64,000 bases of DNA from Thermoanaerobaculia bacterium. GTDB taxonomy: Bacteria; Acidobacteriota; Thermoanaerobaculia; Gp7-AA8. The stretch is from the NCBI GenBank assembly GCA_035544735.1, contig DATKCD010000013.1, forward strand, positions 3,412 to 67,411, in the 5' to 3' direction. The notes beneath the pieces are model-generated. The model did not search any database, was not told where the DNA came from, and was given only the letters and a program-made list of their open reading frames with translations. How positions within the stretch are numbered: position 1 is the first letter of the stretch; each line of letters starts with the position of its first letter. Below, in pieces: positions 1-64,000 of this stretch. The position numbers were made by a program, and so were the translations under genes.

Positions 1-546
1 GATCGCGAAGTCCGCGCGGCCGACCCGGCTCAGATCGAGGATCAGAACGATGCCCTGCATCCCTTCGCTCGAGAATCGGATGCCGAGCGCCGATTCGATC
101 CCGAACCGCGAGACCAGATCGGGATGCAGCACGGGGGAACCGATCTCCTCCCGCTCCATCGTGGCCGTGAGGACCTTCGCCGGACTCCGTGCCGCGACGA
201 AGAAATCGCGCTCGTCGAGCGCGGGAGCGACCGGCGGATCGAACCGCTCGGGCGGCTCCTGCGAAACGGCGAACTGGTCGCCGTCGGCGGCGGCCACGTT
301 GAGATACGGCTCGTCGGCGAGCTCCCACAGCATCACGGCCCGCCGCGCCCGGAAGACGTGACGGATCGAAGAGAGCGCCTCGCGAACCAGCGCGACCTCG
401 TCGGAGGGAATCGCATGGGGCCATTCGGCCAGGCGCCGGAGCTTGGCCTCCATCTCGCGCAGAAGCCTCCGCTCGCGCCAGTCGAGCAGACCGTTCAGCT
501 TCGCGAGGGCGCCGAACGCAGGCTTCAGACCGAGGCTCTTCTCCAC
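1..546 (-). CDS. N-terminal part of a GAF-like sensor-domain protein (partial; continues beyond window start)
   Basis: Not in the ORF track because it runs off the edge. The minus frame opens with GTG at 544-546, after an in-frame TGA at 553-555. My own translation, VSVEKSLGLKPAFGALAKLNGLLDWRERRLLREMEAKL...LNVAAADGDQFAVSQEPPERFDPPVAPALDERDFFVAARSPAKVLTATMEREEIGSPVLHPDLVSRFGIESALGIRFSSEGMQGIVLILDLSRVGRADFAI, is protein-like with strongly G/C-biased third positions. The codon boundary falls exactly at position 1. Confidence 0.4.
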   Translation of the reverse strand, partial: MEKSLGLKPAFGALAKLNGLLDWRERRLLREMEAKLRRLAEWPHAIPSDEVALVREALSSIRHVFRARRAVMLWELADEPYLNVAAADGDQFAVSQEPPERFDPPVAPALDERDFFVAARSPAKVLTATMEREEIGSPVLHPDLVSRFGIESALGIRFSSEGMQGIVLILDLSRVGRADFAI

Positions 547-644
547 GGAAACTCATCTTAGCGCGTTCGGCGCCCGGCCGCGCCGCCGGGCACCGGTTCC
601 GACTCGGCACCCGGTGCTATCATTCGCTTCCGCGCGAGAAATCG

Positions 645-1874
645 ATGATGCGACGCACGGAGACGGAGAAGAGCTCCGCGATCCGGGACCACTGGACGCT
701 CGATCCCTCGATCACGTTTCTCAATCACGGCTCGTTCGGCGCGACGCCGGGGGCGATCCTGCGCGTGCAGGACCATTACCGGGCTCGCCTCGAGGCCGAG
801 CCCGTGCGCTTTATGACTCGGGAGCTCGACGCGCTGCTCGACGCCTCACGGGAGGAGCTGGCGCGATTCCTCGGCGCACGACCCGAAGGCCTCGCCTTCG
901 TCCCCAACGCGACCGCCGGCGTCAATGCCGTTTTGCGCTCGCTCGAGCTCGAGCCGGGGGACGAGCTGCTCACGACCACGCAGGAGTACAACGCCTGCCG
1001 CAACGCACTCGAATACGTCTGCGCGCGCTCGGGCTCCCGCCCGGTCGTGGTCGACCTTCCCTTCCCCACGACGGGCCCGGCGGAGATCGCCGGACGGATT
1101 CTCGAGCGCGTCGGCCGCCGGACGCGCCTGGTGCTCGTCGACCACGTCACCAGTCAGACCGCGCTCGTCTTTCCCATCGAGCGGATCGCGACCGAGCTCC
1201 GAGAGCGCGGCGTCGACCTCCTCGTCGACGGAGCTCACGCCCCCGGCATGATCCCGCTCGATCTCGAGACGCTCGGCGCTGCGTATTACACCGGGAACTG
1301 CCACAAATGGATCTGTGCTCCGAAGGGGGCGGCGTTTCTCTCGGTTCGCGGGGACCGGCGCGATTCGGTGCGTCCCGTGTCGATCTCGCACGGTGCGAAC
1401 TCGACGCGCACCGACCGGAGCCGGTTCCTCCTCGAGTTCGACTGGACCGGGACGTTCGATCCGACGGCGTGGCTATCGGTCGGAGACTCGATTCGATTCA
1501 TGGGATCGCTCCTCCCGGGCGGCTGGCCGGAGCTGATGCGACACAACCACGAGCTGGCGCTCCGCGGGCGCGACCTGCTCACGCACGCTCTCGCCATCCC
1601 CAGTCCCGCACCCGACTCGATGCTCGGCTCGATGGCCGCCCTCCCGCTCCCCGACGGCAACGCGGCCACCGCTCCCTCCCTCTACGGCGATCCCCTCCAG
1701 GACGCGCTTCTCGAACGCCACGCCATCGAGGTGCCGGTCGTCCCCTGGCCCGCCCCCCCTGCCCGCGTCCTCCGCATCTCGGCGCAGATCTACAACGCCC
1801 CGAAAGAGTACGAGCGGCTGGCCGCAGCCCTGGTCGAGCTCCTTGGAGAGGAGAAAACGAAGGGCGGACGGTAG
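645..1874 (+). CDS. Class V aminotransferase (isopenicillin-N epimerase / cysteine desulfurase-like PLP enzyme)
   Basis: 409 aa. FLNHGSFGATP near the N-terminus and overall class-V PLP fold-type I layout. Confidence 0.75.
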   Translation: MMRRTETEKSSAIRDHWTLDPSITFLNHGSFGATPGAILRVQDHYRARLEAEPVRFMTRELDALLDASREELARFLGARPEGLAFVPNATAGVNAVLRSLELEPGDELLTTTQEYNACRNALEYVCARSGSRPVVVDLPFPTTGPAEIAGRILERVGRRTRLVLVDHVTSQTALVFPIERIATELRERGVDLLVDGAHAPGMIPLDLETLGAAYYTGNCHKWICAPKGAAFLSVRGDRRDSVRPVSISHGANSTRTDRSRFLLEFDWTGTFDPTAWLSVGDSIRFMGSLLPGGWPELMRHNHELALRGRDLLTHALAIPSPAPDSMLGSMAALPLPDGNAATAPSLYGDPLQDALLERHAIEVPVVPWPAPPARVLRISAQIYNAPKEYERLAAALVELLGEEKTKGGR

Positions 1875-1883
1875 GGCAGGACC

Positions 1884-2294
1884 TCAGTCGTTCAGGATCT
1901 CGACACGGGTCGCGCGCGCCCGCCGGGGATACGATTCCAGGACCGGCCCGGTATACCACGCAACGACCCGCTGGCCGGGCTCCATATCGAAGAATCCGGC
2001 GGCGATCACTCCCTGCGCCGTGCGGCGGAGCACGAGCGTCGAGGCGCCGACCGCGACCACGTCCTTTGCCGAGCCCGACGGCTCGGCAGGATTTTCCTCG
2101 ACGAGAATCGTCCCCGACTCCGCCCCCCCTGCGTCAACGGTGAGAGTCGTGATGGTTCCGCGCACGTCGGGAGGCTCTTCCTGCGGGGCGGCGGCGCACG
2201 CGGCGACGAAAAGGACGGCGGCGAGAACGGCGAGTCGGGCTCTCACGACTCGAGGATGAGCAATGAGCGCGCCAGAGGCTTCCGCCGGCACCAC
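1884..2294 (-). CDS. Small hypothetical lipoprotein
   Basis: 136 aa. Lipobox LFVAAC after a hydrophobic h-region. Confidence 0.5.
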   Translation of the reverse strand: MVPAEASGALIAHPRVVRARLAVLAAVLFVAACAAAPQEEPPDVRGTITTLTVDAGGAESGTILVEENPAEPSGSAKDVVAVGASTLVLRRTAQGVIAAGFFDMEPGQRVVAWYTGPVLESYPRRARATRVEILND

Positions 2295-2305
2295 CTCCGA
2301 ACGCC

Positions 2306-2806
2306 TCAGTCGGTCGGCCGCTTCACGATCCGCTTGACGAGCTGAATCTGCCCGGTGTGATAGAGATCGTGAGCCGCGACGCCGGAGACGAGCTGTCCGA
2401 CGAGCCAGATGCCGCCTCCCGGGGGCTTCCGGTCGAGGTCGGCGTCGCGGAGCGAGGCGACGACCCGCTTCAGCTCGTCATGCTCGCCCTTCAGCAGACC
2501 GACGATCTCCTTCCACTCCCCCGCGGTCAGCGAGCTCGCCGAAAACCAGTTGCTTCCGTCGAGGGCGAAGCTGCCGCGCTTCCGTCCGGTGATCCGCCGG
2601 CGAACCGTGTACTTCCAGTAGGCGGCATGCATCACCAGCTCGGCGACGTTGTGCCGCCCTTCGGAAGGACGTCGGACGGCCTCCGACGCGGTCAGTCCGC
2701 GGATCGAGCCGCGAAGCGTCGTTCCATGCCACGCCTTCCGGTCGAATGCCTCGTCGAGAATCCGCAGGAGCAGCCGGACGGCAGGGGCCGCAGGGGGAGT
2801 CGCCAT
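2306..2806 (-). CDS. DinB/YfiT-like (DinB_2) metal-dependent hydrolase family protein
   Basis: 166 aa. WHGTTL...HAAYWKY...HDLYHTGQI pattern typical of the DinB_2 four-helix family. Confidence 0.75.
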   Translation of the reverse strand: MATPPAAPAVRLLLRILDEAFDRKAWHGTTLRGSIRGLTASEAVRRPSEGRHNVAELVMHAAYWKYTVRRRITGRKRGSFALDGSNWFSASSLTAGEWKEIVGLLKGEHDELKRVVASLRDADLDRKPPGGGIWLVGQLVSGVAAHDLYHTGQIQLVKRIVKRPTD

Positions 2807-3257
2807 GGGTCAGTCCTCCTCGGGCCGCTCCATCGGAGCGGGCGGTGAGCTCCCGGGCGCTCGGGTCGCGCCGGGTCGGGCGATGATCGCGCGCCGGTCA
2901 GTGGTGAAGCGACCGGGTGCGATCACGCCATACGGCGGAAGACGGCCGCCGCCACGGAACGTGACGCCCTGGGCGCTTTCTCTCGAAGCAACGGACTCCG
3001 GTTCCCGGACGTGCAACATCGACCATGAGCATGAAACCCACCTCCCACCCGCGCCGTTCGGCGCGGAGACCACGAAGCTCGGGCAATGCAGCGCCACATC
3101 TCTCCCGGATCGACACGAAGAGCGTGAAAGGAAGGCGACGAAACGGGAGGTCGCTGGAGGAGCGGCAGGCGGCCCCTGCGAGTCCCGCCGGCTGCGGGAA
3201 CCAGCCACTCCCCCCCGAAGACGAATGCGAACGAATCGATGGATCTAGGATACACCC

Positions 3258-3512
3258 GTCTGGAGCGTCTGGAGCGTCTTGGGCGTCTGGAGCGTCTTGG
3301 GCGTCTTGGGCGTCTGGAGCGTCTTGGGCGTCTGGAGCGTCTTGGGCGTCTTGGATCGGTGATACGCCAGAGTCAGAATGCAGAATGCAGAATGCAGAAT
3401 GCAGAATGCAGAATGCAGAATGCAGAAAGATGCTGGCTCACCTCCGGACTTTCGCAACTCTTCAGACACTCCTTGACGCCCTGGACACTCGAGACGCCCG
3501 AGACGCCGCAGC
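3258..3512. repeat. Composite inverted tandem-repeat element A
   Basis: Direct array of the 9-bp unit GCGTCTKGR, about 11 copies (3258-3354). Then CAGAATG heptamer x7 plus CAGAAAG (3374-3429). Then about 4 reverse-complement 9-mers GACGCCNNG (3474-3512). The element ends at the stop codon of the anti-sigma gene. Confidence 0.85.
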
Positions 3513-3979
3513 TATTCGCCCGCGAGGGCGGTATGCACGGTGAGCAGGACGGTGGCGCAGCCGAGGGTGAAGACGGCGGCGAGCAGGGAGGGAGAGACCG
3601 AGGCTCCTTCGATCGCGGAAGCGACGGCCCGGTCGAGTGAGAAATTCGCAATGACGTCCCACTTCCACGTCAGCAGCGCCGCCCAGCAGAATGCGATTAC
3701 GCCGAATCCGACGCGCTGGAGCAGATGGAGCGGCTGGAGGACCTTCTGGTCGGAGATTCGGCTGCCGAACAGTTCCGCCTTGAGCCTCAGAATGCTCGGA
3801 TCGACCGGCGCCGGAGAGCGGGGAGCCTCCGAGGCCATCCGGTTCATCCAGACGGCGACCTTCGCCGCCTCGGAGCAGTCGGCGCACGACCGCGCGTGGT
3901 CGCGCAGCGAATCCGGCAGATCGCCGTGCTTCATCGCGCGGATCAGATCGAGCTCGAGATCGCATCCTTCCCTTCTCAC
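3512..3979 (-). CDS. Anti-sigma factor, zf-HC2 type, membrane-spanning
   Basis: 155 aa. H-x3-C-x2-C motif (HARSCADC) near the N-terminus and a C-terminal TM segment. GTG start overlaps the ECF sigma stop as GTGA. Confidence 0.65.
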   Translation of the reverse strand: MRREGCDLELDLIRAMKHGDLPDSLRDHARSCADCSEAAKVAVWMNRMASEAPRSPAPVDPSILRLKAELFGSRISDQKVLQPLHLLQRVGFGVIAFCWAALLTWKWDVIANFSLDRAVASAIEGASVSPSLLAAVFTLGCATVLLTVHTALAGE

Positions 3980-4527
3980 GAGATCACCTCCGGGCCGAGT
4001 CCGAGAGACCGCAGTGTGTCGCCGAGCTTACGCCGGGCGCGGAACAGGAGAACTCGGACGCTCCCTGGCGCCACCCCGGCGATCGCCGCGATCTCCCGGT
4101 GGTCGAATCCTTCCACGTGGGCGAGCCACAGCAGCGACCGCTCGCGCGGGGTGAGTCTGCGGAACGCCCGCCCCATGTCGTGACGCAGCTCGGCCGATTC
4201 GGTCCGGCGATCGGTCTGGCGCAGGCCGAGCCATCCCTGCCGCTCCCTCCTGACCCTGCGGATGTGATCGATCGCCTGGTTCGTCGCCGTCCTGTAGAGC
4301 AGCCCGCGGATCCGCGACTCCTCCGTGCCGTCGAGCGGCGTGCGGAGGAGCTGGAGGAAGGCCTTCTGCGTCAGGTCGTCGGCCGCGGCGGCGTCGCCCG
4401 TCATCCGCTGCAGATAGGCCCACAACGACCGGGCCGTCCGTCGATAGAAGACCTCGAACTCGGCTTCGCTGAGGACGGCGGTTCCGTCTCGGGCCGCGGT
4501 TCGGGTCAGGGCCACCTCCGTTCGCAT
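3976..4527 (-). CDS. ECF (sigma-70 family, group IV) RNA polymerase sigma factor
   Basis: 183 aa. Region 2 (DLTQKAFLQLL) and region 4 HTH (REIAAIAGVAPGSVRVLLFRARRKL). Confidence 0.85.
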   Translation of the reverse strand: MRTEVALTRTAARDGTAVLSEAEFEVFYRRTARSLWAYLQRMTGDAAAADDLTQKAFLQLLRTPLDGTEESRIRGLLYRTATNQAIDHIRRVRRERQGWLGLRQTDRRTESAELRHDMGRAFRRLTPRERSLLWLAHVEGFDHREIAAIAGVAPGSVRVLLFRARRKLGDTLRSLGLGPEVIS

Positions 4528-4551
4528 CCGGTTCTCCGGGGCGCTCCGATT

Positions 4552-5007
4552 CTACCGCCCCACCGATCCCGGCGACTCGTCGACCCCCCACGCCTTGGTG
4601 AGCCACCAGGAGACGGCCGCCGAGGCGAGGAAGCCGGCGCCGAGGAACAGGCCGAGGAACCCGAACACGAAGGGGGGCTGACGCATCGGGTCGTGGAAGC
4701 CCATCAGGAACGAGATCGGAATCAGGCCGATCGACAGAACCACGATGATCACACCGAGCCGCACCGACGCGATGATCTTCTCCTTCTGCAGCCGCTTCGA
4801 TCCCATCGACACGATCTGGAGATAGTTGCGCCCTTCGGGCGTCTGGAGGAACGAGATGAACTCAGCCGAGTTGCCGAAGCGGTCCAGCATCCGGGAGTGC
4901 GCCTGCAGCCGATGCTCGGACCTCGTAACCCCCGCGCGGACGATCACATAGACGATGAAGCAGATCATCGTGAAGGATCCGAGCGGCGCCAGTATTTCTA
5001 CACCCAT
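4552..5007 (-). CDS. Hypothetical membrane protein, first gene of the ECF sigma operon
   Basis: 151 aa with 3-4 predicted TM segments. AAGGAG lies 5 nt upstream of the ATG. Confidence 0.55.
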   Translation of the reverse strand: MGVEILAPLGSFTMICFIVYVIVRAGVTRSEHRLQAHSRMLDRFGNSAEFISFLQTPEGRNYLQIVSMGSKRLQKEKIIASVRLGVIIVVLSIGLIPISFLMGFHDPMRQPPFVFGFLGLFLGAGFLASAAVSWWLTKAWGVDESPGSVGR

Positions 5008-5294
5008 GATGGCATCTCCTTGTCACGACCGAATTCCTCGATCGTTCCCCGGCATTACGGGCGGGGGGACGCCGGGGTTAACCAGGGACCGTCGCGTCCA
5101 GATCGCCGTCAGGGGCAATTTCGGAACCGTTCGAGAGGTTCATGGACGCCAGCCGCCCCGGATCCGTATCTATGGGTGCAGCAGTACCCGGCAGCACGTT
5201 TCTCCTGCACTTCCGGCCCTCCCTCGCTCCCGCGCCGACGCGATATGATCGCAGCCCGAGGGAGGGCCCGTTTTTTCTCCTCCGATTTGAATCC

Positions 5295-5750
5295 ATGGCT
5301 CGCTATCAGGTCGAAGAGTACGTCCGGTGGGAGGACATCGATGCCGCCGGCATCATCAACTACCAGGCCTATCTCCGGTTCTTCGGCCTCGCGGAGGCGG
5401 AGCTGTTCCGGTCGGCGGGGCTGAGCTACCGCTATCTGTTCGACGTCCTTCACCTCTGGCTCCCGCGCGTCCGGGTGGAGTGCGACTTCCACGTGCCGGT
5501 CACCCTCGACGAGCTGCTGGTAGTCGATGCCTTCTTCGGGAAGATCGGGCGGACCTCGATTCATCTGCAGTTCGAAGTGCGGCGGAAGAGCGACCCGGGA
5601 ACGATCGTCGCAACGGGGAAGTACGTTCTGGTGGCCGTGCGGCAGGGGGAATTCGCACCGGTCGCCGTGCCCGAGGACGTTCGAAACCGGATCGCGCCGT
5701 TCGTGGAGACGACGTCTCCGCGCGGGCGGGACGACCCGAACGGGAGCTGA
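5295..5750 (+). CDS. Hotdog-fold acyl-CoA thioesterase (4HBT/YbgC-like)
   Basis: Start refined to MARYQVEEYVRWEDIDAAGIINYQAYLRFF. Typical 4HBT N-terminal strand and helix. Confidence 0.7.
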   Translation: MARYQVEEYVRWEDIDAAGIINYQAYLRFFGLAEAELFRSAGLSYRYLFDVLHLWLPRVRVECDFHVPVTLDELLVVDAFFGKIGRTSIHLQFEVRRKSDPGTIVATGKYVLVAVRQGEFAPVAVPEDVRNRIAPFVETTSPRGRDDPNGS

Positions 5751-5757
5751 GAGCCCG

Positions 5758-6429
5758 ATGCAACGCAACGACGACGATCTGCGAACGACCAGGCGCTACG
5801 CGTTCGCGACGCCGCTCCAGGCCGTGTTCGGCACCACGCCGATCGGGGTCCGAAACCTCGGATCATACGGGCTTCAGGCGGAGCACTCCGACCCGATCAA
5901 GCTGGGATCGAACGCCAGGATCGTGTTCGACATCCCTGCCGCGCGCGAGAAGATCGCCATTCGCGGCAGGCTCGTCTGGAGCCGTCTGTCGAAGACCCCG
6001 AACGAGAGGGGAAAGTATCTCTACCTGAGCGGGGTGCAGTTCGATGAATCCGCCCCATTCCCGCCTCAGGCCCTCGACACGCTCGTCCAGCTCGGCCTGG
6101 CGGTGCCGGACGACGATTCGCTCCAGAGAAAGCGCGACGAGCTCGCGCGCCGGCAGCAGGAGCGCTCGCAGGTCCGCGTCGTCCAAGTCCCTGCCGAAGA
6201 GCTCCCATCCGATCAGGCCCTGCTGGTCCAGCATGCGATCGCCCAGCTCCGCGGGAATCCCGACGAAGCGCAGAAGTGGTATCAGCGCGCCCGCTTTTCT
6301 CCTCCCGTGGTCGACGGCAAGCCGCTCCCCTATCGCGAAGACGTCGTCGCCATCTGGGAGTATCTGGGGCGCACGATCGCCATCGACGTCGTCGCCCGGG
6401 TCCTCGAGCGCGACCGAGCCCCGGAGTAG
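5758..6429 (+). CDS. PilZ-domain protein (putative c-di-GMP receptor)
   Basis: Start refined to MQRNDDDL. RR...R then NLGSYG about 20 aa later, and a GVQF..L-like end of the domain. Confidence 0.5.
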   Translation: MQRNDDDLRTTRRYAFATPLQAVFGTTPIGVRNLGSYGLQAEHSDPIKLGSNARIVFDIPAAREKIAIRGRLVWSRLSKTPNERGKYLYLSGVQFDESAPFPPQALDTLVQLGLAVPDDDSLQRKRDELARRQQERSQVRVVQVPAEELPSDQALLVQHAIAQLRGNPDEAQKWYQRARFSPPVVDGKPLPYREDVVAIWEYLGRTIAIDVVARVLERDRAPE

Positions 6430-6669
6430 CCGGGGCGTCTGGAGCGTCTGGAGCGTCTAGGGCGTCTTGGGCGTCTTGGGCGTCTAGGGCGTCTCGGGCG
6501 TCTTGGGCGTCTTGGGCGTCTTGGGCGTCTTGGGCGCTCGTCAATAGAACGCGGGACGTAGCAGGTAGAACGTAGAGAGCCTGACGGATCCGCAGACGAT
6601 CTGGACGCCGCAGACGCCGACGCTCCAGACGCTCCAGACGCTCGAGACGCCCTAGACGCCCTAGACGCC
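6430..6669. repeat. Inverted 9-bp tandem-repeat element B
   Basis: Forward GCGTCTNGN array of about 12 copies (6433-6536). Loop with TAGAACG x3. Reverse-complement array of about 8 copies (6596-6669). It spans exactly from the PilZ-gene stop to the murB stop, and the last unit CTAGACGCC contains the murB stop. Confidence 0.85.
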
Positions 6670-7749
6670 GCCGAATCCGATGAAGTTCGGCTCGGGGCGA
6701 AGGGCGATGCCGAATCGGTTCGCGACGGTCCGCTGGATCTCGGCGACGAGGCGCAGGACGTCGGTCGCCTTTCCCCCTCCACGATTGACGATCGCGAGCG
6801 TGTGCTTGGTGGAAAGCCCGACGGCTCCTGCGCCGTATCCCTTGTGGAATCCCGCCTGCTCGATGAGCCACGCAGCCGAGAGCTTGACCCGCCCCTCTCC
6901 GGTGGGCCACGAGGGGATGCGGTCGGCTCGGAGCGACGGCTCGCCGTCGACGGCCCGCCGGAGGAAGGTGTGGAGCTCTTCGGTCGAGATGATGGGATTC
7001 ATGAAGAACGAGCCGTCGCTCCGGGTGTCGGCGTCGGCGGGGTCGAGAACCATTCCCTTGCGCCGGCGGATCTCTAGCACCGCCTCGCGGACCTGAGCGA
7101 GGGTCGGCGCCCCGCCGAAGCGCTCGTCCACGAGCGCCCGCAGCTCGGGATATCGAAGCGCCGCCGCCCCGCCCGGCTGGAGCCGATACGTCACGCTCAA
7201 CACGACGAGCTCGTCGCGGCCCTCCGCCTTGAACATGCTGTCGCGATAGGTGAAGCGGCACTGCGCGTTCGAGAGGGATCGGACCCGTCCCGAGGCGACC
7301 GAGAGCACCTCGACTTCGACGACGCTCTCCGCGACCTCCTGACCGTAGGCGCCGACGTTCTGGATCGGCGTCGCACCGACCGAGCCGGGGATGCCGGAGA
7401 GGGCCTCGAAGCCGGCCCAGCCGCGCTCGCAGGCGAGCGCGGCGATCCGGTCCCACTCCTCGCCGGCGCCGACGCGCAGCCGGACCGCATCCCCCTCGCG
7501 CCCGGTGTCGATCCCGCGCAGCGCGTTGCGCAGGACCAGGCCGTCGAACCCCTCGTCGGCGATCAGGACATTGCTCCCGCCGCCGAGAAGAAACAGCGGC
7601 ACTCCCGCCCTTCCCGCCCACTCGATCCCGGCCCGCACCTGATCGAGAGAAGCCCCCTCGAGAAACCAGCGCGCCGGGCCGCCGATGCCGATCGTCGTCA
7701 TCGGCGCGAGCGGTACGTTCTCGCGCATGCCTGGAAGGAGATCGATCAT
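6661..7749 (-). CDS. murB: UDP-N-acetylenolpyruvoylglucosamine reductase
   Basis: FAD-binding N-domain (GIGGPARWF...LGGGSNVL) and MurB C-domain. Start trimmed to MIDLLPGMRENVPL. The 848-aa ORF overlapping in another frame is an artefact. Confidence 0.85.
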   Translation of the reverse strand: MIDLLPGMRENVPLAPMTTIGIGGPARWFLEGASLDQVRAGIEWAGRAGVPLFLLGGGSNVLIADEGFDGLVLRNALRGIDTGREGDAVRLRVGAGEEWDRIAALACERGWAGFEALSGIPGSVGATPIQNVGAYGQEVAESVVEVEVLSVASGRVRSLSNAQCRFTYRDSMFKAEGRDELVVLSVTYRLQPGGAAALRYPELRALVDERFGGAPTLAQVREAVLEIRRRKGMVLDPADADTRSDGSFFMNPIISTEELHTFLRRAVDGEPSLRADRIPSWPTGEGRVKLSAAWLIEQAGFHKGYGAGAVGLSTKHTLAIVNRGGGKATDVLRLVAEIQRTVANRFGIALRPEPNFIGFGGV

Positions 7750-8000
7750 CGGCGGGACTCGCCGGCGCCGGACCCTGCGCGCCGCGACCCGCGAAGTATC
7801 TCCACAATTCGGCGCGATGCCAAGCCGCCGGCGACCCCCCGCGGATCTCCGCGCCGAAGCCGGAATGAGGCGTTTGCTGGCGATCTGATCCGCAGTCAGG
7901 ACAGACGGACTCGTCCGCACGGCGGCATTGGGCACGCGTTTTGTGTTGCCAATGGGTTGCTCCGCGATCCTGCGGAGCGACGACAAGGAGGAAAGAAGTC

Positions 8001-8438
8001 ATGAGCTTCAATCGAATGATGCGGTTCACTGCCGTAACGGCGGTACTCGTGCTGGCAGTCGCGTGCAGCACCACCACCAGCGACGACGTGACCCGTGCCG
8101 ATGTGATGCAGCCGGCGACGGCCGAGACGCACGACCCGATCGGGCAACCGCCCCGGGTCGTGAGCGACATCGGTGCGACCCATCCCTCGAGCGTGACCGG
8201 AGGAACAGGGAACGTGAATGCCGGCGGCACCAACACGAACCTGAACCAGCCGCCACCCGCCGATGGAACGGCCACCGTGACGACCAGCGAGGTCGTCGTA
8301 ACCGAGGCGCCGGCGCTGATCGAGCCTGCACCGGTCGTGGTCGAGGAGAGGACGGTCATCGAGCGGAGGACCGTCATCGACGAGCCCGCGCCCGTCGTCA
8401 CGACGGTCGAGACCCGCACGCTGATGCAGAAGGACTGA
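8001..8438 (+). CDS. Hypothetical lipoprotein, T/P/V-rich and likely disordered
   Basis: AAGGAGG 6 nt upstream of ATG 8001. Lipobox LAVAC. Confidence 0.55.
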   Translation: MSFNRMMRFTAVTAVLVLAVACSTTTSDDVTRADVMQPATAETHDPIGQPPRVVSDIGATHPSSVTGGTGNVNAGGTNTNLNQPPPADGTATVTTSEVVVTEAPALIEPAPVVVEERTVIERRTVIDEPAPVVTTVETRTLMQKD

Positions 8439-8473
8439 CGCATTCAAACGGGTTTCTGCGGAGCGGGTCCGGT

Positions 8474-9418
8474 TCACCGGGCCCGCTTCGCATTCTCCGC
8501 CAGTACGGTCCCCTGGTTCGCTTCGCACGCCCTCGCCTCGAGCCAGGCCGCGAACCTCCGGAACAGCTCTTCGGCCTCGGCCGGCGTGAAGTCGTGTCGC
8601 GAGCGTTCCGCCACCCACCCCTGGTCGGTCAGCTCCAGACGAGCATCCTCCGTGAGGATCTGGATCAGCATCGTCGAGATCACGAATCGGACCTCGCCTC
8701 CGTCGCGCTCGATCGCCGCACGCGAACACGACCCGAGCTCGACCGACGATCCATGCATCAGCGTCTCGAGATGGCTGTCCTTCCGGCGAAGCAGGCGGAC
8801 TGCGCTCGCCTCCGGATCGAAGCCTCGGGATGCGTTGACGATCCCGAGCGTCGGAGGAAGGAAGAGCGGATCGCCCGGCTCGCGATCGAGCTCGCGATAG
8901 ATCCCGGGGCGGAACAGCCGTCCGGCGTTGCAGGCGGAAACGTAGGCCCGACCGACTCCGGCCTTCTCCAGCGTTTCCTGCAGGCCGCCGATCGAGATGT
9001 ACGAGCGGAGGTCGCCCGGATCCTTCGATCGCTGGAGCTTCAGCCCGTGGCCGTTCGTGCCGTGCGTCTCGAGGACGACTCCGTCGATCGGGCGCCCGGG
9101 CGAGAGGACATTCGCCCGCGCGATCGACCGGGCGACCTCACGCCAGTCGGACGCTTCGAAATAGACGAAGCCGAGCCCCTCGTAGAATCGTCGATTTCCC
9201 GGAAGCGCCAGATCCGGCGTGAACACGATCGCCGTCCCCGAGCCGATCGCCTCGATCGCCGGCCGCGGGGGGGGGACGGTCTCCGGCTCCGCACCGGCGA
9301 GGGGGCGCGGCGGCGGGAGCGCCGGTGCCGGATCGGGGCGGGTCAGCAGCAGCGCGAGAACGACGAGGCCGAACGCCAGCAGGACGGCGGCAATGATGCG
9401 GGAGCGGCGAGCTTCCAT
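8474..9418 (-). CDS. Membrane-anchored protein with putative clan-CD (caspase/legumain-like) cysteine-peptidase core
   Basis: 314 aa. N-terminal TM helix. VVLETHGTNGHG...(about 45 aa)...AYVSACNAG matches the His-Gly...Ala-Cys dyad spacing of clan CD. C-terminal 120 aa has no recognised domain. Confidence 0.55.
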   Translation of the reverse strand: MEARRSRIIAAVLLAFGLVVLALLLTRPDPAPALPPPRPLAGAEPETVPPPRPAIEAIGSGTAIVFTPDLALPGNRRFYEGLGFVYFEASDWREVARSIARANVLSPGRPIDGVVLETHGTNGHGLKLQRSKDPGDLRSYISIGGLQETLEKAGVGRAYVSACNAGRLFRPGIYRELDREPGDPLFLPPTLGIVNASRGFDPEASAVRLLRRKDSHLETLMHGSSVELGSCSRAAIERDGGEVRFVISTMLIQILTEDARLELTDQGWVAERSRHDFTPAEAEELFRRFAAWLEARACEANQGTVLAENAKRAR

Positions 9419-9470
9419 CGAGCAGACACGACTGCAAGGAGTTCGCCGGGCGGCCCGCCGGGCCGGATTC

Positions 9471-9938
9471 TCAGAGCAGCTCTTCGAACCGGGTCAGCGC
9501 CTTCCGTCCCGCGCCGTGCGCTCCGGCGACCGGAGGCGACTGCAGATATCTGCCGTAGGTTCCCGCGAAGGGGTGGGCCGGATCTCCGCTGCCGAGCATC
9601 TGATGGAGGTCCTTCACGAGATTCCGGTACGGAGCCCGATCGGTCTCGGTGGCGAGAAGCTCGTCGAGCTGAGCCACGGCGCCGCTCAGCGGACGCAGCC
9701 ATGCGAACGCCGGATCGTTCACGAGGAGGTCGAACATCCGGACCGGGCTCTGCGGTCCGTGAGTCCGCTCGTATTCGCCGCGGACTTCTCCGAGAAGTGC
9801 ACGGTGGAGTGCGAGCAGTGCCGAGGAGAGCGCGCGGGCCCTGCGCGCGAACTCCGGCTCCTGGGCCGGCCTCGGCATTTTCTGATACAGCGGTTTCAAA
9901 GGGAAGCCGTCCCGTCCTCCTCGAATCGTCGATTGCAA
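9471..9938 (-). CDS. Hypothetical protein (helical); possibly co-transcribed with 8474-9418
   Basis: 155 aa ORF. Alternative start MPRPAQ at 9878. G/C-biased third positions. Confidence 0.4.
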   Translation of the reverse strand: MQSTIRGGRDGFPLKPLYQKMPRPAQEPEFARRARALSSALLALHRALLGEVRGEYERTHGPQSPVRMFDLLVNDPAFAWLRPLSGAVAQLDELLATETDRAPYRNLVKDLHQMLGSGDPAHPFAGTYGRYLQSPPVAGAHGAGRKALTRFEELL

Positions 9939-9999
9939 CCGTTATGCAACCCGACCTCTCTCGTCTCGGCGCGCCGGGGAACCCTACTATACTCGACGC

Positions 10000-11601
10000 A
10001 TGAGTTCGCCAGAGTCATCCGCGGAACCACTCCTCGTGCGAGCCGCCACCATCCGAATCAGCGTATTCCTCGCGGGGGCAGGGCTCATGGCGCTCGAGAT
10101 CCTGGCGTTTCGCGTGATCGGGAAGAACTTCGGGACCGCGCTGCGCGAGACCAGCGTCGTGATCTCGGTGTTTCTGCTCGCAATGAGCATCGGCTACTGG
10201 GCCGGCGGCAGGGTGGCCGACCGGATTCCCCGGCTGGAAACGTTCGCAGCCGTCCTGGCGCTGGCCGGGCTCGCGGTCGTCCCCGTCCCGGTGCTCGACG
10301 TGCTCGTCGCGGACGGGGTGTACGGGTCCGGTCTGCCGCTTCCGATGCACTCGTTCCTGGTGAGCGTGATCCTGTTCACCATCCCGACGATCCTGCTCGC
10401 GAGCGTCTCGCCGATCGCGATCCGCCTTCTCGCACGATCGACGGCGGAGACCGGATCGGTGGCCGGCACGACCTCGTCCATCTCGACGGCCGGAAGCATC
10501 ACCGGGAGCCTGCTCGCGGCCTTCGTGCTCATCGACTGGTTTCACGGGGTGGGCAATTCGATCCTCGCCATCGGGGCGGTGATCATCGCCTGCTCGATCG
10601 GGACGCTCTTGGCCGGGAGCCGGTCCGGAGTCCTCGCGGGCGTCACCGCGAGTCCGGCCCGAGCGGGGCTCGCCGGCCTCTGCGTGGCCGCTGCCGTCGC
10701 GACGATGCTGGCGGTCATCGCCGCCCGTCCCCCGCGCCTCGCCGATTACAGCAATCCCGATCCCCGCCAGGTCACGATTCACGTCCGCGAAACCCCGTAT
10801 CACTCGATCCGCGTCCGCGAGATCGACGGCCGCTATCGCATCCTCTCCTTCGGACGCTTTCACCAGAGCGAGATGGATCTTCAGGACCCGCAGGGGGCGG
10901 GCTTCGAGTACACCGACTTCTTCCACCTGCCGATGGTCCTCCGTCCGGACGCCGAGCGGGTCCTCTTTCTCGGCCTGGGGGGAGGGACCGGACCGAAGCA
11001 GTTTCTGCGGGATTATCCGAATACCGGGATTACGGCGGTCGAGATCGATCCCGGCGTGATCGACGTGGCGCGGGAGTACTTCGCGCTCCACGAGCATCCG
11101 CGCCTGAGGATCGACGTCGGCGACGGCAGGATGTGGCTCAAGAGCTCGAGCGCATCGTTCGACTCGGTGATCATCGATGCGTTCACGGTGAACCGCTACG
11201 GGCTGAGCCTTCCGTGGCACCTCACGACGCGGGAGTTCTTCCGCGAGCTCGATGCGCGGACGACTCCCGATGCGACGATCGTATTCAACTCACCCGGTCC
11301 TCCCGATTCCGCGATCACGCTGGCGCTGATGAAGACGATGCGCGAGAGGTTCCCCTACCAGCTCGCGTTCCGCGCGGGGATCGGGAACACGGCCATTTTC
11401 GCGGCGAAGCAGGGAAGCGGGATGACCGCCGACGCGCTGGCGAAGCGGGTGGCCGAGCTGCGGCTGAGCGGCGAGATCGGCCACCCCGGTCTCGAGGGCA
11501 GGGTGCTTCAGCATGTGGACGTGACGCCGGGAGGAGCGGAGGTGCCGGTCCTCACGGACGATCACGCTCCGGTGGATCAGTTGCTGCGGACGGGAGGATG
11601 A
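10000..11601 (+). CDS. Fused membrane domain + spermidine-synthase-like (polyamine aminopropyltransferase fold) protein
   Basis: 533 aa. About 7 TM segments, then LFLGLGGGTGP...GITAVEIDPGVIDVAREYF...DVGDGRMWL...FDSVIIDAF (SAM-MTase/SpeE motifs). Confidence 0.8.
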   Translation: MSSPESSAEPLLVRAATIRISVFLAGAGLMALEILAFRVIGKNFGTALRETSVVISVFLLAMSIGYWAGGRVADRIPRLETFAAVLALAGLAVVPVPVLDVLVADGVYGSGLPLPMHSFLVSVILFTIPTILLASVSPIAIRLLARSTAETGSVAGTTSSISTAGSITGSLLAAFVLIDWFHGVGNSILAIGAVIIACSIGTLLAGSRSGVLAGVTASPARAGLAGLCVAAAVATMLAVIAARPPRLADYSNPDPRQVTIHVRETPYHSIRVREIDGRYRILSFGRFHQSEMDLQDPQGAGFEYTDFFHLPMVLRPDAERVLFLGLGGGTGPKQFLRDYPNTGITAVEIDPGVIDVAREYFALHEHPRLRIDVGDGRMWLKSSSASFDSVIIDAFTVNRYGLSLPWHLTTREFFRELDARTTPDATIVFNSPGPPDSAITLALMKTMRERFPYQLAFRAGIGNTAIFAAKQGSGMTADALAKRVAELRLSGEIGHPGLEGRVLQHVDVTPGGAEVPVLTDDHAPVDQLLRTGG

Positions 11602-14432
11602 CCCTGAGCGCGCGAACCGCGGAAGGGCTGCGCGACCGGCTCGAACGGTTTCTCGCGCCCGAGCAGGTTCTCGATCGGGAGATCGACCGCATCGCGTGGG
11701 CGTCGGACGCGAGCTTTTACCGCCTGATCCCCCGCGCGGTATTGCGCCCGGCGACGCTCGACGAGATCCGCGGGATCTTCCGATTCGCGCGGGAGAGCCG
11801 GATGTCGGTGACCTTCCGCGCAGGAGGGACGAGCCTCTCGGGTCAGGCGATCACCGACGGACTGCTGGTCGACGTCGCTTCGCGCTGGCGCGGGATCGAG
11901 GTCCTGGACGGGGGGGCGCGCGTCCGCGTCGAGCCCGGCGTGATCGGAGGTCGCGTCAATCAGCTCCTCCGCGCCTTCGGACGGAAAATGGGGCCCGATC
12001 CCGCGTCGATCCACGCCTGCATGATGGGCGGAATCCTCTCGAACAACTCGAGCGGAATGTGCTGCGGGGTCGTCCACAACAGCTACCACACGCTCGATTC
12101 CCTGACGTTCGTGCTCCCGTCGGGGACCGCGATCGACACCGCGAGCCCGAACGCCGCCGCAATTTTCGAGCAGACCGAGCCGGCGCTCGCACGCGGCCTT
12201 CTCGCCCTTCGCCGCCGAATTCTCGACGACGCCCGGCTCGCCTCCCGCATCCGCGCGAAGTACCGGATGAAGAACACGACCGGCTATTCGCTCAACGCGT
12301 TTCTCGACTTCTCGACGCCGGTCGAGATCTTCCGGAACCTGCTGATCGGCGCCGAGGGAACGCTCGCCTTCATCGCCTCGGCCGTGCTGCGGACGCTTCC
12401 CGAGCTCCCCGTCAGGCACACCGGCATTCTGCTGTTCCCGACGATTCGCGCCGCGTGCGACGCGATCGTTCCGCTGTCGGCGGCGGGCGCGGCGGCGCTC
12501 GAGCTCATGGACCGCGCCGCGATCCGCTCGGTGGAGCTCCAGCCGGGGGTTCCGGAGCTCGTCCGCGGGCTGGGACCCGAGGCTGCGGGGCTGCTCGTCG
12601 AGCTCCAGGAGCCGGCCGGTTTCGATGCGCGGGAGCTGGCCGCCCGCGCCGCCGCCGCAGCGGCGGGCCTCACGCTCCTCCACCCTCCCCTCTTCACCAG
12701 CGATCCGGCGGAACAGGAGCTTCTCTGGAAAATGCGGAAGGGGATGTTCCCGTCGGTCGGCGCCGTCCGGAAGAGCGGCACCACGGTGATCATCGAGGAC
12801 GTCGTCTTTCCGGTCGCGTCACTCGCCGATGCGGCCGTCGATCTGATCGCGCTCTTCCGCAAGCACGGCTATCCGGAGGCGATCATCTTCGGCCACGCGA
12901 AGGACGGGAATCTGCACTTCGTTCTGACGCAGGGATTCGGATCGGAGCGGGAAATCGAGCGCTATGCACGGTTCATCGACGAGGTGGTCGAGCTCGTGGT
13001 CCGGCGGTACGACGGCGCGCTCAAGGCCGAGCACGGGACGGGGCGGAACATGGCACCGTTCGTCGAGGCGGAGTGGGGACCGGAAGCGCTCGCGATCATG
13101 CGCGAGGTCAAGCGACTCGCCGACCCCGATGGAATCCTCAACCCCGGCGTGATCCTCGATCCCGATCCTCGCGCCCATCTGCGGCACCTGAAGGATCTCC
13201 CGTCGGTCGAGCCGGAGGTCGATCGCTGCATCGAGTGCGGCTTCTGCGAGCCGCGCTGCCCCAGCCGCGATCTGACCACCACCCCGCGCCAGCGCATCGT
13301 CATCCGTCGCGAGATGGAGAGGCTGGCGGCGGCGGGGGAGGGTCGCGAACGGCTCGCGGCGCTCGAGCGCGATTTCGGCTACGAGGTGCTCGATACCTGC
13401 GCCGCCGACGGACTCTGCGCCACCGCCTGCCCGGTCTCCATCGACACCGGGACCCTGACCAAACGCTTTCGCGAAGCGCGGCACTCGCCGCGGCAGCGGC
13501 GTGTCGCCTCGTGGACGGTCGAACACTTCGCGACGATCGAGAAGCTCGCTCGCGGCGCGCTTCGCGCCGGACAGCTCGCCCGAGCTCTTCTCGGATCGCG
13601 CGCTCTCGCGGCGCTCACCCGGCCGTTCGGTCCGGCCGCCTGGGTCGAGCCGATGCCGCGCCCCGCACCTCCCCTCCCGCGCGGTTCGGGCGCTCGCCCC
13701 ACCGCAGTCTACTTTCCGAGCTGCGTGACGCGAACGATGGGCTCCCTTCGCGGCGAGAGATCGCTCCTACCGCTCGCCTCCGCCTTCGTCGAGGTCGCCG
13801 CGCGCGCCGGCGAGACGCTCTTCGTACCGGAGGACGTCGCGGGAACCTGTTGCGGCCAGCCGTACTCGTCGAAGGGTTACGTGCAGGCTCACGAACGGAT
13901 GCTCGCGCGCAGCGTCGAGCGGGCGTGGCGCTGGTCGGAGCAGGGGCGGCTGCCGATCGTCCTCGACACGACCCCCTGCACGCACGCCCTTCGCTCGAGC
14001 CGGCCGGCCGACGAGTCTCTGGCGGAGAAGCTCGCGCAGCTCCGCCTCGTCGACGGAGTCGAGTTCTTCGAAGCGCTGCTTCCGCGGCTCCCCCTGCGGC
14101 CCGTCGCGGGGCGCGCGGCCGTCCATCCCGTCTGCTCGCTGGTCCGGATGGGAGCGCAGGCGAAGCTCGAGCGGATCGCCGCATCGGCATGCGGGGAGGC
14201 GTGCACTCCCGCGCGCACCGGCTGCTGCGGATTCGCCGGCGACCGCGGCTGGCTCGTCCCCGAGCTCACCGCCGCCGCGATGGCCGATGAGGCGGCGGAC
14301 CTCGAGGCACTGGGGGCGGCCGATCACCTCTCGAGCAGCCGCACCTGCGAGATCGGACTCACTCGCGCCACCGGCCGCCCCTGGCGCTCGTTCATTCACC
14401 TGCTCGAAGAGGCGACGCGTCCCCCGGTCTGA
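11598..14432 (+). CDS. YdiJ-like FAD-linked oxidase fused to an Fe-S/CCG domain (D-2-hydroxyacid dehydrogenase family)
   Basis: ATG at 11598 overlaps the upstream stop as ATGA. FAD_binding_4 (RAGGTSLSGQA), 4Fe-4S motifs (CIECGFCEPRCP, CAADGLCATACP) and two CCG-like Cys clusters. The listed 1737-aa ORF is an upstream in-frame artefact. Confidence 0.8.
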   Translation: MTLSARTAEGLRDRLERFLAPEQVLDREIDRIAWASDASFYRLIPRAVLRPATLDEIRGIFRFARESRMSVTFRAGGTSLSGQAITDGLLVDVASRWRGIEVLDGGARVRVEPGVIGGRVNQLLRAFGRKMGPDPASIHACMMGGILSNNSSGMCCGVVHNSYHTLDSLTFVLPSGTAIDTASPNAAAIFEQTEPALARGLLALRRRILDDARLASRIRAKYRMKNTTGYSLNAFLDFSTPVEIFRNLLIGAEGTLAFIASAVLRTLPELPVRHTGILLFPTIRAACDAIVPLSAAGAAALELMDRAAIRSVELQPGVPELVRGLGPEAAGLLVELQEPAGFDARELAARAAAAAAGLTLLHPPLFTSDPAEQELLWKMRKGMFPSVGAVRKSGTTVIIEDVVFPVASLADAAVDLIALFRKHGYPEAIIFGHAKDGNLHFVLTQGFGSEREIERYARFIDEVVELVVRRYDGALKAEHGTGRNMAPFVEAEWGPEALAIMREVKRLADPDGILNPGVILDPDPRAHLRHLKDLPSVEPEVDRCIECGFCEPRCPSRDLTTTPRQRIVIRREMERLAAAGEGRERLAALERDFGYEVLDTCAADGLCATACPVSIDTGTLTKRFREARHSPRQRRVASWTVEHFATIEKLARGALRAGQLARALLGSRALAALTRPFGPAAWVEPMPRPAPPLPRGSGARPTAVYFPSCVTRTMGSLRGERSLLPLASAFVEVAARAGETLFVPEDVAGTCCGQPYSSKGYVQAHERMLARSVERAWRWSEQGRLPIVLDTTPCTHALRSSRPADESLAEKLAQLRLVDGVEFFEALLPRLPLRPVAGRAAVHPVCSLVRMGAQAKLERIAASACGEACTPARTGCCGFAGDRGWLVPELTAAAMADEAADLEALGAADHLSSSRTCEIGLTRATGRPWRSFIHLLEEATRPPV

Positions 14433-14437
14433 CGCGC

Positions 14438-14461
14438 GGGGCCGCGGCTCACCCGCGGCCC
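14438..14461 (+). terminator. GC-rich hairpin right after the oxidase stop, between convergent genes
   Basis: GGGGCCGCGG-ctcac-CCGCGGCCC. Perfect 9-10 bp stem. No U-tract. Confidence 0.35.
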
Positions 14462-14586
14462 GACGGCGCCCGCCGATCGAGGGGGGCAGCGGAACATTGC
14501 GAGACGAACGTTCTGGCCGTCCTGGACGAGCTGCTCCACCTCGACGAGCCACCTCGACGAGCCGCCGATCGAGCTCGCCGATCAGC

Positions 14587-15144
14587 TCACTCCGGGCCCT
14601 CTCCGGCCGGAGCCGGCCGGTAGATCCCTTCGAACACCGCGCTCCAGCTCTTCCCGCCGTCGCTCGACTGCTCCCAGAGCTGGCGCACGCAGCCGCGGCA
14701 GCGCTCCTGCTCCAGCGGCGTCCAGGTGATCCGGTTCATCACCTCCGTCCCGTCGCGCCGCTGCGACTCCCCCGACAGGCGCATCGAACCGTCCTCGATC
14801 CCCCCGTCCAGCAGCAGCAGCACGCCCGTAGAGTCGATCCAGGTCTGATGCCACCGCTTCTTCGCGCGGCTCCAGACGTTGAAGCTCTCCCCCACCATGC
14901 CACCCGCTCCCTCCCAGTGCTCGTGAAGCACGCAATCGTTCAGCCGGCGAGTGATGCGGTTGGTCCCGAGCAGCTTCCCTTCCGGCGATTCGACGCGCCA
15001 GGAACCGATCCAGAAGTCGAACTGACGGTGCTCGGCCGAGTCGCAGCGGGGCGGCGCGGGGAGTGGGGGGGCGTTCTGCTGATCGGGTCGGGCTGCCGCC
15101 GCGGCGAGGAGCAGAGTGATCGAGATCAGGAGTGTTCGGCGCAT
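14587..15144 (-). CDS. Secreted hypothetical protein (DUF1579-like)
   Basis: 185 aa. Signal peptide, then W-rich motifs (FDFWIGSWRVE...HEHWEG). Confidence 0.55.
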   Translation of the reverse strand: MRRTLLISITLLLAAAAARPDQQNAPPLPAPPRCDSAEHRQFDFWIGSWRVESPEGKLLGTNRITRRLNDCVLHEHWEGAGGMVGESFNVWSRAKKRWHQTWIDSTGVLLLLDGGIEDGSMRLSGESQRRDGTEVMNRITWTPLEQERCRGCVRQLWEQSSDGGKSWSAVFEGIYRPAPAGEGPE

Positions 15145-15270
15145 TCGTGACTCCTCCGCGCAATCTGACGGCCGATCTTCCCGGCGGCCGCCGTCATGAT
15201 CGTGCGATCCTCTCGCTTCCGGAAGCGCGCCCGAGTCACCTTTTCGAAACGGTTTCCCGGGACGGCAGGG

Positions 15271-15942
15271 TCACCCTTCGTCGTCGACGATCGCGAAGGC
15301 GCGGACCGGAAAGCTTCCCATCCCCGCGACTTTCACCGGGACGGCGAAGAAGCGGAACCCTTCGGCGGGGAGCGACCCGAGGCGGGCGAGATGCTCCACG
15401 ATCGGAATCCCCGCCGCCAGCAGGATCGAGTGGGCGGGGCGCGAGGCATCGGCGGGATCATCGACGTTCAGCGAGTCGATTCCGACGAGCGCGGCGTTCT
15501 CCGCGACGAGGTGCTCGGCCGCCTCGCGCGTGAGAAACGGGTTGTTCTCGAAGTAGGCGGCCGATCCCCAGTTCGCGTCGAAGCCGGTCCGGACGAGGAC
15601 CCCTTTCCCGCGGAGCGAGATCCCCTCGAAGTGCCCGGGCGTCACGGCGCGATCCGAACGGCTGTCGACGACTACGGCATCGAGATCGGCGAGGCGCTCG
15701 AGCGGAAGCCGCGCCAGATCGGGGCCGTCCTCGTAACGGTGGAACGGCGCGTCGACGTAGGTCCCGGTGTTGGCCACCATCTCGATCCGGCCGATGTGGA
15801 ACTCGACGCCGGGAGCGTAGCGCTGGCGCGAGGCGGCGCGTGAGACGAACTCTCCGATCACCGGTGCCGGAAGGCCGGGATAGGTGATCAGCCCGTCGCG
15901 GATGGTGTGGCTCAGATCGATCCAGCGCTTCATCCGCGCCAC
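15271..15942 (-). CDS. Cyclase-family protein (kynurenine formamidase / arylformamidase-like)
   Basis: 223 aa. DLSH, VDAPFH and GIDSLNVD motifs of the putative cyclase fold. Confidence 0.7.
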   Translation of the reverse strand: MARMKRWIDLSHTIRDGLITYPGLPAPVIGEFVSRAASRQRYAPGVEFHIGRIEMVANTGTYVDAPFHRYEDGPDLARLPLERLADLDAVVVDSRSDRAVTPGHFEGISLRGKGVLVRTGFDANWGSAAYFENNPFLTREAAEHLVAENAALVGIDSLNVDDPADASRPAHSILLAAGIPIVEHLARLGSLPAEGFRFFAVPVKVAGMGSFPVRAFAIVDDEG

Positions 15943-16033
15943 GATAGCGCGTCACGGCATCGAGCGTCGAGCCGGGACGGGTCGCGTTCGGGCTTGCGGG
16001 TCATCCGCCAATGATCTACGCTCGCGCGCCTGC

Positions 16034-16777
16034 ATGGAACAGTTCCTGATGTTCGTGGCGGTCGGATTCGCCGCGCAGATGATCGACGGGATTCTCGGGA
16101 TGGCGTACGGGGTGAGCGCGACGACGTTCCTGCTCTCGTTCGGCGTTCCGCCGGCGGTCGCGAGCGCGAGCGTTCACGCGGCCGAGGTGGTCACGACCGG
16201 CATGTCCGGCCTCTCGCACCACGTGTTCGGCAACGTCGACCGGACGATCGTGCGCCGCCTGCTGATTCCCGGCGTCGGCGGCGCGATCCTCGGCGCGTAC
16301 GTCCTGGTCTCGTTTCCCGGCGAGGTCCTGCGTCCCTGGATCTCCGGTTACCTTCTGCTGATGGGATTCGTCATCCTCTCGAAGGCGATCGGGAAGCGGC
16401 GGGCCGGCGCGGACGGAGCGCGCCGGCATCTGGTTCCTCTGGGGTTCACGGGGGGGTTCTGCGATGCGGCCGGGGGCGGCGGATGGGGCCCGATCGTGGC
16501 GGGGACGCTGCTGGCGCGTGGAAACTCGCCTCGCCATACGATCGGATCGGTCAATTTCGCCGAGTTCTTCGTGACGCTGGCCGCCACGGCGACGTTCATC
16601 GCGACGATCGGGCTGTCTTACTGGGTAGCGATCGCCGGACTCGCGCTCGGCGGAGCGCTCGCCGCTCCTCTGGCGGCGTGGGCGACGAGCCGCGTTCCGG
16701 CGCGTCCGCTGCTGGCGCTGGTCGGCATCGTGGTGATCGCCCTCAGCGCGCGGACGCTCTGGCGCGCCGTGTCGTGA
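16034..16777 (+). CDS. TSUP-family (TauE/SafE) anion exporter
   Basis: Start at MEQFLMFVAVGF. Two repeated 4-TM halves with G-rich motifs. Confidence 0.75.
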   Translation: MEQFLMFVAVGFAAQMIDGILGMAYGVSATTFLLSFGVPPAVASASVHAAEVVTTGMSGLSHHVFGNVDRTIVRRLLIPGVGGAILGAYVLVSFPGEVLRPWISGYLLLMGFVILSKAIGKRRAGADGARRHLVPLGFTGGFCDAAGGGGWGPIVAGTLLARGNSPRHTIGSVNFAEFFVTLAATATFIATIGLSYWVAIAGLALGGALAAPLAAWATSRVPARPLLALVGIVVIALSARTLWRAVS

Positions 16778-16819
16778 TCCCCCGCGGGCGGCTGGCTCCG
16801 CGGCACGAATCGTGATTCG

Positions 16820-18445
16820 ATGTCGCGCTGCACGATGAGCGGACCCTCCCTCCCCCTCTCCCCCGCGCGGCGGCGCCTGGTCACCGCCGGAATCATGACC
16901 GGCATGTTCCTCGCCGCCCTCGAAGCGACCGTCATCGCGACCGCCATGCCGACCGTCATCGCCGCCCTCGGTGGAATGAGCCGCTACTCCTGGGTCTTCT
17001 CCGCCTACCTCGTCGCCTCGACCGTCACCGTCCCGGTATGGGGAAAGCTCTCCGACCTCTACGGTCGCCGTCTGTTCTACCAGATCGGCATCGCGATCTT
17101 CCTGGTGGGATCGATCCTGTCCGGACTGTCTCATTCGATAAACGCGCTGATCGTCTATCGCACGATCCAGGGGGCGGGAGCAGGAGCGCTCATTCCGCTC
17201 GGGATGACGATCATCGGCGAGATCTTCACGGTGGAGCAGCGGGCGCGGATGCAGGGGTTGTTCAGCGGAGTCTGGGGGGTGGCGAGCATCATCGGGCCGC
17301 TCCTCGGGGGGTTCATCACCGACCAGATCTCGTGGCGCTGGGTGTTCTTCGTGAACGTTCCGTTCGGGATCGCCGCGGCGCTGATCATCGGACTCGCGCT
17401 CGAGGAGCCGGCGCGGCACGGCCGCCCCGCAATCGACTACGCGGGTGCGGTGGCTTTGACCGGGTCGGTGACGATGCTCCTGCTCGCGCTGGTGGGAGGG
17501 GGCGGGACCGTCGCGTCGCTGTTCGGCACGCGGAACGTGGCGCTGATGATCGGGGCGGCCATCGTGTTCGCGCTGTTTCTCAGGATCGAGCGGCGGGCCG
17601 CCGAGCCGATCGTCCCTCTCGATCTGTTCCGCGACAGGGTGGTGTCGGTCGCGATCCTCATCGGGTTCCTGACCGGTGTGGCGATGTTCGGCGCGATCAC
17701 CTACGTGCCGCTGTTCGCACAGGGAGCGCAGGGGACGAGCGCGACCGCGGCCGGCTCCCTGCTGACCCCTCTCATGCTCGCCTGGGTGACGATGTCGGTC
17801 GTCGGCGGGCGGCTCCTGCTGCGGATCGGGTACCGGCCGATGGTCCTCGCGGGGCTGACTCTGATGACGGCGGCGTTCGCGATCTTCTGGACGTTCGACC
17901 GGGAGACGCCCCGCTCGTGGATGATCACCGACCTGGCCCTGCTCGGCGCCGGGCTCGGCCTGACGATGCTCACCCTCCTTCTCGCCGTTCAGCAGTCGGT
18001 CCCGCGCATCCGCCTCGGGATCGCCACCTCGCTGAATCAGTTCTCCCGATCGATCGGCGGCGCCGTCGGCGTCGCCGTCATGGGCGCCGTCCTCTCCATC
18101 GGCCTCCACCTCCATCTCGGCCAGGCCGCCGCCGCGGGCGGCGGAGGTGCGATCTCGGCCCGACAGGCGACCCGCCTCGCCGACGACCCGAGCGCCCTCA
18201 TCGATCCCGCCGAGCGCGCTCTGCTCTCACCCACCGCCCTCGAAATGCTCCAGAGCTCACTCGCCCGCTCCCTCCGCCCCGTCTTTCTCGTCGGCGCCTG
18301 CGTCTCGCTCCTCGCCCTGCTCATCGCGATCTTCCGGATGCCCGCCCGGATTCCCGGCTTCGAGCACTCCTTCGCCGAGGGCGAACGGATGGTGATCGCC
18401 GAGATGGCCACTCTCGATCCGAAGAGCGAGCCGCTCTCCGACTGA
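16820..18445 (+). CDS. MFS transporter, DHA2 (EmrB/QacA) 14-TM drug:H+ antiporter family
   Basis: 541 aa. GKLSDLYGRR motif (MFS motif A) and motif C in TM5. Confidence 0.85.
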   Translation: MSRCTMSGPSLPLSPARRRLVTAGIMTGMFLAALEATVIATAMPTVIAALGGMSRYSWVFSAYLVASTVTVPVWGKLSDLYGRRLFYQIGIAIFLVGSILSGLSHSINALIVYRTIQGAGAGALIPLGMTIIGEIFTVEQRARMQGLFSGVWGVASIIGPLLGGFITDQISWRWVFFVNVPFGIAAALIIGLALEEPARHGRPAIDYAGAVALTGSVTMLLLALVGGGGTVASLFGTRNVALMIGAAIVFALFLRIERRAAEPIVPLDLFRDRVVSVAILIGFLTGVAMFGAITYVPLFAQGAQGTSATAAGSLLTPLMLAWVTMSVVGGRLLLRIGYRPMVLAGLTLMTAAFAIFWTFDRETPRSWMITDLALLGAGLGLTMLTLLLAVQQSVPRIRLGIATSLNQFSRSIGGAVGVAVMGAVLSIGLHLHLGQAAAAGGGGAISARQATRLADDPSALIDPAERALLSPTALEMLQSSLARSLRPVFLVGACVSLLALLIAIFRMPARIPGFEHSFAEGERMVIAEMATLDPKSEPLSD

Positions 18446-18447
18446 CC

Positions 18448-18726
18448 TCAGACGGCGATCTCCGGATCCTCCGGCATCCGCCGCAGCACCTCGGCCGCCA
18501 CGCTCTCGGGCTTCGCGTCGCCGCAGCGGATCGCGATGGCCCGCAGATCCTTCCGGGCCTGATGCATCGCCTCGCCATGCTTCGGAAGCCCGGGGGGGCA
18601 GATCGTCTCGGGAGGTGCGAGATAGAGTGCGAAGATCTGCGCGAATCGCCGGCGATCCTGCTCCAACACTTCGTTGGCGAGAAGCCTCAGCACGGCGAGA
18701 AGCGGCATCCCCGAGAGGTTTCGCAT
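18448..18726 (-). CDS. Small hypothetical protein
   Basis: ATG at 18726 (MRNLSGMPLL...). Strongly G/C-biased third positions. Confidence 0.35.
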   Translation of the reverse strand: MRNLSGMPLLAVLRLLANEVLEQDRRRFAQIFALYLAPPETICPPGLPKHGEAMHQARKDLRAIAIRCGDAKPESVAAEVLRRMPEDPEIAV

Positions 18727-18830
18727 CTGTGCGCTCCCTGCCGAACACAATCGGCTTTTCGCGCGCGATGCGCCAGACCTTTCGATGACGGAGCGCCGCG
18801 GCACACCGATTTACGGAAAGCAGCAGAGCC

Positions 18831-19313
18831 TCAGTCCCCGGCGCAGCGGGGACCGAGGATGGGGCGGTCGCCGCGACGCTGCGCCCGGCGCTCGCGGAAC
18901 TGCTCGTACTTCTCTTTCTGCCCGGGGGTGAGCAGCGCGACGAACTGCGCCTCCCCCTCGCTGCGGATGGCGCAGATCTGGTCACCGATCTCGTGACTGG
19001 CGATGACGAGCCGGCCGATCGCCTCGGCGCTCAGGCTCCCGCCGTCGATCTCGGCTCGGATCGCCTCGCGGTTCGCGCGCCGTTGCGCGGCGAGCGGTTC
19101 GATCGCCGTCCGCGTCGCCTCCCGAATCGCCTTCGACTGGGCGATCTGCTCATCGGTCAGCTCGAGAAATGAGGCGAGCCTCTCGCCCCCGCCCGACCCG
19201 GGCCCGCCATGCGGGCGCCGCGCCCCCGGACGCCCCGGCCCCTGCGCGAGAGCCGCCATCGTCACGGCGAGGATTGCAATGCTGGAGAATGTCGCGATTC
19301 GTACTCTGGTCAT
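18831..19313 (-). CDS. Periplasmic Spy/CpxP-family (LTXXQ) stress protein
   Basis: Start refined to MTRVRIATFSS. Signal peptide. LTDEQ and LTPGQ motifs. Confidence 0.65.
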   Translation of the reverse strand: MTRVRIATFSSIAILAVTMAALAQGPGRPGARRPHGGPGSGGGERLASFLELTDEQIAQSKAIREATRTAIEPLAAQRRANREAIRAEIDGGSLSAEAIGRLVIASHEIGDQICAIRSEGEAQFVALLTPGQKEKYEQFRERRAQRRGDRPILGPRCAGD

Positions 19314-19457
19314 GGTCGATCTCCTCGTCGATTGGACGCCGAGGGCGGCCGCGCGTTTACCCCGTCGAGTCGGAGAAGTCGGATCGAACCGTCCGAACGA
19401 GATCGCGTCCCAACCATCCCGTCGGTCCGGTTTCGGCTCTCTGGTACTCTTGCGCGC

Positions 19458-19841
19458 ATGAACGACAAGCCGAAGACGGGAGCGATCGTCTGGACGGATC
19501 TGACCGTCCCGGATGCCGACGCGATCCGCGACTTCTATTCGAGCGTAGTCGGATGGCGCCCTGAAGCGGTCGACATGGGCGGCTACAGCGACTACAACAT
19601 GGCCGGCGCGAACGGCGAGCCGGCGGCGGGAGTCTGCTGGGCTCGCGGGAGCAACGCCGACCTTCCGGCCCAGTGGCTCGTCTACGTCACGGTCGCCGAT
19701 CTCGACGCGAGCCTGGCTGAGTGCTCGAAGCGCGGCGGGGACCTCGTCGCCGGGCCGAAGTCGATGGGAACGCACCGCTACGCCGTCATCCGCGATCCCG
19801 CCGGCGCGGTCTGCGCCCTCATCGAGCCCGCCGGGGAGTGA
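19458..19841 (+). CDS. VOC-family (glyoxalase/bleomycin-resistance fold) protein
   Basis: Start refined to MNDKPKTGAIVWTDLTV. Single-module VOC pattern. Confidence 0.65.
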   Translation: MNDKPKTGAIVWTDLTVPDADAIRDFYSSVVGWRPEAVDMGGYSDYNMAGANGEPAAGVCWARGSNADLPAQWLVYVTVADLDASLAECSKRGGDLVAGPKSMGTHRYAVIRDPAGAVCALIEPAGE

Positions 19842-19894
19842 GGCGAAACGGAGCGTGAAGACCGGAGGTTCGTGAGAGGGCGAGCTTCGAGGAG

Positions 19895-20445
19895 CGCCGC
19901 TTCGCGGCAAATGCAGAATGCAAAATGTAAAAGAGTGTCGCGATAGTTCGGGCGGTCAGTGCGCTCCCGAATGATCATGACCCGGAAGGCTTCTCACGGA
20001 ATCGGGGGCCGAGTCGTAGGAGTCCGCCGGCCGCAAGGCCGGCCCCTCTCCCGGTGGGAGAGGGTGCCGAGCGAAGCGAGGCGGGTGAGGGGCGCGGGCG
20101 GTGACGGAGTGACCGTACGCACGACGGACGAAGCGGAGCAACTGCGCGCGCCGCGAGCTTCGCGCGAGGCGAGCGGGCGGAGAATCCCCTCACCCGCCTG
20201 CGCCTCCCTTCGGTCGGCTCCGGCACCCTCTCCCAGAGGGAGAGGGGCGTCTCGCGCAGCCTGAGCCGAGTGCGAAAGGGACCTCATGCCACGGAGTCAG
20301 ATCGAGAAGGCGCTGCGCATGCGCGGACGTGCCGAGGCGAAGGAAAGTCATCACACTCGAGCGCGCTGACCGCCGGGAACCAGCGTGACGTCCTTTTACA
20401 TTTTGCATTTTGCATTCTGCATTCTGCATTTGCCGCGAAGCGGCG
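19895..20445. repeat. MITE-like element E
   Basis: Left end CGCCGCTTCGCGGCAAATGCAGAATGCAAAATGTAAAAG. The right end is its reverse complement with two extra heptamer units. The core has nested palindromes: CCCTCTCCCGGTGGGAGAGGG(TGCC) at 20040-20065 pairs with (GGCA)CCCTCTCCCAGAGGGAGAGGG at 20222-20250, and GCGAGGCGGGTGAGGGGCG pairs with CGCCCCTCACCCGCCTGCGC. No plausible ORF inside. Confidence 0.7.
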
Positions 20446-20482
20446 TTCCCGTACCGCCTCCCTCCTCCACAACCCGGAGGGG

Positions 20483-22165
<1,683 letters not shown>

Positions 22166-22334
22166 CGGCTCCCCGATCCCCCGGCCCGCGGGCGCGGAAT
22201 GAATCGGGGAGTCTACAACGCGCCGCCGGACGGCGGTATGCCGGCTCCGTCCGCCAGACGGCGAGGTCAGCCCGATACCGACAATGCGCCCGTTCGACTC
22301 GTATAGAATTCAGGAAACTCCGGAACCCTCCCCC

Positions 22335-24596
22335 ATGCCAAGGCTCTTCGTCCTCGTTCTCCTTCTCGCAGCCACGTCACCGGAACCGCTCCAGGCCGTC
22401 CCGATTCTCACTCCCGTCGGACCCGACCGCCCGCTCTCGATCTCCCCGCCGGCTCCTCATGGGCGCAGCCCGAATCTGGCGAGCAGCGGCGAGGTCGTTC
22501 TCGCCGTCTGGGTCGATCCCCGCTCGCGCGTTCGACTTCCGAACAGCTTCGAAGTCCTCGACCGGGTCCGGGCGGCGCGGTTCACGAGCCGCGGCGAACG
22601 GCTCGACGCGATTCCGATCGAGCTCGGCGAGACCTTTCGCGGACCTGCTCAGGCGCTCTGGACGGGTCGATCGTTTCTCGTGATCTGGCCGACAGGCGCA
22701 CAGACTTCGTGGGCGGAGCTCGACGAGGCTGGCCGAATCATGCGGCGGGGCGCGCTCCCGACCGGCGGAAACGTCGAGCTGACGGCGGCATCCGACGGAA
22801 CGGGGAGTCTCGTCGCCTCCGTCCGAGCCGTCCGTGGAGGGCAGGCCGAGAACTTCACGCTCCTCGATCTTTGGGAGATCCCGTTCGCGGGGGCTCCGCG
22901 CCGGACGGCCGAGGCGGGATTTCCTTCGTTCCTCGCGAGCCGCGCAGTTCTCCGCGCGCGCGGTGAGGAGTACGTCCTGTTCCTGTCGGGGACGAGCTCG
23001 ACGCCGGAAACCCACGCGCTGACGATTTCGGCCGAGGGCGAAGTCGTCTCCCGACACGTCGAAGCCGAGGGACGGCCGTTCGGAGAGAGCTCGTTCGATC
23101 TCGTTTCAATCGCCGAGGGCTTCCTGGTCGCCTCCGAGGGCCTCGAGCTCCGAAAGGTCGATGCGGAGGGGCGCGCGATCGGTGAGGCGTGGACGATTCC
23201 CGCCGCGGACGGTTCCGGGGAGCCGGAGCCCGGTTCGGAGCCGCGGATCGTCGCCGCGGGCGGCGGGTTCGTTCTCGCGTACCAGGTGGTGACCGAGTTG
23301 ATCCTCTGCGGCATCGTATGTGAGCGCCGGTACGACGTGAGGCGGGTCGAGCTCGATGGAGAGGGGCAGCCGCTCGATCTTCCCCGTCCGATCGCAGAAG
23401 GACCCGGATCGCAGCGCCTCGCCGATCTCGTCGGCCTGCACGACCGCGTCGCCGCCGCGTGGAGCGATGGGCTCGACGATACGGTTCGCGCCGCGTTGGT
23501 TCGCGGAGAGGACGTGCAACCGGTCGAGTTCGCTCCCGGGGCGGTCGATCAGGGTGCCGTCGCATTCGAGACCAGCGGCACGCTCTCGCTCGCCGCGTGG
23601 GCCGAGCGTCGCGACGGCACCGAGATCCGCGCCACCCGCGTCGGACCGACCGGGGTCCCTCTCGACCTCGAAGGGATTCTCATCGGATCCACGACGTTCC
23701 CTCGGTTCGAGGAGGCCCGAGCGCCGCGCATCGCACCTCTCCCGGACGGATTCCTGGTCGCCTGGATCGATTCGGACTATTCGGGGCGGGATCTCGTCAG
23801 CAGGACGGTCGGGCTCGACGGGACCGTCGGTCCGGAACGCCGAATCATCGAAAGACCTTCGGGGAACGCGTTCGACGTCGTCGGCCGTGGCGACCGGACC
23901 CTCGTGTTCCATGCACGCCTGGGAGAGGGGATTCTCGCGCGCGACGTATCGAGCACGGCGATCGGCACCGACGAGCTCGTCGTTCCGCTCGCGGGCGCGG
24001 TGGAGGAGATCGAAGCCTCACGCCAGGGTGACCGCATCCTGCTCGTATGGATCGAAGACAACGAGATCGGCGGCCGGCTCCTCGACCTCGACGGAAGGCC
24101 GCTTTCCGCGCCCTTCGCGATCGCGACCGGGCCGGGAGAGAGACATTCGCTCTCCGTGGTGACGGACGGACGGCAGTGGTTCGTTCTCTGGCGGGACCGA
24201 GACGAGATCCGAGCCGCGCCCCTCTCCCTCTCCGGAGCTCTGCTCGACGTCACACCCTCCGTGGGAGGAATCTCGCTGGGGCGATCGATCGGCCCCGCCG
24301 CGCTTCTCTGGGACGGCCGGCATCTGCTCGTGCTGAACGACAACGCCTCGCCGACCGATCTTCGGCTCACGGTCCGCAAATTCGATCCGTCCACCTCGCT
24401 GGCCACCCAGAATCCGGCGACGCTTGTCGTACCGACGGACGGAGCGAACGTCCTGGGAGCCGCCGGAAGGGTGGACGGCGACCGCTGGATCCTCGTCGAG
24501 CGGCGGGCGCCCGGAGAAGCCTCGTTCGACGGAGCGCTCCGTCTGTTCCTGAGGCCCGTCGGCCAGTCGCTTCGCTCGCGCCCCGCTCGTCGATGA
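22335..24596 (+). CDS. Large secreted repeat protein (beta-propeller-like blades, unknown function)
   Basis: Start at MPRLFVLVLLLAATS (signal peptide). A roughly 45-aa unit recurs at least 8 times: hh(A/V)W.D......R..GLDG (e.g. LAVWVDPRS, FLVIWPTG, FLVAWIDSD, ILLVWIEDN, WFVLWRDRD). Confidence 0.55.
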   Translation: MPRLFVLVLLLAATSPEPLQAVPILTPVGPDRPLSISPPAPHGRSPNLASSGEVVLAVWVDPRSRVRLPNSFEVLDRVRAARFTSRGERLDAIPIELGETFRGPAQALWTGRSFLVIWPTGAQTSWAELDEAGRIMRRGALPTGGNVELTAASDGTGSLVASVRAVRGGQAENFTLLDLWEIPFAGAPRRTAEAGFPSFLASRAVLRARGEEYVLFLSGTSSTPETHALTISAEGEVVSRHVEAEGRPFGESSFDLVSIAEGFLVASEGLELRKVDAEGRAIGEAWTIPAADGSGEPEPGSEPRIVAAGGGFVLAYQVVTELILCGIVCERRYDVRRVELDGEGQPLDLPRPIAEGPGSQRLADLVGLHDRVAAAWSDGLDDTVRAALVRGEDVQPVEFAPGAVDQGAVAFETSGTLSLAAWAERRDGTEIRATRVGPTGVPLDLEGILIGSTTFPRFEEARAPRIAPLPDGFLVAWIDSDYSGRDLVSRTVGLDGTVGPERRIIERPSGNAFDVVGRGDRTLVFHARLGEGILARDVSSTAIGTDELVVPLAGAVEEIEASRQGDRILLVWIEDNEIGGRLLDLDGRPLSAPFAIATGPGERHSLSVVTDGRQWFVLWRDRDEIRAAPLSLSGALLDVTPSVGGISLGRSIGPAALLWDGRHLLVLNDNASPTDLRLTVRKFDPSTSLATQNPATLVVPTDGANVLGAAGRVDGDRWILVERRAPGEASFDGALRLFLRPVGQSLRSRPARR

Positions 24597-24650
24597 CGGC
24601 GCCGCGATCGCCCCCTTGCCTCCGCACGCCCCTCTCCCTATCGTGTCGGC

Positions 24651-25247
24651 ATGCGACCGACGATCGCGCTTCTGGTTCCTCTCCTTTTCCTCGGCTGCGC
24701 GGCCGAGGAGCCGCCGGCCGGGGCGCCGTCTGAATCGGCGACCGCCCCGATTCCCCCTCCGCCGACCGTCGACGAGGCGAGGACCCTCATCGCCGAGGCG
24801 CAGGCGTTCGGCGACTACCAGTTCAGCACCGGGGCCTCGTTCTCGATCCCGATGGACTCGACCCGGTTCAACGAGCCCGCCCGCACCGGCGCCCGCGATC
24901 TCGAGAAGGGGGGATGGATCCGCGTCCGCGGCGGCCGGGTCGAGCTGACGCCGAAGGCGGCCGGCGACAAGCGCTTTCTCGTCCGCCCCAACGATTTTCT
25001 CGACATCGTCCCGCTCGCGCGCAAGGAACTGCTCGAGATTCAGCAGATCCGCGCGACCCCGGAAGGAGCGGCGGTCGAGCTCACCTGGCGCTGGATCCCG
25101 AACGAGGTCGGCGAGTCCTTCACGGAAGGAGTGGTGAAGGAGCGCTTCGAGGCTACGCATGCCGCGACGGCGAGCCTTCAGGACCTCGGCAGCGGCTGGG
25201 AAGTCATGCTGATCGAGCGGCTCGCCGAGGAGGCGGCCGAAAACTGA
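24651..25247 (+). CDS. Hypothetical lipoprotein
   Basis: 198 aa. Lipobox LFLGC. Confidence 0.55.
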   Translation: MRPTIALLVPLLFLGCAAEEPPAGAPSESATAPIPPPPTVDEARTLIAEAQAFGDYQFSTGASFSIPMDSTRFNEPARTGARDLEKGGWIRVRGGRVELTPKAAGDKRFLVRPNDFLDIVPLARKELLEIQQIRATPEGAAVELTWRWIPNEVGESFTEGVVKERFEATHAATASLQDLGSGWEVMLIERLAEEAAEN

Positions 25248-25365
25248 CCGCATCGCTCGAGGCTTGCCCCGTTCTTGCACGTGCGATCCCGTTCGCGTAC
25301 CGCGACCGGCGAGACGCCGGCCGTACGAGAGCCCGTCAACAAGAGGATCACGAAGGAGAACGATC

Positions 25366-26166
25366 ATGCGAACGCCCTTCCTCATCGCCCTCGGCCTCTG
25401 GCTCGCCGTCGCCTGCACCAATGCGACCGAGGTCGGCTCGCCCGCTGCGCGCCTCGAGACGACTCCGCGCCATCACGAGTGGGCGGCGATCCCGAGCGCC
25501 GGACGGACGCTCCACGCGTACCTCGCCTATCCCGAGCGCGCCGACCGCGCGCCGGCGGTGCTCGTGATCCACGAGAACCGGGGGCTCACCGATTGGGTGC
25601 GCAGCGTCGCCGACCAGCTCGCCGAGCGCGGCTACCTCGCGATCGCTCCCGACATGCTCTCGGGCGATGCTCCGGGCGGCGGGCGGACGAGCGACTTAGC
25701 CTCCGAGGATGCGGCGCGGGAGGCGATCTCGAGGCTGCAGCCGGCGAGAGTGCGGGAAGACCTTCGCAGGGCCGCCGACTACGTCCGCTCGCTTCCGTCG
25801 GCCAGCGGCACGCTGTACGTCGCGGGATTCTGCTGGGGAGGCGCGCGTACGTGGGAAGTCGCGAACGATTACGACCCGATCGCCGGAGCGTTCGTCTTCT
25901 ACGGAACGGGACCGCGCGAGGCGTCTGGCATTGCCGGGATCGACGCGCCGGTCTACGGTTTGTACGGCGGGAACGACGCCCGGGTCAACGCGACGATCGA
26001 TGCGAGCGCGCGCCTGATGCGCGAGGCGGGAAAGACGTTCGATCCGGTCGTCTACGACGGAGCCGGTCATGCGTTCATGCGCATCGGCGAACAGCCCGAC
26101 GCGAGCGAAGCGAACCGTCGCGCCCGCGACCAGGCGTGGTCGCGCTGGCTCGCCCTCATGCGGTGA
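25366..26166 (+). CDS. Dienelactone-hydrolase-family alpha/beta hydrolase (lipoprotein)
   Basis: AAGGAG upstream. Lipobox LAVAC. Nucleophile elbow GFCWGG. Catalytic His in GAGHAF. Confidence 0.75.
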   Translation: MRTPFLIALGLWLAVACTNATEVGSPAARLETTPRHHEWAAIPSAGRTLHAYLAYPERADRAPAVLVIHENRGLTDWVRSVADQLAERGYLAIAPDMLSGDAPGGGRTSDLASEDAAREAISRLQPARVREDLRRAADYVRSLPSASGTLYVAGFCWGGARTWEVANDYDPIAGAFVFYGTGPREASGIAGIDAPVYGLYGGNDARVNATIDASARLMREAGKTFDPVVYDGAGHAFMRIGEQPDASEANRRARDQAWSRWLALMR

Positions 26167-26202
26167 CGAATTGCCGCGGCCCGATTTCCGCTACCATGGA
26201 CC

Positions 26203-26715
26203 ATGCTTCGGGCCCGGGATGAAGAGATCGGACGCACGCCCGAGCTGGTGATCGCGACCCTGACCGACGCGCGCGAGGCCGACACGGCCCGCGCGGCGCT
26301 CGGCTCGGCCGGAATCGCGGCGCGCGTCACCACCATCGCCACTCCGAAGCTCGGAGCCGGCGGCGAGCGCGTCGACGTCAGGTTCGGCGTCTCCGTCGCA
26401 CCCCACGACGCCCGCCACGCCATCGAGATCCTCCACGCGCGCCTCACCTCGACCGACGGCGACGCCATCGAGCTCGATCTCGACGAGCCCCTCGAGCCTC
26501 CCCGCCACGTCCGTTGTCCCGAATGCGAATCCGAACAGGTCAGAACCACCTCGACCGTCATCGGCGCCCTTCTCGGCGCCGCCGTCCTCGCCGCCGTCGG
26601 CTGGGCCATCGGTCAGGAAGACGTCTTCTACCTCGCCGCCGTCATCGTCGCCCTCATCCTGGTCCTCGGTCCCAACCGCCGATGCCTCCAGTGCGGCCAT
26701 CGCTGGATGGAGTAG
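26203..26715 (+). CDS. DUF2007-like protein with C-terminal TM segment and Cys4 zinc-ribbon
   Basis: 170 aa. CPECES...CLQCGH. Confidence 0.5.
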   Translation: MLRARDEEIGRTPELVIATLTDAREADTARAALGSAGIAARVTTIATPKLGAGGERVDVRFGVSVAPHDARHAIEILHARLTSTDGDAIELDLDEPLEPPRHVRCPECESEQVRTTSTVIGALLGAAVLAAVGWAIGQEDVFYLAAVIVALILVLGPNRRCLQCGHRWME

Positions 26716-27144
26716 GAGCGTCTGGGGCGTCTGGAGCGTCTGGGGCGTCTGGAGCGTCTTGTGCGTCTAGGGCGTCTTGTGCGTCTTGGGCGTCTTGTGC
26801 GTCTCGGGCGTCTTGTGCGTCTAGGGCGTCTTGTGCGTCTTGTGCGTCTTGAGCGTCTAGGGCGTCTTGTGCGTCTTGAGCGTCTGGAGCGTCTAGGGCG
26901 TCTTGTGCGTCTTGAGCGTCTTGAGCGTCTGGAGCGTCTGGAGCGTTTTGAGCGTCTGGAGCGTCTGGACCATCTTGGGCGTCTGGCGCGGCACGGCCCG
27001 GTGCAGGTGAATCGATTCCAGACGCACGAGGAGCACGAGGCGCCCCAGACCCCCTAGACGCACAAGACGCTCTAGACGCTCTAGACGCCCTAGACGCCCT
27101 AGACGCCCTAGACGCACAAGACGCACAAGACGCTCAAGACGCCC
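26716..27144. repeat. Inverted 9-bp tandem-repeat element C (largest copy)
   Basis: About 30 direct GCGTCTNGN units (26716-26990). 60-bp spacer. About 10 reverse-complement units (27050-27144). Runs from the DUF2007 stop to the terC stop. Confidence 0.9.
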
Positions 27145-28138
27145 CATTTCCCGGCTCTTCGGGCTCTTCGATGGGGGGAAAGGCCCGCGGGTCGGGGAGG
27201 ACGTCGGCGGCGGGTCCGAGGCGGCGGGCGCGGATCACGGAGGCGAGCACGGCGAGCAGGAGCACGCCGAGAATCACCGACAAGGACGCGACGATGGGGA
27301 TCTTCACCCACTCGGAGACGACCATCTTGACGCCGACGAAGGTAAGGATGACGGCGAGTGCGGGGCGAAGGTAGTAGAAGCGGTCGATGACGCCGGCGAG
27401 AAGGAAGTAGAGAGCCCGGAGGCCGAGAATCGCGAAGACGTTGGATGTATAGACGATGAAGGGGTCGTGGGTAACGGCGAAGACGGCGGGGATGGAGTCG
27501 ACGGCGAAGATCAGATCGCTCGTCTCGATGACGATCAGCACGAGGACGAGCGGAGTGAGGACGACATTCCCGGCCGCATCCCTTATGTAGAATTTTTCTC
27601 CCTGATAGTCCGAGGTCATCGCGAAGCGCCGGCGCACGAGCTTCACGAGCGGGTTGTCGTCGATGTGGACCGAGTCCTCCTCCTTCTGGACGGCGATCTT
27701 GATTCCGGTGTAGATCAGGAAGAAGCCGAAGACGTAGATGATCCAGTGGAAGCGGACGATGAGGGCCGCGCCGATGCCGATCATGATCGCGCGCATGACG
27801 AAGGCGCCGAGAATGCCCCAGTAGAGGACGCGGTGCTGGAAGGCGGCAGGAACCCGGAACGCCGAGAAGATCAGAACGAAGACGAAGATGTTGTCGACGC
27901 TGAGCGACTTCTCGATGACGTATGCGGTGAAGTACTCGAGGGCGGGCTCGGGCCCCTTCCACCAGTAGACGACGGCGTTGAAGATCAGCGCGAGGGAGAT
28001 CCAGACGGCGCTCCAGGCGATCGCTTCGCGGATCGAGACCGCATGCGATTTCCGGTGGAAAACGCCGAGGTCGAGGGCGAGGACGCCCAGGACGAACACC
28101 GTGAAGATCACCCACGGAAGGACCGTGCTCAGCTCCAT
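27134..28138 (-). CDS. terC: TerC-family integral membrane protein
   Basis: 334 aa. Multiple TM helices with conserved charged residues (EKSLSVDNIFVF). Confidence 0.85.
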   Translation of the reverse strand: MELSTVLPWVIFTVFVLGVLALDLGVFHRKSHAVSIREAIAWSAVWISLALIFNAVVYWWKGPEPALEYFTAYVIEKSLSVDNIFVFVLIFSAFRVPAAFQHRVLYWGILGAFVMRAIMIGIGAALIVRFHWIIYVFGFFLIYTGIKIAVQKEEDSVHIDDNPLVKLVRRRFAMTSDYQGEKFYIRDAAGNVVLTPLVLVLIVIETSDLIFAVDSIPAVFAVTHDPFIVYTSNVFAILGLRALYFLLAGVIDRFYYLRPALAVILTFVGVKMVVSEWVKIPIVASLSVILGVLLLAVLASVIRARRLGPAADVLPDPRAFPPIEEPEEPGNGAS

Positions 28139-28254
28139 CTCGCCGATTCTCCAGTCATCTCGCGGTCCACCCGTTTCAAATCTCGTTCCGTGAAAGGCGT
28201 GCAGGAGGGGCGCGGCGAGCCGCCTGCCGGGGGGCGCCGCGGGCGGATTCTACC

Positions 28255-28596
28255 TCACGCGAGCGTGATGCCGCGGGAGAGATAGTCCGAGAAGGTGAGC
28301 ACGAACAACACGCCGAGCCAGACGAAGCTCCCGATGACGACGACCCAGATCAGATGCGTCGACCACCGGACGTGCATAAAGTAGAGAATCACGAGAGCCG
28401 CCTTGATCGAGGCGATCACCAGCGCGATCGGCGTGCTGAGCCATCCGAGATCGGCGTACGCCACGGCGACCGTCACCGCCGTCAGTGCCATCAGCGCAGC
28501 GAACACGCCGAAATAGATCGCGGGCGGAGTGACGTGGTGCATCCGCGCGGACTCGGTCTCGAGCTCCTGGTTGTGCTTCTGGTGGCGACGCTCCAT
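28255..28596 (-). CDS. ctaF: Cytochrome c oxidase subunit IV (bacterial caa3-type)
   Basis: 113 aa, 3 TM. Sits immediately downstream of subunit III. Confidence 0.65.
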   Translation of the reverse strand: MERRHQKHNQELETESARMHHVTPPAIYFGVFAALMALTAVTVAVAYADLGWLSTPIALVIASIKAALVILYFMHVRWSTHLIWVVVIGSFVWLGVLFVLTFSDYLSRGITLA

Positions 28597-28614
28597 GGCT
28601 CTCTCCTTGGTGGA

Positions 28615-29295
28615 CTACTGATGCCGCCCGATCAGGTAGAGCAGCGGGAACAGGAAAATCCAGACGATGTCGACGAAATGCCAGTACAGCCCCCCCGCTT
28701 CGATCGGCGAGTAGTACTCCGGGCCGAACTCCTTCTTCACGGCCCGGATCAGCAGCCACGCATAGATCCCGAGCCCGATGACCATGTGGAACGCGTGCAG
28801 CCCCGTCATGAAGAAGTAGAGGACGTAGAACATCTGCGCCTGGGCGGCGAGATGCGGCGCGCCCGGGAGCTGAAAGTGGTCGCCCGGAACGAGGTGATGC
28901 TCGAAGTGCTCGTGGTACTCGACGGCCTTGATCCCGAGGAATGCGAGGCCGAGCATCATGGTGATGACGAGCATCCAGACGAGCGCGCGCTGCCGGTTGG
29001 TCTGCGAGAAATAGACGCTCATCGCCACGGTGAGCGACGAGCAGATGAGGACCGCGGTGTTGATGCCCCCCAGAAGGATGTTCTGGTGCTCGCTCGCCGC
29101 GATGAACGCGTCGTAATAGAGCCACCGGTATAAGGTGTACGCCACGAACAGACCGCCGAAAAAGAGAATCTCGGTGGTCAGGAACAGCCACATCCCGAGC
29201 GAGGACGCCTCGTGCTGCTGGGCCATCGACTCGAAGTGATGCTGGAGTCGCGGATGGCCGTGATGCTCCTTCCCGGTGTGTGCCTCAGCGCTCAC
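28615..29295 (-). CDS. ctaE: Cytochrome c oxidase subunit III
   Basis: 226 aa. HHF...GMWLFL...[11 protein letters not shown]...YWHFVD motifs. GTG start. Confidence 0.9.
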
Positions 29296-30940
29296 GCGAA
29301 CCCTCCGTATACCCCGCCTCCGTGAAGCCGTGATAGTCGTACGCCTCCCACGTCACGACCGGAGTCTCGTGAAAGTTCTCCGTCGGCGGAGGCGAAGAGG
29401 TGGCCCACTCCAGCCCGACGGCCCCCCACGGGTTCGCACCCGCCTTCTTCCCGTACTTCAGCGACCAGAGGAAGTACAGCAGCGGAAGCGCGTACCCGAC
29501 GCCGAGGATCGACGCTCCGGCCGACGACATGACGTTCAGGACCTGGAACTCCGGGACGTAGACGTGATAACGCCTCGGCATCCCGAGGTATCCCAGCAGG
29601 AACTGCGGGAAGAACGCCAGGTTGAATCCGACGAAGACGAGCATCGCCGCCAGCCTCCCCCACCACTCCGGATACATCCGCCCGGTCATCTTGGGCCACC
29701 AGTAGTGCATCCCTGCGAAATAGGCCATGACGGTGCCGCCGACCATGATGTAGTGGAAGTGGGCGACGATGAAGTAGGTGTCGTGAACGTGAATGTCGAG
29801 CCCGAGAGCCGCCAGGAACAGCCCGGTCACGCCGCCGACCGCGAAAAGTCCGAGAAAGCCGAGCGCATACAGCATCGGCGTGTGGTACGAGACGGACCCC
29901 CGGTAGAGCGTGAAGGTCCAGTTGAAGATCTTGATGGCCGAAGGGACGGCGACGAACATGCTGAGGAACGAGAAGATCATGGCGCTGTAGACCGAGATGC
30001 CGGCGACGAACATGTGGTGGGCCCAGACCAGAAAACCCAGCAGGGCGATCCCCAGGCTCGAGAACGCGACGAACTCGTAGCCGAACACTCGTTTGCGGCT
30101 GAATGCCGCGATGACGTCGCTGATCACGCCCATCGCCGGGAGGATCATGATGTAGACCGCCGGATGGGAGTAGAACCAGAACAGATGCTGGTACAGGATG
30201 GGATCGCCGCCGATGGCCGGGTCGAAGATCCCGACTCCCAGCAGACGCTCGGCGGCCAGGAGCAGGAGCGTGATCGCCAGCACGGGCGTGGCGAGCAACT
30301 GGATGATGCTCGTCCCGTAGAGGGCCCAGACGAACAGCGGCATCCGGAACCAGGTCATTCCCGGCGCGCGCATCCGGTGCACCGTCACCATGAAGTTGAG
30401 CCCCGTCAGGATCGACGAGAACCCGATGACGAACGCGCCCAGGGTCATCAGCACCACGTGCGAGTTCGAGTACGCCGTCGAGTAAGGCGTGTAGAAGGTC
30501 CACCCCGTGTCGACTCCGCCCAGCATGATGATGACCAGGGTCCCGATCGCGCCGATCATGTACAGATACCAGCTCAGCAGATTGAGCTTCGGGAACGCCA
30601 GATCCTTCGCTCCGATCTGGATCGGGAGGAGGAAGTTCCCAAGCACCGCCGGGATCCCCGGAATCAGGAAGAGAAAGATCATCACGATCCCGTGGAGCGT
30701 GAACATCTTGTTGTAGGTGTCGGAGGTCATCAGGTCGCCCTGAGGGGTGAGCAGCTCGACGCGCATCAGCACGGCGAACAGCCCTCCGACGAAGAACATC
30801 AGCGTGATCGCGATGACGTAGAGAATCGCGATTCTCTTGTGGTCGATCGTCAGGAGCCACGAGGCGACGCCGTACTCCTTGTTGATGTACGTCGTGCGCG
30901 GCTCGGCGCCCGGATTCGTATCGAGGACTGCGCTCGTCAT
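29285..30940 (-). CDS. ctaD: Cytochrome c oxidase subunit I
   Basis: 551 aa. [15 protein letters not shown] and HFHYIM heme/CuB ligand motifs. ATGA overlap with subunit II. Confidence 0.95.
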
Positions 30941-31956
30941 GGTCGTCGGTTTCCTGTCCCCGGCGTCCCGGTGATGGTGCTCCGCGTCGCGTCGTTGCTC
31001 GCTCCCCCGTCCGGCGGCCGTTCCGCCTCCGGTGCGAGCGACTTGATGAAGGTCAGCAGATAGATGAGCTGCTGCTCGTCGACCTGCCCCTGGTACGACG
31101 GCATCAGCGGCTCGTATCCGGCGACCACCTTCGCCGCCGGGTTCAGGATCGACTCGCGGACGTAGTTCTCGTCGGCGACGACCGTCTGTCCGTTGCGGAG
31201 GCGCACCTCGCTGCCGAACAGACCCGTAAGCGCCGGCCCCCGCGCGCGCGGCCCCTCATCGGCGTGGCAGGTATCGCAGGCGAGCGCGGTGAACAACTCC
31301 CGCCCCTGCTCGACCGGTGAAGCGACGGCCCCTCCCGCGAGCCAGCTCTGATATCCCGACTGCGGCATGACCACGATGCTGCCGATCATTCTGGAGTGCT
31401 CGGTGCCACAGTACTCGGCGCAGAAGAGATGGTAGCGACCGACCTTCGTCGGACGGAACCAGACGCTCGTGTAGCGGTGCGGAAGCACGTCCCGCTTCAC
31501 CCGCATCGACGGAAGATAGAAGCTGTGGATCACGTCCTCGGAGGCCATGATCATCCGGATCGGACGGTCGAGCGGGACGTGGAGCTCGTTGATCTCCTGC
31601 TGTCCCCCGACGTGCTGGAACTTCCACATCCAGCGCTTGCCGGTCGCCCAGACCTCGAGCGCATCGTCGGGCGGCCGGTTGATCTCGAAGTAGAGCTTCG
31701 CTCCCCAGAAGTAAATCGCCATGAAGGCGATGAACGGGATCACGATCCAGGCGTACTCCAGATACTTGTTCTCCGGCTCGTGCGCGGGAACCTCGTTCTG
31801 CGGGGTCCGCCGGTACTTGACGGCGAACAGGATGACGAGGATCACCACCAGGGCGGTCGCCGAGCCGGTGACCGCGATGAGGAACCAGTAGAGCTGGTCG
31901 ACCTCGCGAGCCACGCTCGAGGCAGCCTCGGGGAACAGCGGGAAGTCGGTGAACAT
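30937..31956 (-). CDS. ctaC: Cytochrome c oxidase subunit II with fused C-terminal cytochrome c domain
   Basis: 339 aa. CuA site (HSF...[12 protein letters not shown]) and C-terminal CDTCH heme-binding motif. Confidence 0.9.
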
Positions 31957-31963
31957 GACGGTG

Positions 31964-32773
31964 TCAGTCTCGCTCGATCTCTGCGTTCACGCGACCGCGC
32001 CGCGTCAGGATGACGATGAATCCGCCGAGGGCGAGAACCGTGGCCACCCCGCCCAGCCGCACCAGGTTCATCGCCATCGCCGTGTACCTGCCGGTCGACG
32101 CATCGTACTGGTAGCAGAGCAGCAGAAGCTGCTCGGTCACACCGCCGATCCTGTTCTTCGAGGCTTCGACCAGCCCAAGCCGCAGGTCCCGCGGCCCGTA
32201 TTCGATCCCCCAGAAGTACTTCGAGATCCGTCCCTCGGGCGTCGCCACCACCACCATCGCCGCATGCGCGAACTCGCCCGACTTCCCGTCGAACGTATAG
32301 CGGAACCCGAGCGCATTCGTCAGCGCCCGGATCGAAGCTTCGTCACCCGTCAGGAAATGCCAGCCGTCGGCAGAGCCGGGACGTCCGTACTTTTTCGTGT
32401 ACCGCTCCTTCTTCGCCGCGGCCGCCTCCGCCCCGTCCCGCGGATCGAAGCTGAAGGTGACGATCTCGTACTCCTCACCCACCTTGAACGGGATCTCGTG
32501 GATCGCGCTCACCAGGCCGTCGAGCACGAGCCCGCACAGCATGGGGCAGGAGTAGTAGACGGGTGTGATGACGACCGGCTTGTCGCCGAAGTAATCGCCG
32601 AGCCGCACCTGCTTTCCGCTCTCGTCGTGGAGCACGGTCTCGAGCGGCAGGAGCGCGTTGATCCGCGGCTCGACGTTCGCCAGGCCGGCGGGCCCGCGCG
32701 CGGAGAGGTATTCCTGGGCCGCCGCCGGAAGCGCGGCCAGAGCGAAGGCGAGAACGAGAAGTCTCCGGGTCAT
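31964..32773 (-). CDS. SCO1/SenC copper chaperone for oxidase assembly
   Basis: Start refined to MTRRLLVLAFA. Thioredoxin-like fold with CPMLC and downstream His. Confidence 0.85.
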   Translation of the reverse strand: MTRRLLVLAFALAALPAAAQEYLSARGPAGLANVEPRINALLPLETVLHDESGKQVRLGDYFGDKPVVITPVYYSCPMLCGLVLDGLVSAIHEIPFKVGEEYEIVTFSFDPRDGAEAAAAKKERYTKKYGRPGSADGWHFLTGDEASIRALTNALGFRYTFDGKSGEFAHAAMVVVATPEGRISKYFWGIEYGPRDLRLGLVEASKNRIGGVTEQLLLLCYQYDASTGRYTAMAMNLVRLGGVATVLALGGFIVILTRRGRVNAEIERD

Positions 32774-33303
32774 CGTCGTGGGGGCTCCGAGGCCGCAGGC
32801 GGCCGCTCGTCCGGACCTGCCGGTGAGAGCTCGCCGGCCGTGGTCGTGGGTGCGCCGGGCGCGAGGGGGAATCCGCGGCGGAGCTGGAGATCCATCGCGC
32901 GATCGACCGGCATCCGCACCCTCCCCTCCCCCTCGTCGACCCATCCCCAGCTCTCCATCCGCCGCCGCTGCTCGCTCCGCATCCGCTCCATGTCGTGCGG
33001 GGGAACCGAATGGAGAGGGCTGACCGAGGCTCCCGTCGCGGTCGGCGCGGGGAACGGCTGGAGCCGCGGCGCGGGCGGAAGCTTCGCGCCTTCGCCTTTG
33101 ACCAGGGAGATCGGAAGCAGGTCGGGATCCCGCTCGGCGCGGATCAGGAACTGCAGATGAAACCAGAGGAGCACGTGCGAGACGATCGCGAAGACGACGA
33201 AGATGACCGTGAACCAGAGTATGGCGCGGACGTCGACGTCGGTCTGCTCGTGGTGGACCTCGGGGTTGACCGGCTCGGAGTCGCGAGGCGTCTCATCCTG
33301 CAT
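32770..33303 (-). CDS. Small single-TM protein at the ActG position of the ACIII operon
   Basis: 177 aa. One TM helix (ILWFTVIFVVFAIVSHVLLWF). Overlaps the actF stop. P/A-rich tail. Confidence 0.45.
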   Translation of the reverse strand: MQDETPRDSEPVNPEVHHEQTDVDVRAILWFTVIFVVFAIVSHVLLWFHLQFLIRAERDPDLLPISLVKGEGAKLPPAPRLQPFPAPTATGASVSPLHSVPPHDMERMRSEQRRRMESWGWVDEGEGRVRMPVDRAMDLQLRRGFPLAPGAPTTTAGELSPAGPDERPPAASEPPRR

Positions 33304-34516
33304 GGGACAGGGCCTCCTTCACGTGCGGTTCGTAGAGCGGCAGGAGCGCCCGCTTCCGAAGGCTCCCGAGGAAGAGGACGAACCAGAGCGCGAGAAGCGC
33401 GATGAACGCCGCCGGGTCCATCCAACTGACGTGAAACGGCGCGCCGTGGACCGCCGGGTGCGACGCGGCCGCCTCCCCGCCGTGCCCACCGAGCCAGGCC
33501 GGGGCCGCGATCCAGAACACGTCGATCACGCGCATCAGGAGCACGAGCCCGGCGACCGTTCCGAGGGTCGCGGGGCGGTCCTTGATCGGCCGCATCAGCA
33601 GCAGAGTGAACGGAAGGAAAAAGTGGAACATGAGAAGCACGACCGCGATCACGCCCCAGCCGCCGTGCATCCGGGTGAGGTAGTAGGGGGTCTCCTCGCG
33701 GATGTTGCCGTACCAGATCAACAGGAACTGCGAAAAGGCGGTATAGGCCCAGAGCATCACGAACGCGAGCATGAGGTTGCCGAAATCGCGGAAGTTCGTC
33801 GGCTCGACCACGACCGAGTAGGGCTCCGATCGCGCGAGGCGCACGACGACCATCGTGAGCACGGCCCAGCCGCTGAGCAGACAGCCGATCACGAACGAGA
33901 GTCCGTACATCGTCGAGAACCAGTGAGGCTCGAGCGACATGAGCCAGTCGACCGAAGCGAAGGTGAGCGTCAACCCGATCGCGAGGAGGCCGAATCCGGA
34001 GAGCCGCCGCAGCCGCAGCTCCACCCAGGGGTCGTGACGCTCGTCGAGGCCCCGTCCCCACCGCACGATCAGCATCGCGATGACGCTCCAGAGCGCGAAG
34101 AAAGCGATGCCGCGGATCGTGAAGAAGGACGGATTGAGATACGCCTGCTTGTGCTGGAGCAGGGCGTCGTGAGCGAGGACCTCCGGATGGGACCAGACGT
34201 AGATCGACTTCATTCCGATGAGCACGGGGATGAATCCGAGACCGACGATCGGGATGGTCGACGCGGCGGCTTCGGCGGGGCGGCGCATCAGCACGCCCCA
34301 GATCCCGCCCGTGAGGTACTGGATCAGGAGGACGGCGAGGCCCCCGACGGAGATCATGACGAGCAGCACCCACGCCATCAGCCAGGAGCGGAAGAACTGT
34401 TCGGTGTCGGCGAAGGCGCCGGCCAGAAGAGCGACCGACGAGATCGCGCCGAGGATCAGAGCGGGCCTGCGGAGAGCGAAAAGCTCCTCGCCGCCGCCGG
34501 TTCGGCCTGCATCCAT
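33293..34516 (-). CDS. actF: Alternative complex III subunit ActF (NrfD-like membrane subunit)
   Basis: Start refined to MDAGRTGG (ATGA overlap with the actE stop). About 10 TM helices. The N-terminal 200 aa of the listed ORF is an out-of-frame artefact. Confidence 0.8.
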   Translation of the reverse strand: MDAGRTGGGEELFALRRPALILGAISSVALLAGAFADTEQFFRSWLMAWVLLVMISVGGLAVLLIQYLTGGIWGVLMRRPAEAAASTIPIVGLGFIPVLIGMKSIYVWSHPEVLAHDALLQHKQAYLNPSFFTIRGIAFFALWSVIAMLIVRWGRGLDERHDPWVELRLRRLSGFGLLAIGLTLTFASVDWLMSLEPHWFSTMYGLSFVIGCLLSGWAVLTMVVVRLARSEPYSVVVEPTNFRDFGNLMLAFVMLWAYTAFSQFLLIWYGNIREETPYYLTRMHGGWGVIAVVLLMFHFFLPFTLLLMRPIKDRPATLGTVAGLVLLMRVIDVFWIAAPAWLGGHGGEAAASHPAVHGAPFHVSWMDPAAFIALLALWFVLFLGSLRKRALLPLYEPHVKEALSHAG

Positions 34517-35142
34517 CACTCTGAGCCTCCGGTGAACAATTGCGCGCGCTCGGCTTCGGGGACCTCCGCCAGCGGCGCGTCCTGACTGAGCTGCAGCACG
34601 CGAATCCAGGCGACGATCAGCCACCGGTCGCGCACCGGAATCTGCGCCGCATACGGCGGCATGACGCCGAACCCGTTGGCGATCACGTCGTAGAAGTGAC
34701 CGGCCGTACGCTCCCGCAGCAGCTCCGAGTGGAACGAGGGGGGCCGTCGGAAGCCTCGCTCGACGATCATCCCGTCGCCCGCTCCGACCATTCCGTGACA
34801 CGGGCTGCAGAAGATCTCGTAGCGCTCCCTTCCCCGCTCCAGATCCTCCCGGCCGATCTCGAAGGGGTAGGCATCGACCGGGACCCCGCCGATCCTGCCC
34901 GTGTGGAGGAGCGACTCGTCGCGGAGCCCTCCGCGGGGGACGGTTCCGGGGACGGGCTGGCGCGCCGACATGCCGTCGGCGAACAGCAGGCTCGGCTCGA
35001 GCGGCCTGTAGCTCGGCTGATCGGCCATTTTCTGCGGCGGCCTGCAGGCGGCGAGCGCGAGCACGACGCCGAGGGCGAGCGGCGCGATGCGCCTGAGCCT
35101 CGCCGCGGGCGTGCATTCTGTAAACGCGCTACCACGGGACAT
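34516..35142 (-). CDS. actE: Alternative complex III monoheme cytochrome c subunit ActE
   Basis: Start refined to MSRGSAFT. Lipobox ALAAC. Single CSPCH. Confidence 0.75.
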   Translation of the reverse strand: MSRGSAFTECTPAARLRRIAPLALGVVLALAACRPPQKMADQPSYRPLEPSLLFADGMSARQPVPGTVPRGGLRDESLLHTGRIGGVPVDAYPFEIGREDLERGRERYEIFCSPCHGMVGAGDGMIVERGFRRPPSFHSELLRERTAGHFYDVIANGFGVMPPYAAQIPVRDRWLIVAWIRVLQLSQDAPLAEVPEAERAQLFTGGSE

Positions 35143-35668
35143 CGGACACCTCGAGCGGACGGAGCGCTTCCAGGAACCTGCGGGTCTCGTCGCGGCGGAA
35201 CTTCGGATCGCTCGCCTCGATGCTGAGGAAGAACTGATCGCGCGTCGCCAGGACGAAACGGCCGACGTTGAAGACGGGATGGTACGGTTCGGGCAGCCGG
35301 TTGAGCGCGAGCATGCCGAAGATCGCGGCGAACGCCGCGAACAGGATCGCGAGCTCGAACGAGATCGGAATCCACGCGGGCCACGAGTTGAGCGGGCGTC
35401 CACCGATGTTGAGCGGATAGTGGATCACCGTCGCGAAGTACTGCATGCCGAACCCCGTCACGAAGCCGAGAATCCCTCCCGCGAGGACGATCATCGGCAG
35501 CTTCGTGTGGTGGAATCCGATCGCCTCGTGGAGCCCCTCCACGGGGAACGGCGTGAATGCGTCGATCCGCGTATAGCCGGCCTCGCGCGTCTTCTCCGCC
35601 GCCTCGATCAGACTCGTCGGGTCGTCGAACTCGGCCAGCAGCCCCCACGTCTCGGTTTTCGGCCTCAT
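35129..35668 (-). CDS. actD: Alternative complex III subunit ActD (DUF3341)
   Basis: 179 aa. 2 TM. Position and size match ActD. Confidence 0.75.
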   Translation of the reverse strand: MRPKTETWGLLAEFDDPTSLIEAAEKTREAGYTRIDAFTPFPVEGLHEAIGFHHTKLPMIVLAGGILGFVTGFGMQYFATVIHYPLNIGGRPLNSWPAWIPISFELAILFAAFAAIFGMLALNRLPEPYHPVFNVGRFVLATRDQFFLSIEASDPKFRRDETRRFLEALRPLEVSDVPW

Positions 35669-35669
35669 G

Positions 35670-37082
<1,413 letters not shown>

Positions 37083-37085
37083 CGA

Positions 37086-40000
37086 TTATTCCGCCGGCTC
37101 GGTCGAGGAAGCGGGAGCGGCCCGCCGGGCGAGCTCCGGATTCGGATTCTTGAGCGCGCCGAGGTACGAGGTGCGCGGCTGCGTGTTGAGCTCGGTCAGC
37201 ATGCCGTAATTCAGCGGCTCGGCGCGCAGGCGCGCGACGTCCGAATCGGAGTCGTTCAGGTCTCCGAATCGGATCGCACGCGTCGGACACGCCTGCGCGC
37301 ACGCCGTCGTGAACTCGCCGTCCCGGATCCGCCTCCCATCCTTCTCCGCCTCGATTCGATGCTCGTTGATCCGCTGGATGCAGTACGTGCACTTCTCCAT
37401 CACGCCGCGCGAGCGGACTGTGACGTCCGGATTCCGCATCGCCTTGTAGCTCTCCGTCTCGAAGTCCGCATACGAGAGGAAATTGAATCGCCGCACCTTG
37501 TAAGGACAGTTGTTCGCGCAGTACCGCGTTCCCACGCAGCGGTTGTAGGTCATCTCGTTGATGCCCTCGTCGCTGTGCGAGGTCGCCTCGACCGGGCACA
37601 CCGGCTCGCACGGTGCATTCTCGCAGTGCATGCAGGGGATCGGCACGTTGTACATCCCGATGTCGGGGTCGTTCGGGTCTCCCTTGTAGTAGTGGTCCGT
37701 CCGGATCCAGTGCATCTCCCGCCCCACCAGCACCTGCTCCTTGCCGACGACCGGAATGCTGTTCTCCGCCTGACACGCGATCGTGCAGATCCCGCAGCCC
37801 GTGCACACGTTCGTGTCGATCACCATCCCCCACGCGTACGTCTCGTACGGCCATTCGGGATAGAGCGACGGGCCCCCTTTGATCTCGAGTCCCGGAACCC
37901 TCAGAAATTCCGGGTTCTCCCGATAGCGATCGAGCGTCCCCGAGCGGACGATGTTTCGTCTCGCCCCCGCCCCGTCGGCGAGCTCCCAGGCGAGCTCGTG
38001 GTGCATCTGCACCGTCGCGAGCCGCACTCTCCGTCCGGTCTTCCGGACGGTGACTCCGCGCACGATGTCTCCCCCGGCGAGCGTGCGGAACGGATAGACG
38101 TCGGTCCCGGTGCCTCGGCCGACCTCCCCCGTCCGGAGGGCACCGTAGCCGTAGTCCAGAGTGATCGAATCGTCCGCGTGCGCCGGCACGCTCCAGACGG
38201 GCGCCTGCACCGTCCGCCCCCCCGCTTCGATCTCGATCACGTCGCCGTTGGCCACCTTCAGGACGCTCGCCGTCGCCGGGCTCATGAGGGCCGCATTGTC
38301 CCAGGTGAGCTTCGTGACCGGCTTCGGCAGCTCCTGCAACCACGAGTTGTTCGCGAACCGGCCGTCGTGAATCATCGGATCGGGCCGGAGTACGACCTCG
38401 ATTCCGGCGGCGCCGCGCGGCGCCGCGGCCGGGATCGCACCCGAGGCGGGCGCGGAGACCGGAGGGAGAGCGCTGTCGGGAATGACGCCATCGTGCAGCC
38501 AGCGGTTCCAGGTCGCGTCGAAATCCGCGCCCGTTCGGGCGCGCTCGCGCCAGAAGTCGCGCACGATCTCGTGCCCCGTCCGGATGTCTTCGTTCAGCGC
38601 GGCAAGGATCTCGTGAACCGAGGCTCCGTTGTAGAGGGGGCGGATCAGCGGCTGGACGATCGAGACGGTGCCGTCGCAGGCGCGGGTGTCGCTCCACGCT
38701 TCGAGGAAATGGGTCGCCGGAACGTGCCAGTGTGAGCGGGCGGAGGTCTCGTCGTAATAGGTTCCGAGGTGGACGCGGAACGGAACGAAATCCATGGCGC
38801 GGGCGAACTCGAGGTCGGCGGGAGCGGTAAAGGCGGGGTTTCCGCCGAGAATCAGGAGGGCGCGGACGCGCCCGGCCCGCATGTCGGTCGCGAGGCGCCG
38901 CATCGATTCCCCCTGATTGACGGGGTTGGCCTCGACAGGCTCGATGTAATGGACGGTCCGGCCGGCGTTGCCGAGGGCGGCGTTGATCGCATGGACGATC
39001 GCATGGACGGCCGGCGGCTGGTTTTCTCCCGCGAGCACGATCGAGCGGCCGGGATGGGCGCGCAGATCGCGCGCCACGGCCTCCGCCCACGCCGATCGCG
39101 CTCCCGCGTCCACCCTCGTCCCGACGCCGATCTCGCCGGCGATCGCCCGGGCCAGCGTCTCGATCTCCCCGGCGGGAATCGCGACGCGGTGGTCGGCCAT
39201 CGTCCCGGTCGGCGTCGGCATCGACTCGGCGACGTAGAGGCGGTTCATCGTCGCCGCGCCCGCCCGCACGCGCCTCCGGTCCATGAAGTCGCGCGTGTAT
39301 CGGACGAATCCCGGCTCGCGCGCGAGAAAATCGGAGTCGAGCGCGAGCACCACGTCCGCACCGCCGAAATGACGGACCGTCTGCAGCGGCCGGCCGAACG
39401 CCAGCCGCGACCCCTCCAGCACGCTGTCCCGCGTCACCGGCTGCCACGTGTGCCACGCCGCCGCCGGATACCGCTGGAGGATCTCCCTCATCTGGCTCCC
39501 GGCCGTCGGCGAGCTCATCCCCTCGGTCAGGACCCGCAGCCCCTCTCCGCCCGAGCCCCGCAGCGTCTGAAGCGTCGCCTGAAGCGCCGAGACGAACGCC
39601 GCCCAGGTCGAGACATCGCCCGTGTAGCGGACCGTCCCCGAGCGCTCGGGATCGTAGAGCGAGAGAATCGACGCCTGCGCGAAATGATCGGTCGCCCCGA
39701 GGCTTCCCGGGTGATCGGGATTCCCTTCGATCTTCGTGGGGCGTCCCATGTGGCTCTCGACGAGCACGCCGGCGCCGACCCCGTCGAGCTCCATCGCCGA
39801 GGCGTAGAACAACGGCCTGCCCGGGACGAGCTGCTCCGGGGCGTCGACCCAGGGGACGATGGTCTCGGCGGGCGGAGTGCAGGCGGCGAGCCCGCCCATC
39901 GCGACCGAAGCCCCCATCAGACGGAGGAAGTCGCGGCGATCGACGCCCTCCCCCGTCGCCGCCGACTCTCGCGCGAGCTCTTCGCGAAGGACTTCGTGGA

Positions 40001-40112
40001 GCGAAGGATCCTCGGCGAGCTCTTCGAGCGCGCGCCAGTACTCCGGGGCGTTCTCCCCCGAGAGTCGCGCGCCGAAGGCGGCGAGATCGAGATGTCGTCG
40101 TCCTGTGGTCAT
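37086..40112 (-). CDS. actB: Alternative complex III subunit ActB (molybdopterin-oxidoreductase-like domain + 4Fe-4S ferredoxin domain)
   Basis: 1008 aa. Tat signal RRDFLRLMGASVAMGGLAA. Multiple CxxCxxCxxxCP clusters in the C-terminal third. Confidence 0.9.
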   Translation of the reverse strand: MTTGRRHLDLAAFGARLSGENAPEYWRALEELAEDPSLHEVLREELARESAATGEGVDRRDFLRLMGASVAMGGLAACTPPAETIVPWVDAPEQLVPGRPLFYASAMELDGVGAGVLVESHMGRPTKIEGNPDHPGSLGATDHFAQASILSLYDPERSGTVRYTGDVSTWAAFVSALQATLQTLRGSGGEGLRVLTEGMSSPTAGSQMREILQRYPAAAWHTWQPVTRDSVLEGSRLAFGRPLQTVRHFGGADVVLALDSDFLAREPGFVRYTRDFMDRRRVRAGAATMNRLYVAESMPTPTGTMADHRVAIPAGEIETLARAIAGEIGVGTRVDAGARSAWAEAVARDLRAHPGRSIVLAGENQPPAVHAIVHAINAALGNAGRTVHYIEPVEANPVNQGESMRRLATDMRAGRVRALLILGGNPAFTAPADLEFARAMDFVPFRVHLGTYYDETSARSHWHVPATHFLEAWSDTRACDGTVSIVQPLIRPLYNGASVHEILAALNEDIRTGHEIVRDFWRERARTGADFDATWNRWLHDGVIPDSALPPVSAPASGAIPAAAPRGAAGIEVVLRPDPMIHDGRFANNSWLQELPKPVTKLTWDNAALMSPATASVLKVANGDVIEIEAGGRTVQAPVWSVPAHADDSITLDYGYGALRTGEVGRGTGTDVYPFRTLAGGDIVRGVTVRKTGRRVRLATVQMHHELAWELADGAGARRNIVRSGTLDRYRENPEFLRVPGLEIKGGPSLYPEWPYETYAWGMVIDTNVCTGCGICTIACQAENSIPVVGKEQVLVGREMHWIRTDHYYKGDPNDPDIGMYNVPIPCMHCENAPCEPVCPVEATSHSDEGINEMTYNRCVGTRYCANNCPYKVRRFNFLSYADFETESYKAMRNPDVTVRSRGVMEKCTYCIQRINEHRIEAEKDGRRIRDGEFTTACAQACPTRAIRFGDLNDSDSDVARLRAEPLNYGMLTELNTQPRTSYLGALKNPNPELARRAAPASSTEPAE

Positions 40113-40155
40113 CGTCGGTCCAGAATCGAATCGCGCGGCGCGGCCCGCGCAGTCA

Positions 40156-40800
40156 TCAGTAATGGCAGATCGAGCAGTTGGTCTTCGAGCGGATCCCGTA
40201 GTCGCGGACGAGTCGTGGCCCGATCTCGTCCTGATCTTCCGGTTCCCACGTCATGTCGAACACCTTGTCACGGGGGCGGACGAACTCTTCGGGAGCGCGG
40301 TGGCATTCGAGGCACCACGACATCGACAGAGGCTTCTCCTGCCAGACCAGAGGCATCTGGTCGACGCGGCCGTGGCAGGAAACGCAGCCGATTCCCTTCT
40401 GGATGTGAATGCCGTGGTTGAAATGGACGAACTCCGGGAGCCTGTGGACGCGCTGCCAGCGGATCGGCTCGCCCTCGCGCAGGCTCGCCCGGACCGGCTC
40501 GAGCATCGCGGCGCCGGTCCAGATCTGCTTGTGGCAGTTCATGCAGGTGGCGGTCGGAGGTATCCCGGCGAACGAGGAGGTCTCGACGGAGGTATGGCAA
40601 TAACGACAGTCGATTCCGAGGCCGCTGACGTGGTGCTCGTGGCTGAATGGGACGGGCTGAGTCACCACGTCGCGCTGCCCCGTCGCGAACGGCGAGCGGT
40701 TCAACTGATACACGAACCACAGCGCGAACGCGACCAGGAAGACCGCGCCGAAGATGCTGAATCGAGAAAGCGTATTGGCGCTACGATGGAAGACTTGCAT
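40156..40800 (-). CDS. actA: Alternative complex III pentaheme cytochrome c subunit ActA
   Basis: 214 aa. N-terminal TM anchor. Five CxxCH motifs (CRYCH, CMNCH, CVSCH, CLECH, CSICH). Confidence 0.9.
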   Translation of the reverse strand: MQVFHRSANTLSRFSIFGAVFLVAFALWFVYQLNRSPFATGQRDVVTQPVPFSHEHHVSGLGIDCRYCHTSVETSSFAGIPPTATCMNCHKQIWTGAAMLEPVRASLREGEPIRWQRVHRLPEFVHFNHGIHIQKGIGCVSCHGRVDQMPLVWQEKPLSMSWCLECHRAPEEFVRPRDKVFDMTWEPEDQDEIGPRLVRDYGIRSKTNCSICHY

Positions 40801-41096
40801 TTCACGGATTCGGCCCTCGGAGCTCGCGGAGAGTGCGGGAGCGGCCGCGCCCGTAAGGCGGCGCTTACCCTACTCCGAACGACCGGGTTTGTCGAGTGTC
40901 GCGAGACGCGAAACGGCGCCCGTCATTCGCTCGTTCGCGAGCCATCAACTATCCGAAGTCCGCTCCCCGAGTCAATAGATTCGTCGTGCGCGCCGCCATC
41001 CTCGCCGTCCCTCTTACGATCGTGCATCAGGACCGCGTCTGGTCTGAATTCCGGCAGGAAGAGCGAACCTCCGGCCGTGTGTCGGCTCACGGCGGC

Positions 41097-43529
41097 TCAC
41101 TCGATGCCGCGCTCGCCGCGGATCCGCTCGGCGAGCTGCTCGATGTGGAGCGAGATCCGCTCCTTTCGGAGGCGCTCGGCGCGCTCGAGCTCGTCCTCGG
41201 AGGCTCCGGGAAAGGCTCGGCCGAGCGGACTCATCTGACGCGCGAGAAGGACGAAGTTCTTCAGCCACGAGAGGTCGCGATCGATGAGCCGCCCGCTCTC
41301 GTACTCGACCGCCGGAAGGTCATCGACGTGGGGCTCGACTCCTTCGGTCATCGCCGCGACGCCTGCGGCGTCGACCAGAAGCATGCTCGCGAGGTCGATC
41401 TCGTTCTCGACGCCGATCGGCTCGAGCTCGGCGGCGATCTCACCTTCGAGTCTCGCTGCGACGCGGTCGAGCGGGATCGGCCCCTGCTCGAGGCGTCCCA
41501 GAATGATCGTGAACGAGTTCGAGACATTCGGCACGTACCAGATGCTCGCGTCGGGAAACACGTCGCGGAACGCGCGCAGGATCATCAGGTAGTTGCGCTC
41601 GGTGAGGGAGTACATCGGAAGCCACATCGAGATCACGCCGTCGGGGCTCAGCCTCTCGCGGCAGAGCTCGAAGTAATCCTTCGTGTACAGCGATCCGTTG
41701 CCGGCATAGCGGGGATGGATCGAGTCGGAGAGGAGGACGTCGAACGACTCCCGGCTGGCGAGGACGAAGTTGCGCCCGTCGTTGATCTCGACGCGGACGC
41801 GCGGGTCGTCGAGCACCCCGTTGTTGACTTCCCGAAGCATGGAGCTCGAGACCTCGATCACTTCCGGCGAGATCTCGGCGACGACGATCTCCTCGACGGG
41901 ATGGCGGGAGACCGCCCAGGCGGTGCCGCCGCTGCCGAAGCCGATGTGAAGAACCTTCTTCGGCTCGGGATGGATCAGCAGCGGCAGATGACCCTGGAGC
42001 TTCTGCGTCCCGATGAGCTCGGGCGAGGTTCCGGCGACGTTGACGCCGTTGAGCTCGAGAGAGAGGACCTCGGGGCCGAGACGGCGCAGCGTGACCGTGG
42101 CGGAGACGTCCTCGCGGAACAGGAGCACGGGCGCCCGGGCGTCGACGAACAGTCCCGCCGACAGGATGACCTGATCGGGGCGGGCCAGAACGAACGAGAG
42201 ACCGACGGCGCCGACCGCGGCGGCCGCGGTGGCGAGCGCCGCCGCCCCCCGCTCTCTTCCCCGAACGAGGAACCAGAGCCCGATCACGAGATTGATCGCG
42301 GCCATGAGGAACAGGCCGTTCTGCGATCCGAGCAGCCGGATCAGGACGAAGCCGGCGAGCAGCGATCCCGCGATGCTTCCGAGGGTGTTGGCGAAGTAGA
42401 TCACGCCGACCGAGCGCGCCTCACTCCGCTCCGCAGCGAGGCTGTAGATCTTGACCACGACCGGGAAGGTCGCCCCCATCAGTACCGTCGGAATCAGGAG
42501 CGCCGAGAGAACGGCGACCAGCAGCGTCACCAGAGTGCCGAACTGACCGGAGGCCCCGACGGTGCGGGCGATCGCTTCGAGCACGTCGGCGAATCGGGTG
42601 AAGTAGTGGATCTGGGCGGCCAGGGCGGCGGCGAGCGCGAGCTCGAGGATCGCGAGCAGCCTCTCGAGTCGCGCCCGCTCGATGATCCGGTAGACCAGCG
42701 CGCTGCCGATCGCGAGGCCGATGAGGAAACAGAACAGCATCAGCGCGTACGCGTAGACGCTGCTTCCGAGGTGGAGCACCAGAATCCGCGACCAGAACAC
42801 CTCGTCGGCGATCGAGCTGAGGCCCATGAAGAAGGCCGCCACCACCGCCGCCCACGCCGCGATCGGACCCGCCGAAGACTCCTCGAGCGAGGGAGGCTCC
42901 ACCGGCAGGTTCGATCGCGAGGTCCACGCCAGAAACGTCGAGAACGCCGCCAGCCCGAAATTGAGTGCCACCGCGATCCCGATCGTCGCCGTCAGCCCGA
43001 CCGTCGGGATGAGCCAGAACCCCGCGAGCGCCACTCCCGCCGTCGCTCCGAAGGTGTTCGCCGCGTACAGCGACGACACGGCGCGGCCGCTCGCGAGGCG
43101 CTCGCCCGAGAAAAAGCGGACCAGCACCGGCAGAGTCCCTCCCATCAGGACCGTCGGCGGGAGCAGAAACAGCGACGCGGCTCCGATCCGGAACAGGGTC
43201 AGCAGCAGCGGCTGGTCCCCGATCGAGGGATGCGCCGTCACGTAGAGCCGGTCGAGCAGCTCGAATGCATTGGACGAGAACGCGCCGATCGCGCCGATCA
43301 CCGCTTCGAGCACGGCATACAGCACCAGCGGCCGCACGCGATGGAAAAAGCGGCCGAACAGGTATCCGCCGATTCCGAGACCCGCGAGGAAGATCGCGAT
43401 CAGCGTCGCCGCCGCGTGGACCGTGTTTCCGAAGACCAGACCGAGATATTTGAGCCAGGAGATCTGATAGAGGAGGGCGCTGAGACCGGAAACGAAGAAC
43501 ACGCCGAGAACCACGCCTCTGGCCCGCAT
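41097..43529 (-). CDS. Fused polytopic membrane domain (two MFS-like halves) + spermidine-synthase-like domain + C-terminal helical tail
   Basis: Start refined to MRARGVVLGVFF. LHIGFGSGGTAWA...VAEISPEVIEV...DGRNFVLAS...FDVLLSDS. Paralogue of 10000-11601. Confidence 0.8.
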   Translation of the reverse strand: MRARGVVLGVFFVSGLSALLYQISWLKYLGLVFGNTVHAAATLIAIFLAGLGIGGYLFGRFFHRVRPLVLYAVLEAVIGAIGAFSSNAFELLDRLYVTAHPSIGDQPLLLTLFRIGAASLFLLPPTVLMGGTLPVLVRFFSGERLASGRAVSSLYAANTFGATAGVALAGFWLIPTVGLTATIGIAVALNFGLAAFSTFLAWTSRSNLPVEPPSLEESSAGPIAAWAAVVAAFFMGLSSIADEVFWSRILVLHLGSSVYAYALMLFCFLIGLAIGSALVYRIIERARLERLLAILELALAAALAAQIHYFTRFADVLEAIARTVGASGQFGTLVTLLVAVLSALLIPTVLMGATFPVVVKIYSLAAERSEARSVGVIYFANTLGSIAGSLLAGFVLIRLLGSQNGLFLMAAINLVIGLWFLVRGRERGAAALATAAAAVGAVGLSFVLARPDQVILSAGLFVDARAPVLLFREDVSATVTLRRLGPEVLSLELNGVNVAGTSPELIGTQKLQGHLPLLIHPEPKKVLHIGFGSGGTAWAVSRHPVEEIVVAEISPEVIEVSSSMLREVNNGVLDDPRVRVEINDGRNFVLASRESFDVLLSDSIHPRYAGNGSLYTKDYFELCRERLSPDGVISMWLPMYSLTERNYLMILRAFRDVFPDASIWYVPNVSNSFTIILGRLEQGPIPLDRVAARLEGEIAAELEPIGVENEIDLASMLLVDAAGVAAMTEGVEPHVDDLPAVEYESGRLIDRDLSWLKNFVLLARQMSPLGRAFPGASEDELERAERLRKERISLHIEQLAERIRGERGIE

Positions 43530-43649
43530 GCGCCGATTGTAACCGGTTTGTCCGCGCCGCCGGCTCGACCGCGGGCCGCGAATCGCGTTCCACCGCTCCC
43601 GACTCCGATCTATGATCCGCTGCACCGGAGCCCGGAGCCGCCTGCCGCC

Positions 43650-44342
43650 ATGCTCAACCGCTACCATCTCGATGCCGCACTGGAGCCCGGAACGTCGGTC
43701 GTTCTCGAAGGGGACGAGCACCATCACGCCGTGCGCGTGCACCGCGTCCGTGAGGGGGAGGGAGTCGAGCTGTTCGACGGGCGGGGGATTGCGGTCCTCG
43801 CCCGGATCGAATCGATCGGCCCGCGCTCGCTCGGCCTGTCGATCGAATCGCGGATCGTTGAACCGCGCGAGCCGCGGTTGGAGCTCGAGCTCGCCGTCGC
43901 TCTGATCCATCCGGACCGGCTCGAGCTCGTGCTGCAGAAGGCGACCGAGATCGGAGTCGCCTCGTTCCAGCCGATCACGACTTCACGAACCGAGGTCCGA
44001 CCCGAGCGCGTGCTCGGCAGGTCCGAGCGCTGGGCGAAGATCGTGCTCGAGGCGGTCAAACAGTCCGGGAGGTCGGTCATCCCGCGGCTGGAGCCGGTGA
44101 TTCCCCTCGAGCAGGCGCTCGCCCGTCCCGGCGTCAACGTGATCCTCGATCCGAGCGGCGAGTCCTCCCCTCCGCCGGCCGCTTCGGTCCGGCTGTTCGT
44201 CGGACCGGAGGGAGGATGGAGCGAAGAGGAGCTCGACGCCGCGCGCCGCATGGGCGCCCACTCCTGGTCGCTCGGGCACCGGCGCCTGCGCGCGGAAACC
44301 GCGGCGATCGCCGGCGCGGCCCTCCTCCTGCTGCACGAGTGA
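43650..44342 (+). CDS. rsmE: 16S rRNA (uracil1498-N3)-methyltransferase
   Basis: Start refined to MLNRYHL. PUA-like N-domain and SPOUT C-domain (GPEGGWSEEE). The 1148-aa listed ORF is an artefact. Confidence 0.8.
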   Translation: MLNRYHLDAALEPGTSVVLEGDEHHHAVRVHRVREGEGVELFDGRGIAVLARIESIGPRSLGLSIESRIVEPREPRLELELAVALIHPDRLELVLQKATEIGVASFQPITTSRTEVRPERVLGRSERWAKIVLEAVKQSGRSVIPRLEPVIPLEQALARPGVNVILDPSGESSPPPAASVRLFVGPEGGWSEEELDAARRMGAHSWSLGHRRLRAETAAIAGAALLLLHE

Positions 44343-44422
44343 AGCGCTCCCCCTCTCCGGACCGGCATCGCTCGAATCAGCAATCGCGCGCTGCGGAAAA
44401 GAAAGCAGCATGCGCTCTGCGA

Positions 44423-45292
44423 TCAGTTTTCCGACGCACGGCGCGCTCCCTCCGCTCCGAGCACCCCGCACCACCACTCTCCTTTCGATGCCTCTTCGAC
44501 GACGTTCAGTCCGGTGAGCCGTGCGGCGGCGACGACTTCGTCGCGGTACGGAAGCATGATCCCGCTCACGATCGCCCGTCCGCCGGAGGCGAGCATGGCG
44601 GCGAGGCGGGGAAGATTGGGGACGATCACGTCGGGCAGGATGTTCATCGTCACGAGATCGAAGCGGGCGGAGGGGGCGAGGGCGTCGATCGGCCCGATGA
44701 AGAATTCGATCCGGCCCGGGGGGACCTGGTTGCGCTCGAGGTTCTTCGGGACGATCTCCCACGTCACGGGATCGTCGTCGAAGGCGAAGACGCGCGCGGC
44801 GCCGAGACGGAACATCCCGATCGCGAGGATTCCACTCCCCGTTCCGACGTCGAGACCGCGGCGCTCGACCATCTCGATCGTCTCGAGCATCTCGAGGCAG
44901 AGCGCAGTCGACTCGTGCGAGCCCGTCCCGAACGCCCGCTCCTGAGGAATTACGATCGGATCGCGTCCCGGCTCGCGCGGCAGCAGCGAAGCGTCCGGAG
45001 CCACCACGAACCGCCGGCCGATGAAGAGCGGCTCGAGCGACTGCCGGTACAGCTCCAGCCAGTCCTTCCGTTCGCGGTCCTGCTCCTCGAGCTCCAGCCC
45101 CTCGACCTCTCCCAGCACGGCGCGCGCTTCGGCACGCTCCTCCGCCGAGTCGAACCAGCACGCCACGACCGTCCGCCCTCCCCGCTCCCCGATCTCGCAC
45201 CCGCGGCAGCTCGTCAGGAACAGCAGCCCCTCCACGCGATCATCGAGATCCGTCCGCGGCTCGTAGACGATCTCGAGAACAAAGTCGCGCAT
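44423..45292 (-). CDS. prmA: Ribosomal protein L11 methyltransferase
   Basis: Start refined to MRDFVLEI. SAM motif LDVGTGSGILAI and TMNIL. The upstream part of the listed ORF (KTLKTLKT...) is a translated repeat. Confidence 0.85.
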   Translation of the reverse strand: MRDFVLEIVYEPRTDLDDRVEGLLFLTSCRGCEIGERGGRTVVACWFDSAEERAEARAVLGEVEGLELEEQDRERKDWLELYRQSLEPLFIGRRFVVAPDASLLPREPGRDPIVIPQERAFGTGSHESTALCLEMLETIEMVERRGLDVGTGSGILAIGMFRLGAARVFAFDDDPVTWEIVPKNLERNQVPPGRIEFFIGPIDALAPSARFDLVTMNILPDVIVPNLPRLAAMLASGGRAIVSGIMLPYRDEVVAAARLTGLNVVEEASKGEWWCGVLGAEGARRASEN

Positions 45293-45738
45293 GGGCGTCT
45301 TGGGCGTCTTGGGCGTCTTGGGCGTCCTGGGCGTCTGGAGCGTCCTGGGCGTCTTGGGCGTCTTGAGCGTCTTGAGCGTCTTGAGCGTCTTGAGCGTCTT
45401 GAGCGTCTTGAGCGTCGAGTATCGATTCACGTCGAAGATCCGGACCGTCCCCTGCCGTCGGCCGCACCGGGTCGGCCCGAGAGCCCGAGGAGTGAGGAGC
45501 AGGATCGTTCTATCTTCTACGTTCTACGTTCTACGTTCTATGTTCTGCGTTCAAGAAGATCTACAGAGGCTCCAGACGCTCCAGACGCTCCAGACGCTCC
45601 AGACGCTCCAGACGCTCCAGACGCTCCAGACGCTCCAGACGCCCTAGACGCTCCAGACGCCCTAGACGCCCTAGACGCCCTAGACGCTCAAGACGCCCTA
45701 GACGCTCCAGACGCCCTGGACGCCCAAGACGCTCAAGA
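45293..45738. repeat. Inverted 9-bp tandem-repeat element D
   Basis: About 14 direct GCGTCTNGN units (45293-45416). Unique spacer. ACGTTCT-type heptamer x5-6 (45511-45556). About 19 reverse-complement units (45565-45738) that cover the dnaJ stop. Confidence 0.9.
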
Positions 45739-46857
45739 GTCGGTGCCGGTGAAGAACTTCTTCGCTTTCCGGAAGACATTCGGCTCGGGGATTTCTTCTC
45801 CCTCGAGCTTCGCGTACTCCTCGAGGAGCTCGCGCTGACGCCCTTCGACCGAGGTCGGAATCTGGACGGTCACGTGGACGTAGTGATCGCCGCGGCCGCT
45901 GCCGTCGATCCACGGAACGCCCTTCCCCCGGATGCGGAAGATCTGGCTCGGCTGGGTTCCCGGGGGGATCCTGAGCGTCTCCGGGCCGTGAACGGTCTGG
46001 ACGGAGAGCTCGGCGCCGAGGGCTGCGCGCGTGAACGTGAGCGGCTCCTCGGAGTGAATGTCGTAGTCGCGCCGGGTGAACCGCGGATGCTCCTCGACGG
46101 AGATGAAGACGTAGAGGTCTCCCTGAGGGCCTCCGTTGGTTCCGGCCTCGCCTTCCGCGGCGAGGCGTAGGCGGGTGCCGTCGTCGACGCCGGGAGGGAT
46201 CTTGACGGTGATGCCCTTCTGCTCGCGGACGCGGCCGGCGCCGCCGCAGTCGGCGCAGGCGTCGGTGATCACGCGCCCGCTGCCGCCGCACTGGGGACAG
46301 GTGCGGGCGACGGCGAGAAAGCCCTGCGAGTACCGAACCTGTCCGCGGCCGCCGCAGAGGGTGCAGGGGGTCGGAGAAGTCCCCGGCTTCGCACCCGAGC
46401 CGCCGCACGGGGCGCAGGTTGCGGCGCGAGGGACTTCGATCCGGACGTCCTTGCCGAAGACGGCGTCCTCGAAGGCGAGACCGAGATCGTATCGGAGGTC
46501 GGCGCCCCGCATGGCGCGGGTGCCGCGCCGGCGACCTCCGCCGAACAGATCGCCGAAGCCGAACAGGTCGCCGAGGATGTCGGCGAAATCGGTGAACTGA
46601 GAGGGGTCGAAGCCGACGCCGGCGCCGAGGCCGCCGTGGCCGAACCGGTCGTATTTCGACCGCTTGTCGGCGTCGGAAAGGACGGCGTACGCCTCGGCGG
46701 CCTCCTTGAACTTCTCCTCGGCTGTCGCGTCTCCGGGGTTCTTGTCCGGGTGAAACTGGACGGCGAGGCGGCGGTAGGCCTTCTTGATCTGATCGACCGA
46801 GGCGTCGCGGGAAACGCCGAGAACCTCGTAATAGTCTCTTTTCTCGATTGTGGCCAT
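45733..46857 (-). CDS. dnaJ: Chaperone DnaJ
   Basis: J-domain HPD (HPDKNP). G/F region. Four CxxCxGxG zinc-finger repeats. Confidence 0.95.
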
Positions 46858-46870
46858 CGGGGATTCTGGT

Positions 46871-48703
46871 TCACTCCACGACGGGGGGCTGGGTCTTGAG
46901 CGGGTTGTAGAGCATGACGGTGGTCAGGATGCGCGAGGCATTCTGGAGCTCGAAGATGGCGTCGTTGATCGCGTTTCTCTGTTCGCTCGTGACGGCCGCC
47001 TTGCCGGCGTTGATGGCCTTCTGGACCTTGTCGCGGTCTTCATCCGGGAGGAGTTTGCCGAACTCGCGGAAGACTTTCTCGTTGGTGTAGACCATCCCCT
47101 CGAGCTTGTTCTGGAGCTGGCGGATCTCGCGGCGCTCCTGGTCGGCGCGGGAGTGCTCCTGGGCTTCGTTGATGATGCGATCGATCTCGTCCTGAGTCAG
47201 ACCGCCGGCGGGATTGATCTGGACGCCCTGCTGCTGGCCGGTGGCCTGGTCGCGTGCGGTCACGTGCACGATGCCGTTCGAATCGATCGAGAAGGTGACC
47301 TCGATCTGGGGAACGCCGCGGGGTGCCGGAGGGATTCCGACCAGATCGAACTTGCCGAGGGATTTGTTCTCGCGGGAGAACTCGCGCTCGCCCTGCAGGA
47401 CGTGGATCTGCACCTTGTTCTGGTTCTCGGCGACGGTGGTGAAGATGAGGGAGTTCTTGGTCGGAATGGTGGCGTTGCGCTCGATGATCTTCGCGAACAG
47501 CCCGCCGTGGGTCTCGATGCCGAGCGAGAGGGGCGTGACGTCGAGCAGGACCATGTCCTTGATGTCGCCCCGGAGGATCGCCCCCTGCACGGCGGCTCCA
47601 ACCGCCACGACCTCGTCGGGATTGATGTTCCGGTTCGGATCCTTGCCGAAGACCCCTTTGACCGCTTCGATGACCTTCGGCATGCGCGTCTGCCCCCCGA
47701 CCAGGACGACCTCGTCGATCTGACTGGGGGAGAGGGCGGCGGCTTCGAGCGCGTTGCGGACCGGGTCGATCGTCTTCTGAATGAGGTCGTCGACCATCCG
47801 CTCGAACTCGGCGCGGCCCAGGACGCGGTTCAGATGCTTCGGACCCGACTGATCGGCGGAGATGAACGGCAGCGTGATGCGCGTTTCCTCGACCTGCGAG
47901 AGCTCACACTTCGCCTTTTCCGCCGCCTCCTTCAGCCGCTGCAGGGCCATCCGATCGTCGCGCAGATCGATCCCCGCTTCCCGTTGGAATCCCTCGATCA
48001 GCCAGTCGATGATCCGCTTGTCGAAGTCCTCCCCGCCGAGATAGGTGTCGCCGGAGGTCGAGAGCACCTCGAACAGACCGTCCTCGAGCTTCAGGATCGA
48101 GATGTCGAACGTTCCCCCGCCGAGGTCGTAGACGGCGATGATCTGATTCTTCTTGTTGTCGAGCCCGTAGGCGAGTGCGGCCGCGGTCGGCTCGTTGATG
48201 ATCCGGAGCACTTCGAGCCCCGCGATCCGCCCGGCATCGCGCGTGGCCTGCCTCTGGGAGTCGTTGAAGTAGGCGGGAACGGTGATGATCGTCTCCGTGA
48301 TCGCCTCGCCGAGGAACTCCTCGGCGAATGCCCGGATCTCCATCAGGACGAAGGCCGACACTTCCTCGGGCGAGAATTCGCGTTCGCGGATCTTGACCTT
48401 GATGTCGCCGTTGGACGCCGACACCACCTGGTAGGGAAGGACCTGCTTGGCGCGCGAGACTTCCTCGGTGTCGAATTTGCGGCCGATCAGGCGCTTGATC
48501 GCATAGACCGTATTGAACGGATTGGTGATCGCCTGGCGCTTCGCGATCTGTCCGACCAGACGCTCCCCGTCCTCGGTGAATCCGACCACCGAGGGGGTGG
48601 TCCGACTTCCCTCGCGGTTCGGTACGACCTGCGGAGTCGACACGTCGACTACGGCGACGCAGGAGTTCGTGGTGCCGAGATCGATTCCGATGATCTTCCC
48701 CAT
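46871..48703 (-). CDS. dnaK: Chaperone DnaK (Hsp70)
   Basis: Start refined to [39 protein letters not shown]. Confidence 0.97.
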
Positions 48704-48710
48704 GCAATCC

Positions 48711-49364
48711 TCAGGACGGCTCCCCGCCCTCTGTCTCACCACTCCTCGGAGCCGCCGAGACCTTCACGAGCGCCGGTCGCAGCAGCCGGTCGTGCAACAG
48801 ATACCCCTTCTGGAGTACGTCGATCACACGATTCGGCTCCACTTCGTCGGTCTCTTCGCGGGCGATTGCCTCATGGTACGACGGATCGAACGGTTGTCCA
48901 GCGGGATCGTTCGAGCTGAGCCCCGCCCGGGCCAGCACGTCCGCAAGCTGCCTCTGGATCATCTCGACTCCCGTCCGGAAGTCATCGGCCGCCCCTCCCT
49001 CCACCGCGAGTGCCCGCTCGAGATTGTCGAGCACGGGCAGCAGTTCCCGGAGCGTGTCGGCCAGCGCGTAACGGCGGAACTCGCTCCGCTCCCGCTCGGC
49101 CCGTTTTCTGTAATTCTCCAGGTCGGCCCGTGTGCGGAGCAACTGGTCGCGCAGCTTCTCGCTTTCCGCCCGAACGGACTCGGCTCCGCCGCCCGCACCG
49201 CGCCCGGAACCGGCGGGCGGCGAGCTCGAATCCTCCTCACCGACCGGAACCGGGGCCTCCCGATAGCCGGCGAGCTCCTGAACCTCGTCGAGATCGCCGC
49301 TGTCGTCGATGACGTAAATGTCCTCGTCGCCGGAAACGTCGTCCGGCTCTTTTCGATCGCTCAC
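48711..49364 (-). CDS. grpE: Nucleotide exchange factor GrpE
   Basis: 217 aa. GrpE coiled-coil and beta domain. GTG start overlapping the hrcA stop as GTGA. Confidence 0.88.
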   Translation of the reverse strand: MSDRKEPDDVSGDEDIYVIDDSGDLDEVQELAGYREAPVPVGEEDSSSPPAGSGRGAGGGAESVRAESEKLRDQLLRTRADLENYRKRAERERSEFRRYALADTLRELLPVLDNLERALAVEGGAADDFRTGVEMIQRQLADVLARAGLSSNDPAGQPFDPSYHEAIAREETDEVEPNRVIDVLQKGYLLHDRLLRPALVKVSAAPRSGETEGGEPS

Positions 49365-50443
49365 GGTACGCTCTCCCCGGATGATTCCTCGATCTTACGA
49401 CCGAGCGCCTTGCCGAGGTACTCGACCAGCGGAAGGACCCGGCTGTATTCCATCCTCGTGGGTCCAATGACGGCGACCAGGCCCGCCGGCTGAATCATGC
49501 CGTAGCTGGTGGCCACGAGCGCGAAGTTGTAGCTGCCGGTGAACGGGCTTTCCGATCCGACCACGACCTGGAGGCCTTCCTCACCGAGACAGTGATTCAG
49601 GATCTGAACCAGCTTCTCCTTCTCTTCGAACGCGCGGAGGACCTTGCGCATGGCCTCGCCGTCGGCGCTCGCGAACTCCGGCTTGCTCAGGATCGAGCTC
49701 GCCCCTTCGACCCAGATCTCGTGCTCGGACGGAAGGAGCTCTTCGACCGCGCCGGCGCCGACCGCGAGCGTACGCCGCCACATCCGATCGAATCGGGCGC
49801 GCTCCTCGCGCATCAGCGTCACGAGCCGCTCGCGGATCTGAGCCAGGGTCAGCCCGACGAACTCGGCCGACAGATGACGGCCGATCCCCTCGGCTTCCTC
49901 CCGCGTGAGGACGTCGTCGATCTCGATCACCCGGTTCACGACCACGCCGTTGGTGGCGACGATCACGACCATCAGCCGCCGCTCGGCCACCAGGATCAGA
50001 TCGATGCTCCTCATCGCGATGTGCCGGAGGGTCGGCATGAACACCAGACCGACCTGATCGCTCAGCTTCGAGAGCAGGCGCGAAGTCATGTGCATCACGT
50101 CGTCGAGCTCGCCGATCTTCGCCACCTCGCCGTCGATCACTTCCCGCTCGTGCGAGGTCAGCCGTCGCGATCGCATCAGGTGATTGATGAAGAACCGGTA
50201 CCCTCGGTCGGTCGGAACCCGGCCCGCCGAGGTGTGCGGCTGATGGAGATAGCCGAGGTCTTCCAGATCCGCCATCACGTTGCGCAACGAAGCCGGCGAC
50301 AACTGGAACGCTCCCGACTTCGCGAGCGTCCGCGAGCTGACCGGCTCGCCGCTCGACACGTAGATCCGGACGACCTCGCGCAGGACCTCGCGCAGCCGGC
50401 TCTCGAGCTCGTCCCCGTTCGATTCCTGGCGATAGTTCGGCAT
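49361..50443 (-). CDS. hrcA: Heat-inducible transcription repressor HrcA
   Basis: Start refined to MPNYRQES. N-terminal wHTH EPVSSRTLA. HrcA C-domain. Confidence 0.9.
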   Translation of the reverse strand: MPNYRQESNGDELESRLREVLREVVRIYVSSGEPVSSRTLAKSGAFQLSPASLRNVMADLEDLGYLHQPHTSAGRVPTDRGYRFFINHLMRSRRLTSHEREVIDGEVAKIGELDDVMHMTSRLLSKLSDQVGLVFMPTLRHIAMRSIDLILVAERRLMVVIVATNGVVVNRVIEIDDVLTREEAEGIGRHLSAEFVGLTLAQIRERLVTLMREERARFDRMWRRTLAVGAGAVEELLPSEHEIWVEGASSILSKPEFASADGEAMRKVLRAFEEKEKLVQILNHCLGEEGLQVVVGSESPFTGSYNFALVATSYGMIQPAGLVAVIGPTRMEYSRVLPLVEYLGKALGRKIEESSGESVP

Positions 50444-50448
50444 CGGCG

Positions 50449-50475
50449 TTAGCACTCCTCCGCACTGAGTGCCAA
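50449..50475. promoter_or_regulatory. CIRCE operator (HrcA binding site)
   Basis: TTAGCACTC-ctccgcact-GAGTGCCAA. 17 of 18 match to TTAGCACTC-N9-GAGTGCTAA. Lies 6 nt upstream of the hrcA ATG. Confidence 0.85.
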
Positions 50476-50502
50476 ACTACCCGGGCGGCGGGGTGCTGTC
50501 AA
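50474..50502 (-). promoter_or_regulatory. Sigma-70-type promoter of the hrcA operon
   Basis: Minus strand reads TTGACA-17 nt-TAGTTT. The -10 overlaps the distal CIRCE half-site. Confidence 0.5.
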
Positions 50503-50640
50503 GGTGAACGATCTTCGGGCTTTACCTCATTCCGCCCCGCGGCAGGCTCCGTGCAACCCCCCGGACGAGCGCCAGAGCCGCCCGCCCCCGTGATTCCTCT
50601 TCTCACGGCGGGCAAAATCGGCTTTACTGGGGCCGCCGCC

Positions 50641-51285
50641 ATGAACGACCGCCTCCGGCTCGTCCCGCTCCTCCTCGCCCTGCTCACTCCGCCGTCCCTC
50701 GAGGCCGAGATCATCGACCGGATCGCGGCGCTGATCGATCGGCAGGTGATCACCCTCAGCGAAGTCAACCAGGTGGTCGAGATCCGCCTGCGCGCCCCCC
50801 GGCAGGGGGAGGACGAGGGGGAATATCGCCGGCGCGTGCTCGACGCCATGGTCGCGCACACCCTGCGCTACCGCGACGTCGAGCGCTTCGGGGCGGCGGA
50901 CGTCCCGGCGGACTCGATCGAGTCGCGGCTACGCGAGATCATCGCCCGGTTCCCCTCGGAGGAGGCGTTCACCGATACCCTGCTCCGCGTCGAGCTCACG
51001 CTCGACGAAGTGCGCGCTCTGATCAAGCGGCAGCTCCAGGTCCAGGCCTACGTCGACGAGCGGTTCGCGCCGATGATCTTCGTGTCGATCGAGGAGATCG
51101 AGTCGTATTACCGCGAGACCTGGGCGCCGCAGCGCCAGGAGCGCGGCCTTCGCGTCCCCCCGCTGGCAGAAGTCTCGGAGGAGATCCGGCGCCTGGTGCG
51201 CGCCGACCGTCTCCAGGACGAGATCGACCGCTGGACCGAGCAGCTCCGCGCCCGCGCCAACGTCGACATCTTCGTCTACCGGTGA
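50641..51285 (+). CDS. SurA-N-domain-like periplasmic chaperone (no PPIase domain)
   Basis: Start refined to MNDRLRLVPLLLALL (signal peptide). Helical SurA N-terminal-type composition. Confidence 0.45.
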   Translation: MNDRLRLVPLLLALLTPPSLEAEIIDRIAALIDRQVITLSEVNQVVEIRLRAPRQGEDEGEYRRRVLDAMVAHTLRYRDVERFGAADVPADSIESRLREIIARFPSEEAFTDTLLRVELTLDEVRALIKRQLQVQAYVDERFAPMIFVSIEEIESYYRETWAPQRQERGLRVPPLAEVSEEIRRLVRADRLQDEIDRWTEQLRARANVDIFVYR

Positions 51286-51372
51286 TCCGCCCGCCCCGGT
51301 GTGGTCGGGCGTCCCGACCGCCCCCGGGTGGGTGGCTGCGCCGAACCCGGTGTGATCATCGGGAGAGCGCCC

Positions 51373-51510
51373 TCCGGGCAAATGCAAAATGCACAATGCA
51401 AAATAATGCAAAATGGACAATCCAAAAAGGAGCCGACGACCCTCGACCGTCGCCGACCGATTCTGGCTGCTTCTCTTTGGATTGTGCATCGTGCAGTTTG
51501 CATTCGGCCG
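51373..51510. repeat. Heptamer-array hairpin element F
   Basis: Left arm CCTCCGGGCAAATGCAAAATGCACAATGCAAAATAATGCAAAATGGACAATCCAAAAAG. Right arm is its imperfect reverse complement (CTTTGGATTGTGCATCGTGCAGTTTGCATTCGGCCGGAGG). 37-bp loop. Confidence 0.75.
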
Positions 51511-51551
51511 GAGGCCCGCACGACTACGCCGCCGGCTCTCTGCGGGAGGTC

Positions 51552-52028
51552 CTACCTGCGCTCCTCGAGCAGAGCCATCGTGTTTCCCTCCGTGTCGCGG
51601 AACAGCGCGAGCCAGAGCTGGTGATCGGACATCTCCGCCACCATGCGCGGCGCCTCCACGAACGTCACTCCGGCCGCCGCGAGGCGCTCGTGCACCGCCT
51701 CGATCGATTCGGTGCGGAAATAGAGGATCGACGAATGATGCTCCTGCTCCGGCTTTTCCGCCACGCCCAGCAGCAGCCGGATGCCTCCGACCTCGAAGAA
51801 AGCCATCTGCGGAGGAGCGTCGAAAAGAAACGGAATGCCGAGAACGTCGCGATAGAAAGTCCTCGCACGATCGAGATCGCGCACGGTGATCGCGATCTGC
51901 CGGACTCCCAGGATGTCGGTGCTCGCCGCCATGGCAACCTCCCTGGCCGATCGATCGGGGAGCGCCGGACCGTCGGCCGAAGCCACGGCGCCCGTGAACA
52001 ACATGGACGCGACCAGAATCACTTTCAT
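51552..52028 (-). CDS. Secreted VOC-family (glyoxalase-fold) protein
   Basis: Start refined to MKVILVASMLF (signal peptide). VOC beta-alpha-beta modules. Confidence 0.6.
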   Translation of the reverse strand: MKVILVASMLFTGAVASADGPALPDRSAREVAMAASTDILGVRQIAITVRDLDRARTFYRDVLGIPFLFDAPPQMAFFEVGGIRLLLGVAEKPEQEHHSSILYFRTESIEAVHERLAAAGVTFVEAPRMVAEMSDHQLWLALFRDTEGNTMALLEERR

Positions 52029-52086
52029 GAATCGTCCTCCTCCGGCCCCGCCGGGCTGGTGACGATTCTCCGATCCCATTCACCGC

Positions 52087-52965
52087 TCAGTCTGACCGAT
52101 CTTGCGAATTCCGGCGGTGACGTGCGGGCGGGATCCCGAAGCGTGAGCGGAACCGCCGGGCGAGGCCCTCGGGCGAGAGGAATCCGCAGAGAGGGGCGAG
52201 CGTGGCGATTGGCAGCGAGGTCTTTTCGAGCAGGTCGCGGGCACGATCGAGACGGACGCGGGTGAGGTACTCGAGGGGAGTGACTCCTTCGATCGCCCGG
52301 AACGTCCGATGGAAGTGGTACTCGGAGAGCGAGGCGGCGGCGGCCATGGCGCCGAGGTCGATGGGATCGGCATGGCGGGCGTGGATGAAATCGACCGCAC
52401 GGGCGATGCGGCGGTGGAGCTCGATGCGGGTCGAGGCGCGGAGCGCGGGCACCGAGGCGATTCGCAGGCGGACGCTCCGTTCGGCTGCGAGCGCGGCAAC
52501 GCCGGCCTCGAGAAAGCATTCTTCGATCCGGCGGGGGTCGCGTGAGCGGTCGAGCTCTCGCCGCAGGGCGGCGATGGCGGCCGTGAGGGCGGGGGTGCGG
52601 CGGACGTGCGGATCGAACCCGCGATCCGCGCCGGCCGGCGCCTTTTCGAGAAGGGCCTCCGATCCTCTGGTCATGCCGGCCTCGAGGCTGGCGAGCCAGC
52701 CCCGCCGGAAAAAGAGGCAGAGCGTCTCGACCCTCTCGGTGGAATGGATTCGGAGGGCATAGCGGTCGCCCTCGTTGAGCGGCAGCCAGGCGCCCGTCTC
52801 GAGGCGGTGCGTCGCGCCGGCGGCCTCCCACTCGCCCGCTCCCCGCACGACGGTCTTGATCGATGCCGGACCTTCGAAGGCGACCTCGTGGCGGAAAGCG
52901 AAGCCGCGGAGGATCGCGTTCTCCCGCCCGAGCATCGACGCCGGAGGGTTCAGCAGGATCGGCAT
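52087..52965 (-). CDS. AraC-family transcriptional regulator
   Basis: 292 aa. C-terminal double HTH (LSEYHFHRTFRAIEGVTPLEYLTRVRLDRARDLL). N-terminal cupin-like sensing domain. Confidence 0.85.
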   Translation of the reverse strand: MPILLNPPASMLGRENAILRGFAFRHEVAFEGPASIKTVVRGAGEWEAAGATHRLETGAWLPLNEGDRYALRIHSTERVETLCLFFRRGWLASLEAGMTRGSEALLEKAPAGADRGFDPHVRRTPALTAAIAALRRELDRSRDPRRIEECFLEAGVAALAAERSVRLRIASVPALRASTRIELHRRIARAVDFIHARHADPIDLGAMAAAASLSEYHFHRTFRAIEGVTPLEYLTRVRLDRARDLLEKTSLPIATLAPLCGFLSPEGLARRFRSRFGIPPARHRRNSQDRSD

Positions 52966-53017
52966 GGCCGGAGTCTCGAACGCCGGAGCGGGATCGACTC
53001 GTCCGCCTCGACGCGCC

Positions 53018-53758
53018 TCAGCTCATCAGCTCTTCGGGGATGTCGAAGTTCGACCAGACGTTCTGCACGTCCTCGTGATCGTCGAGTGCCTCGAGCAGTT
53101 TGAGCGCCTGCTTCGCCTGCGGCTCCGCGACGCTGACCGAGGTCATCGGAATCATGCCGAGCTTCGCTTCGACCGTCGGGATGCCGACCTTCTCGAGCGC
53201 CTGCCGGACGTGCTCGAACGCCTCCGGCCCGGTGTAGACCTCGTAGGAATCGGCGTCGCCGCTCTGCAGATCGTCGGCCCCCGCCTCGAGGACGATCTCC
53301 ATCAGACGATCCTCGCCGACCGCGCGCTTCTCGATCGAGAAGTAGCCGCGGCGCTCGAACTGGAACCTGACCGACCCGGGCGTCCCGAGATTCCCTCCGT
53401 TCTTTTCGAACATGTGGCGGATCTCGGGAGTCGTGCGGTTGGAGTTGTCGGTCATCGCGTCGACGATGAACGCGACCCCGCCCGGCCCGTAGCCCTCGTA
53501 GATGACTTCCTCGTAGCTGGCGCCCTCGAGCTCGCCCGTTCCGCGCTTGATCGCGCGCTCGATGTTGTCCTTCGGCATGTTGCTCGCCTTCGCCTCCGCG
53601 ACGGCCGCACGAAGGCGCGGGTTCGCATCGGCGTCGCCGCCGCCGAGACGGGCGGCCACCGTCATCTCCTTGATGATCCGCGTGAAGACTTTGCCGCGCT
53701 TCGCGTCCGCGGCACCCTTCTTGTGCTTGATCGTGCTCCATTTGCTGTGGCCGGACAT
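53018..53758 (-). CDS. yebC: YebC/PmpR-family transcriptional regulator
   Basis: Start refined to MSGHSKWSTIKHKKG (hallmark N-terminus). 246 aa. Confidence 0.93.
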   Translation of the reverse strand: MSGHSKWSTIKHKKGAADAKRGKVFTRIIKEMTVAARLGGGDADANPRLRAAVAEAKASNMPKDNIERAIKRGTGELEGASYEEVIYEGYGPGGVAFIVDAMTDNSNRTTPEIRHMFEKNGGNLGTPGSVRFQFERRGYFSIEKRAVGEDRLMEIVLEAGADDLQSGDADSYEVYTGPEAFEHVRQALEKVGIPTVEAKLGMIPMTSVSVAEPQAKQALKLLEALDDHEDVQNVWSNFDIPEELMS

Positions 53759-53886
53759 GACGGACGTGCTCCCTGGCGAGGTAATTCGGATGTTGAGAAA
53801 CCGGGCTCGAAGAATACCATTCCCGTCGACGCCGGGCACCGCCGGCCTCCGGGGCGGTCTTTCCCCTTCCCCCCCGCCGGGCCCGG

Positions 53887-55218
53887 TCACATTCCCCTGC
53901 GGCCGCGGACGACCAGGCGCACGGGGGTGCCGACCAGCCCGAGGGCTTCGCGGAACTGGTTCTCGAGGAACCTCTTGTAGGAGAAGTGGAGCGGCTGTTC
54001 GACGTTCGAGAAGAGGGCGATGGTCGGCGGGCCGGAACGGAGCTGAGTCGCGTAGTAGAACTTCCGCCCCTTTCCGTCGACGGAGGGGGGGGAGTGCTTC
54101 GCGACGGCCGCCGCGAGGATCTGGTTGAGCTCGGAGGTCCGGAACCTCGCCCGATGGGACTCGGCGATCCGATCGATCTGGTCGAACAGCTTGTCGACGC
54201 GGCGGCCCGTTTTCGCGGAGATGAACTCGACCGGGGCGTACTGGAGGAACTTGAGCTTCGAGCGAATCGTCTCTTCGACGCGCTTCGCGGTGTCCTGCTC
54301 CGCCTCGACCAGGTCCCACTTGTTGACCAGGATGAGCGCTCCCTTGCCTTCCTCCTCGGCGTAGCCCGCGACCGTCGCGTCCTGCGCGGTGACGCCCTCG
54401 ACGGCGTCGATCATGACCAGCGCCACCTCGGAGCGGCGGACCGCCTTCAGCGCGGAGATCACGGCGAGCTTCTCCGCCCCGTCGGTCGTCTTCCCCTTGC
54501 GGCGGATCCCGGCCGTGTCGATGACGAGATAGCGCCGGCCCCCTCGCTCGATCCACTCGTCGACGGCGTCGCGCGTCGTGCCGGCGATCGAGGAGACCAC
54601 CACCCGCTCGCTCCCCGCCAGCCGGTTCAGCAGCGACGATTTACCGACGTTCGGCCGACCGATGATCGACAGCCTGACCGGGCTCGTCTCGTCCCCCGCT
54701 TCGGCCTCGTCGGGATCGTGCGGCAGCCGCTTCGCCAGCTCCTGCTCGAGCTCGTCGAGATTGATCCCGTGCTCCGCCGAGACGGCGATGAGACGCTCGA
54801 ATCCGAGCGCGTAGAACTCTCCCGCCGAATCCCGCGCGCTCCCAGTGTCGATCTTGTTGACCACTACGACGACCTTCTCCGCGTGCGGGCGCAGCTCGGT
54901 CGCGATCTCTTCGTCCTCCGGCATCGAGCCGGCGGTCCCGTCGACCACGAACACGATGACGCTCGCCGTCTCGATCGCGCGCAACGCCTGCTCCCGGATC
55001 TCACCGGCGAACGCCGACAGCGGGTTCTGCCCGTATTCCAGCCCCCCCGTATCGATCAGCTCGAAGCTCCGGCCGTCGGCGAGCGAGGAGAGGGCCGAGA
55101 TCCGGTCGCGCGTCATTCCGGGCATGTCGTGGATGAGCGCCCTCCGCCGCCCCGCGAGGCGGTTGAAGAGCGTCGACTTTCCGACGTTCGGTCTCCCGAC
55201 GATGACGACTCGATTCAT
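53887..55218 (-). CDS. der: Ribosome-biogenesis GTPase Der (EngA), tandem GTPase domains + KH-like domain
   Basis: Start refined to MNRVVIVGRPNVGKS. Second GD IGRPNVGKSS. DTAG and NKxD in both domains. Confidence 0.95.
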   Translation of the reverse strand: MNRVVIVGRPNVGKSTLFNRLAGRRRALIHDMPGMTRDRISALSSLADGRSFELIDTGGLEYGQNPLSAFAGEIREQALRAIETASVIVFVVDGTAGSMPEDEEIATELRPHAEKVVVVVNKIDTGSARDSAGEFYALGFERLIAVSAEHGINLDELEQELAKRLPHDPDEAEAGDETSPVRLSIIGRPNVGKSSLLNRLAGSERVVVSSIAGTTRDAVDEWIERGGRRYLVIDTAGIRRKGKTTDGAEKLAVISALKAVRRSEVALVMIDAVEGVTAQDATVAGYAEEEGKGALILVNKWDLVEAEQDTAKRVEETIRSKLKFLQYAPVEFISAKTGRRVDKLFDQIDRIAESHRARFRTSELNQILAAAVAKHSPPSVDGKGRKFYYATQLRSGPPTIALFSNVEQPLHFSYKRFLENQFREALGLVGTPVRLVVRGRRGM

Positions 55219-55320
55219 GACGTTCACGCCGGAGACATCATCGCATTCCGGAACGCCCCTCGACACGATGCCGTCTGCGCGCACCTCCTTCCCTGTCGCA
55301 CGCTTCGCCTCCGGACGCGA

Positions 55321-56661
55321 TCAGAGCGCGACCGCTCCCCAGTACAGCGCGATCGCGATCAGCGCGCCGGCGAGGGTGTTGAAGAAATTGAGCGCGCCGT
55401 TGGGAACGGGGACGCTCCTGTTCCGATTCCAGCTCCCCGCCACGCTCTCGAGCCACGAGGCGAGGATCGCGGCCGTGGTGACGATGAGCGTGCCCGCACC
55501 GAAGCTGACCGCGATCCGATCGTGTGCGAGGGCGACGCCGAGCGCGCCAACCGCCCCTCCCGCCAGCGCCCCCGCCAGCGTCCCCTCCAGCGAGATCGCC
55601 CCCTCGGTGCCTCGCGGAACCTGGCGGAGGCTCAGCGGAAGGAACGTCCTTCGCCCGAACAGCTGGCCGATCTCGGAGGCGGTGGTGTCGGCCGTCGCGG
55701 TGGCGAGCGCGGCAATCGCCCCGAGCCAGAGCGCTCGCAGCGACCCCGCTTCAGCTGCGATCAGGAGCGAGACGATCGCCGCCACCCCGACGTTCGACCA
55801 GGCATGCGAGAACCCCCTCCGCCCGCCCCGCTCCTGGGCGAGCCCGGCCGCCTCCTTCTTCTGCCATCCGAGTCGCGTCACCGCCGTGCCGACGACGAAG
55901 AACGCGACCAGCACCACGTAGAGCTCCCAGCCGGCGAATGCGATCAGGATCGCACCGAGCGCGAACCCTCCTGCCGCGCCGGAGAGGGTCACGCTCCGTC
56001 CGAGCCACCCTCCCAGAGCGAGCGCACCGTTCGCTCCGAGCCAGAGCAACTCCGTCCCGCCGAGACGCGGCTCCGGCTCGCGCGAGATCCGCGTCAGCGC
56101 CGCCAGCAGAAGGGCTCCGACCAGCGGCACCACGAAGTTGTCGTCGAGACGCAGATCGAGACTCTCCGCGATCGCGCAGGCGATCGCCGTCACGACCGCC
56201 AGGGAGATCCAGCCGGCCGCGTACGGAGGATCGGGCTGCACGAACGAGGCGACCTGCCACGCCGCGACGCTCCCGGCCAGAACGAACGTCAGCGAGCCGG
56301 CGACGCTCTTCGAGCGGTTCCACGGCAGTCGCGGTCCCCCGATCAGCCGCCCCGCCAGGGTCGCTCCCCCGTCGCCGAACGCCATGATCGCCCACACCGC
56401 CGCGGCGACCCCGGGATCGCCGGGGAACAGGACGATCAGGAAGAACACCGCAGCGGGATAGAGGACGATTCCGAGGTCCGTGCCGCGCGGGCTGCGCGCG
56501 ATGCGCGTGCCGAACAGGTGCGGGAGCACGAGCCAGTTGTAGAGAAACGCCGCGGCGGCCAGGGCTGCCGCCTGCCAGGGACTCAACCATCGGAGCAGCA
56601 GAGCGCAGAACCCGAACGCCACGTGCACCAGCTTCCGGAGGACCTCCCGATCGAGCGCCAT
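55321..56661 (-). CDS. Fusion of polyprenol/phytol-kinase-like (CTP-dependent kinase) domain with DUF92 (TMEM19-like) membrane domain
   Basis: Start refined to MALDREVLRKLVHV. N-terminal part has FGDGGATLAG...NRSKSVAGS (dolichol/phytol-kinase-like). C-terminal half is polytopic DUF92-like. Confidence 0.6.
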   Translation of the reverse strand: MALDREVLRKLVHVAFGFCALLLRWLSPWQAAALAAAAFLYNWLVLPHLFGTRIARSPRGTDLGIVLYPAAVFFLIVLFPGDPGVAAAVWAIMAFGDGGATLAGRLIGGPRLPWNRSKSVAGSLTFVLAGSVAAWQVASFVQPDPPYAAGWISLAVVTAIACAIAESLDLRLDDNFVVPLVGALLLAALTRISREPEPRLGGTELLWLGANGALALGGWLGRSVTLSGAAGGFALGAILIAFAGWELYVVLVAFFVVGTAVTRLGWQKKEAAGLAQERGGRRGFSHAWSNVGVAAIVSLLIAAEAGSLRALWLGAIAALATATADTTASEIGQLFGRRTFLPLSLRQVPRGTEGAISLEGTLAGALAGGAVGALGVALAHDRIAVSFGAGTLIVTTAAILASWLESVAGSWNRNRSVPVPNGALNFFNTLAGALIAIALYWGAVAL

Positions 56662-56776
56662 CCGCGCGAGTCTAGGGGTCGGGCAGACCCGGAGTCCAGA
56701 AGAGTCGGGGTTCGGGAGTCGGCAGTCTCGCGGTTCCCCGCCCGGCTCCAGACTCCAGACTCTACAATGGGCGGCG

Positions 56777-58210
56777 ATGGCCGAATCCGAGAGCCCCGCC
56801 GAGCCCCGGCCGCTGCTGTCGGTCATCGTTCCCTGCTACAACGAGCGGTCGACGGTGGCGGAGCTTCTGAGACGCGTGAGGAAGGTCCCGGTCGACAAGG
56901 AGATCATCGTCGTCGACGACCAGTCGCGCGACGGCTCGCGCGACATCGTGGCCGCCCTGGCGGCGGAGTGGCCCGAGCTGCGCCAGGAGATCCAGCCGCG
57001 AAACATGGGAAAGGGGGCCGCGCTCCGGCGCGGGATCGAGCTCGCGCGCGGCGAGATCGTCATCATTCAGGATGCGGATCTCGAGTACGACCCGGAGGAG
57101 TACCCGAAGCTGATCCAGCCGATCGTCGACGGGCACGCGGACGTCGTCTATGGTTCGCGATTCGAAGGCTACCCGCGACGCGTCATGCTCTACTGGCACA
57201 GGCTCGGCAACGTTTTTCTCACATTCCTCTCGAACGCGACGACCAACCTCGACCTGACCGACATGGAGACGTGCTACAAGGTCTTCCGCCGCGAGGTGAT
57301 CCAGTCGATCCGGCTCAACTCGAACCGCTTCGGTTTCGAGCCCGAGGTCACGGCGAAGGTCGCGAAGCGCGGGTACCGGATCTACGAGGTCCCGATCGCC
57401 TACTACGGCCGCGACTACTGGGAAGGAAAGAAGATCAACTGGAAGGACGGCTTCTCGGCGATCTGGACGATCCTGCGGTACGGCCTGTTCGAAGATCCCG
57501 CGAGCGAGCCGGCCGGCTATCTCACGCTGCGCCGCAAGTCGACCCTCCGGAATTATCACGAATGGATCTGGGACCGGATCCGGCCGCACGTGGGGCAGCG
57601 CGTGCTGGAGGTCGGAGCGGGGAGCGGGAGTCTGACGCGCCTGCTCTACGGGCGCGATCTGGTGGTCGCGACCGAGAAGGAGACGCCGTATCTGGACCGT
57701 CTGACCAACGCATTCCGGCGGCGGCCGGGGATCGAAGTCGAGGCGCTCGACCTCGATGCGCCGGGAGACCTCTCGCGCTTCATCGAGCGTCGCTTCGACA
57801 CGATCCTGCTGGTCAACGTCCTCGAGCACCTCGGCGACGACGCCGGCGCGCTCCGGCGCGCCCATTCGATCCTCGAGCCGGGGGGAACGGTGATCGTTTA
57901 CGTGCCGGGAGACAGCCGGCTGTTCGGACCTCTCGATCGCGGCGTGGGGCACCACCGGCGCTACGACCCCGAGCAGCTCCGGCAGCTTTTGTCGGAGGCG
58001 GGCTTCTCGACGATCGAGCTCGGATGGCAGAACCGGGCGGGCCGCATCGGATGGAGGGTCAACTCCGGGCTGCTGCGGCGGCGCGAGCTGCCGTCGACCC
58101 AGTCGAAGATGTTCGATCGTCTGGTGCCGCTGCTGCGGCGGCTGGAGGGGGAGCGGCCGCGCAGGGGGCTCAGCCTCGTCGCGGTGGGTCGCAAGGGAGA
58201 ATCGCGATGA
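56777..58210 (+). CDS. Family-2 glycosyltransferase (polyprenyl-phosphate mannosyl/glucosyl-transferase, Dpm1-like) fused to a class-I SAM methyltransferase domain
   Basis: LLSVIVPCYNE...VVDDQSRDGS...IQDADLEYDP (GT-A DXD). Then LEVGAGSGSLT...LLVNVLEHL (MTase motifs I and post-I). Confidence 0.85.
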   Translation: MAESESPAEPRPLLSVIVPCYNERSTVAELLRRVRKVPVDKEIIVVDDQSRDGSRDIVAALAAEWPELRQEIQPRNMGKGAALRRGIELARGEIVIIQDADLEYDPEEYPKLIQPIVDGHADVVYGSRFEGYPRRVMLYWHRLGNVFLTFLSNATTNLDLTDMETCYKVFRREVIQSIRLNSNRFGFEPEVTAKVAKRGYRIYEVPIAYYGRDYWEGKKINWKDGFSAIWTILRYGLFEDPASEPAGYLTLRRKSTLRNYHEWIWDRIRPHVGQRVLEVGAGSGSLTRLLYGRDLVVATEKETPYLDRLTNAFRRRPGIEVEALDLDAPGDLSRFIERRFDTILLVNVLEHLGDDAGALRRAHSILEPGGTVIVYVPGDSRLFGPLDRGVGHHRRYDPEQLRQLLSEAGFSTIELGWQNRAGRIGWRVNSGLLRRRELPSTQSKMFDRLVPLLRRLEGERPRRGLSLVAVGRKGESR

Positions 58211-59226
58211 GCGAGCGCGCGGCGATCCTGCTCGCGGGGGGGGCCGGCACGCGCCTCTGGCCTCTGAGCACCGACGAGCGGCCCAAGCAGTTCCTCCGGA
58301 TCTTCGAAGGACGCTCGCTCCTGCAGATCGCCTTCTCCCGCATGCGGAACCTCCTTCCGGCCGACCGGATCTTCGTCGCGGCCCACGAGCGCCATCGCGA
58401 AGCGATCTTCGCCGAGCTGCCCGAGCTCCCCCCCGACAACGTCCTGCTCGAGCCCGAGCGGCGGAACACCGCGCCCGCGATCGCCGTCTCCTGCTCGCAG
58501 GTCGCGCGCACCCTCGCCGGCGATCCGGTCATCGGGATCTTCCCCTCCGATCACTTCGTCGCGGACGAGGACGCATTCGTCCGCACCGTCGACCGCGCCT
58601 TCCGCTTCGCCGCGACCGAGCCGTTTCTCGTCACGATCGGAATCGATCCCGATCATCCCAACACCGGCTTCGGATATCTCGAGCTCGGAGAGACGATGGG
58701 GGACGAAGTCATCCGGCTGCTCCGCTTCGTCGAGAAGCCGACGCGGGAGCGCGCCGAGGAGTTCGTCCGGAGCGGGCGGTTCGTCTGGAACGGAGGGATG
58801 TTCGTCTGGCGCCGGAGCACCTTCGAGAACGCGCTGGAGGCGACCGCTCCGGAGATCGCGGCGATCGCCCGGAAGCTCGCCGGCGCTTCGGCAGCCGAGC
58901 GGAAGACCCTCTACGCGCAGATGCCTTCGATCTCGATCGACTTCGCCGTGATGGAGAAGGCGCCGAACGTCGCGACCGTCCGGGGATCGTTCGGCTGGTC
59001 CGACGTCGGGTCGTGGAAGGCCGTCGCGAAGATCGTCGGGCAGGGACTGGAGGAGGGAGTGATCCGCGAAGAGTCGCCCGGCTCGCTGGTGCACGCCCGA
59101 GGCGACCGCCCCGTCATCCTCATCGGCGTGCCCAACATCGCCGTCGTCGACGTCCCCGAAGGACTCCTCGTCATCGACCTCGACCGATCCGAGCACCTCG
59201 CCTCGGTCCTCAAGAAGCATGAGTAA
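58207..59226 (+). CDS. manC: Mannose-1-phosphate guanylyltransferase (GDP-mannose pyrophosphorylase)
   Basis: ATG at 58207 overlaps the upstream stop (ATGA). LLAGGAGTRLWPLS nucleotidyl-transferase motif. The listed 1746-aa ORF is an artefact. Confidence 0.85.
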   Translation: MSERAAILLAGGAGTRLWPLSTDERPKQFLRIFEGRSLLQIAFSRMRNLLPADRIFVAAHERHREAIFAELPELPPDNVLLEPERRNTAPAIAVSCSQVARTLAGDPVIGIFPSDHFVADEDAFVRTVDRAFRFAATEPFLVTIGIDPDHPNTGFGYLELGETMGDEVIRLLRFVEKPTRERAEEFVRSGRFVWNGGMFVWRRSTFENALEATAPEIAAIARKLAGASAAERKTLYAQMPSISIDFAVMEKAPNVATVRGSFGWSDVGSWKAVAKIVGQGLEEGVIREESPGSLVHARGDRPVILIGVPNIAVVDVPEGLLVIDLDRSEHLASVLKKHE

Positions 59227-59347
59227 GGCATTGATGATTGATGATTGATGATTGATGATTGACGGCTCGATCATCGAGCATCAATCATAGATCATCAATC
59301 AAAAATGCCTTTCAATCATCAATCATAGATCATAGATCATCAATGCC
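59227..59347. repeat. TGATTGA-heptamer inverted-repeat element G
   Basis: GGCATTGA(TGATTGA)x4...central palindrome GCTCGATCATCGAGC...TCAATCA/TAGATCA units...TCATCAATGCC. Terminal inverted repeats GGCATTGATGA/TCATCAATGCC. The right repeat contains the ATG (59343-59345) of the next gene. Confidence 0.85.
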
Positions 59348-60188
59348 TTCTGGCGTGTTCGACATTCACCTTCACGTGCAGCCCTGGGAGATGCTGCGGG
59401 ACGAAGTGCGGCCGCTCATCGACGACGAGTCGCACCGCGGCGCCGCGGAGATTCTCGCCTCGGCTCCGCGCCTCCTCGACTGGATGGATAAGGAAGGGAT
59501 CGCGCGCGCCTGCTGCATCAACTACGTCTCCCCCGACGTGATGGGATTCCCCGCCGCGGTGAACGACTGGATCGCGACCTTCACGCGCGCCCATCGCGAC
59601 CGCCTCCTCCCCGTCGGCTCGGTCCATCCGAAGACCACTCCCGACCTCCGCTCCGAGATCCTCCGCCTGCTCGACCTCGGCATGCGGATGATCAAGATCC
59701 ATCCGCCGCATCAGCTCTTCGCCGCGAATGCCTACCGCTCCGGCCTGCCGGGCCTCGCCGCCGTCTACGCCGAATGCGAGACGCGCGGAGTCCCGGTGAT
59801 GTTCCATACCGGAACGTCGATCTTTCCGGGAGCGCGGAACGTCTACGCCGACCCGATGCCGATCGACGACGTCGCCGTCGATTTTCCGCGCCTCACGATC
59901 ATCCTGGCGCATGCCGGCAGACCTCTCTACGGCGACACCGCCTTCTTCCTCGTGCGGAGGCATCGCAACGTGTTCCTCGATCTGTCCGGCATCCCTCCGA
60001 AAGCGATCCCGCGATACGTCCCGCGCCTGGCCCACATTTCGGAGCGGGTCCTCTGGGGAACCGACTGGCCCTCGCCCGGCGTGGTCTCGCCCCGCGCGAA
60101 CGTCGAGCAGTTCCGCGCCCTCGGTCTCGGAGAAGAAGTCGAGCGCAAGATCCTCGGCGAAAACGCCGCCCTGTTGTTCCCGACGTAG
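59343..60188 (+). CDS. Amidohydrolase-2-family TIM-barrel metal-dependent hydrolase
   Basis: Start refined to MPSGVFDIHLHVQ (H-x-H metal motif at the N-terminus). HTG and later His/Asp (GTDWP). Confidence 0.7.
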   Translation: MPSGVFDIHLHVQPWEMLRDEVRPLIDDESHRGAAEILASAPRLLDWMDKEGIARACCINYVSPDVMGFPAAVNDWIATFTRAHRDRLLPVGSVHPKTTPDLRSEILRLLDLGMRMIKIHPPHQLFAANAYRSGLPGLAAVYAECETRGVPVMFHTGTSIFPGARNVYADPMPIDDVAVDFPRLTIILAHAGRPLYGDTAFFLVRRHRNVFLDLSGIPPKAIPRYVPRLAHISERVLWGTDWPSPGVVSPRANVEQFRALGLGEEVERKILGENAALLFPT

Positions 60189-60267
60189 CTTCCGAGCTCG
60201 CCCGTCGTCTCCGGCCGCTCCGCCGGCGGTCGATTGGCAGGGGGCTTGCGTCCTCAGCCGTTCGCAG

Positions 60268-61407
60268 ATGACGGCAAAGCCTTCCATTCGCATCGGGATC
60301 TTCGGGTCGTACGGCGGCCTCAACCTCGGCGACGAGGCGATCCTCCATTCGATGCTCCGCCAGATTCGTGAATCGGTCGAGGCGGAGCTGACGGTCTTCA
60401 CGCGCGACGTCGAGGACACCGAGAGGCGGCACGGCGTGCGCGGTCTCGCCCCCGCGAACCTCTCGCGCGACGAAGCACGGGCCGAGATCCAGAAGCTCGA
60501 TCTGCTGATCCTCGGCGGCGGCGGGATCCTCTACGATCGGGATGCCGAGCTGTACCTGCGCGAAGTGAAGCTCGCCCACGAGGTCGGCGTCCCGGTGGCG
60601 GTGTACGCGATCAGCGCCGGACCGCTGAAGAAGCAGGCGATGCGCGATCTGGTCCGCGATGCGCTCGGCCCGGTCGCGCTGATCACCGTCCGCGACAAGA
60701 GGGCGCGCCAGCTTCTCGAGGAGATCGGCATCGAGAAGGAGATCACGGTCACCGCCGACCCCGCCCTTCTGCTCGAGCCTGAGCCGCTGCCGGAGGGAGC
60801 CTTCGAAGCCGAGGGGCTGCCGACCGACGTGCCGATCGTCGGATTCTCCGTACGCGAGCCCGGTCCGGCAGCGCCCGACATCGACGTCGACCACTACCAT
60901 TCATTGATCGCCAACGCCGCTGACTACATGGTCTCGCGTCTGAACGCCTACATCGTCTTCGTGCCGATGGAGCGGCGCAAGATGGACATGCAGCAGAGCC
61001 ACGCCGTGGTGTCGCTGATGAAGAACGCCGATCGGGCGACCGTGCTCAAGGGAGACTATTCGGCGGGACAGCTCCTCGCTCTGGTCGGCCGCATGAAACT
61101 CGCCGTCGGCATGCGGCTGCACTTCCTCATCTTCGCCGCACTACAGCGGGTTCCCTTCGTTCCCCTCCCCTACGCGACGAAGGTCGCCGGATTCATCGAG
61201 GAGATGGGGATGGAGATGCCGCCGCTTCACGACGTCAACGCGGGCGTGCTGATCGCGGCCATCGATCGGAGCTGGGACTATCGGAAGACGCTCGAGAAGC
61301 GGATCGACGAGCACCTCCCCCGGATGCAGGAGAGCGCGCGCACGACGCACCGGCTGCTTCTCGATCTGATCGACCGAATCGAGCCCGAGGCGCGAAAGGA
61401 GGCCTGA
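60268..61407 (+). CDS. Polysaccharide pyruvyl transferase family protein (CsaB/WcaK-like)
   Basis: Start refined to MTAKPSIRIGIFGSYGGLNLGDEAIL. LILGGGG...MRLH. Confidence 0.75.
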   Translation: MTAKPSIRIGIFGSYGGLNLGDEAILHSMLRQIRESVEAELTVFTRDVEDTERRHGVRGLAPANLSRDEARAEIQKLDLLILGGGGILYDRDAELYLREVKLAHEVGVPVAVYAISAGPLKKQAMRDLVRDALGPVALITVRDKRARQLLEEIGIEKEITVTADPALLLEPEPLPEGAFEAEGLPTDVPIVGFSVREPGPAAPDIDVDHYHSLIANAADYMVSRLNAYIVFVPMERRKMDMQQSHAVVSLMKNADRATVLKGDYSAGQLLALVGRMKLAVGMRLHFLIFAALQRVPFVPLPYATKVAGFIEEMGMEMPPLHDVNAGVLIAAIDRSWDYRKTLEKRIDEHLPRMQESARTTHRLLLDLIDRIEPEARKEA

Positions 61408-61495
61408 TCTGCCGCCGCTGACTCGCCCCGCCGAGCTGGAGACGATCGATCTCCCGCCGCGGAAGGGAGCTCTAGCCGCCGAGGCCGACGTCCTG

Positions 61496-62821
61496 GTGGT
61501 CGGCGGAGGTCCCGCCGGACTCGGGGCGGCCGTCGGCGCGGCCGAGGCCGGCGCGGACGTGATCCTCGCGGAGCGTTACGGCTTCCTCGGCGGCAATGCG
61601 ACCGCGGCACTCGTGATGCCGCTCATGTCGTTCTTCACCCAGAAGCCTTCGGCGGGCCAGGCGCCGCCCGACAGCCTGATGCCGTCGGACCACGGCCCCG
61701 GCGATCCGGTGATCGCCGGGGTGCTCCGGCGGCTTCTCGAACGGCTCATCCGCAGCGGCGGCGCGATTCCTCCCGGATCGCGCACCGGCTACACGGTCCC
61801 CTTCGACCCCGAAGTGTTCAAGCTCGTCGCGCTCGAGATGCTCGACGAGTGCGGCGTGAGATTTCTGCTCCACGCGTTCGCCAGCGACGTGGTTCGGACC
61901 GGCGGAAGGGTCGAGGGGGCGGTCTTCGAGACCAAATCGGGGCCGGTCGTGATCCGCGCGCGATGCATCGTCGACGCCACCGGCGACGGCGACCTCGCCG
62001 CCCGCGCCGGCGCCCCCTTCGAGCTCGGACGGCTCGAGGACGGTCTGGTGCAGCCGATGACGCTGATGTTCCGGATCGTCGACTTCCAGCGCCAGGCGTT
62101 CGAGTCGTACATCCGGGAACATCCCGATCAGTGGCGCTCGGTGCACGGGCTGTGGGACCTGATCGGCCGCGCAGCCGAGGCGGGCGAGCTCGACCTCGCC
62201 CGCGAGGACATCCTCTTCTTCGGCACTCCGCACGAGCGCGAGATCGCGGTCAACAGCACGCGCGTGACCCGCGTGCTCGGCACCGACGTCTGGGACCTCA
62301 GTTATGCCGAGTGGGAGAGCCGCCGCCAGCTCCGCCAGATCGCCGCCTTCTTCCGCCGCTACGTCCCCGGATTCGAGGAGGCTTACGTCGCCCAGAGCGG
62401 GGTCCAGATCGGCGTTCGCGAGACGCGGCGGATCGTCGGCGAGTATCAGCTCACCGCCGAGGATCTGCTCTCCGCCCGAAAGTTTCCCGACGTGATCGCG
62501 CGCGGCTCGTATCCGGTCGACATCCACAATCCGCGGGGCAAGGGAACCCTTCTGCGCCGCATCCCGCCCGGAGAGGCCTACGACATCCCTCTGCGGAGCC
62601 TCATTCCCCAGCGTGTCGACCATCTGCTCGTCTCGGGACGATGCATCTCCGGAACGCATGAAGCGCATTCGTCGTACCGCGTCATGCCGATCGCGATGGC
62701 GACCGGTCACGCGGCCGGCGTCTGCGCCGCCCTCGCCTCGGGAAGCCGCAGGCCTCCCCGCGACGTCCCTGCCGAAGAGGTGCAGGCCGAGCTGCGCCGG
62801 CAGGGCGCGAACCTCGGCTGA
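61496..62821 (+). CDS. FAD-dependent oxidoreductase (FAD_oxidored / PF12831-like)
   Basis: GGGPAGLGAA dinucleotide-binding loop. GDGD and a C-terminal FAD-contact region. The only canonical start is GTG 61496, although the motif's beta-strand (ADVLVV) is encoded upstream in frame. Confidence 0.7.
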   Translation: MVGGGPAGLGAAVGAAEAGADVILAERYGFLGGNATAALVMPLMSFFTQKPSAGQAPPDSLMPSDHGPGDPVIAGVLRRLLERLIRSGGAIPPGSRTGYTVPFDPEVFKLVALEMLDECGVRFLLHAFASDVVRTGGRVEGAVFETKSGPVVIRARCIVDATGDGDLAARAGAPFELGRLEDGLVQPMTLMFRIVDFQRQAFESYIREHPDQWRSVHGLWDLIGRAAEAGELDLAREDILFFGTPHEREIAVNSTRVTRVLGTDVWDLSYAEWESRRQLRQIAAFFRRYVPGFEEAYVAQSGVQIGVRETRRIVGEYQLTAEDLLSARKFPDVIARGSYPVDIHNPRGKGTLLRRIPPGEAYDIPLRSLIPQRVDHLLVSGRCISGTHEAHSSYRVMPIAMATGHAAGVCAALASGSRRPPRDVPAEEVQAELRRQGANLG

Positions 62822-62871
62822 GAACGAGGCACGGATTCTGCTCGTCTCCCGGATGAGAGGAGCAGAGCATC

Positions 62872-63642
62872 ATGGTTCGCAATCCCGATCCCGCAGGACT
62901 CGAAGAGCTCGCCCGCGCGCTGCCGCGCAACGTATCCGCCGCCGAGAGGATCGCGAGCGCGGCGGGGGGAATCGCCCTGGTCGCCTGGGGGCTCACGCAT
63001 CGCTCGGTGCCGGCGCGCCTCGGCGCGCTCGCCGGCCTCGTCCTCGTCATCCGCGGGGCCAGCGGCTTCTGCCCCGTCCGTCAGGCGCTCTCCTCGTCCG
63101 ACGAGGAGGGGTTCGGCCAGGCGCGCTCGGCCGTCCTCGAGCACGACGAAGGCCTCACCGTCGAGACCGCGGTGATCATCGAGCGCCCCGCCGAGGAGAT
63201 CTACTCCTTCTGGCGGCGGCTCGAGAACCTTCCTCTCGTCATGGAGCACCTCGAATCGGTCCGGGAGATCGACGCAACGCGCTCGCACTGGATCGCGAAG
63301 GGGCCGGCGCGGAGGTCCGTCGAGTGGGACGCCGAGATCATCAACGACATTCCGGGAGAGATGATCGGCTGGCGCTCGCTTCCCGACTCCGAGGTGGCCA
63401 ATGCCGGCTCGGTGCATTTCTCCCCGTTGACCGGGGGCCGCGGCACGGAGGTGCGGGTGCGGCTGCGCTACGAGCCGAAGTTCGGGCGCGCGGGGGCACT
63501 GGTCGCGAAGCTGATCCGCGAGGAGCCGGGCCAGCAGATCGCGCGCGAGCTGCGGCGGCTCAAGGCGAGGATGGAAGGGAGCGGACGGACGGCGTCGGAG
63601 GCGGTCGCGGCCTCACGGGACGACCGCGCAGCCCGGCTGTAG
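62872..63642 (+). CDS. DUF2892 (YgaP-like) membrane segment + SRPBCC (polyketide-cyclase/START-like) domain protein
   Basis: 256 aa. GFCPV motif region. C-terminal helix-grip SRPBCC pattern. Confidence 0.65.
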   Translation: MVRNPDPAGLEELARALPRNVSAAERIASAAGGIALVAWGLTHRSVPARLGALAGLVLVIRGASGFCPVRQALSSSDEEGFGQARSAVLEHDEGLTVETAVIIERPAEEIYSFWRRLENLPLVMEHLESVREIDATRSHWIAKGPARRSVEWDAEIINDIPGEMIGWRSLPDSEVANAGSVHFSPLTGGRGTEVRVRLRYEPKFGRAGALVAKLIREEPGQQIARELRRLKARMEGSGRTASEAVAASRDDRAARL

Positions 63643-63694
63643 CCGACGGCCCGGGCGTCCTGCGGTGTCATCACCGATCCTGACGCCGGCGGGC

Positions 63695-64000
63695 CTATCG
63701 GGGGACGGCGGCGCGCGACTCCTCGATCCGGCCCGCCACCTCGTCGCTCTCGACGATCTGCACGCCGGCGCGGCGCATCTCCTCGATGGCGCGATCGACG
63801 TCGCCAGGATGCACCTCGACCCCACGCGTACCGTCTCGCACCACCCACGTCCGCAGTCCGAGGCCGACCGCATCGAGCGCCGTGAACTTGACGCAGTAGT
63901 CGGCGGCCAGCCCCGCGATCCAGACGTCGGTCACCTCTTTCTCCTGCAGGTAATCCCCGAGACCGGTCGCCTTCCGGTGCCCGTTGTCGAACAGCCCGGA
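63695..64000 (-). CDS. Isochorismatase-family hydrolase (nicotinamidase-like), C-terminal part; gene continues past window end
   Basis: C-terminal 79 aa (TDVWIAGLAADYCVKFTALDA) carries the catalytic Cys motif. The upstream frame stays open to 64000 (FDNGHRKATGLGDYLQEKEV). Confidence 0.6.
   Translation of the reverse strand, partial: SGLFDNGHRKATGLGDYLQEKEVTDVWIAGLAADYCVKFTALDAVGLGLRTWVVRDGTRGVEVHPGDVDRAIEEMRRAGVQIVESDEVAGRIEESRAAVPR

Follow-up and report, generated by a model that had tools for sequence, protein, structure and literature searches.

REP hairpins in E. coli operons make the mRNA upstream of them more stable, and the cyanobacterial STRR heptamers are intergenic tandem heptamers. 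In 1997 Supply et al. reportedly described the MIRUs, mycobacterial tandem repeats that lie inside operons and overlap the upstream stop and the downstream start, and proposed a role for them in translational coupling. A REP unit is by definition a tagged stem-loop of 20-40 bp, in which a stem of 5-13 bp closes a loop of 2-20 nt and the tag at one end is GTAG or CGTC (PMC3733652). Correia hairpins are reported to be co-transcribed, to be bound and cleaved or protected by RNase III, and to alter the expression of adjacent genes (PMC2649163). The TAACTGA heptamers of Beggiatoaceae, cyanobacteria and Bacteroidetes are abundant, intergenic and shared across distant genomes. They occur as single direct arrays of 2-43 copies in one orientation, with one inverted set in a Beggiatoa genome, and most end a few nt from a start codon (the largest class 1 nt upstream), replacing the ribosome-binding site (PMC4679880). 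Eukaryotic Foldback and Galileo transposons have long inverted arms of short tandem repeats and a variable centre (PMC3573991).

Here we describe element D, which fills the gap between dnaJ and prmA in a 64-kb window (the whole stretch of DNA that was analysed). Element D is one resident copy of a lineage-specific family of intergenic tandem-array hairpins.

Results

The operon around element D

Homuth et al. are said to have described, also in 1997, a heptacistronic dnaK operon in B. subtilis (hrcA-grpE-dnaK-dnaJ-yqeT(prmA)-yqeU-yqeV) in which prmA is co-transcribed with the chaperone genes. We found hrcA, grpE, dnaK, dnaJ and prmA on the minus strand of the window, each with a strong Pfam match (5/5). 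Their order and the CIRCE/HrcA control match those of the B. subtilis operon. The features are:

50449-50475, minus strand: CIRCE operator with 1 mismatch, just upstream of hrcA
49361-50443/50455, minus strand: hrcA (Pfam); ATG 50443 is the probable start
48711-49364, minus strand: grpE (Pfam)
46871-48703, minus strand: dnaK (Pfam)
45733-46857, minus strand: dnaJ, upstream of D, 374 aa (Pfam)
44423-45292, minus strand: prmA, downstream of D, 289 aa (Pfam)

The operon promoter reads TTGACA-N17-TAGTTT, with the -35 TTGACA at 50497-50502 and the -10 TAGTTT at 50474-50479, where it overlaps CIRCE. Judged from its sequence, hrcA-grpE-dnaK-dnaJ-prmA is a heat-shock operon of the HrcA/CIRCE type, as the CIRCE operator confirms. 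The original prediction had hrcA-grpE-dnaK-dnaJ tightly packed with GTGA, and the spacing agrees: hrcA shares a GTGA overlap with grpE (49361-49364), grpE and dnaK are 7 nt apart if ATG 48703 starts dnaK, and 13 nt separate dnaK from dnaJ. Unlike the window operon, the B. subtilis operon is not known to have a giant repeat hairpin in its dnaJ-prmA junction.

No Rfam family matched anywhere in the 64-kb window at gathering thresholds. At E <= 1, the only matches were far sub-threshold miRNA-hairpin models in D and in the elements of two fetched loci (L097 and L028), which are meaningless. No tRNA or tmRNA was found in the window.

Anatomy and predicted fold of element D

Element D occupies 446 bp (window positions 45293-45738), and the dnaJ-prmA gap is taken up by its facing 9-bp arrays. 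On the plus strand, Tandem Repeats Finder reported 13.6 copies of GCGTCTNGN at 45295-45416 (92% matches) and an inverted 9-bp array of 19.4 copies at 45564-45738 (88%). In a repeat search the arms came out at 124 nt, with 88% complementarity. GCGTCTNGNGCGTCT, a pattern of two units, is present 95 times in the 64-kb window, where 0.52 occurrences are expected. In the order of the mRNA, the parts of D are:

45564-45738, minus strand: 5' arm, about 19 units of GCGUCUNGN
45506-45552, minus strand: inner heptamer array, (GAACGYA)x6.7 on the mRNA, which is (CGTTCTA)x6.7 on the plus strand
45417-45505, minus strand: unique G+C-rich centre, a local stem-loop in the predicted fold
45293-45416, minus strand: 3' arm, about 13.6 units of NCNAGACGC

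The dnaJ stop (TGA, 45735-45733) sits within a unit-like 9-mer, GACTCTTGA, the first on the mRNA. At the other end, the 3' arm reaches the base before the prmA ATG and takes up the position of a ribosome-binding site. These limits agree with the extent originally given for D, from the dnaJ stop inside the last repeat unit to the base before the ATG at 45292. The distance from the dnaJ stop to the prmA start is 443 nt, which is not a multiple of 3.

Between the arms lies a centre of 147 nt (45417-45563), made up of an 89-nt G+C-rich unique segment and a second tandem array. The original prediction of a 95-bp unique loop was right that there is a unique segment; that segment is merely part of the longer centre, which it shares with the (CGTTCTA)x6.7 array. 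The inner heptamer array has no inverted partner in D.

The mRNA strand of D was predicted to fold at -299.3 kcal/mol, compared to -200.4 +/- 6.6 kcal/mol for dinucleotide shuffles (z = -15). The predicted stem is about 120 bp long with 1 mismatch per 9 bp, and its base is formed by the nucleotides directly 3' of the dnaJ stop and those directly 5' of the prmA AUG. The tandem arrays, the complementarity of the arms and the fold thus bear out the claim that a repeat hairpin fills this gap.

The prmA start and candidate routes of expression

We found that the prmA ATG (45292-45290) abuts the array with zero spacer. This start aligns with the N-termini of 19 homologues. The 30 nt upstream of it contain repeat sequence only and no Shine-Dalgarno motif; such motifs are present before many other genes of the window. 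When 44900-46100 was scanned for consensus sites, neither a sigma-70-like promoter nor, on either strand, a hairpin with a U-tract terminator was found. D itself does not look like an intrinsic terminator, as it has no U-tract and the ATG directly follows its 3' arm. That prmA has no conventional promoter or ribosome-binding site, as originally proposed, is therefore upheld within these limits. With no promoter, terminator or Shine-Dalgarno motif at prmA, the simplest route to its expression is read-through of the structured spacer. Read-through had been one of two routes suggested for prmA; it is plausible and has comparative support from the hairpin kept at this junction in related lineages (below).

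The other suggested route was a promoter in the central loop. In that case the leader of the prmA transcript would be the C/A-rich 3' arm alone, free of structure. Some route of expression is needed, the A+T-richer heptamer array in the centre begins TTGAAC, and Correia elements are reported to create promoters (PMC2649163). However, no promoter consensus was found in the unique centre (45417-45505), and the wider scan of 44900-46100 gave no sigma-70-type match even though the promoter of the operon is a clear one. Nor is any loop sequence common to the sister elements or the fetched loci: orthologous loops are entirely different, and that of one relative (L100) is only about 53 nt long. We consider a loop promoter very unlikely.

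A coding role for the repeats was also considered. The frame 5' of the prmA ATG is open for 77 codons, a GTG at 45430 lies 46 codons upstream, and 9 bp make 3 codons, so that the spacer might hold a small ORF or the array might encode (L/P)KT repeats at the N-terminus of PrmA. Against this, homologues begin at the position of ATG 45292, in-frame stops occur 2-16 codons upstream of prmA in 6/8 orthologues with no alternative start, and GTG 45430 is not preceded by a Shine-Dalgarno motif. The stops ruled out a conserved N-terminal extension of PrmA, and a coding role of either kind is scarcely credible. Tandem-array hairpins do invite gene callers to add false N-terminal extensions of this kind, an example being the 335-aa prmA ORF from GTG 45430.

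Sister elements in the window

Besides D, the window contains three other 9-mer elements (A, B and C) and two heptamer elements (E and F), mostly between convergent genes:

3257-3508, no strand assigned: element A, 10.9 9-mer units, an inner (CAGAATG)x7.7, a unique segment and a degenerate inverted arm
6433-6669, no strand assigned: element B, in the convergent gap between a PilZ-like and a murB-like gene
26716-27144, no strand assigned: element C, 29.9 + 11.6 units, in the convergent gap between a DUF gene and a terC-like gene
51380-51510, no strand assigned: element E, degenerate heptamer arrays in inverted orientation, AAATGCA ... TTGCATT, in a convergent gap
59230-59345, plus strand: element F, inverted heptamer arrays ATTGATG ... 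TCAATCA, in a co-directional gap

All four 9-mer elements (A-D) are intergenic, and the elements fit closely between their genes. Element A, which has a higher-order period of 27 bp, ends 4 nt from the stop of the gene at 3512-3979 (minus strand). Element B begins 3 nt past the stop of 5527-6429 (plus strand), and the stop of the murB-like gene (6661-7986, minus strand) lies within its last unit. Element C likewise begins 0 nt past the stop of 26203-26715 (plus strand) and contains the stop of the terC-like gene (27134-28138, minus strand) in its last unit. Element F fills the space that separates an NTP-transferase gene (TAA at 59224-59226) from an amidohydrolase gene, whose ATG (59343) it overlaps; as in D, a Shine-Dalgarno motif is lacking. 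Each of A, B, C, E and F folds far better than shuffled sequences on both strands (z = -4.6 to -14).

The loops of A, B, C and D had no similarity by BLAST to each other or to any fetched locus. A model in which the elements are copies of one MITE was rejected on this lack of loop homology.

The original prediction tied D to heat shock. This was overstated, as the family is dispersed among convergent, co-directional and divergent gaps. D is a generic family member, and any effect on the heat-shock operon is a local consequence rather than the work of a purpose-built device.

The family in other genomes

When one genome per GTDB species was scanned, paired intergenic arrays of GCGTCTNGN turned up in the Thermoanaerobaculia MAG JBOGJQ01, on many contigs, several of which end inside arrays, and also in the Acidobacteriota MAG CAWCBB01. 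Hairpins of tandem arrays with 7-9-bp units were common in the roughly 90 acidobacterial loci that we fetched. In these loci and the window, nearly all element ends lie 0-40 nt from the ends of flanking genes. Co-directional and convergent gaps hold most elements of the fetched loci, divergent gaps some.

Arrays in JBOGJQ01 flank a palindromic core of about 150 nt, GTCATCCTGAG...GGATC. The core (GTCATCCYGAGCG...GGATC) is found between arrays both in JBOGJQ01 and in L097/L098, and in another locus (L083) the core is flanked by a different 7-mer array. The core is absent from the 64-kb window, even allowing 3 mismatches. Because the core occurs with other arrays and is missing from the window, arrays and cores are separable modules. 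In alignments, the inner heptamer array of D and a degenerate one in the centre of B match the outer arms of a composite element built of heptamers, of which JBOGJQ01 has three copies.

Matches outside Acidobacteriota (Streptomyces, Paraburkholderia, Xenobia, Planctomycetota and others) were mostly single arrays in long open frames and were set aside as unrelated coding repeats. Viral contigs gave 7 single-orientation matches in 2.9 million contigs, and this near-absence indicates that the element is not phage-borne. Literature searches turned up no account of elements of this kind in Acidobacteria or Thermoanaerobaculia. The tandem-array hairpins are apparently an undescribed family of gap-filling repeats in Thermoanaerobaculia (Acidobacteriota).

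The dnaJ-prmA junction in related lineages

The closest PrmA in the database is 65% identical to that of the window. In all eight related lineages that were checked (PrmA 58-65% identical), repeat or inverted-repeat sequence lies upstream of prmA. The gap is complete in seven cases, the window and six lineages beside it (L180, L097, L098, L181, L183 and L100). The junctions of the relatives are:

L180, dnaJ-prmA gap: GCGTCTNGN unit; its end, ...GACGCCC followed by ATG, is identical to the window
L182 (JBOGJQ01): contig starts within the 9-mer array, 9 nt upstream of the ATG
L097, L098 and L099, gaps: GAGTCTNGG 8/9-mer variant and palindromic core; the L099 sequence equals that of L098
L100, dnaJ-prmA gap: GGGACTA 7-mers; loop of about 53 nt
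L181, dnaJ-prmA gap: GGCAGAA 7-mers
L183, dnaJ-prmA gap: plain inverted repeat

We found that each of the seven complete gaps folds as one hairpin that runs from the dnaJ stop to the prmA start. In the minimum-energy fold of all seven, the 20 nt before prmA pair with positions 1-57 after the dnaJ stop. The z-scores of the seven folds range from -2.7 (L183) to -16.8. No Shine-Dalgarno motif precedes prmA in 7/8 orthologues, and L182 has a weak AAGG. The repeat unit has been replaced between lineages and complementarity has been kept, which amounts to covariation at the scale of whole arms. That a stop-to-start hairpin is kept at this junction in related lineages favours a role over an accident.

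The convergent prmA-gltA gap on the other side of prmA holds arrays of GAATGCA or GAACGCA in four lineages, and the loops there are unconserved. In distant relatives (about 50% identity), dnaJ is followed by a pyrophosphatase gene and then by prmA, whose start overlaps the pyrophosphatase stop (ATGCGTGA, GTGA). Another distant relative, L144, has a dnaJ-prmA gap of 41 nt with no hairpin. From the overlap of the pyrophosphatase stop with the prmA start, prmA appears to have been ancestrally coupled in translation to an upstream gene.

Repeat unit, slippage and arm polarity

Seven of the nine unit positions (1-6 and 8) are 91-97% invariant across the eight arms of A-D, and across loci and genomes. 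Positions 7 and 9 vary within a small set of types (TGG, GGA, AGG, TGA, TGT and CGG), and they fail to match between the two arms of an element. Runs of identical units and higher-order periods are particular to each of the eight arms, a signature of local slippage or unequal exchange in each arm. Two resemblances of the unit are treated as probable coincidence: that of GCGTCTGGA to the Neisseria uptake sequence GCCGTCTGAA, and the presence within it of the CGTC tag of some REPs.

The arms have a fixed polarity. The 5' arm has more G than C and the 3' arm more C than G in 36/38 inverted-array elements (p ~5e-9) and in 21/23 unit families (p ~7e-5), whichever strand is read. In the 9-mer family the GCGTCT-array comes first and the AGACGC-array second in 12/12 elements, so that the inward orientation is fixed. 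Formation of a hairpin does not by itself predict that the G-rich arm comes first. The polarity might have its origin in selection against exposing a C-rich, Rho-loading first arm, or in telomere-like repeat addition at both 3' ends of a break.

The signs of slippage are what would be expected of a passive satellite, that is, of selfish or neutral slippage arrays that are tolerated outside coding sequence, would do nothing useful between dnaJ and prmA, and form a hairpin only as a by-product of having the unit in both orientations. Slippage or unequal exchange typically leaves higher-order periods and stretches of identical units such as these. The two arms are unlike in length and unit variants, each loop is unique with no conservation, intergenic contexts of all kinds contain elements, and no target-site duplication or link to a transposase was seen. 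However, neutral junk would not be expected to have the G-rich arm first in 36 of 38 elements, or to keep seven positions of the 9-mer nearly invariant across genomes. The repeats at the junction in 8/8 lineages, the stop-to-start hairpin kept in six complete gaps despite replacement of the unit, and the heptamer arrays kept between prmA and gltA in four lineages also argue against it. We regard this explanation, the main rival to a role for the hairpin, as unlikely.

The near-invariance of seven of nine positions might instead reflect a role at the level of DNA, with the units as phased sites, symmetric about the centre, for a lineage-specific DNA-binding protein. Kinds of protein that could be considered are nucleoid-associated proteins, roadblocks, uptake-sequence-like systems and recombination factors. 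Consistent with such a role, the other two positions vary freely with no covariation between arms, the inward orientation is fixed in all 12 elements of the 9-mer family, and GCGTCTNGN and GAATGCA/GAACGCA recur in genomes whose PrmA is only 50-65% identical. But at the dnaJ-prmA junction the unit is replaced by unrelated 7-mers (L100 and L181) or by an inverted repeat that is not an array (L183), and the hairpin is kept, which speaks for structure and against a particular binding motif. A candidate binding protein was not found. A DNA-level role is improbable on this evidence.

Discussion

Based on these results we suggest, with about even confidence, that D is a long-lived, co-transcribed structured spacer that would limit the expression of prmA and partly uncouple it from that of the chaperone genes. 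The facing arrays would grow and shrink by slippage or unequal exchange and so fill the non-coding gap up to the stop and start codons. RNA polymerase would read from dnaJ through D, and the folded stem would act as a barrier or processing site: a block to 3'-exonucleases, a target for a dsRNA endonuclease, or a partial block to read-through. It would protect the dnaJ (chaperone) end of the transcript and bury a prmA start that has no Shine-Dalgarno motif. PrmA output would then be low and in part independent of the chaperones. In this the stem would resemble REP in E. coli operons and Correia in Neisseria, the intercistronic repeat hairpins that have been studied most.

Several observations qualify this suggestion. 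The uneven arms (19.4 and 13.6 units) and their unmatched variable positions point to independent slippage, not to a finely selected stem. The family also lies between convergent and divergent genes, which argues against a single operon-specific role. Persistence of the hairpin could reflect self-perpetuating repeat dynamics instead of selection. It might also be that a near-perfect duplex of 120 bp terminates or destroys the transcript outright, leaving prmA in need of a promoter.

Alternatively, the hairpin may be a translational bridge that sets the dnaJ stop beside the prmA start and so preserves the ancestral stop/start coupling. On this model, ribosomes that finish dnaJ would open the last turns of the stem and start again on prmA, 443 nt away, in a bacterial analogue of ribosome shunting. 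Tandem-array hairpins would be tolerated or selected in operon junctions for preserving coupling, and having the G-rich arm first would keep the first-transcribed arm from loading Rho. The geometry of stop beside start is also found in element F and in L001, L180, L100 and L181. We consider the bridge unlikely.

The structured spacer remains our preferred reading of D, and the family has consequences of a more general kind. If it is as it appears, hairpins of facing arrays fill the intergenic gaps of a whole bacterial class, from stop codon to start codon. Such hairpins would replace ribosome-binding sites, and the junctions would be kept over long evolutionary times while their sequence turns over. 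They would offer a natural system for studying translation without a Shine-Dalgarno motif behind massive RNA structure, the survival of long near-palindromes in bacterial DNA, and the reason for the fixed polarity of the arms. They also break short-read assemblies, as seen in the contigs of JBOGJQ01 that end inside them.

Comparison with known systems

The elements resemble the REPs and BIMEs of enterobacteria and pseudomonads in being dispersed and extragenic, at the 3' ends of genes or between cistrons, and in forming RNA hairpins. Four intergenic 9-mer elements lie within 64 kb, and many more in JBOGJQ01 and CAWCBB01. REPs and BIMEs are co-transcribed and are credited with mRNA stabilisation and attenuation, and the D unit even contains CGTC. 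However, the unit is 9 bp with no internal palindrome, pairing is solely between opposite arrays, and there are 4-30 units per arm. REPs and BIMEs are often paired head to head and linked to a RAYT transposase, whereas no transposase link was seen here.

Like the Correia elements (CREE/NEMIS) and other MITEs, the family consists of intergenic inverted repeats that form long hairpins. MITEs have a conserved interior, defined terminal inverted repeats and target-site duplications, whereas the arms here are tandem arrays of variable length. The loops of A-D are dissimilar and the JBOGJQ01 core is missing from the window. Inspection of the outer junctions of A-D showed no target-site duplication, which is a weak test where the ends are themselves repeats. 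The pattern of presence and absence is also not that of a MITE, with the dnaJ-prmA junction occupied in 8/8 close lineages, prmA-gltA in four, and only the distant L144 empty. CRISPRs have repeats of 23-50 bp and unique spacers; here the 9-mers are contiguous and spacer-free, in two inverted blocks. In architecture D resembles the Foldback and Galileo elements, but these are eukaryotic, of kilobase scale and mobilised by a transposase, and evidence of transposition was not seen for D.

The closest parallels in position are with the STRR/TAACTGA heptamers and the MIRUs. As with the former, no base separates D from the prmA ATG, F extends over the ATG at 59343, and neither has a Shine-Dalgarno motif. 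Unlike those single direct arrays, the arrays here are inverted pairs that face each other, form a hairpin and also abut stop codons. As in MIRUs, the first unit contains the dnaJ TGA and the last is directly followed by the prmA ATG, an arrangement also found in L180, L100 and L181. MIRUs are direct repeats of 46-101 bp with a small ORF in phase and form no giant hairpin; D is built of inverted 9-bp units, and the 443 nt between the dnaJ stop and the prmA start are out of phase. If the family holds as described, these hairpins of facing arrays would be a new architectural type among bacterial intergenic repeats, beside REP, BIME, MITE, MIRU and STRR.

Arm polarity and composite elements

We found that nearly all inverted tandem-array elements have a common polarity. 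Among the elements of the window (A-F) and of the fetched loci from other genomes (L001-L183), 36 of 38 have more G than C in the 5' arm and more C than G in the 3' arm, on either strand. Counted by unit family, the rule holds for 21 of 23. Hairpin formation by itself is an insufficient explanation for this polarity.

Three loci of one metagenome-assembled genome (MAG) carry a composite nested element, [GAACGCA]x4 [GAATGCA]x5 loop [TTCTGCA]x5 [CGTTCTG]x4:

L044, 6096-6336: composite nested element
L050, 2738-2972: composite nested element
L054, 1839-2068: composite nested element

The three have the same copy numbers, with divergent loops and flanks, and all (3/3) end no more than 10 nt from a downstream ATG.

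Heptamer arrays in the window

Element F (59224-59345), which lies between an NTP-transferase gene and the ATG of an amidohydrolase gene, comprises a single ATTGATG-type heptamer array and a pair of TCAATCA-type arrays complementary to it, three in all. The ATTGATG-type array can pair with either of the others. Such alternative pairing would leave the array adjoining the amidohydrolase ATG free or bury it, an attenuator-like layout. Two single heptamer arrays, separated by 461 nt, share their unit family with element E and with element A's inner array:

19909-19932: (AAATGCA)x3.4
20394-20431: (TTTTGCA/TTCTGCA)x5.4

These may be two half-elements or one very large element.

A palindromic core with or without arrays

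A palindromic core of ~150 nt (GTCATCC[CT]GAGCG..GCGA[AG]GGATC ... inverted) is widespread among the acidobacterial loci, both with and without tandem arrays on its flanks:

L026, L027, L028, L054, L057, L083: palindromic core, Thermoanaerobaculia MAG JBOGJQ01
L097/L098, 3746-3915: palindromic core, dnaJ-prmA gap of related lineages
L096, L104, L113, L141, L161, L178: palindromic core, further loci

The core matched no family in Rfam. It looks like a separate REP/MITE-like family.

The heat-shock operon

We located a CIRCE operator and promoter upstream of hrcA:

50449-50502, minus strand: CIRCE operator TTGGCACTC-N9-GAGTGCTAA (1 mismatch) and promoter

The -10 (TAGTTT) overlaps the operator, and the -35 (TTGACA) lies upstream with a 17-nt spacer. 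This layout argues that hrcA probably starts at ATG 50443, not at GTG 50455 of the ORF list.

At the dnaJ-prmA junction of two related species, a small hairpin contains the dnaJ stop codon (L097, 3664-3691; L098, 3636-3663), with compensatory substitutions (CGTAGCCGCG/CGCGGCTACG versus CGTAGGCGCC/GGCGCCTACG, respectively). Relatives at ~50% PrmA identity (L116, L118, L126, L131, L142, L117, L123) have an inorganic pyrophosphatase gene (ppa) between dnaJ and prmA. The stop codon of ppa and the start codon of prmA overlap (ATGCCGAGTGA, ATGCGTGA, GTGA), and several of these loci contain other long hairpins in the dnaJ-ppa spacer.

The arrays also bear on annotation and assembly. With GTG 45430 as its start, the longest ORF for prmA (44423-45430, minus strand) runs through the repeat arm, which it renders as (L/P)KT repeats. 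This 335-aa product is false but may be predicted by automatic gene callers. MAG contigs, e.g., JBOGJQ010000196, break within repeat arrays.

Resemblance to the Neisseria uptake sequence

The 9-mer units (GCGTCTGGA, GCGTCTTGA) of element D (45293-45738), in the dnaJ-prmA gap, and of all other 9-mer arrays are similar to GCCGTCTGAA, the DNA uptake sequence of Neisseria. That sequence, too, is found in inverted pairs 3' of genes. This likeness is probably a coincidence.

Follow-up and report, generated by a model that had tools for sequence, protein, structure and literature searches.

The spacer between two convergent genes, one SurA-like and one of the VOC family, in a 64,000-nt stretch of genomic DNA (the window) holds a run of AT-rich heptamers facing a complementary run, and the locus raises the question of what kind of element this is (element F) and what it might do between two stop codons. 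We find that F is a far-beyond-chance hairpin of decayed AATGCAN tandem repeats around a terminator-like core. It is built as an inverted pair of decayed heptanucleotide SSR arrays, (AATGCAN)n ... (NTGCATT)n, flanking a GC-rich stem, and as such it belongs, as a local instance, to a kind of bacterial repeat that is widespread but poorly explained; the element type is not new. As to its role, we give roughly even chances to F being a slippage-born heptamer SSR hairpin that acts as a bidirectional terminator or a 3′-end stem.

The Convergent Junction

F lies 86 nt past the stop codon of the SurA-N-like gene and 38 nt short of that of the VOC gene, and both gene calls and homologues bear out the convergent SurA-like and VOC flanks named in a preliminary description of the sequence. 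The features of the junction are:

50641–51285, plus strand: SurA N-terminal-domain-like gene, 214 aa, upstream convergent partner of F (from homologues)
51287–51335, no strand assigned: GC-rich hairpin straight after the SurA-N-like stop codon, separate from F (inverted repeat; RNA fold −42.4 kcal/mol, z −4.5)
51371–51514, no strand assigned: element F, whole, closed by the clamp CCTCCGG (51371–51377) / CCGGAGG (51508–51514)
51377–51429, plus strand: left (A-rich) arm of F, GGCA + AATGCAA AATGCAC AATGCAA AAT AATGCAA AATGGAC AATCCAA AAAG (from sequence, TRF and motif matches)
51381–51427, plus strand: 24-nt direct duplication within the left arm, copies 51381–51403 / 51405–51427, 91% identity
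51421–51472, minus strand: GC-rich core of F, a 10-bp stem (51458–51431) followed by CCTTTTTGGA (51430–51421) (from terminator scan and folds)
51473–51507, plus strand: right (T-rich) arm of F, ~4 degenerate units (from sequence and minus-strand motif matches)
51552–52028, minus strand: VOC/glyoxalase-family gene, the other convergent partner of F (PF00903, E 6e-15; Logan-contig gene call)

The SurA-N-like protein is 100% identical to a 214-aa entry (P0001) from a 'Thermoanaerobaculia bacterium' MAG; its homologues carry PF09312/PF13624 or the SurA name, and a Pfam search with the window protein gave no match at E ≤ 0.001. The VOC gene encodes 158 aa on the Logan contig, an extension of the ORF being possible to 52079, and exact look-up of the 175-aa ORF returned no entry because the recorded start differs. 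Upstream of the SurA-N-like gene lie hrcA and grpE, and a near-perfect CIRCE operator for HrcA (TTAGCACTC-N9-GAGTGCCAA, 50449–50475) overlaps the hrcA start. F itself was considered as a CIRCE element (TTAGCACTC-N9-GAGTGCTAA inverted repeat) and rejected, since that operator, outside F, is the sole match. A protein-coding reading was also rejected, since the GC3/GC2 filter retained none of the ORFs that cross F. An identical 1.7-kb Logan contig (SRR8556377), found via an AraC neighbor, stops inside the left arm of F, as expected of an assembly-breaking repeat.

Architecture and Folding of Element F

F is a 144-nt quasi-palindrome in which a 7-bp GC clamp, the left arm, the core and the right arm are met from the outside in. 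It was first delimited as 51373–51510 and extends instead over 51371–51514. The imperfect complementarity then attributed to the arms is present, in two inverted repeats (51371–51404 with 51481–51514, 34 nt, 85% complementary; 51407–51433 with 51469–51495, 27 nt, 81% complementary), and the arms are unequal, ~59 nt on the left and ~42 nt on the right, because the 24-nt direct duplication sits in the left arm only, where the folds render it as a 17-nt bulge or a local hairpin. The supposed 37-nt loop is actually ~43 nt long (51430–51472) and forms a folded, GC-rich core of its own.

The folding energy is −66.4 kcal/mol for plus-strand RNA (z −6.7), −74.5 kcal/mol for minus-strand RNA (z −8.7) and −43.7 kcal/mol for DNA (z −7.8), and none of the 200 dinucleotide-preserving shuffles on which these z scores rest folded as well as F. 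The initial proposal that F is a hairpin made of an AATGCAN module that it has in common with a second element, E, is supported.

TRF reports period 7 with 3.6 copies in the left arm (51380–51404), together with period 24, and degenerate units run on to 51429; the right arm, read as its reverse complement, is AATGCAA ACTGCAC GATGCAC AATCCAA AGAG, with minus-strand AATGCAN matches at 51478–51504. The unit is a 7-mer with the core AATGCA and a variable seventh base, and GCAAAATG, previously taken for the repeat unit, is an 8-mer that runs across a unit boundary. GCAAAATG occurs five times in the window against 0.37 expected, and, with up to two mismatches allowed, AATGCANAATGCA has 19 matches where 0.56 are expected, every one of them at one of three sites (3377–3424, the termini of E, and F). 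F accordingly has the makeup of a heptanucleotide SSR, a 7-nt tandem unit in at least three copies with a conserved core and a variable position, and also that of an inverted pair, since a complementary array lies close by in convergent orientation and can form a stem-loop with it.

A Terminator-Like Core

The GC stem of F is flanked by an A-run and, on its opposite side, by a T-run. Read on the minus strand, in the sense of the VOC gene, the core is a 10-bp stem with six G-C pairs and a loop of 8, followed by CCUUUUUGG, ~95 nt past the VOC stop codon; the tail of the stem on this strand is CCTTTTTGGA, so that a GC stem-loop with an immediate U-run stands downstream of a stop codon, as in an intrinsic terminator. 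It is the strongest canonical terminator-like match in the 20 kb from 44001 to 64000, a region in which such matches are at chance level (9 found versus 7.7 expected). In the plus-strand sense, the U-rich CUUCUCUUUGGAUU comes directly after the core; it falls under the scan threshold of 5 T in 8, and no clean U-run follows the full hairpin. If the heptamer arms are read as an extended A-run and U-run around the GC stem, F has the layout of a bidirectional intrinsic terminator.

Repeat-Built Hairpins Elsewhere in the Window

Three further sets of features bear on F:

19891–20449, no strand assigned: element E, a nested quasi-palindrome of ~560 bp at a convergent junction, outer arms GC clamp-GGCA-(AATGCAN)n-AATGTAAAAG
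3374–3427, plus strand: perfect (CAGAATG)x7.7 array of the AATGCAN-type unit, between inverted 9-mer arrays 3257–3354 / 3475–3507
6430–6660, 19842–20482, 26716–27133 and 51286–51551: four long convergent junctions (from spacer folding)

Element E fills the whole of its 640-nt convergent spacer as a nested palindrome (fold z −13.3) with heptamer outer arms and inner inverted repeats at 20042–20069/20221–20248 and 20079–20092/20186–20199. The arms of E and F have in common an outer GC clamp with GGCA and an inner AATNNAAA(A)AG end, the latter in all four arms, and the motif that opens F, already noticed at the E termini, is GGCAAATGCA, found exactly three times (E-left, E-right and F-left). Among 140 arrays sampled without bias from other genomes, not one had GGCA in front of it. 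The common ends are thus specific to this genome, and they suggest that the E and F arms are related by descent or have been homogenized within it, so that the description of these junctions as independent is doubtful. GGCA was tried as a general array boundary and rejected on the same sample, yet at least 120 GGCA-prefixed AATGCAN arrays were found in metagenome contigs. F had also been counted as the third junction at which the module forms a hairpin. That holds for E and F, whereas the array at 3374–3427 is the center of a 9-mer hairpin and not an arm.

Folding every spacer of the window on a rough gene map placed repeat-built hairpins at all four long convergent junctions (z −7.5 to −13.3), with z near 0 at divergent junctions and most tandem junctions. 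The other junction hairpins are built from 9-mers (GGGCGTCTT / AAGACGCCC) or from other 7-mers.

Large hairpins with a 9-nt unit occupy 3257–3507, 6433–6669, 26716–27144 and 45295–45738. Their left arm repeats GCGTCT plus three variable bases and their right arm the complement, AGACGC plus variable bases; they reach 30 copies per arm, abut stop codons and keep a constant arm order. Two of them enclose a central 7-mer array, CAGAATG or CGTTCTA, with TAGAACG units in 6537–6603. At 45290–45300 the 9-mer array reaches the candidate ATG (45292–45290, minus strand) of gene 44423–45292 (minus strand), leaving no obvious ribosome-binding site, and the true start of this gene may be further downstream. 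A further hairpin at 59230–59344, made of (ATTGATG)x4.7, (TCGATCA)x5 and (TCAATCA)x4.7, begins 4 nt past the stop codon of a 1746-aa ORF (53986–59226), ahead of the next plus-strand gene.

Heptamer Arrays in Other Genomes

Three consecutive AATGCAN units occur at at least 120 loci in species-representative genomes, the hosts among the matches listed including Acidobacteriota, Planctomycetota, Chloroflexota, Verrucomicrobiota, Bacteroidota, Bacillota, Cyanobacteriota and archaea, and at least 120 arrays occur in viral contigs. Permuted control heptamers in viral contigs gave 106 loci for AAGTCAN and 45 for ATAGCAN, where we estimate one or two by chance. AATGCAN was therefore rejected as a uniquely special heptamer, the controls also being far over chance. 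Period 7 dominates the tandem arrays of the fetched loci, in agreement with the published excess of heptanucleotide SSRs.

AATGCAN arrays often form inverted pairs, and these have a fixed polarity, with the purine-rich arm 5′. The partner array lay 3′ rather than 5′ of the AATGCAN arm in 43 versus 4 cases in genomes, 20 versus 1 in metagenomes and 31 versus 3 in viral contigs (94 versus 8 in total, a hairpin with two clean arms being counted once per arm), and in 10 versus 1 for the control unit AAGTCAN. Among clean hairpins, 19 of 22 had equal unit numbers in both arms, and the variable seventh bases were complementary in 70%, against 46% expected. Where unpaired AATGCAN arrays lie at most 40 nt past a stop codon, 44 are on the coding strand versus 16 in the opposite orientation, with gene contexts at these other loci assigned by a crude ORF/GC3 heuristic. 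The loops of AATGCAN hairpins differ completely between genomes. A universal rule of the A-rich arm first was considered and rejected, since it fails for the 9-mer hairpins of the window, in which a GCGTCTT-type arm comes first; the ATTGATG/TCAATCA hairpin also has no A-rich 5′ arm.

Several contigs carry such arrays in distinctive layouts. In L323 (IMG/VR 3300024433_000075), four AATGCAG/CTGCATT hairpins (5414–5480, 6790–6845, 7445–7503 and 9939–10005) have near-identical loops and occur in both orientations inside a 12-kb span. The genes between which they lie are co-directional and probably co-transcribed, and the four hairpins constitute a dispersed multicopy form of the AATGCAN-type hairpin. 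In L290 (IMG/VR 3300029305_011774), one pattern recurs at least five times in 14 kb (at 1217, 1953, 4706, 10703 and 11192): the stop codon TAA of a gene overlaps the start of (AATGCAN)4-6, which is followed by a conserved ~100-nt element (…GTGACGCAGGTGCGTT…GTAGGGCGGGG…CCCGCCGGGT…CGCACCGGTACCATTGTGGAAC). This layout looks cassette-like, and the element has no Rfam match. In four metagenome contigs (L154:9550–9650, L158, L210 and L230), AATGCAN arrays lie in the loop between CACGGATG ... ATCCGTGA inverted arrays, the same nesting as at 3257–3507 of the window.

The Orthologous Junction in Relatives

The SurA-N-like proteins of the closest available relatives show ~70–73% identity, and these relatives keep the gene order dnaK-grpE-hrcA / SurA-N / VOC. 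Their SurA-N/VOC spacers are 84–197 nt long and almost entirely hairpin, with fold z scores from −3.2 to −10. The heptamers of F are absent from the orthologous junction at all eight relative loci, and the spacers contain either REP-like GGCCGCGGCTTTCCAGCCGCGGC units, paired in inverted orientation, or a small palindrome, GCGAAGCTGAAAGCTTCGC, present twice. The preliminary description had proposed conservation of the heptamer arms in related genomes as a check on F. At this protein identity the arms are absent, yet a different long hairpin is present. We conclude that hairpin structure at gene 3′ ends, this junction included, persists while the sequence families turn over fast, with both arms changing together.

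The inverted GGCCGCGGCTTTCCAGCCGCGGC pairs form long, REPIN-like hairpins at L124:4646–4784, L125:4646–4783, L128:4646–4785 and L129:4646–4842, and the L125 junction has GGCCGGAGCTT.. variants in which both arms are changed. The window has no copy of the relatives' REP-like GGCCGCGGCTTTCCAGCCGCGGC unit.

A second junction in the relatives, yebC-der, has a (CAGAAGN)n...(NCTTCTG)n hairpin (L122:6000–6270, L128:6070–6222, L129:6121–6255). Its unit is GCAGAAG in some relatives and CCAGAAG in another, the opposite arm changing to match, and copy number also alters in both arms together. The hairpin is absent from L125 and from the window (53760–53886).

Proposed Function and Origin

We hypothesize that F acts at the RNA level. 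RNA copied from either strand would run from a purine/A-rich arm through the GC core to a pyrimidine/U-rich arm. On the minus strand, with its canonical stem and U-run, F would end or stabilize the VOC transcript; on the plus strand it would back up termination of the SurA-N-like transcript, and between the two it would block convergent read-through. The weakest RNA:DNA hybrids are rPy:dPu, and with a 3′ arm rich in pyrimidine/U on both strands the hybrid would be weak and favor transcript release. The arrays would have arisen, and would change in length, by replication slippage, 7-nt units being favored, and the arms would be kept alike by arm-to-arm copying (quasi-palindrome template switching) or by selection for pairing.

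Several observations favor this reading. First, F folds strongly on both strands and as DNA, and no terminator-like match in 20 kb is better than its core. Second, repeat-built hairpins stand at four of four long convergent junctions, and the relatives keep long hairpins of unrelated sequence at the orthologous one. Third, the fixed polarity gives a pyrimidine/U-rich 3′ arm on both strands, as termination needs, and unpaired arrays prefer the coding strand after stop codons. Fourth, the arm symmetry (equal unit numbers, complementary seventh bases and changes in both arms among the relatives) fits arms that are kept alike. Finally, the dominance of period 7, which matches the published heptanucleotide excess, favors an origin by slippage. 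From these patterns we infer both termination itself and an origin by slippage and template switching.

Other observations weaken the terminator reading. The plus strand has no clean U-run after the full hairpin, and the absence of the heptamer arms from the orthologous junction means that the sequence of F is not conserved. Neither the 9-mer hairpins nor the ATTGATG/TCAATCA hairpin has an A-rich arm on the 5′ side, so something other than termination may underlie the polarity rule. For the L323 hairpins, which stand between co-directional genes, an RNA-stabilizing or attenuating stem fits better than a full stop.

It is possible, if unlikely, that F is a neutral by-product, in which case slippage-prone heptamers and palindromes would pile up in promoter-free convergent DNA, where they do least harm, with no role in termination or RNA stability. 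Such a view accommodates the fast turnover, in which related genomes differ in having or lacking a heptamer hairpin at one and the same junction, and the decayed, asymmetric state of F, with its 24-nt duplication in a single arm. It is also consistent with the abundance of arbitrary permuted heptamers (106 and 45 viral loci) and with the published explanation of the heptamer excess by polymerase slippage (PMC4679880; PMC4692102). Unconstrained slippage would not, however, be expected to produce a polarity of 94 versus 8 or equal arms in 19 of 22 hairpins, and both the canonical terminator-like core exactly at the center of F and the retention of a long hairpin of other sequence by the relatives argue against it.

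That F and E are non-autonomous mobile elements of MITE- or REPIN-like type, with terminal inverted repeats GGCA-(AATGCAN)n-AAAAG and moved by a transposase encoded elsewhere, seems to us improbable. The GGCAAATGCA starts, the AATNNAAA(A)AG ends of the four arms and the lack of GGCA before the 140 arrays sampled elsewhere are what such termini would predict, and both the near-identical loops of the four L323 hairpins, in both orientations within 12 kb, and the REPIN-like inverted REP pairs at the orthologous junction point the same way. Although inverted ends are present, neither E nor F is flanked by a target-site duplication (the flanks of F read …gagagcgc/CCTCCGG … CCGGAGG/cccgcacg); the interiors of E and F have nothing in common, and loops differ completely between genomes. 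A BLAST search with the non-repeat parts of both, run against the window and ~500 fetched loci, turned up no further copy, and within that scope F and E were set aside as multicopy elements.

A role at the DNA level, through cruciform extrusion or as a protein-binding array that relieves or marks supercoiling between convergent units, is quite improbable. REP/BIME elements bind gyrase or IHF, F has a strong fold as single-stranded DNA (z −7.8), the giant palindromes of the window are exclusive to convergent junctions, and the periodic short core (TGCA) would suit a repeated binding site. Against this stand the 7-bp period, which mismatches the helical repeat, and the polarity and coding-strand preference, which point to a constraint at the RNA level or linked to transcription; no candidate binding protein was identified, the CIRCE site of HrcA being elsewhere (50449–50475).

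It is scarcely credible that F is a small regulatory RNA or a cis-regulatory RNA motif, since, although the hairpin is stable and some arrays in other genomes lie near downstream start codons, Rfam gave no match in the window at the gathering threshold and only weak generic hairpin (miRNA-model) noise at a permissive threshold over 51150–51700 (E ≥ 0.66), a scan of 50500–52500 found no sigma-70-like promoter, and the sequence is not conserved in relatives.

Implications

Alone, F carries little weight, being a single decayed repeat hairpin, and the surrounding pattern is more useful. Canonical terminators are scarce here and giant repeat hairpins stand at every long convergent junction, which makes such hairpins a testable candidate for how convergent transcription ends in high-GC soil bacteria. 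Polarity, equal unit numbers and concerted arm changes are simple, measurable rules by which selection might be told apart from mutational bias in the old puzzle of why prokaryotes favor 7-nt repeats. Elements of this type also break short-read assemblies, as with the Logan contig that ends in an arm of F, and recognizing them aids the finishing and annotation of MAGs.

A broader generalization, speculative and, taken whole, rather unlikely, would unite heptamer-array hairpins with a purine 5′ arm and a pyrimidine 3′ arm (AATGCAN, CAGAAGN, AAGTCAN, GGGAATC and others) in one cross-phylum class of strand-symmetric 3′-end elements. These would act as U-tract-independent bidirectional terminators or insulators, their arms would be equalized by hairpin-templated copying, they would have undergone multicopy spread in some genomes, and F would be a decayed member.

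Comparison With Known Systems

A literature search on the exact repeat strings found no relevant paper. REP, BIME and REPIN elements are extragenic palindromes found at the 3′ ends of genes, for which mRNA stabilization or transcription termination has been proposed, and REPs and REPINs have a short (20–40 nt) conserved palindromic unit, a high copy number and a link to RAYT transposases. F resembles them as a 3′-end palindrome, at a junction whose orthologue in relatives holds an inverted pair of REP-like GGCCGCGGCTTTCCAGCCGCGGC units, and differs in being built from tandem repeats and, within the window, in having no short conserved palindromic unit in many copies.

Bidirectional Rho-independent terminators are similar to F in lying between convergent stop codons and in having a GC stem with an A-run and a T-run and a 3′ side that is U-rich on both strands, on the plus strand below the scan threshold for a U-run. 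F is far longer (144 nt), its A/U tracts are extended as mutually pairing, imperfect heptamer arrays, and its activity is predicted.

Among the 5–11-nt repeats of prokaryotes, heptanucleotide long SSRs are over-represented, with slippage proposed as the cause (Mrazek 2007, as cited in PMC4679880 and PMC4692102), and the STRR heptamers of cyanobacteria are a further case (as cited in PMC4692102). The TAACTGA repeats of Beggiatoaceae lie just upstream of start codons, with one inverted case only (PMC4679880). Like the repeats in these reports, F has tandem, intergenic 7-nt units whose distribution is patchy across phyla; unlike them, since they are mostly direct arrays, the arrays of F form a hairpin at gene 3′ ends.

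The closest precedent for F is the GGGAATC inverted heptamer repeats of Xanthomonas (PMC4692102), where 70–75 'convergent' inverted pairs occur per genome (Rehm et al. 2015, PLoS One, PMC4692102); the repeats typically have ~4 units and are intergenic, near stop codons and rare between divergent genes (PMC4692102). F differs in phylum (Acidobacteriota, class Thermoanaerobaculia) and in enclosing a canonical terminator-like core. Its AATGCAN unit is AT-rich and has no G-tracts, so a G-quadruplex reading is inapplicable, G-tracts being a trait of the Xanthomonas and Nostoc units and not of heptamer SSRs generally. In position F is of the same type, intergenic, near stop codons and not between divergent genes. 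The family resemblance extends to a 7-nt unit with a conserved core and variable positions, inverted stem-loop pairs with the purine-rich arm 5′, a high-GC host genome, and a length and sequence that vary among related species.

Follow-up and report, generated by a model that had tools for sequence, protein, structure and literature searches.

A putative mannolipid cluster of a Thermoanaerobaculia bacterium may consist of three juxtaposed units and not of one pathway

We analysed the interval 55,321-61,407 of a 64,000-nt stretch of DNA (the window) from a Thermoanaerobaculia (Acidobacteriota) MAG. With about even confidence, we read this interval as three juxtaposed units and not as one pathway: unit A, g1 (with der), with a proposed prenyl-diphosphate role; unit B, g2-g3, with a proposed methyl-mannolipid role; and unit C, g5-g6(-g7). 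An earlier note had described g1, g2, g3 and g5 as one coherent cluster encoding a complete route to a lipid-linked mannose donor. All ORFs and domains named there, including the amidohydrolase and the FAD oxidoreductase, were recovered by ORF calling and by Pfam and NCBIfam searches, apart from the kinase-like domain of g1, for which the support is indirect. However, a complete route was not confirmed: the cluster contains neither a phosphomannomutase nor a phosphomannose isomerase, and g1 forms a separate, divergently transcribed unit. The analysis shows domain identities, homology at class level, the coupling of g2 to g3 and the synteny patterns, whereas all substrates and products and the methyltransferase target are inferred.

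Table 1. Features of the analysed interval and its flanks, in window coordinates; genes g1 to g6 are labelled in the order of their start coordinates.
Feature	Coordinates	Strand	Description
der (EngA GTPase)	53887-55284	-	directly downstream of g1; TIGR03594, E=7.5e-162
g1	55321-56661	-	446 aa; polytopic membrane protein
g1 C-terminal domain, aa 206-446	55321-56046	-	DUF92; PF01940
g1 N-terminal domain, aa 1-205	56047-56661	-	remote CTP_transf_1/COG0170-type (phytol/dolichol-kinase-like) membrane domain
Divergent g1/g2 intergenic region	56662-56776	.	115 bp; sequence read
g2	56777-58210	+	477 aa; GT2 fused to methyltransferase
g2 GT2 domain, aa 14-237	56816-57487	+	DPMS/ArnC/GtrB-class GT-A; ends in predicted interface helix aa 222-235
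g2 class I SAM-dependent methyltransferase domain, aa ~258-477	57548-58210	+	Methyltransf_23, 5.5e-14; Methyltransf_11/12/25
g3, GDP-mannose pyrophosphorylase (mannose-1-phosphate guanylyltransferase)	58207-59226	+	339 aa; NTP_transferase; no PMI domain
g4, Amidohydro_2 hydrolase	59343-60188	+	PF04909, 5.6e-35
g5, PS_pyruv_trans	60268-61407	+	PF04230, 2.7e-41
g6, FAD_oxidored	61496-62821	+	PF12831, 2e-129
g5 + g6, two-gene module	60268-62821	+	outside the mannose unit

In unit B, g3 matched the GDP-mannose pyrophosphorylase (GMP) part of TIGR01479 (1.2e-73) and the Thermotoga maritima GMP 2x5s (1.7e-72 over aa 6-337) and is, judged from its sequence, a genuine GDP-mannose pyrophosphorylase. 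It is joined to g2 by ATGA, as had been noted, in a 4-bp overlap (cgcgATGAgcg). In related loci, g3 was adjacent to g2 and co-oriented with it in 23/23 cases, and true GT2-methyltransferase (MT)-GMP triple fusions were observed in P0186 and P0206. GDP-mannose supply is tightly coupled to the g2 glycosyltransferase.

The glycosyltransferase domain of g2 matched Glycos_transf_2 (PF00535; aa 15-177, 1.8e-35), and its best PDB sequence matches by phmmer were Pyrococcus furiosus DPMS (PfDPMS; 5mlz, 1.1e-19), ArnC (3.6e-17) and GtrB (2.3e-10). Moreover, Foldseek ranks 1-25 were all occupied by DPMS, ArnC or GtrB. By both searches, g2 groups with lipid-phosphate acceptor enzymes, which supports its previous description as a Dpm1-like GT2. 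It scored far under all NCBIfam equivalog cutoffs (AglJ, 125 versus 325 bits; PpgS, 78 versus 370; dolichyl-P hexose transferase, 71 versus 375; ArnC, 70 versus 529). The DAD motif is conserved (D99-A-D101-L-E-Y in g2, aligned to 89-DADLQH-94 of PfDPMS; PMC5526996), as are the equivalents of PfDPMS E12, D39, R117 (R128 in g2), F177 and R202, mapped with the same study. Two of the three phosphate-binding residues of PfDPMS are replaced in g2, R131 by H141 (with R142 adjacent) and S135 by N145; PfDPMS K178 corresponds to G186, and R184 is present, as in ArnC. In the g2 model, helices are predicted at aa 142-155 and 222-235, both with pLDDT <50; the stretches of such low confidence, aa 128-167 and 210-255, coincide with the acceptor region. 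Across the family alignment, the aromatic-rich helices that correspond to IFH1 and IFH2 are invariant, and GT2-only relatives terminate right after the aa 222-235 helix. No transmembrane (TM) segment was found in g2 (maximal 19-residue hydropathy of 0.86); a PfDPMS truncation without its TM domain remains membrane-bound and active (PMC5526996).

Matches to Methyltransf_23/11/12/25 span aa 271-414 of g2. In the family alignment the VLEVGAGSG motif is invariant or nearly so, and other positions are invariant as well; by these features the methyltransferase domain is intact. Its structural neighbours are TleD, AtmM and RebM. The likeness to RebM and AtmM, which are natural-product sugar methyltransferases, would fit a soluble methylated mannoside (such as a compatible solute or small-molecule glycoside) as the product of g2-g3 in place of a lipid, as would the missing TM segment and a weak similarity of g2 to glucosyl- and mannosyl-3-phosphoglycerate synthases (5e-7 to 2e-4). 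However, that similarity involves just the nucleotide-binding half and falls short of the one to DPMS by about 12 orders of magnitude, the IFH1/IFH2-equivalent helices are invariant, and neither a phosphatase nor a solute-pathway gene was found nearby. We consider a soluble product very improbable.

In 6-7 loci, genes for Wzm and for a Wzt carrying a Wzt_C carbohydrate-binding module follow downstream of more distant GT2-MT homologues (38-42% identity), and Wzz/GNVR genes were found at 7 loci. These neighbours suggest that part of the GT2-MT family, at least, acts in glycan capping. Wzt carbohydrate-binding modules recognise modifications at the chain terminus, and terminators composed of several GT/MT modules have been described (PMC11231755). 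By analogy, g2 could place a mannose at the end of a growing Und-PP-linked polysaccharide and methylate it, like the terminators of O-antigen or S-layer glycan pathways that depend on ABC transporters. For g2 of the window we find this rather unlikely: it belongs to another clade (>=65% identity) than the Wzm/Wzt-linked loci, only polyprenyl-P glycosyltransferases are among its nearest relatives by sequence and fold, and neither Wzm, Wzt or Wzz genes nor other glycosyltransferases were found among the few families searched in the window.

For unit B we prefer a methylated mannose-lipid as the probable product of the g2-g3 operon, and we infer its substrates and products, as well as the methyltransferase target, as follows. 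GDP-mannose would be synthesised by g3. The anchor-less GT-A domain of g2, resembling a DPMS catalytic domain with interface helices, would move mannose onto polyprenyl phosphate at the membrane surface, and the fused class I methyltransferase would next methylate the product, most likely on a mannose hydroxyl. The unit would thereby deliver a (methyl)mannosyl-phospho-polyprenol, to serve as donor for envelope glycans. Against this reading stand the replaced phosphate-binding residues, the low model confidence in the acceptor region, the exporter neighbours of distant homologues and a search of the window for a few families, which found no flippase and no GT-C consumer of lipid-linked mannose.

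Unit A consists of g1, whose C-terminal domain matched DUF92 (PF01940; aa 213-415, E=1.1e-43); TIGR00297 scored 151.5 bits on g1, under its cutoff of 205.85. No Pfam model matched the N-terminal domain by itself, not even at E<=10, and its designation as kinase-like is supported indirectly, through relatives and fold. Among 55 short or standalone relatives, PF01148 (CTP_transf_1) was the sole recurrent family besides DUF92 (7/55, best 1.1e-4), and one standalone relative is labelled 'dolichol kinase' by IMG. The domain shows a CdsA/CarS-type membrane fold, with CarS and CdsA as structural matches, and no search assigned it to an unrelated family; with the grouping of g2, neither outcome named in the earlier note as refuting it was observed. 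Both domains are fused in 84 of 85 metagenome loci.

We take DUF92 to be COG1836, i.e. the VTE6-type prenyl-phosphate kinase family, and since VTE6 is a phytyl-phosphate kinase, the g1 tandem should yield a prenyl diphosphate and not the monophosphate needed by a Dpm1-type enzyme. The product of VTE6 is indeed a diphosphate (PMC9782597, PMC6601204). In 59 distant loci with the g1-type fusion, a short-chain dehydrogenase/reductase (SDR) gene was located upstream in 40/40 cases and a UbiA prenyltransferase gene directly downstream in 30/41. UbiA uses diphosphates, and this adjacency, together with the family of the C-terminal domain, speaks against the proposal that g1 supplies polyprenyl monophosphate. 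g1 would combine two distantly related CTP-transferase-superfamily domains in one polytopic protein, the COG0170-like domain converting a free prenol to the monophosphate and the DUF92 domain converting the latter to the diphosphate. Such a reaction would be a salvage or activation route supplying diphosphate-using enzymes. In the window itself, g1 showed no association with a gene for a prenyl-diphosphate consumer.

Could units A and B nevertheless form the single dedicated pathway of the earlier note, in which polyprenyl phosphate from g1 is mannosylated and methylated by g2 and the product is pyruvylated by g5? A prenyl phosphate would be the product of the first kinase step. Moreover, the divergent g1/g2 adjacency, with a spacer of 28-309 bp in relatives, is kept in the clade down to about 45-50% g1 identity, and it survives loss of der (L102, L106). 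Since g1 is present at every core-type g2-g3 locus with enough flank (22/23), units A and B may yet be linked in function. However, the fused VTE6-type domain should push the product to the diphosphate, and the same fusion accompanies SDR and UbiA genes in distant lineages. In addition, L087 (52% identity) and L088 (69%) have g1 but lack g2-g3, and g1 and GMP are both absent from all 54 distant GT2-MT loci (54/54), which argues against the cluster as a unit. The g1/g2 adjacency is limited to one clade and may be plain clade-level synteny, because der and yebC are also conserved there; adjacency of g1 to der is preserved in L001, L002 and L085-L089, with a 4-bp overlap in L087. A scan of the g1/g2 spacer of the window for consensus promoters found none. 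Taken together, we regard the single dedicated pathway as doubtful. A narrower variant, which we hold to be unlikely and advance as speculation, is that g1 and g2-g3 form one system within the Thermoanaerobaculia clade. In it, a specific free prenol would be activated by the fused kinase and then turned, as prenyl phosphate, into a methyl-mannosyl-phospho-prenol by the anchor-less DPMS-class enzyme with its attached methyltransferase and, in some cases, an attached GDP-mannose synthase. To our knowledge, no donor or glycolipid of this kind has been described in bacteria.

The genes downstream of g3 also bear on the single-pathway reading. The pyruvyl transferase gene g5, previously counted as a pathway member, and the g5-g6 module as a whole were absent from every related g2-g3 locus. 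g5 goes instead with g6, a PF12831 flavoprotein whose pairing with g5 is conserved and occurs outside glycan contexts. Homologues were found in several phyla at 57-66% identity, and the same adjacent pair was seen in Bordetella sp. BOR01 (L170) and Phycisphaerae (L171). On g5, the CsaB pyruvyl transferase model TIGR03609 scored 176.8 bits, under its cutoff of 213.1. We propose that g5-g6(-g7) would be a separately inherited module. The amidohydrolase gene g4, for which the uncharacterised BB4693 (3irs) was the top match in the PDB, was on the opposite strand in 16/23 relatives of the locus, absent in 5/23 and on the same strand in 2/23; it is a conserved neighbour, usually outside the operon.

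All three units are assembled from known kinds of enzymes, and their novelty is modest. g2 shares the GT-A fold and the DAD motif with GT2 polyprenyl-P glycosyltransferases (P. furiosus DPMS, human DPM1, mycobacterial Ppm1, GtrB and ArnC), and its two predicted helices lie at the positions of IFH1 and IFH2 of PfDPMS. In lacking a TM domain, it is like human DPM1 and the catalytic domain of mycobacterial Ppm1. Unlike in the DPMS class, a C-terminal class I methyltransferase replaces the TM helices or partner subunit, and some relatives are additionally fused to GMP. g3 matches T. maritima 2x5s over its full length, is of the same size and likewise has no PMI domain, but it differs in its translational coupling to, or its fusion with, a GT2-MT protein. 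A combination of glycosyltransferase and SAM methyltransferase is also found in Klebsiella pneumoniae O7 ORF6 and Escherichia coli O9a WbdD (PMC11231755). In contrast to these, g2 has neither a coiled-coil ruler nor a kinase, its glycosyltransferase domain is DPMS-class, and exporter and polymerase genes are absent from its locus. g5 shares PF04230 with CsaB-type pyruvyl transferases but falls under the TIGR03609 cutoff and is always paired with a PF12831 flavoprotein, and in Bordetella the g5-g6 pair has catabolic-looking surroundings without glycan genes, unlike CsaB. Finally, plants and cyanobacteria use the same two families as g1 consecutively, VTE5 (phytol kinase, COG0170) and VTE6 (phytyl-phosphate kinase, COG1836), to convert a prenol to a prenyl diphosphate for a UbiA-type prenyltransferase; the functional context that the fusion had been expected to give DUF92 is thus already known from plants. 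Unlike VTE5 and VTE6, g1 carries both predicted activities in a single polypeptide, and its N-terminal domain is too diverged for Pfam. Its host is a non-phototrophic acidobacterium, and the prenol is therefore unlikely to be chlorophyll-derived phytol. In the clade of the window, g1 has der and g2-g3 as neighbours in place of the UbiA and SDR genes of its distant relatives.

The region between der and g7 is best read as three juxtaposed units. The kinase fusion g1 would convert prenol to prenyl diphosphate (prenyl-PP), the g2-g3 operon would encode a GDP-mannose-coupled, anchor-less glycosyltransferase-methyltransferase of the DPMS class, and g5-g6 is an unrelated module. The open reading frames of the earlier note were all present, in DNA of ~68% G+C, and the g2 stop codon overlaps the g3 start codon in an ATGA, as it had described. 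Its domain-level observations were largely right; its view that g1, g2, g3 and g5 form one complete, coherent route to polyprenyl-phosphate-mannose was not supported. No Rfam match was found in the window.

Genes and other features of the region (window coordinates unless a related locus is named; gene assignments from Pfam/NCBIfam)
Feature	Position	Strand	Assignment or description
der	53887-55284	-	Der GTPase; directly 3' of g1
g1	55321-56661	-	DUF92, aa 213-415 only
g2	56777-58210	+	Glycos_transf_2 (aa 15-177) and class I methyltransferase (aa 271-414)
g3	58207-59226	+	Mannose-1-phosphate guanylyltransferase without PMI domain
g4	59343-60188	+	Amidohydro_2
g5	60268-61407	+	PS_pyruv_trans; CsaB model, below cutoff
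g6	61496-62821	+	FAD_oxidored PF12831
g7	62872-63642	+	YgaP-like TM and SRPBCC (Polyketide_cyc) domain
TACAAT	56763-56768		8 bp 5' of the g2 ATG, in the g1/g2 divergent spacer
Repeat and hairpin	59225-59349		Between g3 stop and g4 start
g1-der pair	53887-56661; locus L087, 7001-9744		
g5-g6 pair	60268-62821; locus L170, 6001-8566; locus L171, 6001-8554		Adjacent or overlapping; ~58-61% identity in L170 and L171

The N-terminal 205 residues of g1, scanned as an isolated domain, gave no Pfam match even at E<=10, and a profile of this domain gave no match among PDB sequences. The domain is nevertheless strongly conserved among homologues of ~450 aa, and a profile search of 1.84 billion representatives retrieved 7200 relatives. 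PF01148 (CTP_transf_1) was the only recurrent family besides DUF92, being found in 7 of the 55 short or standalone relatives scanned (best 1.1e-4), and a 199-aa relative carries the IMG name 'dolichol kinase'. The description of g1 as polyprenol/phytol-kinase-like was thus borne out at the superfamily level. The invariant motifs of the domain (RK..H; FGDG.AT..G; LPWN..KS..G; E....DDN..P) presumably resemble those of VTE5 and dolichol kinases, which we treat as a lead only. When the two halves of g1 were aligned with hhalign, motifs fell in the same register (GDG.A/ADT.A, K-S-x-x-G/E-G and E...N), with a probability of 3%; distant homology between the halves is suggestive only, since P=0.015 is too weak for a claim. 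For the g1 of the window itself, a Logan search yielded just one contig, of 1.8 kb.

The C-terminal half belongs to PF01940 (DUF92), which we take to be COG1836. The fusion had been expected to give DUF92 a functional context, but the function of DUF92 is already known from plant VTE6. This protein (At1g78620), a phytyl-phosphate kinase, turns the product of VTE5 into phytyl diphosphate (PMC6601204), and according to a review it was predicted from COG1836 genes of bacterial genomes (PMC9782597). A literature search for TMEM19 together with phytyl kinase found nothing. The VTE5-like/VTE6-like tandem of g1 would be expected to yield prenyl diphosphate; a Dpm1-type enzyme requires the monophosphate.

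Both g1 domains were fused in 84 of 85 metagenome loci. In a set of 59 loci with g1-type fusions at ~38-47% identity (L108-L167), a short-chain dehydrogenase/reductase (SDR) gene (Epimerase/3Beta_HSD/NAD_binding_4) lay directly upstream of the fusion wherever there was enough flank (40/40), and a UbiA prenyltransferase gene lay directly downstream in 30/41. This order is expected if the fusion supplies prenyl diphosphate to the prenyltransferase, and it resembles a pathway, so far uncharacterised, by which diderm bacteria would form an alcohol, phosphorylate it twice and use it for prenyl transfer. LptD was often observed a few kb upstream of this arrangement. Neither an SDR nor a UbiA gene was found near g1 in the window or in close relatives.

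Among solved proteins, the best sequence match of g2 was the P. furiosus DPMS (PfDPMS; 1.1e-19, aa 14-227), followed by ArnC (~1e-17) and GtrB (2e-10). Glucosyl-3-phosphoglycerate synthases (~5e-7) and mannosyl-3-phosphoglycerate synthase (2e-4) matched over the N-terminal half only. Foldseek with a mediocre AlphaFold model of g2 (pLDDT 72; <50 at aa 128-167 and 210-255) gave DPMS, ArnC or GtrB for all of the top 25 hits. Active-site positions of PfDPMS (PMC5526996) were transferred via the sequence alignment: E12 (E23 in g2), D39 (D48), the DAD motif (D99/D101), R117 (R128), F177 (F185) and R202 (R212) are kept, and R131 (H141, with R142 adjacent), S135 (N145) and K178 (G186) are changed. No TM segment was detected in g2, and a helix at the position of the PfDPMS interface helix IFH2 closes its glycosyltransferase part. 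PfDPMS truncated of its TM domain is still membrane-bound and active (PMC5526996). We dropped the claim that the putative interface helices of g2 are amphipathic, their helical hydrophobic moments not being outstanding. A literature search found no account of a DPM1-like GT2 with a fused methyltransferase. GT2-only proteins of ~240-270 aa, ~55-63% identical to the g2 GT domain, were observed in Terriglobia, a cyanobacterium (Pelatocladus), a gammaproteobacterium and Planctomycetota (L059, L061-L083); they end right behind the IFH2-like helix, and no neighbouring genes are conserved among them. The TACAAT hexamer upstream of g2 could serve as a -10 element, in which case the g2 mRNA would have a very short leader or none; a consensus promoter scan made no call there.

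The methyltransferase half of g2 has TleD, AtmM and RebM as structural likenesses (Foldseek), and its SAM-binding motifs are invariant among g2 homologues (mean column identity 73%). The g3 product matched the characterised T. maritima GDP-mannose pyrophosphorylase (GMP) along its whole length (1.7e-72). Each of the 23 related loci has g3 next to g2 in the same orientation, and two proteins from different metagenome sources are in-frame GT2-methyltransferase-GMP triple fusions (P0186, 745 aa; P0206, 734 aa). Together, this coupling makes GDP-mannose a well-supported choice of g2 donor; the acceptor and the methylation target we infer.

Full-length GT2-methyltransferase fusions at 38-55% identity were found by a GTDB scan in many phyla, their hosts including Bryobacterales, Rokubacteria, Myxococcota, Planctomycetota, Verrucomicrobiota, Bacteroidota, Elusimicrobia and Actinomycetota. 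Around such fusions, g1, GMP or amidohydrolase genes were found within 10 kb at 0 of 54 loci. Several of these distant loci hint at another role for part of the family, the capping of exported glycans: Wzm (ABC2_membrane) and Wzt with a Wzt_C carbohydrate-binding domain are encoded 3' of fusions at 38-42% identity (L040, L042, L044, L052, L054, L056, L058), and a Wzz/GNVR tyrosine-kinase-like gene lies upstream at seven loci. Genes of the Wzm, Wzt or Wzz type are not present in the window. A YfhO-like GT-C neighbour at paralogous loci (L011-13, L047) was dropped for want of Pfam support.

Within the clade of close relatives the divergent pair g1 <> g2-g3 is kept (17 of the 49 metagenome loci whose upstream sequence was long enough). 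There, g1 was present at every g2-g3 locus of the window's type with enough flank, and der and yebC are kept in the same conserved block. Synteny alone is no proof, and we consider a functional link of g1 with g2-g3 in this clade unlikely. Wherever the contig of a close relative is long enough, g1 lies directly 5' of der on the same strand, overlapping it by 4 bp in L087. Both L087 (52% identity) and L088 (69% identity) carry g1-der without g2-g3, which, together with the distant fusions lacking g1 and GMP and the separation of g5 from g2-g3, speaks against a complete, coherent route. A squalene/phytoene synthase gene was observed ~5 kb from g1 in L087.

The pyruvyl transferase g5, counted in the earlier note as a member of the route, was never found beside g2-g3 in relatives; it pairs with a g6-type gene. 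Homologues of g5 occur across phyla at 57-66% identity, and in Bordetella sp. BOR01 (L170) and a Phycisphaerae genome (L171) a PF12831 flavoprotein gene follows directly 3', in unrelated contexts, indicating that g5-g6 is a module of its own. The Bordetella pair is set among TctC, LysR and CoA-transferase genes. This suggests a role outside polysaccharides for the g5-type subfamily. In the window, g7, with its lipid-binding SRPBCC domain, lies directly 3' of g6. In relatives, g4 was on the opposite strand at 16 of 23 loci and missing at 5. Downstream of g3 lies a heptad repeat rich in A and T, (ATTGATG)x5, and behind it come two imperfect inverted copies (38-nt arms, 84-89% complementary). The predicted RNA hairpin (dG = -57 kcal/mol, z = -6.2 vs shuffles) is unique in the window and was not found in 89 comparison loci; two right arms are available as alternatives, so that one hairpin could preclude the other.

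If g2 truly makes methylated mannosyl-phospho-polyprenol, it would stand for a new branch within the DPMS/GtrB/ArnC class, one that needs no membrane anchor and in which the same enzyme modifies its own product; such widespread fusions are annotated today only as 'bifunctional glycosyltransferase/methyltransferase'. In ~450-aa 'DUF92 domain-containing proteins', the N-terminal half can be named a CTP_transf_1-superfamily prenol-kinase-like domain. The SDR-fusion-UbiA operon of other lineages suggests a testable prenol-activation pathway, and via the g1-type fusion the prenol-salvage logic of plant VTE5/VTE6 would reach non-phototrophic soil bacteria. Existing knowledge is not overturned by these findings or by the proposed annotation. 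The components are new versions of enzyme kinds already known.

Follow-up and report, generated by a model that had tools for sequence, protein, structure and literature searches.

In Xanthomonas campestris and X. axonopodis, the heptamer GGGAATC forms inverted pairs of simple-sequence repeats (Rehm et al., 2015, PMC4692102). Each genome has 70-75 cases in which two arrays of the same unit converge on opposite strands and are capable of forming a stem-loop (PMC4692102). In Haemophilus influenzae, a heptamer hairpin in the 5'-UTR of hmw1A is processed by RNase III, and expression is affected (Rapun-Araiz et al., 2025, PMC12721329). Direct TAACTGA repeats lie close to start codons in Beggiatoaceae, cyanobacteria, and Bacteroidetes, and a Beggiatoaceae genome holds 169 direct repeat sets versus a single indirect one (MacGregor, 2015, PMC4679880). 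Heptamers that overlap start codons are known from Nostoc, alongside the cyanobacterial STRR (bioRxiv 10.1101/2022.06.06.494920).

The stretch of DNA analyzed here, a 64-kb window from a Thermoanaerobaculia genome, contains a single TGATTGA heptamer element, at the junction of a manC-like gene and an amidohydrolase gene. It is a 125-base hairpin (59225-59349) made of inverted runs of the 7-base unit. A single left arm, AAGGCA(TTGATGA)5, is followed by two tandem right arms of TCAATCA-type units, each with an ATGCCTT end, and both the manC TAA and the amidohydrolase ATG (59343) fall within the terminal clamps. The original prediction, made on reading this DNA, had described a 121-bp element that starts at the base after the TAA, with a left terminus exactly complementary to the terminal repeat that holds the ATG. 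The complementarity was correctly placed: GGCATTGATGA (59227-59237) is the exact reverse complement of TCATCAATGCC (59337-59347), which contains the ATG at 59343-59345. The extent was too short, as the arms measure 38 nt (59225-59262 versus 59312-59349, 89% complementary). The left one begins inside the TAA, at its second base, and the right one extends 4 nt beyond the ATG; the terminal inverted repeats pair AAGGCATTGATGA... with ...TCATCAATGCCTT.

The left arm (59225-59262, + strand) opens with the AAGGCA clamp and continues as 4.7 perfect TTGATGA/ATTGATG units in tandem. Every reading frame of the arm contains TGA, and its four AUGs (59234, 59241, 59248, and 59255) open chained 4-codon mini-ORFs linked by UGAUG overlaps. 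A turn at 59263-59273 (+ strand), composed of CGGC and a first variant unit, separates this arm from the first right arm, and one of the inverted-repeat alignments has only 4 nt between its arms. The latter, R1 (59274-59311, + strand), reads TCGAGCA TCAATCA TAGATCA TCAATCA AAAATGCCTT, and the second, R2 (59312-59349, + strand), reads TCAATCA TCAATCA TAGATCA TAGATCA TCAATGCCTT. R1 and R2 are direct copies 38 nt long and 84% identical, and R1 is 84-85% complementary to the left arm. With R2 it shares the ATGCCTT end, in which its decoy ATG (59305-59307) opens a 7-codon ORF that stops at 59326-59328, out of frame with the amidohydrolase gene. Because there are two right arms, the 7+1+7 palindrome GCTCGATCATCGAGC (59265-59279), built from the variant heptamers TCGATCA and TCGAGCA, is not at the middle of the 121-bp element (59287), where it had been placed at first; its center is at 59272, where the left arm gives way to R1.

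The hairpin is a real feature of this DNA and lies far beyond chance. Its G+C content is 36% versus 67% for the window, and the two-unit pattern TGATTGATGATTGA (up to two mismatches) has nine matches in 64 kb, all within 59228-59332, where shuffled sequences are expected to give 0.11. These matches are on the + strand at 59228-59262 and on the - strand at 59274-59332. Tandem Repeats Finder (TRF) reports 59230-59262 as a period-7 repeat of 4.7 copies with 100% matches, and degenerate heptamer arrays at 59267-59301 and 59312-59344. With at least three 7-nt units head to tail in an intergenic position, the element belongs among the heptameric long simple-sequence repeats (LSSR/STRR-like).

The closest known architecture is that of the inverted GGGAATC pairs of Xanthomonas, with which the element shares an intergenic position within tens of bases of genes and a length that varies between relatives (PMC4692102). 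Like those pairs, it has two convergent arrays of the same unit, here with arms that are 84-89% complementary. However, the Xanthomonas unit is G-rich and forms G-quadruplexes, whereas TGATTGA has no G-tract, so the two are of the same architectural kind but the window element lies outside the GGGNATC family. It further differs in having one left and two right arms, a GC clamp, a completely filled spacer, and a start codon inside, and its lineage has a different unit at each locus. The closest demonstrated function is that of the hmw1A hairpin, which is cut by RNase III, whereas any effect of the window element is predicted. In hmw1A, too, a long RNA hairpin stands ahead of the start, with a heptamer array (about 10 units) as one arm, and acts on expression post-transcriptionally, but the partner arm is a non-repeat G-rich sequence, the site is the promoter/5'-UTR instead of an operon junction, and phase variation has been demonstrated (PMC12721329).

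The TAACTGA and Nostoc arrays are likewise intergenic and end a few nucleotides from a start codon or overlap it (PMC4679880; bioRxiv 10.1101/2022.06.06.494920). As in the window, one orientation has stops in three frames, and there is no Shine-Dalgarno sequence between array and start. Arrays of the TAACTGA/STRR type are nearly all direct, however, and usually turn the stop-containing orientation towards the start, whereas the window element turns the stop-free orientation towards it and has an inverted partner. REP/BIME elements and MITEs are also small intergenic palindromes that can lie within operons and form mRNA hairpins, but a search of the 64 kb gave no sign of a conserved consensus in multiple copies, of a target-site duplication, or of an associated transposase for the window element, and its arms are simple tandem repeats instead of unique sequence. 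In structure-dependent translational coupling, such as the long-range pairing between the MS2 coat and replicase cistrons, the pairing is conserved and experimentally required. Here, similarly, the downstream start is predicted to pair with a segment whose opening requires a ribosome on the upstream cistron, but the pairing appears to be a recent by-product of repeat insertion and its effect is a prediction. By the features that we compared, the element is not a G4 repeat, a MITE (on target-site duplication and dispersed copies), a thermometer, a terminator, or a member of an Rfam family.

The manC-like NTP-transferase gene (58207-59226, + strand; Pfam NTP_transferase, E = 7e-40) ends with TAA at 59224-59226, and its C-terminus aligns with those of relatives ([IV][VL]KK...stop). 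At its 5' end, the start codon and the stop of the preceding GT2/methyltransferase gene overlap as ATGA, and the GT2-methyltransferase, manC, and amidohydrolase genes form a tightly coupled operon. The amidohydrolase gene (59343-60188, + strand; Amidohydro_2, Pfam E = 6e-35) starts at the ATG inside R2 and encodes 281 amino acids; with this start, the profile is matched over positions 2-288 from residue 7 onwards. An identical 281-aa product is present at NCBI (P0001, from a Thermoanaerobaculia MAG). The protein search returned thousands of amidohydrolase homologues, the nearest with 78% amino-acid identity, and found no closer relative in the databases.

The original prediction that the start codon sits within the right terminal arm is borne out by this identical product and by the N-termini of the 120 proteins listed, which are P0001 and 119 homologues. 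Two residues stand ahead of the conserved FD motif in 10 of the 120, three in 79 (the mode), four in 8, five in 5 (the window protein included), and at least six in the rest; in none is there only one. Since at least two residues precede FD in all 120 listed proteins, ATG 59343 is the start and not GTG 59355. The latter, an in-frame codon that is also paired in the minimum free energy (MFE) structure, would leave one residue before FD, fewer than in any of these proteins. The upstream in-frame TTG 59259 was rejected as well, because it would add a repeat-encoded N-terminus that is absent from all homologues. We also dropped the missing Shine-Dalgarno sequence as evidence of obligate coupling: GGAG or GAGG stands ahead of only 38 of 87 lineage genes (44%), which makes its absence uninformative.

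The orthologous junction takes a different form in each relative. The order DUF92, GT2-methyltransferase, manC, amidohydrolase is kept in L001, L003, and L123, and the manC-amidohydrolase pair is kept on the short contig L004. In L123 (73% amino-acid identity), the manC stop and the amidohydrolase start overlap as TGATG, and in L004, the closest (78%), they are separated by the 11-nt spacer TAAGGTCCTCCCGTATGCC (TAA GGTCCTCCCGT ATGCC). L001 (75%) has an 86-nt GC-rich palindrome directly after the stop, and L003 (76%) has a 299-nt palindrome that runs from the stop codon to the ATG, with a predicted fold of -197 kcal/mol (z = -11.7). The ends of the L003 palindrome are (GATTGCA)n and (TGCAATC)n arrays, and the ATG lies in the last unit. 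Where a different gene precedes the amidohydrolase, the junction is a 4-nt overlap (L124 and L125) or a 95-nt GC-rich spacer (L126). The palindromes in L001, L003, and L126 are unrelated to the window element, and the TGATTGA element is found at none of the orthologous junctions compared (L001, L003, L004, L123, and L126).

As the junction differs in each relative and is only 0-11 nt long in some, the TGATTGA element is a derived insertion or expansion. TAAGG and ATGCC are common to L004 and the window, so that part of the ‘terminal inverted repeat’ is ancestral flanking sequence. The short spacer also accounts for the element spanning stop to start and covering the next start codon. This stop-to-start run had been regarded as special, but it is trivial for an insert in a spacer of 0-11 nt, and other arrays in the window are equally flush with their neighbors.

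We consider it probable that a palindromic heptamer repeat arose in the spacer of the coupled manC-amidohydrolase pair and that it affects downstream translation incidentally. The demonstrated components of this explanation are the anatomy of the element, its absence at orthologous junctions, the abundance of array pairs with other units in the lineage, and the predicted RNA hairpin, and established mechanisms suggest slippage and template switching as the origin. An inverted (TGATTGA)n/(TCAATCA)n pair would have arisen in a very short coupled spacer in one Thermoanaerobaculia lineage. The arrays would have been lengthened by replication slippage, and the inverted arm would have arisen, or stayed complementary, through intrastrand template switching or inverted duplication. 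A tandem duplication of 38 nt, including ATGCCTT, would then have given rise to R1 and R2 and left R1 with its decoy AUG and short ORF. Array growth would have halted at coding sequence, which would be why the arms end in a stop and a start codon. On this reading the element is tolerated and not selected as a switch. It is real, but it is a fairly ordinary representative of a type of bacterial repeat already known and does not amount to a conserved switch for regulation. If this explanation is true, the locus is a clean natural case of a mutationally driven repeat colonizing a tightly coupled junction with the downstream gene surviving.

Inverted arrays of other units are abundant in the lineage. 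By TRF, the window has about seven array elements. Nonamers of the type GGGCGTCTT / AAGACGCCC make up one family, at 3257-3507, 6433-6669, 26716-27144, and 45295-45738, and AATGCA[GA] heptamers make up another, at 3374-3427 and 51380-51510 and, on either side of a GC-rich palindrome, at 19909 and 20431. With distances taken from a rough gene map based on GC3, all other array elements in the window are flush with neighboring codons. The 26716 array begins 1 nt after a stop, the 6433-6669 element runs from stop to stop between convergent genes, and the 45295-45738 element, on the minus strand, runs from stop to start. Six relatives, with about 95 kb between them, yield inverted array pairs of more than ten different heptamer units and of one nonamer unit by TRF, with several pairs per 10-20-kb stretch and several arrays adjoining start codons. 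The units include AGGGGCT/CCCCTAG, GTCGGGA/TCCCGAC, TCTCCGT/CGGAGAA, GAATGCA/TTCTGCA, AGTTCCC/ACTGGGA, TTCGACC/AAGGTCG, AAAGGCA/CTTTTGC, and GTGCTGG/CAGCACT.

In the sampled Thermoanaerobaculia loci, whole spacers are thus filled by inverted pairs of heptamer or nonamer arrays, each pair having a unit of its own, and a literature search returned no description of such whole-spacer pairs for this group. For annotation, elements of this kind explain AT-rich islands, spurious ORF extensions, and repeat-embedded starts in MAGs of high G+C content. The TGATTGA element had been put forward as a third, distinct repeat family in the window. Other inverted tandem-array elements are indeed present, but the notion of a distinct family does not survive: neither the window nor the JGI metagenomes hold a second copy of its core, and its heptamer occurs in unrelated phyla with differing clamps and loops. 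As a separate observation, inverted heptamer arrays in L001 flank a whole gene cassette (PF05635) that is inserted between DUF92 and der. A general link between array pairs and PF05635 was rejected, as tblastn over all fetched loci yielded one other copy, which is not beside an array.

Among the GTDB matches listed, (TGATTGA)3 occurs at more than 118 loci, with 0.3 expected by chance in the 596-Gb collection. The phyla listed include Bacteroidota, Planctomycetota, Verrucomicrobiota, several Acidobacteriota, Desulfobacterota, and Chloroflexota, and the array is also found in cyanobacteria, gammaproteobacteria, and an archaeon; cultured isolates are among the hosts. An inverted partner lies within 250 nt of 95 of the 206 arrays of at least 21 nt among these loci (46%). 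The geometry 5'-(TGATTGA)n-loop-(TCAATCA)n-3', which is that of the window, outnumbers the reverse by 40 to 5 among the loci listed. One left arm followed by several separately clamped right arms in tandem is also seen in L025, L036, and L104, and further stop-hairpin-start cases are L046, L069, L130, and L140; among the taxa with such cases are Acidobacteriaceae and Gemmatales.

The clamps, loops, and lengths of these same-heptamer arrays vary between genomes. The 26-nt core of the window element has no match in the JGI metagenomes, and the clamp-plus-array pattern has 16 metagenome matches, all unrelated elements in other organisms with unrelated interiors, which argues against one dispersed family. 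The idea that TGATTGA is specially recurrent was also abandoned, as three control heptamers of the same composition are comparably frequent in viral contigs (16, 23, and 11 contigs versus 22 for TGATTGA). Varied clamps and equally common controls together point to general growth of heptamer repeats in bacteria and not to a special motif or a dispersed family, and a literature search on the exact repeat string found no related description. The 40:5 bias and the GC clamps at hairpin bases nevertheless hint at selection on the structure or on a leader, beyond pure mutational drift. The most interesting by-products of the analysis are this geometry bias across phyla, for the loci listed, and the under-described abundance of palindromic arrays in Thermoanaerobaculia.

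If the element were instead mobile, a MITE or comparable palindrome that had inserted itself between the manC and amidohydrolase genes, its arrays would be transposase-binding terminal repeats. Such an origin would suit the terminal inverted repeats, the low G+C content, and the different palindromes at the same junction in different relatives, as well as the arrays that bound the PF05635 cassette in L001. The constant TGATTGA...TCAATCA geometry is also what a defined terminal repeat would give. However, neither candidate boundary shows a target-site duplication (flanks GAGT / CTGG or GAGTAA / TTCTGG), and the element has one copy in 64 kb and no metagenome match to its core. Arrays of the same heptamer elsewhere have unrelated clamps, loops, and lengths, the heptamer differs at each lineage locus, and no transposase was identified in the 64-kb window. 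We therefore regard a mobile palindrome as unlikely.

The geometry bias also bears on the idea that the gene-proximal (UCAAUCA)n arm is itself functional, as an unstructured, G-poor leader that is independent of a Shine-Dalgarno sequence, or as a protein-binding site of the S1, Csp, or CsrA type, promoting initiation. The left arm would then be an incidental or antagonistic complement. The 40:5 geometry places TCAATCA beside starts among the GTDB loci listed, where solo arrays within 30 nt upstream of a candidate start are in the TCAATCA orientation in 35 cases versus 12 in the opposite one, but these starts come from a crude ORF rule. Flush arrays in L138, L140, and L130 fit the same pattern, as does the scarcity of GGAG or GAGG at lineage starts, and translational regulation has been proposed for the start-proximal TAACTGA repeats (MacGregor, 2015, PMC4679880). 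Against this, the control heptamers in viral contigs indicate that the unit is not special, quite different heptamers stand next to starts at other lineage loci, and the arm in the window is predicted to be base-paired. A functional leader is accordingly a quite unlikely account of the element.

All statements about the structure of the hairpin are thermodynamic predictions. The 201-nt RNA folds with -72.5 kcal/mol (z = -3.9), and none of 200 shuffled sequences folds as well. R2, which carries the real start codon, is the partner of the left arm both in the MFE structure and at equilibrium, and GCTCGATCATCGAGC folds locally into a 6-bp MFE hairpin. The AUG (59343-59345) pairs with 59229-59231, 3-5 nt after the UAA, with unpaired probabilities of 0.04 for A, 0.03 for U, and 0.00 for G, and the 12 nt upstream of it are paired in both the MFE structure and the ensemble. 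The folding calculation thus agrees with the original prediction that the start codon would be base-paired in the mRNA. With R1 available to the left arm as a substitute partner, opening of 59328-59349 needs only 7.8 kcal/mol. When 59210-59239 is forced to be single-stranded, mimicking a terminating ribosome, the long-range pairing of the AUG is lost and a weak local hairpin remains. The start is thus predicted to be paired within the footprint of the terminating ribosome, as expected for structure-mediated coupling. In folds of successive prefixes, the left arm pairs first with R1 during synthesis, and given this order the AUG may never be hidden co-transcriptionally.

These predictions make a coupling or occlusion effect plausible as a consequence of the hairpin, and the probable explanation given above, an incidental repeat in a coupled spacer, can be extended to translation. 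In the polycistronic mRNA, pairing of the left arm with R2 would hide the AUG, so that free ribosomes would initiate poorly, given the cost of about 7.8 kcal/mol to expose it. A ribosome terminating at the manC UAA would cover the base of the left arm and free the AUG, while the remaining stem would keep the AUG beside the stop codon and position the terminating ribosome for reinitiation. Ancestral termination-reinitiation coupling would in this way be largely preserved: the hairpin would fold aside, and the stop and start codons would stay adjacent. A near-perfect 38-bp stem is a classical RNase III substrate, and cleavage of the stem would offer an alternative or additional route of unmasking.

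A broader form of this idea holds that palindromic heptamer arrays are self-folding intergenic inserts, comparable to intervening sequences, that are able to invade coupled operon junctions because the stem brings the stop and start codons back together. The AUG would be unmasked by the terminating ribosome, by RNase III, or by a relay in which ribosomes reinitiate along the (UGAUUGA)n arm, from one 4-codon mini-ORF to the next across the UGAUG links. The (UCAAUCA)n arm would in addition serve as a leader independent of a Shine-Dalgarno sequence, and the 40:5 bias across phyla would reflect function. Taken as a whole, this combination is quite unlikely, to the same degree as the leader.

A dedicated post-transcriptional device, in which selection would have favored the hairpin for occluding the amidohydrolase AUG, with expression tuned by temperature or another signal, is very unlikely. 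Such a device would be expected to pair the AUG and the 12 nt upstream of it, as predicted for both the MFE structure and the ensemble, and the two alternative partners of the left arm (R1 or R2) are switch-like. However, the original prediction of such a device is not supported: the element is missing from every orthologous junction compared and is thus conserved in none of these relatives. Folds from 20 to 80 °C also speak against the suggested thermosensor: the AUG stays paired, with unpaired probabilities of 0.00-0.04 at 37, 50, 60, and 70 °C and at most 0.11 at 80 °C. The absence of any melting transition over 37-80 °C excludes an RNA thermometer. The RNA matches no Rfam family (the best hits are generic miRNA-hairpin models, with 15-25 bits versus thresholds of 44-180), and all window array elements are flush with flanking codons regardless of gene orientation. 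The regulatory interpretation of the hairpin is therefore only partly supported, and the locus would represent a new regulatory principle only if coupling or a leader function were proven by experiment.

Least probable of all is that the hairpin exists as an RNase III processing site or REP-like mRNA-stability element that separates the fates of the manC and amidohydrolase segments, or that the element is an internal promoter: the near-perfect 38-bp stem and the RNase III-cut heptamer hairpin of hmw1A, with its effect on expression (PMC12721329), favor processing, but no terminator-like tail follows the hairpin, and the promoter-like TTGACG-18-AATCAT (59259-59288) is a weak match at 9 of 12 positions (one match versus 0.2 expected). 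The region 58600-59900 has no terminator-like sites and the sequence after R2 is GCCUUCUGGCGUG, so the hairpin does not qualify as an intrinsic terminator. A processing site is nonetheless compatible with the incidental repeat that we favor, and the one does not exclude the other.

Hairpins built on the TGATTGA unit show a strong bias in geometry across phyla. Among the GTDB loci listed (L005-L122), the order TGATTGA...TCAATCA occurs 40 times and the reverse order 5 times, and at least eight of these loci come from a single Blastocatellia MAG, nzgw74, in which the clamps are GGGGAA/TTCCCC and the clusters reach six left and six right arms. At L140, a metagenome locus (JGI Ga0134121_10100288, contig 69% G+C), a TGATTGA/TCAATCA hairpin at about 1919-2015 lies between two divergent genes. 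Each arm abuts the ATG of its own gene, ...TCATCAATATGCCC on one side and ...TCATCAATGCCACCGATG, read on the other strand, on the other, so that the stop-free orientation adjoins starts in both directions. A second metagenome locus, L130, also has a start-flush TGATTGA/TCAATCA hairpin.

Within the hairpin between manC and the amidohydrolase gene, the left arm contains chained four-codon mini-ORFs (AUG AUU GAU GAU UGA; 59234-59262) that are joined by UGAUG overlaps. The first right arm carries a decoy start, AUGCCUU, which opens a seven-codon ORF (59305-59328) and which we infer to be left over from when the right arm was duplicated in tandem. A weak sigma-70-like match, TTGACG-18 nt-AATCAT (9/12 positions), also lies inside the element at 59259-59288. 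If a transcript began at this candidate promoter, the left arm would be missing and the amidohydrolase AUG would be free.

Upstream of the element, the mechanical ORF list gives a 1746-aa ORF on the plus strand (53986-59226), which is an artefact of high-G+C sequence with few stops. The real genes in this region are at 53887-56835 on the minus strand, followed by the GT2-methyltransferase gene (56777-58210) and manC (58207-59226).

Two further elements in the window, at 19909-20431 and 51380-51510, are ended by (AAATGCA)n / (TGCATTT)n heptamer arrays, and the former encloses about 460 bp with GC-rich palindromes inside (CCCTCTCCC...GGGAGAGGG). A 299-nt element of the same architecture is found at the manC-amidohydrolase junction of L003, a syntenic locus from a relative. 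At L001 (5584-6084), another such locus, inverted (AGGGGCT)n / (CCCCTAG)n heptamer arrays flank a 122-aa gene of PF05635, the Avd-like 23S rRNA intervening-sequence protein. This cassette is an insertion that separates DUF92 from der; in L123 (also syntenic) and L003 the gap between these two genes is 24-73 nt. Its layout resembles that of a 23S rRNA intervening sequence placed in an mRNA operon; tblastn across the other fetched loci found no general association of PF05635-type genes with arrays.

The window also holds a nonamer family, in which GGGCGTCTT arrays stand opposite AAGACGCCC arrays and the longest arms reach 270 nt. Three of its four members also contain heptamer sequence internally, as an array or as fragments: the element at 3257-3507 has CAGAATG x7.7 (3374-3427), that at 6433-6669 has TAGAACG fragments (near 6545-6570) and that at 45295-45738 has CGTTCTA x6.7 (45506-45552). 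Stop or start codons directly abut all four elements, including the one at 26716-27144.
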